NCBI RefSeq assembly: GCF_006345805.1
Contig: NC_043005.1
Location: 24,676,001-24,740,000, forward strand
Origin: Octopus sinensis
Lineage: Eukaryota
Length of the DNA: 64,000 nucleotides
Reading direction: 5' to 3'
In this document: positions 1 through 64,000 of the stretch, one piece after another
How the letters are laid out: the number at the start of each line of letters is the position of its first letter
How positions within the stretch are numbered: the first letter of the stretch is position 1
Program-made: the position numbers and the translations under genes
Notes under the pieces: generated by a model
Told to the model about the DNA's origin: nothing
What the model saw: the letters and a program-made list of their open reading frames with translations, nothing else
The model's database searches: none

Positions 1-115
1 TGAGAATATTCAAAATAAACCTAGTAATGATAAACATTCTATTTTGAGAGGATCAGACTGTCAATAAAGCACATGCACTGGTTATGTTTCATTTCAATCT
101 ATTATTAATCAATTA

Positions 116-349
116 GATAATCGATCAATTGATTAATCAAGTCAACCAAAGTCCTTTCATTACAGTCCGTGACCTTATCAATGATTGTGTTTCTCAAGCA
201 TTCTTTCTCATCAGCACAAACAGTAAATATACAATAAGTGCTGAAGAAAAACAGGTTCTTAAGGAACATATAGTCTTGAGTAAGATCACAGACTGTCACG
301 AAGGGACTTTGACAGATAAAACGATTAACCAATTGTTCAATCGATTATA
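116..349. mobile_element. Degenerate foldback (palindromic) MITE-like element
   Basis: Imperfect inverted repeat centred near 228 (ataatcgat/atcgattat; caaagtccttt/aagggactttg; tcagcac/gtgctga); explains the mutually similar ORFs on both strands. Confidence 0.7.
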
Positions 350-1327
350 TACTTATTCCACTGGTAATGAAATGAGCATTCACCATAATTGACATACTGG
401 AAATTGTAATTGATATCAATAATTAAATTGTGTGATGCACTGCAACATTGTGAATCGTTTAATTATGTAATCCATACCCTCGAAAACGTATCTCTGCAAA
501 ATGTCATTAAAAAATATGCGGTTTTAAAGAGAATCATAAAGAAATAGACTCTAGTGAAGGGAAAAAGTGATTCGAAAATTTTGTTTAAATGGTATTAACA
601 TAATCGTTATCTTCGCCCTCAAAATCATATCTCTGCAATTTTTTAATTAAGAAATATGCATTTTCCAGAAAGTTGTAAAAAAACTAAGCTTGGGCGGTGT
701 TAGGATACCAAACGATAAGTATGCCAAAATTTGGAACCTCGTGGAGCTTTTAGGTGTTTTCGCTCAATAAACACTCACAACGCCCGGTCTGGGAATCGAA
801 ACCGCGATCCTACGACCGCGAGTCCGCTGCCCTAACCACTGGGCCATTGCGCCTCTACCACCGCTAGACTAAACTAGCGGTGACCTGCCTATGGGCAGGT
901 CCTGTGCATGTGAAACTTTCCTATAGGAACTGGAATGTTCTGCACTCTACCCTACCACCGTTAAGCACATTACTGCAACTTCGGCTACAATGACTAGATT
1001 TAGGATGAATTCTGGAGTGGTTTCCGTTGCCTTCTCCAGAACTAATGGAATTTGAACTCGGAATAGAGAGGGCCGGAAGATTTGCAGTTAAGTATCTCTG
1101 CGCACCAAAGATTCTGCCATTCTTCCACTTGCAGGACAACGTGAAATAGTCTTTTTTTTTTTTTTTTTTTTCAAGACTACAACGGCTGCCTGGTGAAGGA
1201 ACTCACGAGCTAGCAATCGTGAATGCAACACCCCTAACCACTAGGCCACGCGCCTTCACCATAGAGGGACTCCATTAACTAATATTGTAGCATTTCCACT
1301 TGATTACATTTACAAAATATATATCGT

Positions 1328-1746
1328 GGCGATCTTTCGTCTCTAGTAGACCTTTCCGTCGATTTCCGTAAAAATTTTTTTTTTCTACATATGGGCTTGC
1401 GGGAACTTTTGAAGTAATATACATACATATACACATACACCGAGTAAAAAATTTCAGTTATCTCTTTCTTTCACACATTACTCTGTCTCTTCACACACAC
1501 TAACAGAAGCACTTCACTTACACAACATACTGTCTGTCTCCCACACCCCATCAAACACACACACACACATGTACATCAATGCTTCCCATGCACGGTAACT
1601 TCAAAAGAACTTCCCTCGTCATACAATCGCTTTCTCTTCGTCTCTTTCGCTCTCATTACTTCAAAAGTTCCCGCAAGCCCATATGTAAAAAAAAAAAAAA
1701 TTTTACGGAAATCGACGGAAAGGTCTACTAGAGACGAAAGATTGCC
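1328..1746. mobile_element. MITE with about 90-bp TIRs and 8-bp TSD (Merlin-like termini)
   Basis: TIRs 1328-~1418 and ~1655-1746; TSD TATATCGT at 1320-1327 and 1747-1754; ends GGCGATC / GATTGCC. Confidence 0.85.
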
Positions 1747-1979
1747 TATATCGTATTTGATGGCATATAAGAGACACATCTTTACAAAAAAATGTGTAAA
1801 AACAAAAACCTCAACCCTAGCCCTATATCAGAATTTGGGCCTCCCATAAATTTGAATGCTCGAAAAACTTCTCTTGAATACGTGCCGCTGAAATTCGTGT
1901 GCATTTGATATGTCTGAGGGTCTTTTGTGGCATCAAATACGGTATACAGATGAATGAATGAATTAATCAATGTATTTAG

Positions 1980-2150
1980 CTGTGACGCATTTGTCAACAA
2001 CCTGTGTGTGAAGCAGTGTGTTCCTTAAGTCAGTAACTTCCGTCAATAGCTAAGCGAAGGGGAAGTAACTCGCAATTGTTTTACAACTTCGTTGAAAGTT
2101 AGTGAAAGTTTGGAAGTTGTTTTCGTTTGGAAGCGTTAAATAATCTGTGA
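1980..2150 (+). promoter_or_regulatory. Candidate TATA-less CCM2 proximal promoter
   Basis: Unique sequence upstream of the ATG with TGACGCA (CRE-like, 1983-1989) and ACTTCCG (ETS-like, 2036-2042); TSS unknown. Confidence 0.4.
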
Positions 2151-2201
2151 CGGCCAAGTTGGAGGAATTGTGCTGCAGTAGTAGTTGTATAGCAGAGTTT
2201 G

Positions 2202-2237
2202 ATGATATCATTCCAAATTATGGCCTATATTATCTGA
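2202..2237 (+). other. 11-codon uORF (MISFQIMAYII*), stop overlapping the CCM2 ATG (TGATG)
   Basis: ATG 2202, TGA 2235-2237 shares its A with ATG 2237-2239. Confidence 0.55.
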
Positions 2238-2263
2238 TGGAAGAAGAAAATAACGATAAAACG
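2237..2263 (+). CDS. CCM2: CCM2 exon 1 (MEEENNDKT), phase 0
   Basis: ATG then ACG|gtacat donor; resembles human exon 1 MEEEGKKGKK; in frame with exon 2. Donor is modest. Confidence 0.75.
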
Positions 2264-3320
2264 GTACATATTTCCTTATATAAACTTGTGAATTCGCAAA
2301 CTTTCCCATTCACCTCTCTCTCTCTCTTTCTCGCTTTCTTTCTCTTTTCCTTTTTTTTTTTAATATTTGTGGATTTTTAACCTCACTTTACTTTTGGTGA
2401 AGTATACCCATTGTTAAAGACATTTTCAGCCTTCATCACTTTAAAACAACATTATCTAATGTAAGCTAACTCTTTTAAGATGGTAGGGCGTGATTTGGTA
2501 GAGATTTAGCTGCCATTTCTAGCAGTTGGATCGATCACAGAACTCCTTTCATTTCCCCGTTGTTGTGTGTTATGTGTTGTTTATTTTTATTGTGCATGTA
2601 AAATAGAGTTGTAAACTTTATGTCTAGCCCGTCGGAAAAAGAAAAAAAAAACGAAAAAAAAAAGCCAACTTTTCAGCTATCAATTAACTGATCGTGTAGG
2701 CTTATAATCCAAGACCTTCCAGCCTTGACCTACCAGGCTTTTATTCAGACCGCGAACATCTAGGATTACGTTATCCAATATTTAGTTCGTTTTAAAGAAG
2801 TTCGTTTTAAAGAGGGAGAGGTGTAGATTTGGTTGCTATTTCTAGCTTGTTATGTAGGATATAATGTTTGTAGACCAGGTAGATTTCATCCAACAGATTA
2901 AAAGTTTTGCTGTCCATGGTCATCCTGTTAAAACTACATTATACTAATGTTTAGGCCTTTAGTTGTTGTCATGTATGTTATTACCATTGTTGTTATTGTT
3001 CTAGTTTTCTACTTATTGTTCTACTTTATACGTATTTGCCTGGACGAAAAGAACCACGCCTTATTACGAAACAATAAACCAGATACACATTTGTAAATAC
3101 CAAACGTAAACAGACAGCCACATACATAATAACACACTCCATTTTGTTTTGTTGCCCGATTTGCGCAAGTCTTCGAAAGAAAACTTGATATATATGTATG
3201 TATATATATATATATATATATAATATATATATATATAACAATAATAAATCTCTGAACGAGATATAACAGTAACCGCTCGACAACGTAAGGTGTATGGCTA
3301 GCCACATTCAGATGGCGAGT

Positions 3321-3391
<71 letters not shown>

Positions 3392-3443
3392 ATATATATA
3401 AATAGTAATGCAATACGAGAGTATTGCTTTCCAGTAAAGAATA

Positions 3444-4525
<1,082 letters not shown>

Positions 4526-5911
4526 TCGAGTGACTGGACAAACGCAAGAAAGGGGCACTCAACACATTTAGTGAGAGTTATGTTGTTATTTAAAACTGTC
4601 CCATTAGGTCCTTTTCGTAGGTTTTTTTTAAGGAGCCTGCAAAAGGGGCTGAATCAGACTATTTTAAATAATAATAATAATCTTTTTTTACTATAGGCAC
4701 AAGGCCTGGATTTTGTGGTGAGGAGGACAGTCGATCATATTGACCACAATATTCAACTGGTACTTAATTTATCGACCTGGAAAGGTTGAAAGGGAAAGTC
4801 GACTTCAAAAGAATTTGAACTCAGAACGTAAAGACAGACGAAATGCCGCTAAGCATTTTGCCTGGCGTGTTAATGATTCTGCCAGCTCGCTGCTTTAATA
4901 ATAATGCGGGATTACACAATACCCTGCTTTTGATTACGTGCGCAGAGTAATATTAATGGTTTCAAATTTTGCCACAAGGGCAGCGCTTTTTGGGGAGGGA
5001 GGGGACGAGTCGATTACATCGATCCCAGTCTTTAACTGCTACTTATTTTATTGACCCCAAAAAGGATGAAAGGCAAAGTCGACCTAAGCAGAATGTGAAC
5101 TCATAACGTGAAGATGAACAAAATGCTGCTGAGCATTTTGCCCCGTGTGCTATTGTTTTGTCTTTGGATAAAAGATGGGCTACAGCTAATATTCTGCTCA
5201 ATACCACTGATTTGCTTGTCAGTTGCTTGACCGTAACCAGTTGAGCATCTCCCTTAATGGCTGACGGTATACGCATCTCTGGTCACGAATAGAAGTAGTG
5301 GTGGAGCGTCATAGCCATGTGCTGGGGTTTGAATAATTCACCTCTGGAAACGTGTGTGTTTCATTCAATATCCTTAAACAACCCTTATTCAGGGTCCTTT
5401 TGATTGGCATGGGCAACTCGACCTAAATAAAATTCTAATTGGGCCCCACCTGCAAGGTCATGCACTGTTTATCTTGATATGAGATCACCATGTCACGCAC
5501 ATATGGTTGTGATGCATGTTCCTGGTGTACCTTTATCAGGTGGGTAGTCATGATGGGTATATTGGGCTTCGTGTATTTGTAGCCCAGTGTCACTTTGGTG
5601 AAATGTGCTGCTCTTTCACTCAATAATAATAATAATGATAATAATAATAATGATATATTTATATATATATATACTGGTGTCAAGCAATGGCAGATACTGG
5701 TGTCACGCAAATGGCACTTGTGCCAATGGCATGTAAAAGCACCCATTACACTGTCAGAATGGTTGACATCAGGAAGGATATCCAGCCATAGAAAGCATTC
5801 CAAATCAGACTGGAGTCTGGTGCAGCCTTCCAGCTTGCCAGCCCTGGTCAAACCATCCAATCCATGCCAGCATGGACAATGGACATTAAATGATGATTAT
5901 GATGATGATGA

Positions 5912-5952
<41 letters not shown>

Positions 5953-5953
5953 T

Positions 5954-6333
5954 GTGGAGGCGCAATGGCCCAGTGGTTAGGGCAGCGGACTCGCGGTCAG
6001 AGGATCGCGGTTTCGATTCCCAGACCGGGCGTTGTGAGTGTTTATTGAGCGAAAACACCTAAAGCCCCACGCAGCTCCGGCAGGGGATGGTGCTGATCCC
6101 TGCTGTACTCTTTCACCACAACTTTCTCTCACTCTTACTTCCTGTTTCTGTTGTACCTGTATTTCAAAGGGCCGGTCTTGTCACTCTCTGTGTCACGCTG
6201 AATATCCCCGAGAACTACGTTAAGGGTACACGTGTCTGTGGAGTGCTCAGCCACTTACACGTTAATTTCACGAGCAGGCTGTTCCGTTGATTCGGATCAA
6301 CCGGAACCCTCGTCGTCGTAACTGACGGAGTGC
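5954..6333 (+). mobile_element. tRNA-derived SINE family A (also ~737-858 -, ~23365-23700 -, ~49231-49620 +, ~63600-63905 -)
   Basis: A box TGGCCCAGTGG and B-box-like GTTTCGATTCC; multiple similar copies. Confidence 0.85.
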
Positions 6334-6340
6334 TTCCTCC

Positions 6341-6374
<34 letters not shown>

Positions 6375-7219
6375 GCAAACAGTTTTCCAAAAGAGCTTAA
6401 GAATTGACACGTAGAAAGAGGAAAAGAAAACTGCTTTTGATTGAATACCTACGTTTGTTAATGCTTTCCTTCATTATTGTAGTCTGATAATTTCTTTTAG
6501 TTATTGGTCTGCAGCCATTTTGGGGCTCCACTACCCTGAGGTTAGTCAATGAAGGTGCATAGAATATCTTGATCATCGTACTGTATTTGAATTTCTACAA
6601 AAATATTTTGTCATTTTTAGAACCGTGTATTGTGTATGTATTGTGATGAAGGTAAAGCAGAAATAATGTAATTGGTGGCATTAGGAAGGGCCTCTAGCTG
6701 TAGCAATCATTCCAAAGCAGACGCAGCATGGCACTGTCTTCTGACTTGCCAACTCCTGTCAAACCATACAACCCATGCCAGCATGGAAAACAGACATAAA
6801 ATGATGGTGATAGTGATGTGTCATGAGTTATTTGAAACATCAGTGACCTCCTGCAAAGGACTTGCAATGAAATGGTTATGTCAGTGTTTTAGAATAACAT
6901 GGAGTATTTCTGAGCTATCACTCATGTCAGTCATCAATGAAGTTATTCCAGATTCATGTTAAACAGGGTTAAATGTTGGATTATGTCATATGATCAAACA
7001 AAAAGAAAAACTAAAAACTATTAAAGAACAAAAGTATTGTATAAAGAAAATGTTTTGTGTCTTTGTTCATTTCCAAGTAATCTTTGACTTTCCAGTTATT
7101 CTTCAAAATCCAAGCTTTGTTCACATGTGGCACACCTTAGGCAAATGTCTTTTACTTTAGTCCCACACTGACCAAAATCTGAGTAGATTTGGTAGATGCA
7201 AACTGAAAGAAGCCCATTG

Positions 7220-7271
<52 letters not shown>

Positions 7272-7329
7272 TTGGAGAGGAACAGGATAAGCCACCAGCA
7301 TCAACTTGCTGTAAAAGCAAGTAGTAATT

Positions 7330-8435
7330 TTACCTTGTACTTATTGCAAGTTTTGAAGAGTGCAGTTCGATTTTAACAGTTATTTTTCAAAGTTATAATG
7401 GAAGTGACAAAGGAGCATATTCAGCATATTTTGTTTTATGAGTTCAATAAAGGCAACAACGCAACGGAAAGTGCAACGAATATTGATGCATTATATGGGG
7501 ATTGGACAATAAGCATAAGACAATGTCAATGGTGGTTCCAGAAATTCCAAGCCAGAAAATAAAGCCTTGAAGATGAGCCCATCCGGGAAGATCTGTAGGG
7601 CTTGACGAGGATATCCTGCAAACCCTGGTGGAACAAAATCCTATTGTAACTGTTGAGGAAATAGCAGAGAAGCTTGGATTTGGCCATTCAACCATTCACT
7701 GACACCCGTGTACTATTGGAAAAGTCAGTAAAGTGGGTCAGTGGGTTCCTCACAAACTTTTCAAGTCTAATCACGTGCAGAGAATGAACATGTGCTCTTC
7801 TTTGCTGTCACGTGTCATGAATGAACATTATTTGAACTTAATAGTGGGTAGGGAAAGGAGAAACGCTGGCACCCCAGGCTAAAGAGGGTCTTCACCCATC
7901 TAAGGTGTTGTTATCTATTTGGTGGGATATGAAAGGTTTAGTCCACTACAACTTTTAAACCTGAACCAAATAATAACAAAGAAGATCTTCTGTGAGCTGC
8001 TGAAGCCAGCACTAGAAAAAAATGATCATCTTTGGTTTCAAGATGAATGGTGTTCTTCCATCAGGTTAGTGCTTGGCTACACACAGTGAGGATGACATTC
8101 CAAAGCCTGGAGCAGTTTGAATGGGAGATGATGCCCCACCCATCATATTTGCTGGACATTGCCCCATCTGATTATCATTTATTCTGCAGTCTTCAAAATC
8201 ATTTGGATGGAAAAAATATGAATTCTGTAGACAAGATCAGAACAGGACTGGAGGAGTATTTTTCATGACGGACAATTGAATTTTGGAAGAGGGGCCTTGC
8301 AAATCTACCAGATAGATGGAAGAGCATTGTAGAAAATGAAGGAGAGTATATTTTGGATTAAGAAAGAACTTTGGTTATCTTAATTATGAAAAATAAAAGA
8401 AGTATAAAAAAAACTACTATTGGGATGACCCAATA
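7330..8435 (+). mobile_element. Decayed mariner transposon
   Basis: ATG 7398 MEVTKEHIQHILFYEFNKG; WVPHKL at ~7742; YLLDIAPSDYHLF (YSPDLAPSDY motif); stops and frameshifts; 3' TIR-like tgggatgacccaa+TA; 5' TIR not found. Confidence 0.9.
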
Positions 8436-9218
8436 TGTATGTGTGTGTGTTTGTCCTGCACCATCAGCCAGTTTTGGTTTGTTTTCTACATGCAATAATT
8501 TAGTGATTTGACAAAACAAAATTAATAGAATAAGTACAGGGTCAATTCATCCAACTAAACTCATTGAAACAATGCTCCAGCATGGCTGCAGTGCGTTCAG
8601 TGATTGAAACAAGTAAAAATATATAAAAAATATAAAAATAGAATCAATTGGTTGCACCTATGTTAGAAGCAGTTATTATTATTAGTTTCTTCACCACAAA
8701 TCCATGTATTATCTATATGAATTAAATGCTTAATTTAATTCAATATGTCATAGTGTTATTGGTTTCAGAATAACACTTTTTATATCCTTTTATGTTCTGA
8801 GTTCAAGTCCTGTCAACATGCCGGGGTCGATAAATTAAGTACCAGTTACGCACTGAGGTCGATGTAATTGACTTAACCACTTTGTCTGTCCTTGTTTGTC
8901 CCTTCTATGTTTAGCCACTTGTGGGCAATAAAGAAATAAGAAATAACTGAAGGATTTAACTCAATTCTCCCAAAGTTAACTTCTGACACTCATTGTATTG
9001 TCCACTGCTCAATTCGTATGTCCAGCGTACCCCTGCTTTTCCTGCCACAGGAATTGATGATATACATACCAGTAATGTATCTGGGTTGGCCAAATGGGTT
9101 ATATAGCCACATGGCCTTTCTGATTAATTCCTGACAAAACCACTGAATTTTGAGGGAGGATAAAAATTACTTTGTTACTTTATCTTATTGACCCTTTTTG
9201 ACAGAAAATTTTTTTTAA

Positions 9219-9621
9219 TCTTTATATATAAAGCTGAAGTTGTCTGTGTGTGTGTGTGGGGCAGGTTTGGTAGCCTTCAACTAACACTATCTTCTCCGAG
9301 ACCTTGCAGCACAAGTTGACCAAACTTGAGAGTATGATAGAAGAAGGCTTGCTTTTCATTCCATAAAAGAAAAATTCAAATCGAGCCATGTTAAAACCAA
9401 AAATTATTTACATCAAAAAGGTGCTTTTTCTCTAAGAAAATCCCTATTTTTTACGATTTTTTTACTGTTGTGTCGCCATTTTTCGGTGTATTTCAACCAG
9501 AAAAATGTTCACTTAAAATGAATAACAAGCTACATAATGCAGAATTTTTACTTTTCAAAAATTCTAATTCTAAAGGGTCAAAAAGAAAATAAACCCGAGC
9601 AACGCTGGGCTATACTGCTAG
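9219..9621 (+). mobile_element. Non-autonomous Helitron
   Basis: 5' TC after A; 3' hairpin CCCGAGCAACGCTGGG then CTAG|T; no TSD. Confidence 0.8.
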
Positions 9622-9677
9622 TGTTTCTATAAAACCATTCCTTTGTATAATTTTAATATTATATTTTACTGTTTCAG

Positions 9678-9815
9678 AACCCTTATCGAAGTTCTCGTGA
9701 TTCAGATATGTATGACAGGCTTGATTCTAGGGAAGGCGCCAAGCACATGTCGCAGCCTGACTATAGTGTCAACCCTCAGACATTATTGGAAAACTATGTG
9801 GAGAAGAAAGTTCGT
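9678..9815 (+). CDS. CCM2: CCM2 exon 2 (NPYRSSRD...YVEKKVR)
   Basis: tttcag| acceptor, |gtaagt donor, 138 nt, phase 0-0. Confidence 0.93.
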
Positions 9816-11699
9816 GTAAGTTGAATGTACATTTTATTTTGTCTATAGAATGTGATGAATGCCACCAACACCAGCAGGGATCAAGAATTCAGCTCCCTGT
9901 GAACTAAATCGGGCATTTGGGTTTCACTTCATGTTTGAAGTTAACACAGGAGTGGCTGTGTAGTTTGCTTACCAACCACATGGTTCCAGGTTCAGTCCCG
10001 CTGCATGGCACCTTGGGCAAGTGTCTTCTACTATAGCCTTGTGAGTGGATTTGGTAGACAGAAACTGAAAGAAGCCCATCATATTTTTTTTCTTTTTATA
10101 CGTTTCAGTCAGTTGACTGCGGCCATGCTGGAGCACCTCTTTTAGTCAAGCAAATCGACCCCAGGACTTATTCTTTGTAAGCCTAGTACTTATCCTATTG
10201 GTTTCTTTCGCCAAACCGCTAAGTTACAGGGACATAAACACACCAGCATCAGTTGTCAGATGATGTTGGGGGTGGGGGGGCAAACACAGACACACATACA
10301 TATATATATACATACATACATACTCAACGGGCTTCTTTCAGTTTCCGTCTACAAAATCCACTCACAAGGCTTTGGTTGGCCTGAGGCTATAGTAGAAGAC
10401 GCTTGCCCAAGGTGTCATGCACCCTAACCCTAAGTAAGCTACTTACCACACAGCCACTCCTGCACCTATGTGTGTATATATATATATGTATATGTATGTA
10501 TTTACGTGTCTATATTTGTCCTCCCACCATCGCTTGACAACCGATGTTGGTGTGTTTACATCCCTGTAACTTAGCAGTTCAGCAAAAGTGACTGATAGAA
10601 TAAGTACTGCGCTTACAAAGAATAACTCCTGTGGTTGGTTTGTTTGACTAAAAGCGGTGCTCCAGCATAGCCACAGTCAAATAACTGAAACGGGGAAAAA
10701 AAATTATAATTTGCTGGGTTATTGCAGTCAAAGTTGTGTAATTGTTTCATCTGTCTAAATACGCTCTGTATGCTAAATAACATCCAGGTGAATTTAAGTG
10801 GAAGTGTGTGGCCCAGTATTTGAAGCTTTGCACTCACAGTTGCAAAGTTGTAGTTTCAATTTCTGGACTGGGCAATGCATTGTGTTCTTGAGCAGAACAT
10901 TTCATTTCACATACCTCCACAGCATTCAGCTGTTAATGAATTAACTCTGTAACAGACTGGCATATCATTCAGAGGGAATGTTATAACTTTGGCCACTTAT
11001 GCACAGGGCTGTGGAGTTGGAACAAAAACCTTCAACTTCAGCTCTGACTCCTGTACTATTGGCATCTCCGACTCTAACTCCTCTTTATGTAATTAAGTGG
11101 TTGTCGTCTACATATCTCATAAACCATATGCATATGCTTGTACTCTGAGTAGGCCTATATGTTATAACTGGTTTGTATTCAAGAATAAAGATATTGTGAG
11201 TTGGAATCAGAATCGATATAGTTTTACCGACTCTGACTCCAGCTACCCCTAATTGTTTCTGACTCCGACACCATGACTCTGACTCTACAGCTACAACTCC
11301 ATGACTCTGTCTCTATGACTTTGACTCCAACTCCACAACCCTAACTCTGACTCCACGACTCCAATTCCAACTCCACAGCCCTGCTTATACAACATGGAAA
11401 CCAAATAATCAGCCCTTTATTTACATTTGATGGACAGGTGTCTTCAACTTGTTTGTTGTTACCGCAACATTTCAGCTGATGTACTCTCCAGCCTTCATCA
11501 GGTGTCCTGGTAGAATTTGAACCCAACCCTTTATTTTTACTACCAGGGTACTCTGTTCTCATTCCTAAGGTGTACTGTAACCAAGCTCAGGTGAATCCCA
11601 CAGTGGATTTCTCCTCCTGTATCTGAGATAGTGCTTGCTACTTATTACATTCATATGTCTTGGACTACTGTCAAAGAAAGCCTATTAAACTCACAGACA

Positions 11700-11940
11700 T
11701 ACCCCAGCTTCTGCTCCACAGATGAATTGTCTTCTTCCTCTACTTTTACTTCTGCAACTGCAATGGCCGCTGCTCCCTGGAGCTGACTGACCTCATGTCA
11801 CCTCCACTTATCCAGATCCTTCCACTTTGCTTGTCTCTCCTTTCATTACCGGTATTTTGTTTGTCTACCAAGCCCCAAACTAACCATTATGCTCAGTGCT
11901 CCCTCATTCTCGTAATATTCATCCTCTGGAATTCCCTCCC
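11700..11940 (+). mobile_element. Jockey/I-like LINE reverse-transcriptase C-terminal remnant (continues after 12345)
   Basis: CNGRCSLEL...QTNHYAQ...LWNSLP motif typical of non-LTR RT C-termini. Confidence 0.6.
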
Positions 11941-12335
11941 GACTTACTTGTACTTGTACTTGTGGCGACATTCACCCTGGGCGGGTTGAGTCGGCTTCTT
12001 CTACCACCCTCGAGGGTTGGAAGAAGTTTTGTGGGAATATGTGGATTTCACAAGCGGTCCCCAACAATCCCGCATGTAGAGACATCCTGTTTGCCACAGA
12101 TTGTCCGCAGACGCAGGGACAGAGTGATTGAGGAGCCGCCGGTTGCCGAAACAGACACTCCGAGGATTTTCACCAGAGCCCCGTCTGCCGGGTTGTGGCC
12201 CTAATACCACTCGGTATCAGACCAATCCACCTTGGGTGGCCCTACCAGGAACCGAAGTTCCCGACGGCATAGCTCTGACACTACCCGTTGCCAGCATCCC
12301 CACCACGGTGAGGAGGGGATGGACTTTGTGGACGC
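11941..12335 (-). mobile_element. 395-bp bipartite RTE-derived non-autonomous retroelement
   Basis: 10-bp TSD ATTCCCTCCC (11931-11940, 12336-12345); RTE/BovB-type 5' motif GAGCTATGCC...GTAGGGCCACCCAAG; 3' tandem tail (CAAGTA)3; no meaningful ORF. Confidence 0.8.
12224..12335 (-). ncRNA. Putative HDV-like self-cleaving ribozyme
   Basis: P1 GCGTCC/GGATGC; P2 AGTCCATC/GGTGGATT; P3 CCTCC/GGTGG with L3 TCACCGT; J4/2 CCCAA; P4 contains GGAAC-TTCG-GTTCC; manual fold. Confidence 0.6.
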
Positions 12336-12622
12336 ATTCCCTCCCTGCACTATTATTACTCCATTGATAAATTGTAACTGCTCAAAGAGGGAATGCTAAT
12401 GGCATCAATGTCCCGCAGTCTTAGGTGCCAGTAAAAGACTATGGCACACATTACTTTCCGCCAAATCAAACAAATAAAAAAGAAATTGAAGTAGAGCCTG
12501 TGAATAAAATGTCTGATGCTCTTTGCATGGTTTTCTCTGTGAATATTGAAGCACCATCTGTGGTCAGAAGATGATGATTGCCTGAACTTTCAATTAACTC
12601 ACTTTACTTTCACTTTCTACAG

Positions 12623-12703
12623 TTTGCTGGAGTGATTCCAGATGTGCAGATAGATGATGTCACAAACAGAACAGATGTATTACGCATTATTGATGAAGGC
12701 AAA
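12623..12703 (+). CDS. CCM2: CCM2 exon 3 (FAGVIPDVQIDDVTNRTDVLRIIDEGK)
   Basis: ctacag| and |gtaagc, 81 nt, PTB N-terminal part. Confidence 0.93.
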
Positions 12704-13886
12704 GTAAGCTATTAAATGTTCACTGTTGCTATTTTAACTGTTAATGCTGATTGTTGCTATTTTAATTGTTTCATGAATAAAACAATACAAAACTATTGAT
12801 TCAGGCATGATAAAATGTTAGTGGGTTCATCTTTTAACATAATAGGAATGTCATATGAGGTAATTTGGATGTTATTTCTAGCAGTTGACATCAGCCATGA
12901 CTACGATTTCACTTGACTCAACAGGTCTTCTCAAGCATAGTATATTGCCCGACGATTGAACTGGCCTGTTTAAAAGCATCCTTCAGTTGTTGGGCAATAT
13001 GCTATGCTTGAGAAGACCTGTTGAGTGAAGCGAAATTGTAGTCATGGCTGATGCTGATGCCCCTCGACTGGCACATGAAAAGCACCATTCAAGCGTGATC
13101 GATGCCAGTGCCATCTGACTGGGCCCCATGCCGGTGATACATAAAAAGCACCCACTATAGTCTCAGAGTGGTTGGCGTTAGGCTGGGCATCCAGCTATAG
13201 AAACCTTGATGGATCAGATTGGAGCCTGGTGCAGCCTCCTGGCTTGCCAGTCCTCAGCCAAACCATCCAACCCATGCCAGCATGGAAAGCGGACGTTAAA
13301 CAGTGTTGATGATGATGATGATGATAGAAAGTTACGTGTAGAATGTGTTAATCCTTGTTATCTCTCATGAAATCCACCATCCATAGTTTTAACCATTTTA
13401 TTACCAAATTTCTGTTGAAATACTCTGTCTTTATTTCAACTAATTTTGAAAATAGTTTTGTAATTATCAAGCTGGTTATTGAAACATAAATGAGGAAGGT
13501 TTTAATTAAGATAATTTTAAAATGAAGAATTTATATCATAGAACCAGGGTTGATATCAAAAGTGTTAATTTTTAAAAGAATCACAAATTTGGACAGAGTA
13601 AAATGACTAAACTTCTTTCTTTGTTACAATAATGAAAAAAGAAGTTTAATTATTTTGCTAAGTTAGTGTTTGGAACATAACTTTACAAAGTTTCTTACTT
13701 AAAACTTAAATATACAACATTCAAAACTGACAGTTTTGTATTATAGAATCAGTGACATTCTTAGGCAAGTTGATCTCAGAACTGCAGACCCTTTTGATAC
13801 AACCCATACGAATCTATCCTTGGTTCTATAATACAAATTCCTTGTTTTAAAGTCATCTAAATTAAAAATTTCATGTTGTTGTATAC

Positions 13887-14262
13887 AGGCACAGGAGTGG
13901 ATGTGTGGTAAGTAGCTTGCTTACCAACCACATAGTTCCGGGTTCAGTCCCACTTCATGGCACCGTGGGCAAGTGTCTTCTACTATAGCCTTGGTCCGTC
14001 CAAAGCCTTACAAGTGGATTTGGTAGATGGAAACTGAAAGAAGCCTGTCGTATATATATATGCGTGTGTGTGTGTGTATTGTTGCATGTGTGTGTGTGTT
14101 TGTCCTCCCACCATCACTTGACAAATGATGCTAGTGTGTTTATGTCCCCGTAACTTAGCTGTTCGGCAAAAGAGACCGACAGAATAAGTTCTGGGGTCAA
14201 TTTGTTCAATTAAAGGCGGTGCTCCAGCATGGCCACAGTCAAAGGACTGAAACAAATGAAAG
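13887..14262 (+). mobile_element. tRNA-derived SINE family B with internal (TA/TG)n (also ~10095-10468 -, ~33085-33452 -, ~37337-37745 -, ~41370-41795 -, ~58950-59365 -, plus fragments)
   Basis: Head AGGAGTGGCTGTGTGGTAAG...GGTTCAGTCCC; shared body and tail GACTGAAACAAGTAAAAG in many copies. Confidence 0.88.
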
Positions 14263-14481
14263 ACTAGAAGAATATTCCAAACACCAACTTAATGTCAGTT
14301 AACTTAATAACGCCAGTTATCTTCAGCCAAGCCAAACACTCATACATTGTCTTTGATGGGAGAGTCCAGCACCACCATCATCATCACCATCAACATCGTC
14401 ATCACTATCATCATCATCATCATCGTCATTATTTATGTTTTTGTTCTTTCATTACTTTCACGTTCTTCCAATGTTTTTCAG

Positions 14482-14574
14482 AAACAAGGCAGAGTCCATC
14501 ATCGGACAACAGACAAGGAGCATGGCACTTGCTTCACACTGAATGTACACAACATAAAACTGACCTGCAAAGAT
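14482..14574 (+). CDS. CCM2: CCM2 exon 4 (KQGRVHHR...HNIKLTCKD)
   Basis: tttcag| and |gtaagc, 93 nt; similar to LSAYNVKLAWRD. Confidence 0.9.
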
Positions 14575-14660
14575 GTAAGCAGACAACTATTTCTTCTGTA
14601 GCGCATGATACTGCCGACATATTTACTGTCTCTCCCAACCTCTCTGTCTGTCTATCTGTC

Positions 14661-14694
<34 letters not shown>

Positions 14695-16067
14695 AGTCCT
14701 CTGCTTTACTGTTTTTCATCTCTGTCTTACCCCTCAGGTCATATTCTCTCACTTTCTCCCTCTGCTTCATCTCTTACCAGTAACTACTCCCCTCTTTCTC
14801 TCCTTCACTCCTACACAAAACCAAAAAGGGGACAGAGAGAAGTACCTGACCAACATGGACGTGTGCCATCTCAGACCACTCTGTCACCAAACTGGTCATT
14901 GAGCTGTGTCAATAATAGATACCACCTGATCAATTTGGGAATATTTAATCTCAGATCAAATCAGTTCTATAATTAAGAGGTGGGAAATTATGTATATTAT
15001 TTACATTAGACGGATATTTGCCCTCATCTTGTTTGTTGTCAACACTGTTTCAGCTGATATACCCTCCAGCCTTCATCAGGTGTCTTGGGGAAATTTCAAA
15101 CCTGGGTTCTCATTCCTAAGGTATTTTCCGATGTTATTATTATTATTAATCATGTCACCGCCGGGAATCGAACTCGGAATCTTGGGGTTAGTAGCCCATG
15201 CTCTTAACCACTATGCCATATGCCCAAATCAATTTATCAGCAACAGGTATGAGATCACTTCAGGAATGTCCAGTCTCACACCACAGTCCACCAATCAGTC
15301 TGACTGACTGCATCTGTAATTGGTGCCAAATCAGTCTGGGAATGTCCAATCTCAGACCACAGTCCAGCTATTTCAGTAATGGATGCCAGATCAGTCTTAG
15401 ACCTCGGTGCCATAGTCATCTTGGTTTTTCACATTTTCATCTGGTTCTGATATATATCATCATCATCGTTTAATGTCTGTTTTCCATGCTGGCATGGGTT
15501 GGACGGTTTGACTGAGGTCTGGAGAGCCAAAAGGCTGCACCAGGTTCCAATCCGATCTAGCAATGTTTCTACAGCTGGATGCCCTTCCTAACACCAACCA
15601 TTCCGAGAGTGAAGTGGGTGCTTTTTACATGCCACAGGCACAGGAGCCAGTCAGTTGGGCCTGGCATCTATCATATCCAGATAGTGCTTTTTACGTGCCA
15701 CTGGCACAGGAACCTGTCAGAGGACACTAGCATCGACTGGCTCCTGTGCCATGATCATGGAGACTCCTGTCACCCACACAAGGATCTCAGTGATGTTGGA
15801 TTGCCTTGAGTATACATATCTAACACAAAACGCTTTGGCTGATATATATGGTTCTAATTTATATAATGCTTGGTGCATGATGAGCACAATGCCTCATCTT
15901 ACATTAAATTCTCACACTCATAGGACCAGCATCTGCCACCAGGTGAGGTATCTTCATTTCTTATTCATGAAGGCTTCACACAATTTCTTCCATCTTTTTT
16001 TCACTCTTTCCACATTTTCTTTGCCTTATACTCATTTTATCATTTCCATTAACTACTTGTGGAGGCA

Positions 16068-16357
16068 CATGGCCTAGTGGTTAGGACAGTGGACTCGCGG
16101 TCGAGGGATCGTGGGTTCGAATCTCAGACTGGGCGATGTGTGTGTTTATGAGCAAAACACCTAAGCTCCACGCGGCTCCAGCAGAAGGTAATGGTGAACT
16201 TCTGCTGACTCTTTTGCCACAACTTTCACTCTTTCCTCCTGCATCCAGCAGCTCACCTGCGATGGACCGGCGTCCCATCCAGGTGGGGAACCTATATGCC
16301 AATGAAACTGGAAAACTGGCCTATTATGAGCCAGGCATGGCTTGAGAAGGAACAAAC
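16068..16357 (+). mobile_element. tRNA-derived SINE sharing the family A head with a different tail (also ~23885-24190 -)
   Basis: A and B boxes; second copy lies between the head and tail of a family B SINE. Confidence 0.75.
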
Positions 16358-17345
16358 ATTAACTACTCCCTCTAATTTTTCATTCACCCTAACCTTTCAT
16401 GATTCCAACTTTCATTTGTTTAGTGTGTTCCTTTTCTTCTACACTTCCCCAGACTTATTATCTTCCCACATTTCATTTCCACATGTTCAACTCTTTCAAC
16501 ATCATCCCTTCCCTTTACATATTCTTTTTCCAAATCTTGTATTTCTTTCTTGTTTTACACTTCCCACTATTTCTCCAATATTCTTATCCCTTCCCAGTTA
16601 CCAAAAGTTTTTCACAATTTCCTCAGATCCCTTCCATCTTCACACTTTTTCACAATATCCATTCCTTTCCACTGGCGTCCTATTCAGCAGGTGCTGTTGT
16701 AACCTCTGTCAGTCATATGACATGGAGACTGGATTAAGCTCCAATCTTTTATGTCCTGGGTCTCTTGACAGGCACAACCCTTTATTAAGGTTCTTTGGAA
16801 GTAGGGTCCAGAAGTAAGACCTTTCACTCTCACAATAATTGCACCTTCTTCCCCACACCTTCCCACCATATCCACACCTCTCAACAATACAAAACTCACA
16901 ATTGTTACAGCTTCACATATTATCCTCACCTTCTCACAATCTCGCAATATTCCTATTTTCTCACACATTTCCGCACTTCTCCAAACCTTTCCACAGCGTC
17001 CAAACTTCCACAGAAAGTCTACACCTTCCCACAATAATCACATTTTCCCACAATCACCACACTTTACCACAATCTTCGCGCTTTCCCACAATATCTTCAC
17101 CTTCCTCAGCATCTCCCTCACATCCCACCTTCCCATACATCCCCATTCCTTTTCACAATCTTTCCAATTTTGAGTAATACGCACCCATTCCTCACATCCC
17201 CCACACTATCCCTACTTCCCATAATTTTCCCCTTATCTCACTCCTTTCCTCACATCTTCCCACCTTTCTCCAAAACTCCACCGCCCTCCCCCTATCAAAA
17301 CAGACACATCACCTCCCTAATGACTATGTCACATCTCTCCCACAG

Positions 17346-17433
17346 GAGTTACTACTTCGTATCTGTATCCATGAGATAGCAGCAGTGTGTTACATCAAAG
17401 ATGACAACGACTACATACTACCTATTAAATACG
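17346..17433 (+). CDS. CCM2: CCM2 exon 5 (ELLLRICIHEIAAVCYIKDDNDYILPIKY), GC donor
   Basis: cacag| acceptor, G|gcaagt non-canonical donor, 88 nt, phase 1. Confidence 0.92.
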
Positions 17434-19565
17434 GCAAGTACTAAAGGTGTTATACAGGAAATCATCATCATCATCATCAAGGCAGTGATCTGGCAAAATG
17501 GTGGTGATGATGGTGGTGGTGGTGGTGGTGGTGATGATGGTGGTGGTGGTGCTTAGTGGTATTTCATCCAACTTACTTTCTCTGTTCAAATTCCACCAAG
17601 GTCGACTTTATCTTTCATCCTTTTGGGGGCAATACAGTAACAGCTGAGTACTGAGGGCCAATGCATTCGACTCACTCCATCCCTCAAAATTGCTGGCCTT
17701 GTGCCCAAATTCACAACTATTATTACAGTGATACTTTGAAGTACGAGTTTAATTCATTCCATGACAGTCCTCAACATTCCCCATTGAAATTAACTAAAAT
17801 ATAGTTAATCCATTCTAGACCCCAAAAAACAATCAAAAATACATTTTTAAGGGTTTTAAAACAGAAAAGGTGTATTTACAAATGAAATGACAATTCTAAA
17901 AAATGAGTATACAAAAGAAATATGTAAACTGGTTTTGGAGTGGTTGGCATTAGGAAGGTCATCCAGCTGTAGAATCACTGCCAGATCAGATTGGAGGTCT
18001 GGTGCAGTTGCTGGCTTTTGAGACCTCAGTCAAATCGTCCAACCCATGCCAGCATAGAAAACGGACATTAATCGATGATGATGATGAATTTACCTTAAAG
18101 ATTGAACAATTTGTATGCTTGTACTGTGGATTTCCACTCATACTTCAAGACATAAATTCGTATGAGCCTCGGCTCGTACAGCAAATTACTCGTACAATGG
18201 GGCACTTGTACTGCGAGGTTCTACTGTATTTTTATTATTATTTTTATTATTATTATTATTATTCATTTAACGTCCATTCTCCATGCTGGCATGGGTTAGA
18301 AGGTTTGACCAGAGCTGGCAAGCTGCACCAGACACCAGTCTGATTTGACATGGTTTCTATGGCTGGATGCCCTTTCTAATGCCGACTGCTAGGTGCTTTT
18401 ACATGGTGCTGATGGGGATGGTGGTGGTGGTGGCCTAATTGTTAGGGTGTTACACTCCTGATCATAAGATCATGGTTTCAATTCCTAGACGGGGCAGTGT
18501 GTTGTGTTCTTGAGCAAAACACATCATTTAACATTGCTGCATTCCACTCAGCTCAAAATGAGTCCCAGCCACAGCTGGGGAGTTAACCCTGAGATTGACT
18601 GGCATCCTGTTCAGGGGGAGTGTTGTAATCTCTGTCAGTCATATCACATGGAAATTGGATTAAGCTCTAACCTTTCAGTTCCTGGGACTCCTGACAGGTA
18701 CAACACTTTATTAAGGTTCTTTGGAAGTAGGGTCCAGAAGTAAGACCTGTCCCTCTCACCTGGGTCTAAATCACTCTGTTTGTCTCATTCTTTCTGCTGA
18801 GTCAGAATGATTGCATGTTAGCTGACTGCATCTTCAAGATCATTGAAGTACTGTTGTCAGGACCAGATTAAGGCCCATAGAGGCCCTAAGCACTTATAAA
18901 GTTTTGGTGCCCCCCTCCCCCATTTATATCTTATTCAAAATATAAACAATAATAAACCATAAAATATATTCTTACTTTTTAAAATGAAGCAAAACTAACA
19001 GTAAGATGGAAAATAACAAATATTTTTGTATATTTCGACTTAATTTATATTCGAAAAGATTTTTCCTTTTTTATTTTTATTTTGAATTGCAGAATTTTTA
19101 AGTAGATCCTCACTATGACACCATGAACACTTCTAAATTACATTTCCAATCATATAAACCACTCTGACTATTATTTTAGCAAGTTTAAAGTGATTTCTTT
19201 TGTGCTGTAAACCATTTACTATTTCTGTGCTGTACGACTTAGCTGTATGACTAAGTGGTGTTGCTAGATTCCCTTGTTCGAAAATTAAGGACACAGATCG
19301 TGTCGTATAGCCACCTGGAGACGATGTCTCCTGGGGCTAAATTACAGCAACATTCGTCCTTAACCAAGACTGCCATGTTATGTTGGCAAACAGTCTTTAC
19401 TTTTACTCTCCTTTGTTGTCTGTTACATTATAAACTCTGTCATGAGTTCATATACTCTCTACCTCCTTAGTATAATTAATACTTCCTAATACTCCCGCTT
19501 TTCCTTCTTATTTTCTACTCATTCATTCATGTTATTAATTTCATCTCTCGTTCATTTGTTAACAG

Positions 19566-19612
19566 GAGTTCCAGAGAAATGTAACTTGGCCGTACTTTAT
19601 GTTGACGACAAG
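19566..19612 (+). CDS. CCM2: CCM2 exon 6 (GVPEKCNLAVLYVDDK)
   Basis: aacag| and |gtaagt, 47 nt; similar to GPVEACCLVILAAESK. Confidence 0.9.
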
Positions 19613-20116
19613 GTAAGTTATGAATTCATTGCTAAGATTTCCAACGTAGTGATATCAAACACTATAGACATGAATTTGAGATTAAAAATAAAAGAGAAAC
19701 AGACCAATTGGCAAAGCTGTAACCAAGAATTTACCAATTCCCAGAAAAATGTGTTACAAAGCATCTACAAACATTTCATCTTAAATTAGATGTCATAAAT
19801 TCATCATCATCATCATCGTCATCGTTTAATGTCCCTTCTCCATGCTAGCATGGGTTGGACGGTTCGACAGGGGATTTGGGAAGCCAGAAGGCTGCACCAG
19901 GCTCCAGTCTTATCTGGCAATGTTTCTACAGCTGGATGCCCTTCCTAACGCCAACCACTCCGTGAGTGTAGTGGGTGCTTTTTACGTGCCACCTGCACAG
20001 GTGCCAGGTGAGGCTGGCATCGGCCATGGTCGGATTCGTGCATTTTATGTGCCACCGGCACGGAAGCCAGTCGAGGCTCTGTTATATCAACTCAGCTTGG
20101 TTAATAAAACAATATA

Positions 20117-20354
20117 CGGGCATATGGCGTAGTGGTTAAGAGTGCGGGCTACTAACCCCAAGATTGCGAGTTCGATTCCAAACAGTGACCTGAACAACAA
20201 CAACAACAACAATGAAAAATACCTTAGGAATGTGAACCTAGGTTCGAAATTTCCCCAAGAGACCTGAAGAAAGCTGGAGGACATATCAGCCGAAACATTG
20301 TGTTAACAACAAACAAGATGAGTTCAAATATCCGTCAAATGTAAATAATGTAAA
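20117..20354 (+). mobile_element. tRNA-headed SINE with hammerhead-type core (also ~14995-15225 -, ~26405-26645 -, ~11425-11575 - partial)
   Basis: TGGCGTAGTGG and GAGTTCGATTCC boxes; (AAC)n linker; CTGA(A/T)GA-A-stem-GAAAC; 15-bp TSD TAATAAAACAATATA (20102-20116, 20355-20369). Confidence 0.8.
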
Positions 20355-20676
20355 TAATAAAACAATATAGTTAAAATAAATAAAAAGGAAAGGATTTATA
20401 CTGTAGGTGCCTGCATGGCTGTGTGATTAAGAAGCCAGCTTACCTCCCACCATAACCAAGCTGTTTCACTCTGGCTGCAATGCTCTGCCATACTGACGTA
20501 TACATGTTTAAACTGAATACCCATACAGCAATCTGAATATTCAGGGTTTAAGAGGACTTGTAAAGTTCAAGGGCATTGCTTTTCTTAGTGGCATATACTG
20601 GGTTGTCAGTGCCCAGAGCAAGGCAAGTATTGCAAGGAGAGTGCCCTATATTTTATGTGCACTACTACTTGTGATA

Positions 20677-21000
20677 GTGCATGGTTCAATGGTTATAGCA
20701 TCGGGCTTATAATCATGAAACCATGAGTTTGATTTTTGGACTGGGCTATGTGTGGGGTTCTTCAGCAAGGCCCACTATTTCACGTTGCTCCAGTTCATTC
20801 CACTGTAGAAACGAGTCACTGTAACCAAGCTGTATCAGCCATTGCCTTTCTCTTGGACAACATTGGTGGCATGGAGAGGCAAGGCTGATATCCATGGGTG
20901 ACTGCTGGTCTTCCACAAACAACTTTGCCTGGACTTGTGCCTTGGAGGGGAAGTTTCTTGGTGCAATCCCATGGTCATTCATGACCGAAAGGGTACTTTT
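20677..21000 (+). mobile_element. tRNA-derived SINE family F (also ~31625-31952 -)
   Basis: Two homologous copies in opposite orientation with a tRNA-like head. Confidence 0.7.
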
Positions 21001-21760
21001 CACTGCATTTACATACTTTTGAAATTTTGCTGAGGACATCCACACCCCTGTGGCTTCACCCATTCTGTGCCACTCTCTCTTGTTAGTAAAAAAAATATCA
21101 AATTATAAAAGCAGTTCATAAATATAGGGAGTAGTTTTAAGGCATATATTCCCTAAAATTTTTACACTTGGATAATTTTGTGAAGTGAAGCTGCATGGTC
21201 TAGGGCAGTGGTTCCCAACCCTTTATATTCAAATGAGTTTTCCGATCGACTCCTTTTAATCTGCTTATCCTTATGTGTGTGTGTGTGCGTGTAATTTTGA
21301 ATATAGTTCACAGACCCCCCAGTACTAACTTTGCGGATCCCAGGTTAAGAACTGATGGTTTATGGTTTAGTGGTTAGCATGTTGCATTTATGACTGGAGG
21401 ATCATGGGTTCAGTCCTTGGAGCAGCTGGTGCACTGTGACCATTGGAAATGCAATTTTTTTTTTTTACTTGGTCCCTGTTCCTGAAAATGAGTTAGGTCT
21501 GCTGAAGAGTGACACCTCACAGACTATTAACCCTCAAATCTTGAAAATGTAAGGTGTGATTGTCCTTGATAGTTACAGCACACTGGGGGAAAAAATATTT
21601 TGTATCATACATAGTCTGAGGTACTCTACCTGGGTAATTGTATGGTGTGATTAATCTAAGGTATTTATGCCTAGTCAACTATTCTGTACACAAGTATAGT
21701 TTGCTTATTAATTTTCTTTCATTTTCATATATTTTTAATTTTTCTAATCGTTCATTGAAG

Positions 21761-21896
21761 ACGCAAGCTGAAGAAATTTGTGCATTGGTTGACCAATGTT
21801 TCCAGCTTGTTTATGCCGATGTAGCCATTCAGTTCATCAACATCAACTTAAATGGTGCTTTCGGAACATCAGTGCCTTCTTCAAACACACAGAGTG
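21761..21896 (+). CDS. CCM2: CCM2 exon 7 (TQAEEICALVDQCFQLVY...NTQS)
   Basis: ttgaag| and |gtaagt, 136 nt; PTB C-terminal helix. Confidence 0.93.
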
Positions 21897-22749
21897 GTAA
21901 GTCTGCGGAAATTATTTCTATAATTTTCCTCCTTTATAAGCAAATCACAGGAGATGGTGTTTATGGCCATTGCAGGTCAACTCAGATTGGTGAGGTTAAT
22001 ATTGTAGGAAAAATGTTACATCTTCACTATCTTTCTCTGCATCTGAGGTAGCTATCTTTCTCTCTTCATGTCTCTCTTCTAGCGTAAGACGCTTTTTCTC
22101 TTCCTCAATATTTTCCCCCCTAAAGGTGGCAAGTTGGCAGAAACTTTAGCACGCTGGGCGAAATGCTTAGCGGTATTTCATCTGTCTTTATGTTCTGATT
22201 TCAAATTCTGCTGAGGTCGACTTTGCCTTTCGTCCTTTTAGGGTCAATAAATCAAGTACCAGTGAAGAGCTGGGGTCGATGTAATCGATTGGTCCCCTCC
22301 CTCAAAATTCTGCAGAGTATTTGGCATTAGCAAGGGCATGCAGCCATAGGAACCATGCTAAAACAGACGAGTGGAGCTTGGTGCAGTCTTCTGACTTGCC
22401 ACTTCCTGACAAACTGTCCTACCCATGCTAACATTGGAAAAGGATGTTAAGTAATGAGGATGATGATGATGAAGATGAAGATATATGCATATGCATATAT
22501 TTGTGTGTATCTGTGTGTTGTCAACAAACAATCCACTCATATAAAAAAACAGTGTCATTTACTGGTAGTCTAAAATGAGACATCACCTAGCTTAGAAACA
22601 AGTGAGATTTGGGGATGGAGAGTGTATAGTTATCTGTTGAAAATCTGCCTCAATGAATTTTGCCTGACCCATGCAAACATGAGAAAGTAGATGTTAAAAC
22701 AACACTGCTGGTGATGATGGTAATGATGAAAGAGAATGATGATGATGAT

Positions 22750-23268
22750 AATGATACCCTCCATCAGGCAATTGCCATATTCTGAACGCCTTACTTCCCT
22801 GGGCATGGATACACTGAAACTCCGATGTCTGGCAGCTGACTTGGCAGACACCCATAAAATTATTAAGCATCTGACAAACAATAACTCTGAGCACCTTTTC
22901 GAACTCCACCCGTCTAACACCCGTGGGCATATTTACAAAGTCGGAAAACAGCACAGCTCCCATGACTTTAGGAAACATTTTTTCACGTTGAGAGTTGCTG
23001 AAGCATGGAACAAACTGCCGGCATCAGTTGTTAGTTGTCGGAGCACTGCATCCTTCAAAACTTCCATGCTTTCTGAGATTCGCCAACACTACACCTGATT
23101 TTCTCCCCTCCATACACACACAAGCATGTATCTGACTCATACATTGTTCACTTTCCAGACATTTGTACATTACTGCATACACTTTATATGCACTTTCTGA
23201 CAAGTTGTGGTGCACCTGAGCACTGTATACAATAATTTCATTATTATTATTATTTTTATTATTATTCA
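22750..23268 (+). mobile_element. CR1/L2-group LINE 3' end
   Basis: LPYSERLTSLGMDTLKLRCLAADL...TRGH...RKHFFTLRVAEAWNKLP, 3' UTR and (ATT)n tail. Confidence 0.88.
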
Positions 23269-24578
23269 TTTAAATATACTCAGTATAAAATACAAAGTTA
23301 CAGGTGTCACAGGTGAGTATACTGTCATTAAGATAACGTGTTTGTGAGATGAAGGTTCCATTTGATCCGCTCAACAGAACAGCCTGCTCGGGAAATTAAT
23401 ATGCAAGTAGCTGAGCGCTCCACAGACACGTGTACCCTTAATGTAGTTCTTGGGAAGATTCAGCATGACACAGAGTGTGACAAGGCTGACCCTTTGAAAT
23501 ACAGGTACAACGGAAACAGGAAGAAAGAGTGAGAGAAAGTTGTGAACAAGTACAGCAGGGCTCGCCACCACCCACTGCTGGAGCCTCACGGAGCTTTTAG
23601 GTGTTTCCACTCAATAAACATTCACAATGCCTGGTCTGGGAATCAAAACTACAATGACTGCTAGTCTGCTGCCCTAACCACTGGGCCATTGTGCCTCTAC
23701 GTTTGTATATATATAGGTGCAGGAGTGGCTGTGTGGTAAGTAGCTTGCTTACCAACCACATGGTTCCAGGTTCAGTCCCACTGCATGGTACCTTGGGAAA
23801 GTGTCTTCTACGATAGCCTCGGGTTGACCAAAGCCTTGTGAGTTGATTTGGTAGATGGAAACTGAAAGAAGCCAGTCGTATATTGTTGTTTGTTCCTTCT
23901 TGAGCCATGCCTGGCTCATAAGGGCCAGTTTCCTGGTTTCCTTGGCGTATAGGTTCCCCACCTGGACGGGACGCCAGTCCGTCGCAGATGAGCTGCAAGA
24001 TGCAGGTGGAAAGAGTGAGAGAAAGTTGTGGCGAAAGAGTCAGCAGAAGTTTGCCATTACTTTCTGCCGGAGCCACGTGGAGCCTAGGTGTTTCGCTCAT
24101 AAACACACACGTCGCCCGGTCTGAGATTCAAACCCACGATCCCTCAACTGCAAGTCCGCTGCTCTAACCACTAGGCTATGTGCCTCCACAATCGGTCATG
24201 TATATATATATATATATATATAATATATATATATATGGGTGTGTACATGTTGATGTGTGTTTGTTTGTTCTCCTACCACCCCAACTGATGCTAGTGTGTT
24301 TACGTCCCTGTAACTTAGCGGTTCGGCAAAAGAGACCAATAGAATAAGTACTAGGCTCACAAACAATAAGTCCTGGGGTCGGTTTGCTCAACTAAAGGTG
24401 GTGCTCCAGCAGAGCTGCAATCGAATGACTGAAACAAGTAAAAGAATAAACGAATATATATGTGTGCTCGCACACACACATATATGTATATACTCACATG
24501 TATTAATCTGTCTTTCTTTGTGTATGTGCATGTGTTTATCTATGTGTCTTCATTTCTACTTCTGTATTTGATCTCCAG

Positions 24579-24627
24579 ACTCCACCACCATTAACAATGC
24601 TCCAGACACAGCACTGAAACCATCGTA
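24579..24627 (+). CDS. CCM2: CCM2 exon 8 (DSTTINNAPDTALKPS)
   Basis: ctccag| and |gtaagt, 49 nt; its phase 1-2 is required to bridge exons 7 and 9. Confidence 0.82.
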
Positions 24628-25083
24628 GTAAGTTCTCCCTCTATTTTTATTTCCATTTATTCATTTAGACATTTATCCTCAGTATTTAGAGGCATCCACT
24701 ACAACATTTTCCAGTGGGATGAAAAATAAATCAAATATTGTACCCCTTGATATAATATGTTGGGCTCAAGCCAAACACAGTTGAGTCCCTGCTACTGGGG
24801 GTGGGGTTGTATGCCCACCTTGTTCTTTGAGAGGATTTCGGCACTTAGCTAATCTCAGAGACATTTTGAGATTATATGAAATGGGTATTTGGACACATCT
24901 TCTTACGAGAGACTATGTTTAGTATTAAAATAACTAATACACATAAATCCATATACTAATCATTTACTAAAATACTAATATAAGCAGATATTTACATAAC
25001 TGGGTTGGGATTTGGAAACCTTGAATTAAAAAAGATTCATAAAGAATATCAAATTACTGTTGAATACTCAAGTGTTCAATTAT

Positions 25084-26340
25084 TGATAATATCTTTGCCT
25101 GATTGGCTCCTGTGCCAGTGACACGTAAAAAGCACCATCTGAACATGATCAATGCCAGGCCCACCTGACTGGCTCCTGTGCTGGTGGCATATAAAAAGCA
25201 CCAGCTGATCGTGGCCGATGCCAGTACCCTTGACTGGCTCTTGTGCCGGTGGCATGTAAAAAGCATCATCTGAACATGATTGATGCCAGGCCTGCCTGAC
25301 TGGCTCCCATGCCAGTGGCATGTAAAAAGCACCAACCAATCGTGGCCAATGCCAGTACTCCTGACTGGCTCCCATGCCAGTGGCATGTAAAAATCACCAA
25401 CCAATCGTGGCCGATGCCAGTACCCCCTGACTGGCTCCCATGCCAGTAGCACGTAAAAATCACCAACCAATCGTGGCCAATGCCAGTACCCCCTGACTGG
25501 CTCCCATGCCAGTGGCACGTAAAAATCACCAACCAATCGTGGCCAATGCCAGTACTCCTGACTGGCTCCCATGCCAGTAGCACGTAAAAATCACCAACCA
25601 ATCGTGGCCGATGCCAGTACCCCCTGACTGGCTCTTGTGCCGGTGGCACGTAAAAAGCACCAACCAATCGTGGCTAGTGTCAGTACCCCTGACTGGCTCC
25701 CATGCCAGTGGCACATAAAAAGCACCAATCAATCGTGGCTGGTGCCAGTACCCCTGACTGGCTCTTGTGCCGGTGGCACGTAAAAAGCACCAACCAATCG
25801 TGGCTGGTGCCAGTACTCCTGACTGGCTCCCATGCCAGTGGCACATAAAAAGCACCAATCAATCATGGCCGATGCCAGTACCCCTGACTGGCTCTTGTGC
25901 CGGTGGCACGTAAAAAGCACCAACCAATCGTGGCTGGTGCCAGTACTCCTGACTGGCTCCCATGCCAGTGGCACATAAAAAGCACCAATCAATCGTGGCT
26001 GATGCCAGTACCCCTGACTGGCTCTTGTGCCGGTGGCACATAAAAAGCACCAACCAATCGTGGCTGATGCCAGTACCCCTGACTGGCTCCCATGCCAGTG
26101 GCACATAAAAAGCACCAACCAGTCGTGGCCAATGTCAGTACCCCTGACTGGCTCTTGTGCCAGTGGCACGTAAAAAGCACCCACTACACTCTCAGAGTGG
26201 TTGGCATTAGGAAGGGAATCCAGCTGTAGAAACATTGCCAGATCAGACTTGAGACTGGTGCAGCCTCCTAGCTTGCCAGACCCCAATCAAACCGTCCAAC
26301 CCATGCCAGCATGGAAAATGGACATTAAACGGCAATGATG
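25084..26340 (+). repeat. 65-66-bp minisatellite (about 16-17 units) expanded inside a repeat ending TTAAACG(ATG)n
   Basis: Unit CCTGACTGGCTCCCATGCCAGTGGCACGTAAAAAGCACCAACCAATCGTGGCCGATGCCAGTACC; other copies of the host repeat (e.g. ~29275-29690, ~30485-30850, ~32325-32720) carry only 2-3 units. Confidence 0.93.
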
Positions 26341-27122
26341 ACATAAAGAGTAACAAACTACTGTTGAACATTGGAGTAATTATACAGTTCTATATTTGAG
26401 AGATGAGGAATTATGTACATTGTTTACATTATTCACATTTGATGGATATTTGTCCTTATCTTGTTTGTTGTTAACACAATGTTTTGGCTAATATAGCCTC
26501 CAGCCTTCATCGGGTGTCTTGGGGAAATTTCAAAACTGGGTTCCCATTCCTAGGGTATTTTCTGATGTTGTTGTTATTGATATTATTATTATTCGGGTCA
26601 CTTTCTGGAATTGAACTCGGAATCATGGGGTTAACCACAATGCTGTGTACCCACGGGCAATTATGGAGTGAATTTTAGGGCTTATAAATCTAGTTGGAGC
26701 AATGAATTATTAATAATAATTTGACATGCCAACATCTTACTAATTCTTGAGAGCAAATAAAGAACTGCATTAGATAAATATACAACTTGTAGTACAAGTA
26801 ACATTCATAAGCAAAATTCTCCATGGATTTTCTTAGCTCAAAACTGGAGAGGAAGTTCTTAGTTTTAATTTTTGGGTAGCAACTATTTTGATATAACAAA
26901 GTGTGCTTAAATAATAAAGTGCCCATGGTCATCTCTAAAGTGCACATGACCATCTCTAAAGGAACAGTTCCATTGGTAAGCAGTAAGTGATCTAAATATC
27001 ACAGTGTATTACTGGTACTTTTCATCATTGCTGTCCTCCCCATTTTCTTGTTTTCCAGAGGTGTAAAATGTGATGTGTATCTGTCAACAGTTTTCATTTG
27101 TTATGTTTCTCTTCCATTCCAG

Positions 27123-27279
27123 TATAACAACCTCTGACCAGAACCTTACCAAGAACAACACTTCATCCTACAGCCGTTCTCCGAAAGCATCCAAACGCAC
27201 AATCAGCGTAACCACCGAAAGTGAGATTAGTTTGACTGGTGGTGATTATTCTGAGGTCATTCAGGATTACCTAAAGAAG
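27123..27279 (+). CDS. CCM2: CCM2 exon 9 (YITTSDQ...ESEISLTGGDYSEVIQDYLKK)
   Basis: ttccag| and |gtaagc, 157 nt; similar to [22 protein letters not shown]. Confidence 0.9.
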
Positions 27280-27574
27280 GTAAGCCTCAAAGTGTCTTAA
27301 TACCTGTATCATCATCATCATTTAACATCTATTTTCCATGCTGGCATGGATTGGATGACTTGACAGGAACTGGCAAGGCCAGGAACCACACTATAGTCTG
27401 TTTTGGTTTGTTTTTTTTATGGCTGGATGCCCTTCCTAATGCCAACCACTCCACAGAGCATACTGGGTGCTTTTTATGTGACACTATCACCTGTGCGTTT
27501 TACATGGCATCAGCACCCACACCAATGTTTTTTTATGTGGAAGCTTGATTTTAACATCTCATAACCGTTTAACC

Positions 27575-27851
27575 CAGGTGCATAGCTAGGGTAAATGGTG
27601 CCCAGGGCAAGCATCAGAATTATGACCCCCCACCACCACAACCACCAGTGCATGCATTTTGTGAGGTCAAGTAGAAACACCTATTCTGTCTAGTAGCGTG
27701 GATGAGGATAAGCAAAAGAAACCATGCCTGAAAAGGTTTAAAAAATTTTTTCAAAGGCTTAATTAGAAAATGATCTTGGCCAAAATTGCACCCCACTCAA
27801 AGTGGCACACAGGGCATGTGCCCTGCTTTCCCCACCCTAGCTACACCCCTG
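27575..27851. mobile_element. hAT-type MITE
   Basis: 17-bp TIR CAGGTGCATAGCTAGGG / CCCTAGCTACACCCCTG; 8-bp TSD GTTTAACC (27567-27574, 27852-27859). Confidence 0.85.
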
Positions 27852-29825
27852 GTTTAACCCTTTTGATGCCCACTCACATGAGACCATCCTTGGTTCTTGA
27901 TGCCAACTTCCTTTTTCTTGAAAAAAGTCTTCTATCAAAATTTTATGTTAATTTATGTTTCAAACACCAGTTTGATAATGACTTATTAACTTATTTTACT
28001 AAATTCTTAATTACTTTCAAAATCAGCTGGAATAAAAGTAATATATTTCTGCAGAAATATATTGATAAAAGAGTTAAACTATTTTTTATTGGGAATTTAA
28101 GGATTTTGAAATATTATTTTAATGGGCATTTTAATGTTTGGTTTAATGGATACCGGGTGTGTGCTGAATGAGATTTTAAAAGACATTTAATAGACATTTA
28201 AGATGGTGATAGTGGTGGTGGTTGTCTAGCCCTGATCCAGCAGACGATAATAAAAGGCATTCCAGCCACGATCATCCTGTCTTTTCCCTACATACATAGA
28301 ACCCAACCTGCATTATCCAGCATGACCATTTTAAGATCATAGGGTGTGATTTGAGGGAGATTTAGCTGCTATTTCTAGCAGGTTCAATGTCTACATTGAG
28401 GTTCTCTTGTTGACTCAAGCCATTTAAGCTGCATTTAACTGGTGCTTAATGTGACTAATGTGTTTAATGAGCTTTTAATATGAGATTAATAAATGTTTAA
28501 TGTGTGGTTTAATGGGTGCTTTAAATGATACCAGTCATGCACTGGGATCAGTTAAATCTACCAATCCCTTATATTTAAATATAAGGCCTTATTAATGATG
28601 ATGTCATTAATATTTTTGTTATAAGGTTGGCAAGCTGGCAGAAACGTTAGCATGCTGAGGTTGACTTTGCCTTTCATCCTTTCGGGGTTGATAAATTAAG
28701 TACCAGTTATGTACTGGGGATCAATCTAATCGACTGGTCCCCTTCCCAAAATTTCAGGCCTTGCACCTAGAGTAGAACAAAAAAATAAATTATTGTTTTT
28801 GTTATGGTTATTATCATTATGCTAATGTAACCATTATTGTTATTGAAATTGTCAGTATTGTTGTTGTTGTTATTATTTTTGTTTTTGTTACTGATAGTTA
28901 TCTCTCAGTGTTACTCACAGAAACACAGCCCTCCTGTAATTTTTTGGTACTCATGAAAAAACTTTCTTTTTAGTAGTTTTTAGTCTCATTGTTAGAATGT
29001 TTTTTGTTATTACTATTAAAGCGATCTAAGTTAAAAACCTTCCTTCAAAAGTTTAGGTTAATTTATACTACAAACACCTGCTTAACCCTTTCGGTACCAA
29101 TCTGCCTGAAACCAGCACTGGCTCTGTAGTATAAATATCTTGTTTTCATAAGTTTTATTAAAATCTTGAATTAAAATCTTCCACTAAACATTAGCCACAA
29201 TTTATGTTCCAAACACTAACTTAATGAAAACTTAAGTTATTTTACTAAATTCTTTGTTATATTGAAAACGATCAACATCAATGGAAACTATAGCTGTGAT
29301 AACAGTGCTTGTGGCACGTAAGAGAACCATCTGAATGTGGCCGTTGCCAGCGCCGCCCCGACTGGCCTCCGTGCCGGTGGCACGTAAAAAAAGCACCATC
29401 TGATTGTGGCCGTTGCCAGCCTCGTCTGGCCACGGTGCCGGTGGCACATAAAAAGCACCATCCGATCATGGCTGTTTGCCAGCCTCGTCTGGTACCTGTG
29501 CAGGTGGCACGTAAAAAGCACTCACTACACTCATGGAGTGGTTGGCGTTAGGAAGGGCCTCCAGCTGTAGAAACTGCCAGATCAGACTGGGCCTGGCGCA
29601 GCCTTCTGGTTTCCCAGACCCCAGTTGAACCGTCCAACCCATGCTAGCATGGAAAACGGACGTTAAACGATGATGATGATGATGATGACTTAAAATTAAT
29701 TGAAATAAACACCAAGCATCTCAAAATAAATACAGTAACGAAAGCGTTGAAGTTGTTGTTGTGATTCATTCATAAAGTTGTTATTTTTGTTGTCACTATT
29801 AATATTGTTGTTGTTAATGTTACAG

Positions 29826-29964
29826 CTCCACAAATGCCTCACCAAAACAGAGCTGTGCCAGTTTGCTGTTCTGCTCACTGCTCGACAGAAAGGTGCCACC
29901 ACAGGAGAATTTTGCAAAGAGGTTTTCAATTTGTTTGGACAAGAAAGAAAACATATGATGACTG
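29826..29964 (+). CDS. CCM2: CCM2 exon 10 (LHKCLTKTELCQFAVLL...RKHMMT), harmonin-homology domain
   Basis: ttacag| and |gtgaga, 139 nt. Confidence 0.93.
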
Positions 29965-30079
29965 GTGAGATATCAATCAGTAATTTTATTCCACAGACAT
30001 TTTGGAGACATTCTTTGTCAATTCCCTTCTGTCAAATACCATTTTAACACAACTACTGTAATTTCTATTTCTATGAAAC

Positions 30080-31200
30080 CGCAGTATATGTACCACCCCT
30101 ATTCAAATCTACCCTGTATACCAACTCTGTCCAGGTCCACCCTATGTATCATACCTACCCAGGTCCATCTTATTTACCATCTCTACCCAAGTTTACCTGG
30201 TATATGCCCCTATCTAGCGATATGTGCACCACCCCTATTCATACCCACTTTGTATATCAGACTTGCCAAAATCTACCTTGTATTGCACTCCTAAAATAGC
30301 CACGACTTGACTTGGGAACCACTTGATGACAGGCAGAAAATCACTTGGTGGCAGACATTCCAAGATGGTCTAAAGATAGTCACCATTACATGGAATGTAT
30401 GTATAAGACAAGCATCCAGCTGAACCCAGTGGAGGAAAATTGCTGCCAAATGCACTGAGCATTGCAGGAAGAACTGAAGCCCAAACTAAAGCTAATAACA
30501 CCTCAATCTGTGCTGCCTGACTGGCTCTTCATGCCAGTGGCACGTAAAAAGCACCATCCGAATGTGGTTGATGCCAGCGTCACTGCCCCAGCTGGCTCGT
30601 GTGCAGGTAGCACATAAGAAGCATCATCCGAACGTGGCCGATACCAGTGCTGCCTAACTAGCTCCCATGCTGGTGGCACGTAAAAAGCACCCTCTATACT
30701 CTCAGAGTGGTTGGCATTAGGAAGGGCATCCAGCTGTAGAAACATTGCCTGATCAGATTGGGGCCTGATGTGACCTCCTGGCTTGCCAGTCCTCAGTCAA
30801 ACCGTCCAACCCATGTCAGCATGGAAAACGAACTTTAAACAATGATTATGATGATCCAAGTCAATCTGGTCTACCTCCCCAACCTAAGTTCACCCTGTGT
30901 ACCACCCCTTTCCCAAGTTCATCCTTTGTACTTCCTCTACCCAGGTACAACTTGTGTACTATACCTACCCGAGTTCATTCTATGTACCTCACTTATCCAA
31001 GTTGACCCTATGTACCACATCTATTTAGATCCACCCGATATACCACATCTGCCCAAGTTTACCTTTCCTAAGTCGACTTTGTCTACTTTGTCAGGGGTGT
31101 TACACCCTCAACAAGTGTACCCAGAATATCACACCTAAGTCCACCCTTCACTCTCCCCTTACCCACTTGTTTTGCCATACCTGCTGCCCCTACCCAAGAA
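30080..31200. repeat. Degenerate ~28-bp minisatellite in two blocks (~30080-30260, ~30865-31200)
   Basis: Recurrent units like ACCTACCCAAGTTCACCCTATGTACCAC. Confidence 0.6.
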
Positions 31201-32900
31201 CTACAACTTCTTTGACAAAGTCATTTTAGACCCCAGTTTGGCTCTGAGTCTTCAAATTTAGAGTCAAAAGCCTTCTAACCATGACCATCTCATCTCTTGT
31301 ATCAGGCCCAGTATATTCTAGAATTACATTATACTAAGTATTCTTCCTTTCTAAAGATAATAAACTGTGGCTTGAAGGAGATTTGGTTGCTGTTTCTAGC
31401 AGGGTGGGCTGCCACATATGGTTCACTTGTTGGTGATGATGATGGTTGTGTATCTGCTGTTATTGGACCCTATCCCAGTCCTGATCCATCAAACCTATGG
31501 ATTAAAAATAATTCACATATAAATATCCTGTCTTTAATTCAGACACTGGCTATCTAGGAATATGTATACTTCAACAAGAAGTATACATGAGATAATGTTA
31601 CCCTAGATTAAAAAAAAAAAAGGGGACCCCCTTCGGTTATGAACAATCATGGATTTGCACCTAGGAAGTTCCCCTCTGATGCACAAGTCTGGACAAGGTT
31701 GTTTATGGAAGACCAGCAGTCACTCATGCATACTAGCCCTCTTCTCCATGCCACTGATGTTATCCAAAAGAAAGGCAAATGGGCCGATACAGTGACGTCC
31801 CAACTCATTTCTACAGCTGAGTGAACTGGAGCAACGTGAAATTAAAATAAAGTGCCTTGCTCAAGAACACAACACCCAGCTTGGTCCAGGAATCAAATTC
31901 ACTTCCTCATGCTTGTGAGCCTGATGCTCTAACCACTGAGCTATGCACCTTCACTACTCTAGATACACTATGGGCATGGCTGTGTGGTTAGGGAGCTTGC
32001 TTCCTAGCTACATGGTTTCGGGTTCAGTCCCACTGCATGGCACTTTGGGTAGGTGTCTTCCACTATAGCCCCGAGCCGACTGAAGCTTTGTGATTGAATT
32101 CGGCAGGCGGAAGTTACTGCCGTGTGTGTATATGTGCGTGTAGGTGCTTGTGCCTCTCCGAAAGAGAGAGAGAGAATGTTTAAAAATAACATTACTAATA
32201 ATAATGATGAGCACCCAGGGAGAGCACACTATTTTGTTTATTTATTAATAAGGAATGCATAACTGGGATGTAGCCAGCCCACTTATTCATTCCTTTCCTT
32301 CTTGGGACACAAAACTCTACTCGTGAAGACCTGTTGAGGCAAGTGAAATCAAAATCGTAATCGATCAACATCAATGGAATTTGTAGCTGTGATACCAGTG
32401 CCGGTGGCACGTAGGAGAACCATCCGAACGTGGCCGTAGCCAGCGCCGCCCTGACTGGCCTCCGTGCCGGTGGCACGTAAAAAGCACCATCCGATCATGG
32501 CCGTTTGCCAGCCTCGTCTGGCACCTGTGCCGGTGGCACATAAAAAGCACCCACTACACTCACGGAGTGGTTGGCGTTCGAAAGGGCATCCAGCTGTAGA
32601 AACACTGCCAGATCAGACTGGGCCTGGTGCAGCCTTCTGGCTTCCCAGACCCCAGTTGAACCGTCCAACCCATGCTAGCATGGAAAGCGGACGTTAAATG
32701 ATGATGATGATGATGATGATTAATACTACTTTGTAATTATTCTTTAGAAATTTTGCATCCAGGACAAAGGTTCCTGTGGCCCCACTTAAGACTGACTTTG
32801 GGCTAAACAACACCTTCAAGAACCATTCTTCTTTTATTCTTTCAATTCCATCTCCACCTTATTTTCTAATGTAATGTTGTTCTATTAACATCTCTATTAG

Positions 32901-33030
32901 GCATGGGTCCTTTCATAGAAGCAAAAGACTATCATGTGTTTGAAGAATTCTTGTCTAAAAATTCTATGGCGCTTCCAGCAAATGGCCATGGTACCATCTC
33001 CAGCTTCCACAGCAATTCTCAGCTCTGCAA
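32901..33030 (+). CDS. CCM2: CCM2 exon 11 (GMGPFIEAKDYHVFEEFL...QLC)
   Basis: tattag| and |gtaagt, 130 nt; similar to GLRPFIPEKDSQHFENFL. Confidence 0.93.
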
Positions 33031-33454
33031 GTAAGTTATCCATTGGGTTTATTTATCTGTCTTTCACTTACTGATTGGTTACACTGTTACTTATTTCAGT
33101 CATTTCACTGTGGCCATGCTGCAGCATTGCTTTTCAGTCGAACAAATTAATCCCAGGATTTATTCTTTGTAAGCTTAGTACTTACTCTATGGGTCCCTTT
33201 TGCTGAACTGCTAAGTTACAGGGTTGTAAACATACCAACATCAGTTGTCAGGCGATGGTGGGAAGACAAATAAAGACACACTTACACATTACATACATAC
33301 GATGGGCTTCTTTCAGTTTCTGCCTACCAAATCCACTCACAAGGCTTAGGGCAGCCTGAGGCTATATTAGAAGACACCTGCCCAAGGTACCACGCAGTGG
33401 GACTGAACCCAGAACCATGTGGTTAGGAAGCAAGCTTCTTACCACACAGTCACG

Positions 33455-34026
33455 AGTATACATGTGGAGACAGCCAAAAGAAGCATTTGACCCAGACTGC
33501 CTTCTTCCAGCTGTTAAACATGGAGGAGGATCAGTGATAATCTGGGGGTGGGGGCTATATCTTGGAAATCTGTTGGCCCAGTGGTTTCACTTCATAGCAG
33601 AATTAATAGTCAAGACTATTTAAATATTTTATCTGATTAAATTCAATTGTTTCCAGAGGGAAATGCAATCTGTCAGGATGATAATGCCCCAATTCACATC
33701 GCTAAAGTTGTTACTGAATGGCACATTCTAGTGAAGTTGAACATCTTATTTGTCCACCACAGTCCCCAGATCTCATTATTATTGAACATTTATGGTGCAT
33801 TTTAGAAAAGCAAATGAGTCGATATTCTCACCATAATCACTACAAGAACTGGAGACTGTTTTAGCTGAAGAATGGACAAAAATTCCTTTGGAAAAAATTT
33901 AGACTTTGTACAAGTCCATACCTCATAGAATTCAAGCTATAATTACTGCTAAATGTGGCCCTACCCCTTATTAAAATAAATTTGCTTGAAATTTTAAGGT
34001 GTTTCCATTATTTTGTCCAACCCCTG
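33455..34026 (+). mobile_element. Tc1-family transposase 3' half, decayed
   Basis: VKHGGGSVIIWG; QDDNAPIH; PPQSPDL..IEHLW; AIITAKCGPTPY*; TIR-like end ttttgtccaacccctg. Confidence 0.88.
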
Positions 34027-34139
34027 TGTGTGTGTGTGTGTGTGTGTATATGCATGATTTGTTTAATGTAATTTCATGTTATTTACCTCTTTTTTTCCTT
34101 TTGTTTTTCTTTTCACGTTTCTCCAACCAATTTATCAAG

Positions 34140-34269
34140 AGACAATGGCATTACAACTCACTCTATAAACAGCGGAGATATGGATGAATTTGATCGGATG
34201 ATGGACTGCATCTCAGATCAGATCGATAACATGGAGAACAGTGTCGATGTGGACAGCTTTGTGTCATGA
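34140..34269 (+). CDS. CCM2: CCM2 exon 12, terminal (KDNGITT...DEFDRMMDCISDQID...FVS*)
   Basis: atcaag| acceptor after a long pyrimidine tract; TGA at 34267-34269. Confidence 0.92.
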
Positions 34270-34881
34270 AACCTGACTTTCCCCACCCATATACAGACCT
34301 TCTTGCCTTCTCTTTAGTATTTATGTTTTATTTTTTTGTTTCTTTTTACAATGCACCCCCCCCCCATCATTTATGACAGTCCACGCTACTGAGTGACTCT
34401 TCAGTTCCCAACTCCTCCACTAATCATCTACCCATCCACCCATAGCTACCTGTTTCAAACTTCCAAAACTGTTCCCAGAGAAACATCACTTACATGATCT
34501 TTTTTTTTTTATACAACTATCTTCCTCTCTCTCTCTCTTAATTGACAGTGGAGTTCTTGATGACTTTATTACCTCTCAGAATGCTCCAACAAGCTGAATT
34601 TTTACAATACGGCTTTGACCAATCAGCATGCAGCTTAGACATAACAGTTTGCCAAGCATAGCGATATTCTGTAATTTGTTTATATTTATATGCTAGAGAT
34701 ATTCTTTAATCCACAGCATTAACTGGTTGTTATATTATCGCTGTTCTAAGAGGTACTAAAGTTGTCAAGAACTCAGCTGTCAGTAAAACACATTTGAAAT
34801 CTGATGATTACTCTAAGTATGAAAGTACTAACTTAACTTTATGAGCATTAAAAAATATATTTTTTAATGTTAAAATACCAT

Positions 34882-34887
34882 AATAAA
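34882..34887 (+). terminator. Candidate CCM2 polyadenylation signal AATAAA
   Basis: AATAAA about 610 nt after the stop, with ATTAAA at 34847-34852; AT-rich context so weak. Confidence 0.35.
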
Positions 34888-37800
34888 AAACGTGAAAACC
34901 AGACTATGTTTTAACTATATTCAACAGATATCATCATCATCATCCAGTGTTTTAAATCTGGGTTTTATCCCTGTTAATGGGAGTGTCCGTATCTACCTTA
35001 ATGCTATAGAAACCGAGGTAGACAGGTGCAGCCCACCCCAAACTTTGGGCCAGCTGGCTGGTGCCCATTCTCCTTTGCTATCATGAGGCTTTTTTGGAGC
35101 TGGATTCTCTATGGGGAGCATGCCCTTGCTTACTCCCAACCTCTGTTCTAGACATGAATTGTCCTGAGATCAAGGCCTCTACCATGATTTTTAAGAAATG
35201 TGGTGGAAAACTAGTTTGGTGTATCAAGAAGTATTGTCTCGAAAGTAATGACAGCCCTTGTATGTGTATGGAGAGAGGGTAAGTGGTATATCCATGATGG
35301 TTAATTGATAAATTGTGATGTCTCTTACTCCCACCCCATCTCTTTCTATTTGTATGTGTATATTTCTGAACCTACATATGTGTGTGTGTGTGTGTGTGTT
35401 TATTTCTTGCACCAAAAAGTACTTTTGCCACAGCAGGCTGAACATCCAATCAGCCATGCTAAATTTGCCAGCATCCAAACAGCTGCACCCTATCATCTCA
35501 TTCTGGGTCCGTAGATATCCTGAAGCATTTGGACCACCCGTACACAGTTCTCCATCCCTCTCTGCCCTGGACCCCAGCATTCATTAATCCTTCAGAGATA
35601 TTCAGGCTGTACCTCAGCCATATTCTTATCACTGATCTGGGAGTGAGTGTGACCCACAAAGGCCCTGGCTACTGTTTGCCTCCTCTCAATAATTCATAAA
35701 CAGAAATATGTAGTGCCCCAGCATGGCCACAGGCCTCTGTCTGGAAGTTGCAAAAGAAGTAAAGAATAACTAGAGCAAGACATATGGCTCTGCTTCTGCC
35801 ATTTCATACTGTTTGAACATAAAACCAGGCTGCTACCCCTTATTTTTACTGATGAGTGGTTTCTAGTTGGACCCAAATCTCCACTCTCCCATCCAGCTGT
35901 AAAAACAACTTCTCTGGAGCCAGTAATAGAGTCAGTTGGTGGTCACTCAACTTGCTAGAAATAACGACCAAGTCTCCCTCAAATCACAACCTAGCAACTT
36001 GAAAAAAGGAAAAAACACTTTGGATGAGATGTAATGGCCATGGGTGGCATGTAAATCCACAAATGCAAATGCACATATATGCAATGCATGCAAATACATG
36101 CACATTTGCATGTACACAAACATGCACTCACTGATATACTTGCAGATGCACAAACATGCAGACATCTACACAGGAGAGCACACACACACACATATACACC
36201 CATAGTTATATGCACATGTACATGCATAGTTATGCACACAGGTGCACACAACACACTCGCATGCACACATATGCACCACATCCACTTTAGATTTCTGTTG
36301 CTCGTGTGGAAACAAATGGAAAACTGCATCTTAAGTATGATTTTGTTATTGGGAACACAGCGTTGGATCCGAGAAAGCCTGTCTAAGAGAAAGAAAGGGA
36401 GAGAGTGAGAAAGAAACAGAGAGAAGAGATACAGAGTAAAAGAAGAGAGAGAAGACAAAGAGAGGGAGAGAGAAAGAAAGAGACAAAAAGCGAGAGAGTG
36501 TGTGTGTATATATATGTATGAGAGAGAGAGACATATAGAATGATAGGCAAATACACACACACAGATAAACATCCTTCTGACAGGTATTTGCGCTGACATT
36601 TGAGTTTCTAGGAATGCTGACAAACTAGTTTAAAATACCATCCTGTTGTTATTACAAGTAATGAGTTACACACACACACACACATAATCTCTTCTTCTCT
36701 TTCTCTTTCTCTCTGTCTTTCGCAAATAGTCAGTTGAACAGTTGTTATGACACGGCTATGATATACTTGACCTATATTTACTATAGCAATTGGTCAAAAT
36801 GCTGTTGAATGTTTCTCCTTTTGTTTATGTGTAGTTGTGGTGCAATATATACCACCCAAAAAGCAGTATACCCTGTGTAGCTGGCCTGATTGTTGACTCA
36901 ACTAAATGAGTTTATCTTCCTGGTTGTTGGCTCAATTGAACTGCTAATTTATATAACTTTTTACACTCACAGGTTGTATACAATGTGTGCGTTGTTTTTC
37001 AGCTGAATCACTTTCCCCATTCGAGAAACACCCAGCTTTCCGTGACCATTCTTGTTGGTTTACTCACCAAATGGCCTGATCCTTTTGGCAGGTGGTGGTA
37101 TTGTATTACACTACAACTTACTGAAGTATAAACACCAATTAAAAGATTGCTTGCTGTAAATCGGTGACATGTCTTACAAGAAAATATTTCAATATTACAC
37201 CCAGAAACAAATTCATGTCTTTTCATTGAAGCCATGATGTTTTTAGATTGCTTATTTATTATGTTGTAAGGAAGCACCTTCTCATGTGACTGAAGTTCAG
37301 GGCCGGTCAGACACTAAAGCACTCTTTACTCTCCCTTTTACTCTTTTACTTGTTTCAGTCATTTGACTGCGGCCATGCTGGAGCACCGCCTTTAGTCGAG
37401 CAAATCGACCCCAGGACTTATTCTTTGTAAGCCCAGTACTTATTCTATCGGTCTCTTTTGCTGAACCGCTAAGTGACAGGGACGTAAACACACCAACATC
37501 GGTTGTCAAACAATGCTAGGGGGACAAACACAGACACACAAACACACACATACATACATATATATATATATATATACATATATACGACAGGCTTCTTTCA
37601 GTTTCCGTCTACCAGATCCACTCACAAGGCATTGGTCGGCCCAGGGCTATAGCAGAAGACACTTGCCCAAGATGTCACGCAGTGGGACTGAACCCGGAAC
37701 CATGTGGTTGGTTAGCAAGTTACTTACCACACAGCCACAGCCACTTTATATTACAAATACACACACACACACACACATGCATACACACACTTTTCTCTGT

Positions 37801-38032
37801 CTGTCTCATATTGTTTATCAGTTTTTTTTTTTTTAACATCTGCTTTTCCATGCTTGCATGGGTTGGACAGAGTCAGATTTTCTACAGCTGGATGCTCTTC
37901 CTGTCACCGACCCTCTTTTGAAGCAAAGTAATAGTTTTTAAAAGCTAAACATGTCTTTCATGGAAGACTGGAAACAAACAAACTCAAACCATTATGTCAT
38001 GCCTAGAAAAGGGTGCGTGCATACACAAATAT

Positions 38033-38064
<32 letters not shown>

Positions 38065-41000
38065 CATACACATATACACACACACATATAAATGACTGAC
38101 TTCTTTTAGTTTCTGTCTACCAATTCCACTTGCAAAACTTTGCTTGGCTTTGGGGGTGTAGTAGAAGGCACCCAATAACCTAAGAGGAAAAATTCAGGGT
38201 GGCCTATGGCATGAATTTGGATTACTAAGGCAAATAAAAATATACAAAATACAATACAAGATATATTCCTGGTTTATTGAAATTATCTTTGCTTTGAGAA
38301 TAAACAGAAACCTATTGGCACTTGAGACAGGCTCTGCTCAAGGAGAAATATTCTCAAGACTCAAGAATTTTTTTGGAATTAATATTCTATTAAAGAAAAG
38401 TCTGGTTTCTTTTCCTGCAGACAAGAGGACAGTTTTAGACATGTTTCTGCCTCAATAGGCATTATCAGTGTAGTCATCTTACATGGACTCCAGCTAGACA
38501 TGAGATTTAGATGTATGTATGTATGTATACAAAAGATAGAGAACATTCATGTCTTAAATTAGTTTGTATGAATAAAAACAAAAATCACATTGCGTTAATT
38601 ATAGCTCTTGGAATGTTCTTGATTGAGTTATGAATAATGTTTTCTCACTCTTGCATAAAATACCAAAATATGTAATAGATAGATATACTAGGACATTGGA
38701 AATGAGAAATTATAAGCATGGTTAATATTCAGGGTTTCTCAGAAAATGCTCATTAGCAGAATTGTTTACAGGAAATCTTGCAGTAACCATGCTGTAAAAT
38801 GTAAGTTACAGAAAATTCTACTTAAAAATATATGGTGTACTTTCTTTAGGTATTGAGTACTTTGTTTTTCCTATATCAATATTAGATACTTTATTCATTC
38901 ACTGCATGTGTATGTACACATAGAAACACATACACAGATAGACATACAAACAAACATAATCACTTATATACAAACTACAATACAAGATATATTCCTGGTT
39001 TATTGAAATTATCTTTGCTTTGAGAATAAACAGAAACCTATTGGCACTTGTGACAGGCTCTGCTCAAGGAGAAATATTCTCAAGACTCAAGAATTTTTTT
39101 GGAATTGACATTCTATTAAAGAAAAGTCTGGTTTCTTTTCCTGCAGACAAGAAACAGTATGGCTGTAGCCCAATGACTGAAATAAGTAAAAGATAAAAGA
39201 TGTGTGTGTGAATGTGTTCTGTGCATATATTTAGGTTAGATAGCTTCCTCCAACCACTCACAGAGGTCCTGAAAGGTCATGAACACTGAACAACCTTCAT
39301 ACAAATAAAAGCTTTCTCTCTCGCTATAAATACACACACACACGCACACACTCACGTTTAATAAAGTAGCAATACGATCCTAGTGTTTATCCTTCTTTAA
39401 TTCTTGCCTTCTGTTTAGTCCCGTGTCTACTATAGGATGTGAACCTTGCTCCTCTTCTCCACAATATCATATTAACATCAACAACAGTAACAAGGAAATA
39501 AAAAATATATATTAGAACCTTACATATCGTCATGCTTTATTTTATGGCATTTTTATTTACAGAATCAGTCGAGCAACAGCCGAATATGTGAGGCAGTGCA
39601 CTTATTCGTTCATACTTGCATGCAGTTTGATATTATCTTCTTTAGTTCTGATTTCACATCATTGCTGCGTCAAATTTGCCTTTTGTTGTTGTTCTAGTAA
39701 CAGTACCAGTAATACATTGAGGCTGTCTCAATCAATTATGTACACCCTTCCCACAGCAAAATCTTTGCATATCTCATTTGAGCCAATCCTTATCTATGAT
39801 GTAATCAGAATGTCGTTGTTATTAAATTCCTTGCTTTGTACGCTGTATTGTACTGTGTGTGTGTGATTCCGGATGGATAACATTCTAGGAAGAGAAAACA
39901 ATGAGTTTTTGGTGTATCTCTTGTAATGTATAGTTTGGGTGCTCTATTGTCCAATTATACAGTTTTTACATTTAATACACAGCCAATTTTATTTCGTTGT
40001 AGTGATGAACTATTTTCTGTTTTAATGCAAATACGTAATAACACGTTTTAGACAGAATATTCGTGCGGTACTTTTAATCACATATAAAGGGAGAGTTCAC
40101 GTTGGTAATACTCATCTGTCCGTATTGGTTTAACCGTCGGAAAATGATGTCCGACCTCAGGGGAAATTACTCTTCATAATAGCTTTATTCTGAGGGAGAT
40201 AACTTTAACGTGAAGGGTATATGATGACCAATGGATTGACAAATATCCTGGAAGCCTTCATTAAACATGGAACGTTGGAGACAAGTTATTTCTTGTATGT
40301 TTTAAACCAGGTTTGATGAATATTAATGCACGGAGTTGTGCAAAGCCTTCGTAAATGAAGAAAACACAAACGTTAAATTGTTTCTGTGTCTCTTCCTTCA
40401 TTCTTTTATTTGTCTCCGTCATTTGACTGCGGCTATGCTATAAATCAACCCCAGGACTAATTCTTAGTCTATATATATATACTAATAGAGGTCTCAAAGT
40501 GACGGAAGGTGATGACTAACACCGCTTATGCGAAAATAAGTGTTAAATTAACTCCAAAGTCATTACGTATTCTATCTAATGACTGCTAAAGGGAGGCAAG
40601 TCCCTAGCGTATATAGCCGTATCACGATTTCGAATTTTACTGTAGCCCACTTTAATTCTCATCAGCGGCTCTTAACGCTTAGGGTTAAACTCGACTTCTT
40701 TTGTCAATCTTATAAGAAAAACTGTTGAAAACGTGTTGATTTTCGAAACGGTAAAAGTGTAAGCAACAAATTAAATGGGTAGCTTATGAGCAATTAGAAC
40801 CTAAAAGCAAAAAATTAATAAAGGTCACAAAAGTTTAACTCTTAATAAAACAAAAAAAAAAAAATGAAAATTTAATAAACATGAAAAGTGAAAATATTAA
40901 ACATCGTATTGAATCTGATATTTTTATAACAAAGCATATCATTCCTAATGAGAAGGCCAAACATCAACAATGTGTTGAAGTATTGAATCAAAAGGATCTA

Positions 41001-41607
41001 ACCCTTGTAGCCATATAAATCTCTTGTAGCCATGTAAACTCAGCTTTTTTAGTCGGGAGATAACTCAGTTTTTTAATGGCAATTTTTTTAATGGGGGTGA
41101 GATAAACAAAAAGTACCAAACTTTTTTAAACAATTGAATTTTATTTTAACCAATGAAAACAGTTTCTTGTGAAAATAAAAAATCACAGACGACAATAAAG
41201 AAATCTGACGAACAGACCGGACACCGAAGGTAACACTGTTCTCTTTCCCGCGGATAGTTGGACATGTGAGAGCTTAAAAGGTTTCGTGAAATCTTCTCTT
41301 TGGAATTTTTAGAAATAAAACTTGACAAATGAAGAATGGGAAAACGTCATTTCTATCTTTTATTTATTTATTTATTTTACTTGTTTCAGTCATTAGAATG
41401 CGACCATGCTGGGGCACCGCCTTGAAAAATTTTTAGTCGAATGAATCGACCCCGGGACTTTTTTTTTTAAAGCCTGGTACTTATTCTATTGATTTCTTTT
41501 ACTGAACCGTTGAGTTACGAGGTCGTAAACACACCAACACCAGTTGTCAAGCGGTGATGAGGGGCAAACACAAATGTACACATACACACACACACACGCA
41601 CACACAC

Positions 41608-41667
<60 letters not shown>

Positions 41668-43475
41668 TACACACACACACACACAGAAAGGGCTTCTTTT
41701 AGTTTCCGTGTACGAAATCCACTCACTTTAGTCGGTTTGAAGCTTTAGTAGAAGACATTTGCCCAAGGTGACACGCAGTGGGACTGAACCCGGATTGGGG
41801 AGCAAAATTCTATATAAAAATTTTAATGAATTTTTCAATGTTTTTTTCTATTTTCTTGTTTGATCGCATATATTAGAACTAATTATTATCGTAAAACGAG
41901 GTATACTTGCCATTTTTGTCTGGTACCGGTGCAAAGTAGGATAGCAATTGAGAAAATGGAAACCTCAGTATTTCACTGGTTCTTTGTTTCAAATACTGTG
42001 GAAAAATAAAAGGTAAAGTTGACCTCAACGAGATTTGAACTCAGACTGTAGAAAGCCAGCAGATATACCACATGACATTTTGTCTGACGCTCTAACGATT
42101 TTGCCAATTTAATGCAGGAATTTATGCTAATAGTATTGTCTGGCATTCTGACCTGCTAACTGCGTAATATCGTTCAAGGACATATGCAAAAGAGACAGAA
42201 AGTTGATTGAGAAATGGTGTTGATATTACAGAGAAGAGTTGGAGAATCATAGCGCTGTCGAAGAGAAAGTACATTGAGAAAAGAAGGGAGTTGAACGAAA
42301 TAGGGGAAGAGGAGAACTGAATAAGTAATGGAAATGAGGATGAGAATTAAACATTTAAGTATACATTAACGATGCGGCTATCATTTACTGAAATATAATG
42401 AAGTGTAAAGAAATGCGTAGGTTTACACTGAAAGGAAACTACAGATAAGAAATTATGAAAATAGGAAAGATCTACATAGAAGTTTGAAAAAATTGTATAT
42501 GGTTCATGTAGGATCGTCAATGGATAAATTAAAGGATTAATGCAAAAATGATGTAGAGAATTACTGCATGAATGTTCCGTGTAAAAAATCGCCACGATGA
42601 GGCAAAGTTGATCGATGGAATTACCACAGACTTTGTAATTTCCCATAGTGCTGAATGTAGGTACTGTCACCCAGCCAGGTCAAAAGACCACGTGAATGGG
42701 AGAGAGGTCGTAAGGTTCACCTCATTACTGTAATTAGGATGGCTGATGCATATCCTGTTAGACGAAATTTCAGATCTGTGTGATAAGTGCGCTTCTGTAC
42801 AGAAGATACAGAGGTCCTGGAAAGCAGAGCCCTTCCCGGTGAAAAAAAAAAAAAAAAGGAATTAGATAAAGAATCTGGTGTGCAGAACATAGTCATCTTA
42901 GGCTAATATTGATCTCTTGCAACCCAGGCTTCTTGATATGATAACGAGATTGTACTAGAAAGTCCCGAAATATCAAGTAAAGTCCCTGAAATATTACAGA
43001 TGAGTTCTGAACTCGAACGTGAAGTGCCGGATGCTGCACTTCACGTCCGGTGCTATAACGATTTTGCTAGCTCACTACCTTAATAATGATAATAATAATA
43101 ATAATAATAATAATGATAATAATAATAATAATAATAATTATAATAACAAGAAGCATGAAACATATATATATATAGATACACCTTTCCCCTCTCCCATGTC
43201 ATTAAACAAATATATACCCCCCACGGAAAAATAGAGGTGGATATTAATGTTTTGCTTGTTTCTTTGTCTCGTTTGACTATTATTTGTTCATAATTATTGA
43301 AGCGGTGTTCTTTCAAATTCTCTACGCTAATACAAAAGACCCGGAGTCTAGTACTAACACGAAATGGTTAATGACAATTAGCCAAAACTCATGTCGGATT
43401 AGAGGAAATATGAACAATGACAAATAGTAAAAAAATGGAAACAATAATATCATTGATGATAATAATAATAATAAT

Positions 43476-46400
43476 GAAAGGAAGCGGTTGGAATCTCCCC
43501 ATGTCCTGATCGATGATACATCTAGTGATGGTATCACAATAAAAACACTGGTAATTGCGCAACCTGATAATCGCTACCTCATATGAGTGTGTGAATAACG
43601 GTGGTAATGAAACTAAAGCCCTTGATGGTGACAGTGTTACACCCGGCAGGCTCAGAGATGCTGGTCCGACTTCAGCTTGTCGTTATCCAACAATGGACCA
43701 GCGCACATGGCATAGATGGAACAAACAAATCAATGCTGTGGTCATGGTGTGTTACTACCTGAGAAACCCGTAAACGAAAATGGTGTTCATATTAGGGGAT
43801 ACCGATAACGTATGTATGATCAATGGAGAGAAAGGGAATTGTTTCAATACACGGAACAGAGATGGTGTGATCAAGCTAGAGCAGAGCTAGAAGCTATCAA
43901 AAGACGGGTATTAGAAAACAGCAGCAGTGGAAACGATGAAAATACAGATCTTATAAAAGGAAATCTCATAGCAGAAAACAGAGGTGAGATCTCTAATAAA
44001 CCACCGGAAAGGAATAGTGATAACTTTCTCGATGAGAACCATAGAGATTTTCTGGAAGAAGACAATAAAACTAATGGTGACATGACAAAGGGGCAAAAGG
44101 TAATCTACGACAGAATAAAGGTAAGGCTTACAGGTTGATCGGTGGAAATTGAACCAAGAAACGAAAAATGTGAATGAAATTCTGAAATACACCAGAACAA
44201 AAAACATCACAGAAACAAACAATTTGATCAAGGCAGCAAGTATTGTTGTAGCAGAAAATGTGGGTGCTGATGTCAAGAAGTGACAAAAGAAAAGCTCCAT
44301 GATGGAAATAAATAATACAAGGGGTTAGATATGCTCTCGAAAGACATTTCTGTGTTAGACCGAGAAGGGGGAGCTTAAAAGCGAACAAAAATACAGGGCA
44401 CTGAACAGAAAGTATGATATTGAAATAAAGGGCCTGAAAGTGATAATGGAAGAACTGAAACAGCGCCTCGTTGCAAAGAAAGCAAAGATGGTAGGATACG
44501 ACCAAAGAATGAAGGGATACTAGCAGAAGAGGTTATTCAGAGTAGATCAGAATAGATTCTAGAAATAAATAAATGTAGAGTGTACAGATGAAATGTTGAT
44601 ACCAGATAACATTGAAAGTCAAATGTTTTGGAGTGACATCTGGAGCAAAGACAAGGGGCACAAGAAGGACGCTGAATGGTTTCAAGAACTGAAACAAACA
44701 GTAGTCTGTCCAAAACAGGCAGAAATAGTCATTTCAGTTAGGGAAGTGAAGGAAATCAGCAAAAATAATAAATATATAAATAAAATAAAAAAATTAAAGA
44801 GTGGGCAACTAGAAGACCCCGGGACCACGTGGAATTCAAGACTACTGGATCAAAAGATTTGGTGAATGTCATGCACGAATAACTGCACAACTCAACACCT
44901 TGTTAAATGCCGATCAAGTAACACCAGGGTGGTTGACATTGGGTAGGACAGTACTGTGCCTGAAAAGCATAAAAAAAAGGCAATACGGTAGATAATTACA
45001 GGCCGATATTCTGCTTGCCACTTATATGGAAATTATTGACTGGAATATTCGCAGAGTCAATGTACAGATGGAGTCCTGCTACATGAGCAGAAGGGGTGCA
45101 AGCGTAAGTGCAGATGTACCAAGGATCAACTTCTGGTAGACAAAACTGTACTTAGAGACTGCAAACGGAGGAAAACTAACTTAACCATGTCATGGATCGA
45201 TTATAATAAGGCATACGATATGATCCCACATTCTTGGATAATGGAATGTATGAACCTATTTGGTATTACATCGAATGTTGAACGATTGCTTGGAAAAAGT
45301 GTGGTGAAGTGGAGGACGGAATTGACAGCATATGAAAGAAGTTTAGGCTCAATAGAAATCAGGAGGCATCTTCCAAGGGGACTGCCTGGTTCCACTGATA
45401 TTCGTACTGTGCATGATATCACTAACACTGACTTTGAGGAAAGCAAAAGCTGGGTATGTCTTCAAAAGCCGCCAACAAAAAGTCAATCACTTGTTATTCA
45501 TGGATGACCTCATACTTTATGGCAACGATGAAGCCCAAGTCAGTTCCCCCGTTGATACGGTGTATACCTTCAGTGCTGATATCAGAATTGAGTTCGGACT
45601 GAAAAAGTGTGGTGTGTTAGTCTGGAAGAGAGGCAAAATTAAATGTATGAACGGGCTAGCGATACCGTTGTGGGAGGTTACGAAGAGACGGGATATAAGT
45701 ACTTGGGAATATTGGAAATGGATAAACTGATGGAGAAAGAAATGACAGAAAAATTTAAGGTGGAGTACTTGTGAAAACTGAGACTGATCCTTAAGTCGAA
45801 ATTAAATGGACAGAATAAGATTGAAGCTATCAACACCTGAGCGGTTTCACTCCTTAGATAAGGAGCAGGAGTAATCACATTGACAGTAGACGAACTAAAC
45901 AGCTTAGACAGAAAGACAAGGAAGGTGCTGACCAGATATGGGATACTCCTCCCAAAAAGTGACACAGACAGACGGTATGTACCAAGAAGAAGAGGGGAAG
46001 AGGACTTATTGGATGCGAACACTACATTAGAGTAGAAGAAAACAACATAGCATATTATGTAAAAAAAAAATGCCACAGAACCGCTATTATTAGAAGTAAG
46101 AAGGTCAGGCTTGTGTAGGATGAAAGACTGCAAAGATAAAGCACTGTACAAGAAATTTAAAACGAATGAAATTGAAAATAGGTGGGTAAAAAGAATGCAT
46201 GGACAATTTCATAGGGATTTTGAAGATAAGACAGACAGAGAAAAAATATGGCTTTGGAGGACTAAAAGCAATTCAAAACCGGAAACGGAGGATCTAATCT
46301 GTGCTGTGCAAGAGCAAGCATTAAGAACCAGTTACATCAAATACAGTATAGACAACACATCAGAAAGTGATAAGTGCAGAATCTGTGGACAAAATTGTGA

Positions 46401-46756
46401 AACCGTATCGCATATTACCAGTCAATATACGTTACTAGCCCAGAGAGAATATAAGCGACGTCAACATAACAAGGATTGACCGTTGGACGCTTTGCAACAA
46501 AAATGGACTTGGTACTAGTACCAATAATTGTCGGAGCCCTGGGAACAGTGAGTAAAAATCTTGAGAAGTACACGGAACAAATAGGGGCTGCAATAAGGGT
46601 GGAGCCCTTGCAGAAAACAGTACTGCTTGGAACTGCTCGAATAGTCTGGAAGGTGTTCGAAAATTAAGGGGTGTTACTTTAGTTCACTGATAGTGGACAG
46701 CTGACACCGTAGTGCATTTCCAGCGTTAGAAGCTGCGCAAAGACAATATGATAATA
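43476..46756 (+). mobile_element. Near-full-length decayed R4/Dong-clade non-LTR retrotransposon
   Basis: N-terminal WNKQINAVVMVCYY and EQRWCDQAR; RT motifs [29 protein letters not shown] (45497-45508); zinc knuckle CRICGQNCETVSH; C-terminal VPIIVGALG...LLGTARI; many stops; (AAT)n upstream. Confidence 0.9.
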
Positions 46757-48166
46757 GATTCATATTATTTTTCTTTGATTACAGGAATTGGACGAAGTTC
46801 CACAATACAAACAATCCTTTGCCACTTGTTATGTGTGATACATAGGTTATACGTTCTCTTTTTTTTAGCGAGGCACGAACGCAAGGATGTCAAGGCGACA
46901 TTATATAGATCCATTGTTGCTCAGAAGAAATATTTATGATCTTCGGGGAAGCCTTCAATTTGCTGATTACCGAATTAATTTGGCTTGCAGGCTGTAGTAT
47001 TGAGCATGGTTAGATTGCCATTCCTATGTTTAATAGGTCTATTCGGCGGAATGCAACGTATTATGTGCATAAATCAGCAGATAATATCGTCGTATAATAA
47101 AGCAGGATATATCGCTTAGTAGAATAGAAGCTACTCATCCGTTTGTACATAAACGAAGTAGTTTTTTTTTGCGAGCGATTTACTCTGGTACCTCTATGCA
47201 TGAAGCTTTCCATGTTACAGTTGAAGTCACATGATGTCACCATGACATTTTTGCTGACCAATCAGAAAAGTACGTTCTGTTCGCTATCTTGTTATATATT
47301 CTTTTGTATGTTTCATCCAAAATGGCTGGTTGACAAAGCAGGTGTTTAGCATATGTGGTAACTGAGTTTCAGTCAGCTGGTTTTAACTGATCGAATTAAG
47401 TGTGTGTGTGTGATTTCTCCCCTAACACGTGTGTTTGAAAAGCTGTAAACAGCGAAAGTACTTACACATGATACATTAGCTTACTTCCAAAAGGTTCATG
47501 CTATTTCTGATTTCTTTTAAAGATTTTTCAAATATAATTGATTATTTTTGATTTAAGAAAATTCTTCTTTACATGTGTTTATAATACATATTTTGAGATA
47601 TCTGTGTACAATCGATCGTGACTAATTCACCAGCTGTTCTCAGCACATAGTAGTATAAATTTGATGACATAGTTTACAGTAATTATCATAATTGTCATCG
47701 TTTTGACATTTATGAAGAAGCAGACATAGACAATACGAACACTGTCTAGTGTCTGTTGTCTATCTGTTAGCATAGCTGTCTGTCTATCTGTCTGTCTTTC
47801 GGTCTATCAGTTAGGTCTCTCTCTGTCTGTAATGCATTCGTTTTTCTGTGAGTAATGTTTTCACTGGAATATATATGACACTAGGCTTTACATAAAATTC
47901 GATATAATAAAAATGACTCAATTGAGCACGAATATGCATTTTGCTGTATTGACAAAAAAAAAGCATTAGACATAATATCAATATATCGACAAACAAATGT
48001 GTGCGTATATATATAACATATATATAGGTTACAATAACCTTCTTTAGCCCTTAATTATAAGATGTTTATACTTCAACCGTAAAGGTTTTTTTTAATATAC
48101 TGCCACGCTTTTTGATGGAATCCTTTTCTGTAGAGAAAGGGACTTCATCCTATATTGTTAGTAGTA

Positions 48167-48217
<51 letters not shown>

Positions 48218-48313
48218 ATAAATAATATGTATGTATCAAAATGTGACCGCGTGTGTACCGTTGGCGATTTTTTTTCTTCTGTCTTCCCTTCTCGGGATCT
48301 TTCCTTCTCCTAT

Positions 48314-48348
48314 GTTTCCGACGAAGAGCTCCGCTCGAAACGTTAAAC
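48314..48348 (+). ncRNA. Degenerate minimal hammerhead-like motif in a Penelope-like repeat remnant
   Basis: GTTT-CCGACGA-A-GAGC-TCC-GCTC-GAAACGTT-AAAC; core differs from CUGANGA at U4. Confidence 0.45.
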
Positions 48349-48484
48349 CCTCCTTCTTCCCTTCTTTCCTGAGCGTCCAATAATACTATATTTGTTCCAC
48401 GTCCTCGCGTTGTTGCGTTTTTTTTTGTGTTTTCTTGTTTGGATTAACTTTATATATATATATATATATAATATAAATAATATA

Positions 48485-48520
<36 letters not shown>

Positions 48521-48699
48521 TGTATGTATGTATGTATGTATGTATGTATGTATGTATGTATGTATGCATGTATGTATGTATGCATGTATGTATGTATGTA
48601 TGTTAAATCAGGTCACTCTTGTTGCTACTAGAAACATGTAATCCTGCACGACCTGTCGCATGCTCGAACCATCGGCGACTAAACCAGCAACCCCGCAAA

Positions 48700-48880
48700 G
48701 CCTGCTTTAAAATTGGCGAGAAGGTTTTTTATGAGCGCATATAAGAATGGAAAGCAGGGTTGGGGAGATGGCACAACTACCAAATGCCTAGGTAAAATGG
48801 TGTATTGGGTAAAAAGTAGAAAAGGCATTCAAAAGAGACACAAAATTTGTGGAAAGCGAACCAAAGAAGCTGGAGGAAGC
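48700..48880 (+). mobile_element. Gypsy-type integrase C-terminal remnant
   Basis: FKIGEKV..MSAYKNGKQGWGDGTTTKCLGKMVYWVK..KRH resembles the gypsy integrase tail. Confidence 0.55.
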
Positions 48881-49186
48881 GATGGAATGGTTTTACGGTA
48901 CGTTCCAAATACCAACGCCACTGCAGGTGATTGAACCCAGGCGTACAAGGTGAGATGAAAAGAAAACATGCGATATTCCTGAAAATTGATGCCGAGCGCC
49001 TCCACGTATGTGTATGTTGGTATGTTTACGTCCCCCGTAATCTAGCATTTCGGCAAAAGATAGTGATAGAATAAGTATTATGTTTAGAAATAAGTCCTGG
49101 GATCGATTTCTTCGCCTAAAAAACTTTCAAGGAGTTGCTTCAGTATGGCCACATTAAGTGACTCAAACGAGTAATAGAATAAAAGA

Positions 49187-49236
<50 letters not shown>

Positions 49237-49620
49237 AGGCGCGATGGCCTCCACACACAATGGTTAGGGACTCGCGGTCGTAGGAGCGTGGTTTCGATTC
49301 CCAGACCGGGCGTTGTGAGTGTTTATTGAGCGAAAACACCTAAAGATCCACGAGGCTCCAGCAGAAGGTGGTGGCGAACCCTGCTATACTCTTTCGCCAC
49401 AACTTTCTCTCACTCTTTCTTCTTGTTTCCATCGTACCATGTATTTCATAGGGCCAGCCTTGTCACACTCTGTGTCACGCTGAATCTCTCCCGAGAATTA
49501 CGTTAAGGGTACACGTGTCGGTGGAGTGCTCAGCCACTTGCACGTTAAATTTCACGAGCAGGCTGTTCCGTCGATTGGATCAACTGGAACGCTCGCCGTC
49601 GTAACCGACCGAGTGCCACG

Positions 49621-49677
<57 letters not shown>

Positions 49678-49866
49678 TATATTTCGTTGGGGATTTGGTT
49701 TGCAAGATTCTTTATGTGTTTATGTGAGTTCATTAGCTGAAGCATATTCTGTTGTGCCTGGGGAGAGTCATTCTCTTTTGTGCCTTATAATTTAACACAC
49801 TCACCGTAAAATTTCCACTTATTTCTTTTCTCTCTCTCTCTATATATATATACATACATACATACA

Positions 49867-49913
<47 letters not shown>

Positions 49914-49920
49914 TATATAT

Positions 49921-50011
<91 letters not shown>

Positions 50012-50888
50012 CGTATGTACAAGTTAACCGTCATATACTAAATGCAATGTCATTGCCACGCGCTTCTCTTATCTTAAACTGAGTTGTTTTCCAAACTTTC
50101 TGCAGGAAAGAGCAGCTAAATCTATTTGAAATCATGCTAATAACATCAATATCTTGATATGCAGTGACACCAATATGCATACATTATCTAATTCATGTAC
50201 ACGCACACTTACTCATGAATTTTCACAAACACGTCCTGGCAGAAATGGATACAGGTCTCTGAGCGATCGCTCGAAATGCTAGTGATAGCAGTTAAATACT
50301 CGACAAATCATACATCGACTGCTTGTAACAGGAAGGACACATTAGGCAATGTAGTTCCTGATATACAAACAGACAGGATAATCACGCCTGGAACGCTTTT
50401 CGTGGGTCTGTTCAAAAAGAAGCTTAACTGGGGGTTACACAGCAAAAAAACTAAGGGGTCCCCCACGCGATAACCAATGATAGAGGGAGCTCTGAGTGAC
50501 CACTAGAACTCTTAGAAATAGCAGCTAAGTGTCCCTTGTATAGCACATGATTTTTATTTTTGCAGTTTTATTGTTACGTCTTGTTCGTGCTCGTACTCAT
50601 TTTGCCCCGCTGCTTGGAATTTTATTTTAATTCTCTCGCAGGAAGGCCTATTGGATTAGTGTTCTGTCTCTGCCTTCGAAACATGCTTGACTCCACTAGC
50701 GACAGCTGATGACGGGGGTTTTGTCCTTGTGTAGCTCGTCCTGTAATTGTTTTTTCGTTTTTCCGTTTCTACGTCTTATTGTGATGTCCTGTACTCACGT
50801 ATAATTATTTATATATGCATGTATATATACATGTAGATGTAGGTACGTACATATATGTTTGTATGTATGCATATATTTTTATTTATCA

Positions 50889-50926
<38 letters not shown>

Positions 50927-50947
50927 CTGAGACCGTGTGCTGAAACA

Positions 50948-51187
50948 AAAACAATTGCAGCGTGGAAGGTGTTTACAAGCCATTTAAAAACGTACCAAAA
51001 CCGTTAGATTCACTTCAACATTTAAATTTAATTTGTCAAAATAATTTCGTCGCTTTGAGACCGTGCCCTGTTCACTAACAAACTTCTCTGCTGCATCTCA
51101 GTGAACATGTAGCAGTTTCAAAGCGACAAAAATATTTTGACAAATTAAATTTATGGCATATAAACACCTTCCACGCTGTAATTGTTT
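50948..51187. repeat. Nested foldback palindrome
   Basis: Outer arms 50948-50983 / 51152-51187; inner arms 51024-51060 / 51116-51152. Confidence 0.85.
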
Positions 51188-51587
51188 ATATATATCAACG
51201 GCAAAATGTCTGTGTGTCTGTGTGTCCTTTATACAAATTCACAGTTTGTCACGTAAAAGGCGCGCATTTTCTATGGGCTTTCAACACTGTCTGAGGGTGG
51301 TCGTGAAGATCTTTTCATTTCCCCCGGTCACCCCAGAAAGACATTAAAAATATCGATAAACCGACCCCTTATGCCGATAAGTTATGGGGATATGGGCATT
51401 GCCGAAGTCCAATGAATATTAATTACTCTCATACAAAGCTCCATCTAGCTCATAAACAACAAAACTGGCCTGGGCTGGAATGTGATAAGAAACTTAGCTC
51501 TTGATTTAGTGAGAAATTCTTACTGCGACCCGGCAACGTACAACAAGCACTAGCACTAGACCCGGCAACGCCGGGTCATAGTGCTAG
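51186..51587 (+). mobile_element. Non-autonomous Helitron
   Basis: Perfect hairpin GACCCGGC-AAC-GCCGGGTC (51559-51577) then CTAG|T; 5' end approximate. Confidence 0.72.
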
Positions 51588-51634
51588 TATCTATATATAT
51601 ATGTGTGTATATTATCATATATATGTATATATAT

Positions 51635-51685
<51 letters not shown>

Positions 51686-51855
51686 TATATATATAATATA
51701 TATTATATATATATATATATGCTATATTAAATCTCTGAGCGAGATATAATCAGATTTAATATAGCTTATTTCTCCCTTTTCGAGATCAGCGACGGTTTGT
51801 AATTGGAAAAAGCATGCAATATTTTGTGAGTGGAATGAGCTTTCATCACTAGCTG

Positions 51856-51914
51856 GTGATTAACACACGCTGAGGACGAGTAACTACCCAGAAACTCGAG
51901 TCCGTGTGTATCAC
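51856..51914 (+). ncRNA. Minimal type-I hammerhead ribozyme candidate
   Basis: ACACACG-CTGAGGA-(weak stem II)-GAAAC-TCGA-GTC|CGTGTGT; helix I extends by GTGAT/ATCAC. Confidence 0.65.
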
Positions 51915-52051
51915 GTAAGGCTAGCGATGGGAGCGATGACCTCCCCTCGTAAATACTAATCAGACACAGAATGCGTGTCGTTAGCCAGCTGGAAGAGATG
52001 TCTTCCTGGGGCTATAAACGTCAGTAGCCACACGTGGTTGGCAATCATATG

Positions 52052-52149
<98 letters not shown>

Positions 52150-52354
52150 TACATATGTATATGTAATATAATTTTCCGAATCTTCAGATTTTTCAATATG
52201 CTAGACCACTGGTTTTAAATTGATATTAATCAAATTAATATTCAATTTTTCACCCTTATTATTTAAATTTATATACATACATAGATATTGATGATTGATC
52301 ACTAGGTCCAAAAGATTTTTTATTCTCTCTCTGTTTATTTCTTTGTGTTCCTTT

Positions 52355-52386
52355 CTGTTGAAGAGCGTAGGCTTGAGACGTAAATG
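52355..52386 (+). ncRNA. Degenerate hammerhead-like motif, probably inactive
   Basis: CTTT-CTGTTGA-A-GAGC-GTAG-GCTT-GAGACGTA; core mutated. Confidence 0.3.
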
Positions 52387-52625
52387 ATTTTCTCACTTTA
52401 CCGAACGTTAAACTAATACACCTGCTTGTTGTTTATACACCTGTCTTCCTCTTTCGTTTTTCTGTAAATTTCAACTATATATATATATATACATGGTTCC
52501 GGATTCAGTCCCACTACGTGGTACCTTGGGCAAGTGTCTTCTACTATAGCCTCGGGCCGACCAAAGCCTTGTGAGTGGATTTGGTAGACGGAAACTGAAA
52601 GAAGCTCGTCGTATATATGTATATA

Positions 52626-53075
52626 TCTCTTATTATAAAAGGCAGATTTTATCTGCCTCCCTTTGGGAGTTATACAAATCTACAATATAGGATTTCTTCA
52701 ATTACAATTTACCTAGCAGTTTTAAGAGTACAATGCATCGCGTCATGCCAGGTCCAGTTTTTAAAATTTAAACTCCAATTAAGCAAAATTTACAGAAAAC
52801 TCACATTCTGGTGTGTGTGTCAAATGCTTTTCTTAGTCTGGTTTACACCACACGCAAACGCACACACACAGTGTGCGACGAATGAAAGTAAATGTAAATT
52901 GTGTAATATTGTTTCTGTCTATCACGCTGATAGATACATGAGTAAAATGTATGGGAAGCTAACAGATAACAGTGAGTGAAAATGTTCTTGGAAGAGAGTT
53001 AAATTAGCGACAGTGATTGAGGAAGACTAAACTGAAAGTATGAAACAGTGTTTATGTATAAACAGACGACACTTA
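52626..53075 (+). mobile_element. Probable Helitron 5' portion
   Basis: A|TCTCTTATTATAAAAGGC start like other Helitrons here; no 3' CTAG terminus found. Confidence 0.35.
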
Positions 53076-53409
53076 TATAAACCCTTTCGTTACCAAAAAC
53101 CGCCCGAATTTCCTATTCATATTTAAATGAGAATATTAGAGTAAATCTCTTAGTACATTCGTGAAAAAACACGTATTATACTTCGTAAAACACTTCAAAT
53201 ACAGTTTTGTACAAAAATCGAAGTGTAATTTTAATTCCGTGAATTATGGGAGATTTTTTTCCGAAATTTGTTCCTATGTGTTTTCAAAATTTGTAATTCT
53301 GACAAAAGATGGATACGAATTCATTATATCAAGCAGCGAGTCAGAATTCGAGGATTTTCTACTGAAGACCTTCATAAATCTAACCACTATGACTGAAAAA
53401 AAAAAAAGA

Positions 53410-53798
53410 TCTTATATAAGAGTGAAGTTGTGTGTCTGTCCCCTTCGATTTACATTCGTAATTACTCCCACATTTTGCGGTTGCAGTTTAACCAAAAAAG
53501 GGGGTGTTAGTCGTATCATATCGAGCCCTTCTGGGTATTAGCGCGCGTCTACGATGAGTCTACGATTTAAAAAAAATTTACCATCATATTTTTCCATTTT
53601 AATGCATTTTTTTCGCTTTTATATAAGGGAAGTAACTCTCTAAAAATATCTACGATGTGTCAACGATTTAAAAAAAATTTACCTTAAATTTTTTTCAATT
53701 TTTAATGCATTTTTTTGCTATTTTTTGGCTATAACTCTCTAAAAATGCTTATATAGTTATTTCCCTTACAACTCGAGCAACGCCGGGCGATACTGCTA

Positions 53799-53799
<1 letters not shown>
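53410..53799 (+). mobile_element. Non-autonomous Helitron
   Basis: A|TC start; 3' CTCGAGCAACGCCGGGCGATACTGCTAG|T nearly identical to the 9219-9621 terminus. Confidence 0.8.
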
Positions 53800-53873
<74 letters not shown>

Positions 53874-54344
53874 GTTTGTGTGTCTGTGTTTGTCCCTCCT
53901 ACATCGCTTGACAACCGATGCGGGTGTGTTTACATCCCCGTAACTTAGCGGTTCGGCCGATAGAATAAGTACTAGGCTTACAAAGAATAAGTCCTGGAGT
54001 CGATTTGCTCGACTAAAGGCGGTGCTTCAAATGACTGAAACAAGTAAAAGAGTAAAAGAGAGTAAAGAGTGTATATATACATACGCACACATAATGTGTG
54101 TGTGTGCGCGCGCGTGTGTACGATGAACTCCTGTACTGTTTCCTTCAGGCAAACAATATGCCCAATATTTATGGTTGGCACCAAGTGGGCTGCGAAGTAG
54201 AATTGAACACAAAATCGACAATGAGACATCGTCATGAGACACAGTGGGTGGGAGGAGGTCTTGGGCACTTTTAGATCTGGCGAAACCCATTCCTATCTCA
54301 GTATGACTACTGCCGGTTTCTTTAAGAAAAGGAGAGTGACAAGA

Positions 54345-54379
<35 letters not shown>

Positions 54380-54847
54380 GGAGAAAGAGAAAGAGGGGAG
54401 AGAGAAGAGGAGGAACACACATAGACTTGTGTATATTTTCTATATAATGATACAGGAGCAGCAAAATACACACTTATCATATCCGCGTCGAAATATAAAT
54501 GTCAGCGCTAAAAAACAGAATCCCTTGTCATTCAGACACAGTAATGTATTCATACACTGTGATTGTTGTTGTTGTTGTTGTTGTCGTCGTCGCCGCCCGC
54601 GTCTTTATTGTTACGAATTGTCGTCACCAGACTCCTTCTACGCCAGGATGTTGGGAATATGCAGACATGTTTCCAACTGCCGTTAAAGGGCATGTCCCAC
54701 AGATTTTGCGATTTATTTGAAATATCGCACCAGCTGCCAGATTCAATTATGCGCACAAGCATGCACACACACACACACACGCACACACACACACACACAT
54801 ACAGACACAAATGTGAACATATAATACAGACATATAAATCTCTCACT

Positions 54848-54883
<36 letters not shown>

Positions 54884-55305
54884 GAGGGTTGATCAGTAAA
54901 TATCCGGACTGTTACCATAGTGAAGAATCTAAAGCACGAAGAGTGAAACCGTTTGGCACAGATTGACCTTGAACTCTTCTGTGTATGAGCGCTAAGTTTT
55001 AACGTTCTAGCTCACTTCTGCTGTTTACAGCAGTGCTTGGATTCGACAACTACCCCTCACGGCTGCACGCACATCTGTAATGCTTTTCTCAGTTCTGCTG
55101 GTTGAAGGTTTCCCAGAACTTTCGTCAATGTCGACATGTTTTATGCCATCTTGGAAGCGTTTGAACAACTCATAGACTTGTGTGCGACTCCTCTCCATAC
55201 ACTTTCTACAACCTTGCATAGGCTTCTGAGCAGGTATCGCCATAACAACTTTCTTTGTCATGGTCAATGCGACGATCATACTCTACACACCTTGCTTCCA
55301 AGCAT
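54884..55305. mobile_element. Rearranged mariner fragment
   Basis: TIR-like CGAGGGTTGATCAGTAAATATCCGGACTG on +; transposase HTH (RTQVYELFKRFQDG...SGKPSTSRTE) on -. Confidence 0.7.
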
Positions 55306-55605
55306 AGTGAAAGTAATTGAAATTAAAAGCATATAATAGTGAAATTATTATATCACATTACAATAGAGATGTTATTGTTTCACTTTTGACACGTAATATC
55401 GAAACACGATAAGAGATTACTGCGGGCTCGCATTAGGCAAGAAATTGAAACTTTGGGGCCCCATGACACTCCATGGACCCTAAGTAATGTATTTGTAAAA
55501 TTTGGATGAAATCAGTTGGGTAGTTCTCGAGTTTTAGTGATGCACACATACTGACACACAGACAGAGAGACAGACACACGCACGCACATTCTCAGTTTTA
55601 TAAAT

Positions 55606-55692
<87 letters not shown>

Positions 55693-55711
55693 TAGACAGA
55701 GAGAGAGAGAG

Positions 55712-55753
<42 letters not shown>

Positions 55754-56526
55754 CTAACTGAACGTATGTGTGTATACATGTATGTATATCTATATATCTA
55801 CACACACACATACACATACACGCACACACACACACATATACATACACACGTACCCTCACACACATACATACATACAAGTAGACAGACAGACAGGCAAACA
55901 GACAGACAAACAGAGGGAGAGGGTCAGATTTCCAAAAAAAAATGACCTATTTCAGTGGCCGACATTTGAAAGTAGTTAAGAGAGGTCGATGTAACAACAG
56001 AGGTTAGTCTACTAACAGAGGTTAGTAGACTAACTTACATCCAATAATGATTACTTTACACAGTTTTAAAACTGTAATTAACCACCTTTGCAACGGCTCA
56101 CTCGGGCGGTAGAATATCATCACTTCCGGTTAGATGCCTATCCACATTACTCACCGCTTTCACTCTTACATATCGCCGCCATCTTCACTTTGTCTCCACG
56201 CTTAAATTCTGCTTATTCTTGTTTTACCTCTCTTACCTTCCTCATTCTTTTGTCGTCGTCGTCGCTGCTGTCGTCGTAGAAGAAGAAGAAGAAGAAGAAG
56301 AAGAAGAAACTGGGTGTTAATGTGTAATTGCATGTCGGCCCAGATCACACAAAGCTGTGATCGAGAACCCTATCAACAAAATGTGTCCTTCCTTTATTTA
56401 AAACATTAAGATGTGATTTGAGTAAAATTTGGCTGTTATTTCTTACAGTTTGAGCGTTGGGTCGATGTTGTAGTCGCTAATGTTGCTGTGAATGTGTTGG
56501 AGTTATATGCCGTTGTTTGTTTGAGG

Positions 56527-57480
56527 GTTGCGAGCTGGCAGAATCGTTAGCACACCGGGCGAAATGCTTAGCAGTATTTCGTCTGCGTTACGTTGTGAGT
56601 TCAAATTCCGCCGAGGTCGACTTTGCCTTTCATCCTTTCGGGGTCGATAAATTAAGTACCAGTTACGCACTGGGGTCGATGTAATCGACTTAATACCTTT
56701 GTCTGTCCTTGTTTGTCCTCTCTGTGTTTAGCCCCTTGTGGGTAATGAAGAAATAGGTATTTCGTCTGCCGTTACGTTCTGAGTTCAAATTCCACCGAGG
56801 TCGACTTTGCCTTTCATCCTTTCGGAGTTGGTTAAATAAGTACCAGTTACGGACTGGGATCGATGTAATCGACTTAATTCCTTTGTCCGTCCTTGTTTGC
56901 CCCTTCTATGTTTAGACCGCTGTGGGCAATAAATAAATATATATGATATCGTTTGAGCAATTTTTGTCGATGTTGTTATGGCTACATTTTTCAGTATTTC
57001 TTTCCGCTCTTTTGGTTTTGAGTTCAAATCCTGCTGAAGTGAACTTTGCCTTTCATCCTTTCGGGGTTGATAAAATAAATTATCAGTTAAATCATGGGGT
57101 CGACTAACCTTCTCCCTCGAAACTGCTGGCCTTGCTGACGGAATCATCAGAGCATTGGGAAAATGCTTTGCGGTATTTCTTTCGGTTCTTTAGGTTGTGA
57201 GTTCAAATTCCGTCGAGGTCAAGTTTGCCTTTCATCATTTCGGAGTCGATAAAATAATTTTTCTTTCTACTATAGACATAAGGACTGAAATTTTAGATGG
57301 AGGGGGCTAGTCGATTACATCGACCTCCAGGGCTCAACTGTTACTTGTTTCATTGACTTCGAAAGGATGACATACAAAGTCGACCTCGGCAGAATTTGAA
57401 CTTAGAACGTGAAGACGGACGAAATGCTGATAAGCATTTCGTCCGGCGTGCTAACCATTCGGCCAGCTCGCTGCCTTAAG
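56527..57480. mobile_element. Cluster of SINE family C copies incl. a dimeric copy at ~56527-56935 (family also ~4690-5150, ~17540-17720, ~22125-22310, ~28620-28780)
   Basis: Repeated GAGTTCAAATTCCGCCGAGGTCGACTTTGCCTTTCATCC core. Confidence 0.88.
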
Positions 57481-58784
57481 AAAGACACAGGTTTTGGTTA
57501 TTTATTTGTTGATTGATTATTACAGTTTAGGGTGTCATTTTTGAGATCTGATGTTTATATGGTGGATAAATGAACACGTTTCGTCATATTTCACATCGGT
57601 AAAATTTGAGCTTAGATAAGCCGGCAGAAATACTGCTAGCATTTAGTCCGGCGTACTAACGATTCTGCTAGCTTGTCGCCGGTGGTATCCACTACCACCG
57701 TCCATCAAAACTGTTGGCCTTGTGTTCACCATTAGTGGATTTGTGAATGTCTGTGCTGCGCATTAACTCCCTCCCACCCTCAAATAGACATTACCTGTAC
57801 AGGTACCATACGTCAGATTTGGAAGTGATCGGAGATCAAAGTGGAATGAAATGTTTTGCTCAAGAACATAACGTGTTGCTCGGTTCTGTAATTGAAAATC
57901 ATGATCGAAAGATCATAAGTGCAAAATCCTAATCAAGAGGTCACACGCCTTCCGCGTAACAGGAGGAAGAAAGGTGAAGCAGACCCCGATGCGATTTGAA
58001 CTGGAAACGTAAAGGACACAGCCAAGTTGTTCCGCCTATTCCAAAGATTTCCAAGGAAGAATCAAGTCTTTTGTTCAGCTTTTTTTTCTTTTGATAAAAG
58101 GAGTTTCGTCATCAGGAAGCAAAACTGCACCAGTGGAGGAAATTTCGAAAAAAAAAATCTGGTGAAAATTATAAAAAATTCTGATGTTTGGAAAGAATTT
58201 CAAAAGATCCCGAAACGAAAATAAACAAAACATCTGGTCTTGTGCCAGCCAGTGTGAAAAATCCTCATTATTTATCGTAGGTGGTGGTCATGCCGTAATT
58301 CTAGTTCCTTCTTCGTCTCCTCATTTCCTGGCGCCACCACAATATTTGATGTGGAAGTTCAAAAGAAACGGCAGCCACATTCTACCGTTTAAGGTATCGG
58401 TAACTGCTAAGTAAACATCAAAGGAGAATATTTGCTCTCCTTCGTCTCGTCTCTTTGTCTGTGTGTTTCTGTATCTCCCCCCTCTCTTTCTCTCTCTCTC
58501 TCTCTCCCTTCGTACCTCGTATACGTACAATTTCTCCCACTTCCCATCTCACTAAAAAGTCAGGAATGTAAAATAAATAGGGAAAATATCTGAAACAAAT
58601 TGTGACAGATCTGCAGAAAATGTTGATTTGAAGCAGATATATTCATTATATGACGATTAAGGTATGTTGATTAGGCAATTAGTACATGTACAAGTGCCTT
58701 TTATTATTGTCTGCTAATGTTGTTGTTGCTTAGACCTGGATTACCCAAGCCAGCAGAATGTACGTAGAACTGCATTAGCCAATG

Positions 58785-59650
<866 letters not shown>

Positions 59651-60142
59651 AAGATTGTATGATGTGATGTGAGATTTAGTTGATATTAATTGCAGGTTGA
59701 GTTACCACGTAGAAGTTAACTGATTGAAGCGTTAATGCTTACGTGCGTGTGTGTGGGAGAGAGAGAGAGAGAGAGAGATAGAGACAGACAGACAGAGAGA
59801 TAGAGAAAGAGTGAGGGTGTTGTGTGCACGCGCGCACACACACAAGCTCAAATGGATAAGTCCTTAATGCGCACATCAATTTTTAGTTCTGTAGTTCAGT
59901 ACAATCCATTATCCGGAAAAGACCACATTCAGAAAAAAGGCCATCCGATTGACTGGCATAAATTCACTCACAGACGCACTCTGACCCCTGGGCCACAGGC
60001 GTGTTGTCTCCTCTCTTTTCCATATCTACTCATACAATAATAAACTTTATTTCTTGGGGCTGCCTGGGTCCATACCCACATCACCCAGGTATTCCTTTTC
60101 TTTTTTAATTGTCTCTCCTCTTACCGTCACCCATGTTATGCT

Positions 60143-60821
60143 CAGGCCGCGAATTTTTTTTTCCACGAGTGTTCCGGACCCCAGTAATGAACTCATTTGC
60201 ATACAGCCAATCAGAGCTCACCTTGAAAATTCACATACAGCACAGCCAGTCAGGCATAGAATGGCGTATGCCACCCTGTGAGTACAGCATAGTAGGTATC
60301 ACATAAGCACCACATCACCACCACCACCATCCTTATAGGTCAATTGAGTCCATCTCTATATGCAGCTAATATTAAGTACCTATGCTCAGACTAAGATTAG
60401 TGATACTGCATGTACCAATTGATATATGCAAGGAGGGCGCAATACGTCACAACGCTGTATTGATTACGATGTTCCCAGATCAACACCAACATTTTAAATT
60501 AGGAATGTACAAAATCAGTTAAAAAATTAGGAAACTACACTCATTTACATTTTCTAGTAAATTACGCAAATTGGCAACACTTATGGCATCATCGGTGACC
60601 AGCTCTTCATTCACTTTATACACTAAATTTCACATTTGTCACCTCTAATAACCCGTTTAGAACAGTTAACGTTTATTACGACGCACGTTTTCCACTAAAC
60701 TCAGCCAGCGTATTTTCGTGACAAGGTGGACACAAGTTGAGTTCTGATTGGCTGTATGCAAATGAGTTCATAACTGGGGTTCGGGACTCTCGTGGGGAAA
60801 AAATTTCGCGTCCGGGTCCTG
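60143..60821. mobile_element. Non-autonomous DNA element with about 75-bp inverted termini
   Basis: 60148-60220 is the reverse complement of 60736-60810; no clear TSD; flanks look like an interrupted LINE RT C-terminus (DLQRFKRNIHNINL at ~60915-60956). Confidence 0.75.
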
Positions 60822-61175
60822 CATTAATCTCTATATCTAATCGTTCCTTCCCACAACGTCATTCCTCTACTTTTCTCTCCCGCCTGCCTGCCATATCTTT
60901 CTCATCAAGTGTTGACTTGCAAAGGTTCAAGAGGAACATCCACAACATCAACCTCACTGCACGAAAGCACCTCCAAAGGCTATGGGCACCACCGCTTCCT
61001 CCAGACCCAACAAGTAAACAACAACAATAACAACAACAAACGGATGGAAAGAAGCAGAATACAATACGTAGCTACACAATAAGTGGAGATGAGGAAGAAA
61101 ACAACTACAGCGTTAGCTAAGAAAGAATACATCGAAAAGAGTGATTCACATAGAAAGTACATGCACTATGAAATA

Positions 61176-62375
61176 CTTATTTCTTTATTGCCAACAGGGG
61201 GCTAAACATAGAGGAGACAAATAAGGACAGACAAAGGGATTAAGACGATTACATTGACCCCAGTGCGTAACTGGTACTTATTTAATCGATCCCGAAAGGA
61301 TGAAAGGCAAAGTCGACCTCGGCGGAATTTGAACTCAGAACATAGCGGCAGGCGAAATACCTATTTCTTTACTACCCACAAGGGGATAAACACAGAAGGG
61401 ACAAACAAGGACAGACAAACGGATTAAGTCGATTATATCGACCCCAATGCGTAACTGGTACTTAATTTATCGACCCCGAAAAGATGAAAGGCAAAGTCGA
61501 CCTCGGCGGAATTTGAACTCAGAACGTAGCAGTAGACGAAATACCGCTAAGCATTTCGTCCGGCGCGCTAACGTGTCTGCCAGCTCGCCGCTATGCATTT
61601 CGCCCGGCGTGCTAACAATTCTGCCAGCTCGCCGTCTTTGTCTATTCGAAATATTGCAATATGCGCTGTTAAACAAAAAAATTTCCCGCCATAAAAATGC
61701 AGTTTTGATATTAAATAAGACATTTTTTTTTTTACTTCTTTTTAATAATAATCCTGTTTGAATTCAACTTTACAAATGGACATTTTGGAACAAAAGAATA
61801 TAGGCAGAACCAAAATCACAAGAGAGCAAATATTAACCGTTTATTGTCTGCCGCGCAGATATTCCCCACCAACCTGTCATTCAAGCGCTCCATCACCGCC
61901 AACCCCTGGTAAAGGCGTATCAACAGTGATATTAGCACTATCTATGTCGGCGAAGTTGGTAGAAACGTTAGCAAGCCAGTCGCAATGCTTAACGGTGTTC
62001 TAAGTTCAAATTCCGCCGAGGTCGACTTTGCCTTTCATCCTTTCAGGGTCGATAAAACAGGTACCAGATGCGTACTGGAGTCGATCTATTCGACTGGCCA
62101 TCCCTCCCCCAAAATTTCGGGCTATGTGCCTAGAGTAGAAAAAGATATTAACACTATCTATGGCGGCGGTGGTGGCAGAATCCTTAGCATGCCGGTTGCA
62201 ATGCGTAGTGGTGTTTCATCCGCCTCTGCGTTGTGACTTCAAATTCCGCCGAGGTCGACTTTACCTTTCATCCTTTCGGGGTCGATAAAACACGTACCAT
62301 TTAAGTACTGGGGTCGATGCAATCGACAATCCCTCCCTGGCCCAAACCTTCAAGCCTTGTGCTTATAATAAAAAG
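61176..62375. mobile_element. Cluster of SINE family C: dimeric copy on - (~61176-61595) and monomers on + (~61950-62375)
   Basis: Same core as the 56527 cluster. Confidence 0.88.
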
Positions 62376-62830
62376 ATATTAACAGTCTCTTCCAAAGTTT
62401 TTAGCAATGTTATGAAAAATGTGAGTGTTTACACTAGATTGGCAATAATCTCTCATTTTCGAATATTATTTTCTTTTTGAGATCAAATAACGGTTTACAA
62501 ATTAACTTGCGAAGTCCTTTTCAAGCATTCTAGTGAAAGAAACTTCACAGATATTTGAGCGTTGGATAGTACCAATATGGTTTTAATGGAAGAAAGTATT
62601 TATTATTCCTTTCATTTCTACGATATTTCGATCGCACAGATCTTATTAAAATAATACAGAACAACAATAGGTAGAAAGAACTAAGACAGACAAATATATA
62701 AAGCGCTAGTTATATGCATGGGTATATCAATTTCTTATTCTACGATATATACATATAGTGACTTTTCGTCATTGGAAAAAGTATATATATTTGCATTGAG
62801 AACCACCTCTCATCGCCAACCGGTAGTTAT

Positions 62831-62875
62831 CACATGCTGATGACGGGTCAACACCCAGAAACTCGGGTCCGTGTG
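62831..62875 (+). ncRNA. Minimal type-I hammerhead ribozyme candidate, homologue of 51856
   Basis: CACATG-CTGATGA-C-GGGT-CAAC-ACCC-A-GAAAC-TCGG-GTC|CGTGTG. Confidence 0.68.
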
Positions 62876-63019
62876 TATCACGTCAGGTTGGAGATGGGAA
62901 AGGTGACTTCCTTTTGCAAATACTGACAGCCAGCTGGAGGAGATGTCTTGCTAGGGCTACAAGCTACAGTACCATCGACCCTTAAGCGTTAGCCACATTT
63001 AGGTGGCTAATATACTTCA

Positions 63020-63054
<35 letters not shown>

Positions 63055-64000
63055 CTCGTTCTGGTCTAACGACCCCCCATGTTTGTTCTCGTTAGGTTTT
63101 CTTGTATGTCTCCACTGCCCTGTTTTTGTTTCCAACTTTGACCCTCCGTAAATCCCAAATTTTATTTTGGTACTTATGGGAGTAACTGTCTTCGAAGACT
63201 CATATTGTCGTTCAATGCTAGAAATGAGGAGTAGATAGGCAGCCGACAACTGATGAAGGGTCGTTCTTTGTGTTACTTGTCCTGTTTTCTATTTGTTTCT
63301 CTCGTGTGCGTATTGAACTCGTTTGTCTTCGTATTTCATGTTGTTTACTGTGAGTGATATCCTGTACCCATATAAGAATATGTATATAAATTATAATTAA
63401 GGTATTCATATAGCACAAGGTATAAATATATAAAGTGGTTTTAGAGTCAATGTTTAGCTGTTATCTCTAGCATACCCTTAATTATAATTTTAATAATAAT
63501 TAATACCTATAAGGTTTTTACTCCCATGCTGGCCACTTGATATGGTCAGTATTTTAAAAAACGATCTTATCTTTATATATATATATATATATATATCATC
63601 ATCATCATCGTGACCGACCAGGCTATCAGATGTTGCTACACATCGCTGACCACAATACGCTTCGCATTGTTTTAGCCTTCAAATGACGCCGCCTCGCTGG
63701 CTAAGCGAGCTGGCCAACAGAAGAAAGAGTGAGAAAAAGTTGTATCGAAAGAGTACAGCAGGGATCGCCACCACGCCCTGCCGGACACTCGTGGAGCTTT
63801 AGGTGTTTTCGCTCAATAAACACTCACAACGCCCGGTCTGGGAATCGAAACCGCGATCCTACGACCGCGAGTCCGCTGCCATAACCACTGGGCTATTGCG
63901 CCTCCACACAAACACACACACATATATATACACGCACACACACACACACACAAACAGAGAAGCATATTTGTATGTGTGTTCAGGAGTGGAGGGGAGACGA

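What the first reader, a model, noticed from the sequence alone, without database searches (positions are those of the whole stretch)
11941..12335. Complete 395-bp RTE-derived mini-retroelement whose 5' end is an HDV-like ribozyme fold
Seen: a 10-bp TSD (ATTCCCTCCC) brackets the element. On the minus strand its first base begins helix P1 (GCGTCC/GGATGC), followed by P2 (AGTCCATC/GGTGGATT), P3/L3 (CCTCC-TCACCGT-GGTGG), a P4 containing a C(UUCG)G hairpin, and a J4/2 CCCAA with the putative catalytic C. The 3' end is a (CAAGTA)3 tail and there is no real ORF. Known: RTE-clade LINEs often begin with HDV-like ribozymes, and bipartite 5'+3' RTE derivatives exist (Bov-A type). Inference: a Pol III-independent, ribozyme-capped non-autonomous element mobilised by an RTE. 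The match between the TSD boundary and the P1 start is the key evidence. Deviations: P3 is longer than canonical and the G1-U wobble is absent.
Basis: partly seen in the sequence, partly recalled or inferred. Interest (0 to 1): 0.78.

Follow-up and report, generated by a model that had tools for sequence, protein, structure and literature searches.

The report
Short retroposon with ribozyme-like 5' end
A 395-base retrotransposed element in an unidentified animal genome starts exactly where a plausible but untested hepatitis-delta-type self-cleaving RNA fold would cut, an arrangement already known from other short retroelements, so it is at most a new example.

Summary
An exact 10-bp target-site duplication brackets a 395-bp, GC-rich, non-coding element. 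Its sense strand is the minus strand and it ends in a (CAAGTA)3 tail. Its first 112 nt can be drawn as an HDV-family double pseudoknot whose P1 starts at element base 1.

For the fold:
- It carries the few sequence features the family conserves.
- That descriptor matched 1 of 40,000 anchored shuffles and no other GC-rich site in about 200,000 real-DNA positions.

Against the fold:
- No Rfam HDV-like model matches.
- P3 is 5 layers with a U-U mismatch.
- A rival hairpin (nt 15-41) is predicted to be more stable than P1+P3.
- I chose my criteria after seeing the sequence.
- No second copy was found in the window or in any collection, so covariation and the constancy of the 5' end are untested.

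"RTE-derived" has no support from any tool.

Ribozyme-capped, internally deleted retroposons are already described (R2 SIDEs; NARTc, RIME and SIDER).

Verdict: a real retroposon (about 0.9), with a probable but unproven HDV-like head (about 0.55). It would be a new member of a known kind.

The parts
11931..11940 (.). Target-site duplication, copy next to the element's 3' tail (ATTCCCTCCC)
   Evidence: Exact 10/10 direct repeat, family D1. This 10-mer occurs only twice in the window.
12336..12345 (.). Target-site duplication, copy next to the element's 5' end
   Evidence: It cannot be extended on either side.
11941..12335 (-). 395-bp retroposon body. Sense strand is the minus strand. Non-coding, 56% GC.
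   Evidence: The whole-element fold has z = -2.68. It is single-copy in the window by blastn and nhmmer.
11941..11963 (-). 3' tail: A(CAAGTA)3 followed by AGTC
   Evidence: TRF reports period 6, 3.2 copies, 100% matches at 11945-11963. There is no other (CAAGTA)2 in the window.
11998..12026 (-). 3' stem-loop (element nt 310-338) upstream of the tail. A candidate recognition structure for the partner reverse transcriptase (inference).
   Evidence: Inverted self-match. Hairpin in the MFE and centroid folds.
12330..12335 (-). P1 5' strand, nt 1-6 (GCGUCC). The putative cleavage site lies immediately 5' of nt 1, at window position 12335.
12294..12299 (-). P1 3' strand, nt 37-42 (GGAUGC)
   Evidence: The isolated duplex scores -7.8 kcal/mol.
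12318..12325 (-). P2 5' strand, nt 11-18 (AGUCCAUC), preceded by the 4-nt J1/2 ACAA
12224..12231 (-). P2 3' strand, nt 105-112 (GGUGGAUU)
   Evidence: The isolated duplex scores -8.2 kcal/mol.
12300..12316 (-). P3/L3 hairpin, nt 20-36: CCUCC / UCACCGU / GGUGG. There is a U22-U34 mismatch. L3 is 7 nt, with U at position 1 and G at position 6.
   Evidence: L3 of drz-Agam-2-1 is UCCACGU.
12292..12293 (-). P1.1 3' side, nt 43-44 (UG). It can pair with L3 nt 26-27 (CA, window 12309-12310).
   Evidence: My mapping, used as the level-B criterion. A P1.1 containing a U:A pair is seen in crystal structures (PMC13635239).
12237..12291 (-). J1/4 (GCAA, nt 45-48) plus the P4 domain (nt 49-99). The domain folds as two hairpins, one capped by C(UUCG)G at nt 73-90 (window 12246-12263).
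   Evidence: Constrained and free folds.
12232..12236 (-). J4/2, nt 100-104 (CCCAA). The putative catalytic cytosine is C101 (window 12235), in a C-N-A-A context immediately before P2.
   Evidence: The C-N-A-A context appears in CPEB3 and in drz-Agam-2-1.
12295..12321 (-). Competing extended hairpin, nt 15-41 (CAUCCCCUCC / GGUGGGGAUG). It uses up the P1 3' strand and the P2 5' strand.
   Evidence: Inverted repeat I2. It is part of the MFE fold at every transcript length tested. It scores -15.7 kcal/mol against -10.7 for P1+P3.

Best explanation
This is a short non-autonomous non-LTR retroposon of the SIDE or SINE-like type. Its first ~112 nt encode an HDV-family self-cleaving ribozyme.

Proposed mechanism:
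1. A source copy has no promoter of its own and is transcribed as part of a longer host transcript.
2. The double pseudoknot (P1, P2, P3, P1.1 and a P4 domain) folds.
3. C101 in J4/2, with a Mg2+ ion held at the U25-G30 pair of L3, cleaves immediately 5' of G1. This frees an RNA whose first base is element base 1.
4. A partner LINE of unknown clade recognises the 3' stem-loop and hexanucleotide tail, nicks the target and reverse-transcribes to the very 5' end.
5. The result is a full-length 395-bp copy flanked by a 10-bp duplication.

What is shown: the insertion anatomy (TSD, tail, composition), and the fact that the fold can be drawn with the family's conserved nucleotides, starting at base 1.

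What is inferred: cleavage activity, co-transcription, the identity of the partner, and that this copy is full length.
For: 1. Insertion hallmarks. The TSD is an exact 10 bp found nowhere else in the window. The tail is a perfect hexamer repeat. GC jumps from 0.43 to 0.50-0.60 and back to 0.42 at the two boundaries.

2. Fold. P1 is 6 bp and starts at nt 1. J1/2 is 4 nt. P2 is 8 bp. L3 is 7 nt. P1.1 is 2 bp. C-N-A-A abuts P2. These values lie in the ranges given for the family: P1 of 6-7 bp, a short J1/2 and a P2 of about 7 bp (PMC4908430); P2 of at least 5 bp and a variable P4 (PMC3774820); a U-G pair at the base of P3, plus a catalytic C and two adenines in J4/2 (PMC4836649).

3. Positive control. 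The same descriptor scores the experimentally active mosquito drz-Agam-2-1 construct 17 at the top level. That ribozyme also has a G1-C closing pair. Its single-stranded core letters are close to the candidate's:
- L3: UCCACGU against UCACCGU
- J1/4: UAAC against GCAAC
- J4/2: CUAA against CCAA

4. Rarity.
- Top level was reached by 1 of 40,000 dinucleotide shuffles anchored at nt 1.
- It was reached at 9 of 127,600 anchors in the window. The other 8 were AT-rich or microsatellite.
- It was reached at 0 of 73,182 anchors in three unrelated loci.

5. Precedent for the deviations. An active R2 ribozyme from a jewel wasp has a 4-nt P1, a mismatch in P3 and unusual L3 spacing.

6. Precedent for the mechanism. 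Cleavage at the exact element 5' end is described for the R4, L1Tc and RTE clades. 5'-ribozyme plus 3'-end deletion derivatives are described for R2 and for L1Tc/ingi.
Against: - No Rfam HDV-like family matches (HDV, CPEB3 and the mosquito drz families, as I recall the library's holdings), even at E<=10 on a 131-nt search.
- P3 has 5 layers with a central U-U mismatch instead of 3 clean pairs. My descriptor had to allow this.
- The nested MFE fold contains neither P1 nor P2. It swaps their strands (3-8/106-111 and 12-21/35-46). The nt 15-41 hairpin (-15.7 kcal/mol) beats P1+P3 (-10.7) at every transcript length. The active mosquito construct, by contrast, keeps P1 in its MFE fold.
- I fixed the descriptor's sequence criteria after seeing the candidate, so the shuffle frequencies overstate the significance.
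- Only one copy is available.
Confidence: 0.55

Rival explanations
1. This is an ordinary retroposon copy: the 5'-truncated 3' end of a LINE with a long 3' UTR, or a SINE-like element with an uncharacterised head. The HDV-like drawing at its 5' end is a coincidence, helped by GC richness and by the repeated GUCCA / UGGAU words.
For: - 5' truncation is the commonest outcome of LINE insertion (my own knowledge).
- The bare topology arises in 7.5% of anchored shuffles.
- P1 and P2 share the GUCCA word, so one nested stem pair can be redrawn as a pseudoknot.
- No Rfam match.
- The nearest-neighbour model prefers the non-ribozyme fold.
- My criteria were set post hoc.
Against: - Adding the literature-defined core nucleotides drops the chance rate to 1 in 40,000. 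No GC-rich false positive appeared in about 200,000 real anchors.
- The best anchor is exactly the base next to the TSD.
- The single-stranded core letters resemble those of an active retrotransposon ribozyme.
- No sense frame is open from nt 1, so a coding LINE fragment is unlikely.
Confidence: 0.3
2. The functional 5' structure is the nested fold: the nt 15-41 hairpin closed by 3-8/106-111. It might serve as a protein-binding or stability element of the retroposon RNA. The 5' end would then be set by a transcription start, not by self-cleavage.
For: - The nested fold is the MFE and the centroid (-47.2 kcal/mol) and holds at all transcript lengths.
- The whole element is more structured than its shuffles (z = -2.68).
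Against: - The z-score of nt 1-116 alone is only -1.38.
- No promoter-type head was detected.
- This reading does not explain the L3, P1.1 and J4/2 letters in the right places.
Confidence: 0.1
3. This is not a mobile element at all. The 10-bp repeat is a chance match around a GC-rich patch.
For: About 1.6% of non-low-complexity positions in the window have their 10-mer recurring 150-1000 bp downstream.
Against: - The repeat abuts a perfect microsatellite tail on one side and the composition boundary on both sides.
- The 10-mer is otherwise absent from the window.
Confidence: 0.03

Closest known systems
R2 SIDEs (Short Internally Deleted Elements) of Drosophila (Eickbush & Eickbush 2012, PMC3414825)
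   Same: A 5' HDV-like ribozyme is joined directly to the 3' end that the LINE protein needs. The elements are non-coding, a few hundred bp long and propagated by TPRT using an autonomous partner.
   Different: R2 SIDEs insert site-specifically in rDNA and are demonstrably derived from a known R2. Here the insertion is not in rRNA (no Rfam rRNA match), the parent LINE is unknown, and the tail is a hexanucleotide repeat.
NARTc, RIME and SIDER elements of trypanosomatids (PMC4035085, PMC3383444)
   Same: They are non-autonomous derivatives that keep the HDV-like ribozyme of their LINE (L1Tc/ingi) at the extreme 5' end. Several cleave in vitro.
   Different: Their 77-nt head is also an internal promoter (Pr77). 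They occur in a protist with polycistronic transcription. I did not compare their sequences with this element.
drz-Agam-2-1, an HDV-like ribozyme of Anopheles gambiae (PMC4908430). From my own memory of Ruminski et al. 2011, which I could not open, it is associated with RTE elements.
   Same: It has a G1-C closing pair and cleaves at its own first base. It has a 7-nt L3 of the form U-C-N-N-C-G-U, a 2-bp P1.1, an -AAC before P4 and C-N-A-A before P2. Both reach the top level of my descriptor.
   Different: Agam-2-1 has a 7-bp P1, a clean 3-bp P3, a 12-bp P2, a large structured J1/2 domain and a single long P4. The candidate has a 6-bp P1, a 5-layer mismatched P3, a 4-nt J1/2 and a two-hairpin P4 region.
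Bov-A / Bov-tA type SINEs derived from the RTE-clade LINE BovB (my own knowledge)
   Same: They are short non-autonomous elements that reuse LINE-derived ends.
   Different: As far as I know no ribozyme head has been described for them. A relation to RTE is not shown here.
Mammalian CPEB3 ribozyme (PMC4836649)
   Same: It shares the U-G pair at positions 1 and 6 of L3, and a catalytic C followed by N-A-A in J4/2.
   Different: CPEB3 is intronic and not part of a mobile element. It has a G1-U wobble and a 3-bp P3.

Membership tests
HDV-like (HDV family) self-cleaving ribozyme | Nested double-pseudoknot order: P1 5' - J1/2 - P2 5' - P3 hairpin - P1 3' - P1.1 - P4 - J4/2 - P2 3' | tested here: met
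   All helices can be drawn in this order within nt 1-112. The topology alone also occurs in 7.5% of shuffles.
HDV-like (HDV family) self-cleaving ribozyme | P1 of 6-7 bp, a short J1/2 and a P2 of at least 5 bp (about 7 bp) | tested here: met
   P1 is 6 bp with one G-U, J1/2 is 4 nt and P2 is 8 bp with two G-U. Ranges are taken from PMC4908430 and PMC3774820.
HDV-like (HDV family) self-cleaving ribozyme | G-U wobble as the P1 pair at the cleavage site | tested here: not met
   The pair is G1-C42. The feature is not universal: the active drz-Agam-2-1 also has G1-C, and L1Tc-type ribozymes start with C1.
HDV-like (HDV family) self-cleaving ribozyme | 3-bp P3 closed by a loop L3 of about 7 nt, abutting the P1 3' strand | tested here: inconclusive
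   L3 is 7 nt and P3 abuts P1, but P3 has 5 layers with a U-U mismatch and sits 1 nt from P2. An alternative register gives a 3-bp P3 (C19-C21 with G35-G37), a 5-bp P1 and a 13-nt L3. A P3 mismatch occurs in one active R2 ribozyme.
HDV-like (HDV family) self-cleaving ribozyme | U at L3 position 1 and G at position 6 (the metal-binding U-G pair at the base of P3) | tested here: met
   U25 and G30. The feature is described in PMC4836649.
HDV-like (HDV family) self-cleaving ribozyme | P1.1 mini-helix between L3 positions 2-3 and the two bases after P1 | tested here: met
   C26-G44 and A27-U43. U:A-containing P1.1 helices are seen in crystal structures.
HDV-like (HDV family) self-cleaving ribozyme | Catalytic cytosine in J4/2, followed by two adenines before P2 | tested here: met
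   C101-C102-A103-A104 directly precede P2. This is met at the sequence level only.
HDV-like (HDV family) self-cleaving ribozyme | Match to a curated covariance model of the family | tested here: not met
   No HDV-family hit at gathering score on the whole window, nor at E<=10 on 901 nt or 131 nt. From my own knowledge these models are narrow and do not score pseudoknot pairs.
HDV-like (HDV family) self-cleaving ribozyme | Covariation supporting P1, P2, P3 and P1.1 among homologues | not testable with these tools
   No second copy was found in the window, in the metagenome, viral or prokaryotic collections, in the protein databases or in the paper library.
HDV-like (HDV family) self-cleaving ribozyme | Mg2+-dependent self-cleavage 5' of P1, abolished by mutating the catalytic C | not testable with these tools
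   This needs a bench assay.
Non-LTR retroposon inserted by target-primed reverse transcription | Target-site duplication flanking an element with a 3' simple-repeat or A-rich tail | tested here: met
   Exact 10-bp TSD and a (CAAGTA)3 tail.
RTE-derived non-autonomous element (deletion derivative or Bov-A type) | 5' and/or 3' ends shared with an autonomous RTE-clade LINE | not testable with these tools
   The window holds no RTE and no element with the same tail or ends. The source genome is not in the searchable collections.
RTE-derived non-autonomous element (deletion derivative or Bov-A type) | Residual similarity to RTE coding sequence | tested here: not met
   None of the frames tried has a real homologue: three sense-strand open segments (nt 120-332, 136-285 and 167-361) and one 87-aa antisense frame. 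Weak hits were repeat artefacts.
Classical Pol III SINE | Head derived from tRNA, 7SL, 5S or snRNA with an internal promoter | tested here: not met
   ARAGORN found nothing. Rfam gave no such hit at E<=10.

The most novel reading that the evidence does not exclude
The element is one copy of an amplified family of promoter-less retroposons in this unidentified animal genome. Their head is a variant HDV-type ribozyme with an extended, mismatched P3, a G-C closing pair and a two-hairpin P4. On this reading a self-cleaving RNA serves as a general SINE head outside rDNA and outside trypanosomatids, paired with a LINE that has a hexanucleotide tail.
Probability: 0.2. Interest if true: 0.5.

Novelty: new member of a known kind. 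Interest (0 to 1): 0.33.

Why it matters
If confirmed, this would add an example of a retroelement that solves the "no promoter" problem with a self-cleaving RNA. It would do so in a dispersed setting, not in rDNA and, to judge by the window's transposon content, in an animal rather than a trypanosomatid. It would also extend the sequence space known to be tolerated by the HDV fold: a longer, mismatched P3 and a split P4. The principle itself is established (a ribozyme defines the 5' end, the 3' end recruits a LINE enzyme). The value is therefore as a catalogue entry and a possible new ribozyme variant, not as a new mechanism.

Tried and rejected
1. Rfam covariance models, run on the whole window, on 901 nt and on 131 nt. 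No ribozyme family matched, only noise hits to miRNA and lncRNA models.

2. A second copy in the window, by blastn with word size 7 and by nhmmer --max. None found. A tail-motif search found only the element's own tail. No paralogous empty site was found.

3. Copies elsewhere.
- A 23-specified-base core pattern gave 0 hits in the metagenome, viral and prokaryotic genome collections.
- A 22-mer from the 3' end gave one chance match, with no similarity beyond the 22 bases, and 0 in genomes.
- Exact-ORF look-ups found nothing on record.
- Sequence strings were not in the paper library.

4. A coding origin.
- An 87-aa antisense frame had no homologues.
- Sense frame 2, run against 1.84 billion representatives, gave only hits to repetitive peptides.
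- Sense frames 0 and 1 gave nothing.

5. Organism identification through the LINE reverse transcriptase at 45.0-45.5 kb. The best relatives are 69-82% identical, on ENA metagenome contigs, one labelled jellyfish metagenome. They share no nucleotide similarity with the window and carry no element copy. A string search for the 184-bp repeat in papers found nothing. The organism stays unidentified.

6. A Pol III head. Rejected.

7. Papers I wanted but that are not held: Ruminski 2011 and Webb 2009. The original search descriptor could therefore not be applied. I wrote my own from features given in papers that are held.

Full report
**What is there**

At 11931-11940 and 12336-12345 the window carries the same 10-mer, ATTCCCTCCC. 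The match is exact and cannot be extended on either side. The 10-mer occurs nowhere else in the 64 kb. Between the two copies lie 395 bp with 56% GC, in a window that averages 39%.

Read on the minus strand, the block ends in A(CAAGTA)3AGTC directly against the duplication. Tandem Repeats Finder reports 3.2 perfect hexamer copies. A stem-loop sits about 60-90 nt upstream of that end. Every sense frame has a stop within the first 135 nt, and the longest open stretch is 71 aa.

This is the anatomy of a short, non-coding retroposon inserted by target-primed reverse transcription. The perfect duplication and tail suggest a recent insertion (inference). I put the probability that it is a retroposon at about 0.9.

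**The fold**

- P1: nt 1-6 with 37-42, 6 bp including one G-U.
- P2: nt 11-18 with 105-112, 8 bp including two G-U.
- P3: nt 20-24 with 32-36, closing the 7-nt loop UCACCGU.
- A C(UUCG)G-capped hairpin at nt 73-90.
- CCCAA at nt 100-104.

- The middle layer of P3 is a U-U mismatch.
- A two-pair P1.1 can form between L3 positions 2-3 (C26, A27) and the two bases after P1 (U43, G44).

P1 cannot run into the flank, because base -1 and base 43 are both U. The helix therefore starts exactly at the element's first base.

**Comparison with the family, using features taken from papers rather than memory**

- Most HDV-like ribozymes have a P1 of 6-7 bp, a short J1/2 and a P2 of about 7 bp (PMC4908430).
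- R2 ribozymes have a P1 of 6-7 bp, a P2 of at least 5 bp and a P4 that ranges from absent to extensive. Conservation is rigid only at the catalytic C and four other positions (PMC3774820).
- A U-G pair at the base of P3 (L3 positions 1 and 6) holds the catalytic metal ion. J4/2 carries the catalytic C and two adenines (PMC4836649).
- P1.1 may contain a U:A pair (PMC13635239).

The candidate meets all of these at the sequence level. It lacks the G-U wobble at the cleavage site. So does drz-Agam-2-1, a fast mosquito ribozyme whose sequence I took from a paper's supplement. Its single-stranded core is close to the candidate's:

| Region | drz-Agam-2-1 | Candidate |
|---|---|---|
| L3 | UCCACGU | UCACCGU |
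| J1/4 | UAAC | GCAAC |
| J4/2 | CUAA | CCAA |

**Statistics**

I wrote a descriptor with three levels:
- Level A: topology only.
- Level B: level A plus the L3 U..G pair and a 2-bp P1.1.
- Level C: level B plus C-N-A-A immediately before P2.

The candidate reaches level C. The active drz-Agam-2-1 construct 17 also reaches level C, and I first ran it after the descriptor was fixed.

| Test set | Level A or better | Level B or better | Level C |
|---|---|---|---|
| 40,000 dinucleotide shuffles of nt 1-200, anchored at nt 1 | 7.5% | 0.1% | 1 |
| 127,600 anchors in the window, both strands | 7,433 | 928 | 9 |
| 73,182 anchors in three unrelated loci | 2,151 | 31 | 0 |

The window counts at levels A and B are mostly microsatellite positions. 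Of the nine level-C anchors in the window, eight are AT-rich or microsatellite and the ninth is the candidate. Within ±1 kb of the element, only its first base reaches level B or better.

The caveat is real. The true significance is therefore weaker than 1 in 40,000, perhaps by one or two orders of magnitude.

**Evidence against**

- No Rfam HDV-family model matches, even at E<=10 on 131 nt.
- The P2 5' strand and the P1 3' strand can pair with each other. This extends P3 into a 10-layer hairpin (nt 15-41) worth -15.7 kcal/mol, against -10.7 for P1+P3.
- The P1 5' strand can pair with the P2 3' strand.
- This strand-swapped nested fold is the MFE (-47.2 kcal/mol) at every transcript length tested.
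- In the mosquito control, by contrast, the nested MFE keeps the native P1.
- Nearest-neighbour models do not score pseudoknots or tertiary contacts, so this lowers confidence without being decisive.

**What could not be tested**

There is no second copy in the window. There is none in the metagenome, viral or prokaryotic collections, none in the protein databases and none in the paper library. Three questions therefore remain open: covariation, the constancy of the 5' end, and the identity of the partner LINE.

"RTE-derived" has no support:
- The only reverse-transcriptase fragments found in the window belong to another element at 43.8-46.5 kb.
- No other element shares the tail.
- Microsatellite tails are not specific to the RTE clade (my own knowledge).

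**Known context**

- HDV-like ribozymes at the exact 5' end of non-LTR elements are described for R2, R4, L1Tc, baggins and RTE (PMC3774820; PMC6765202).
- Deletion derivatives that keep only the ribozyme and the 3' end are described as R2 SIDEs (PMC3414825).
- NARTc, RIME and SIDER are the equivalent elements in trypanosomatids (PMC4035085).

This would be a new member, possibly with a variant core.

**Verdict**

- The best explanation is a ribozyme-capped non-autonomous retroposon, at confidence 0.55.
- The main rival is a chance fold on a truncated or ordinary retroposon, at 0.30.
- Interest is modest, because the principle is established and the decisive data are out of reach here. Those data are genome-wide copies and a cleavage assay.

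**A note on method**

One four-letter shorthand from that comparison is in notebook entry 1. I dropped that line and do not use it as evidence. I replaced it with features quoted from papers and with the mosquito ribozyme from a supplement.

Noticed in passing
window 43800-46500 (+): A frameshifted LINE remnant. Reverse-transcriptase domain fragments lie at 45040-45504 and 45356-45727 (Pfam RVT_1), and a cysteine-rich C-terminal piece lies at 46063-46476. The closest proteins are 69-82% identical and sit on ENA metagenome contigs, one labelled jellyfish metagenome. It shares no sequence with the 395-bp element.
   Followed up: partly
window 25098-26181: A 65-bp satellite array: 16.6 copies with 86% matches. 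Shorter related arrays lie near 29326-29517 (period 63). By eye from the ORF translations, there are also related arrays near 15.5, 19.9 and 32.3 kb.
   Followed up: partly
window 56574-56939 and 61170-61545: Two 2-copy arrays of a 184-bp unit. The two consensus units look like reverse complements of each other, so they may be an inverted pair of the same repeat about 4 kb apart. A string search of the paper library found nothing.
   Followed up: partly
window 3343-4525; also 48483-48603, 49841-50011, 58785-58935, 59373-59649: Very large simple repeats, including about 600 copies of AT/TA mixed with TG. These dominate the false positives of any helix-based motif scan in this window.
   Followed up: yes
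window 8047-8265 (+), 55028-55282 (-), 33360-33620 (+), 22730-23095 (+): ORF fragments that look by eye like mariner and Tc1 transposase pieces and like the C-terminus of a LINE protein. None reached E<=0.01 against Pfam, so these labels are unconfirmed.
   Followed up: partly
window 23600-24127 (-), 32011-32241 (-), 33360-33620 (+), 37477-37918 (+), 59122-59667 (+): A recurring SINE-like repeat, seen as the shared peptide ...GTEPGTMWLVSKLLTTQP... in ORF translations. ARAGORN finds no intact tRNA-like gene anywhere in the window.
   Followed up: no
window 12195-12203 and 12236-12244 (inside the element): A 9-nt direct repeat, GTGGCCCTA, 41 nt apart. On the sense strand it reads UAGGGCCAC at nt 93-101 and 134-142. 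The first copy overlaps the end of the P4 domain and J4/2. It may be chance.
   Followed up: no
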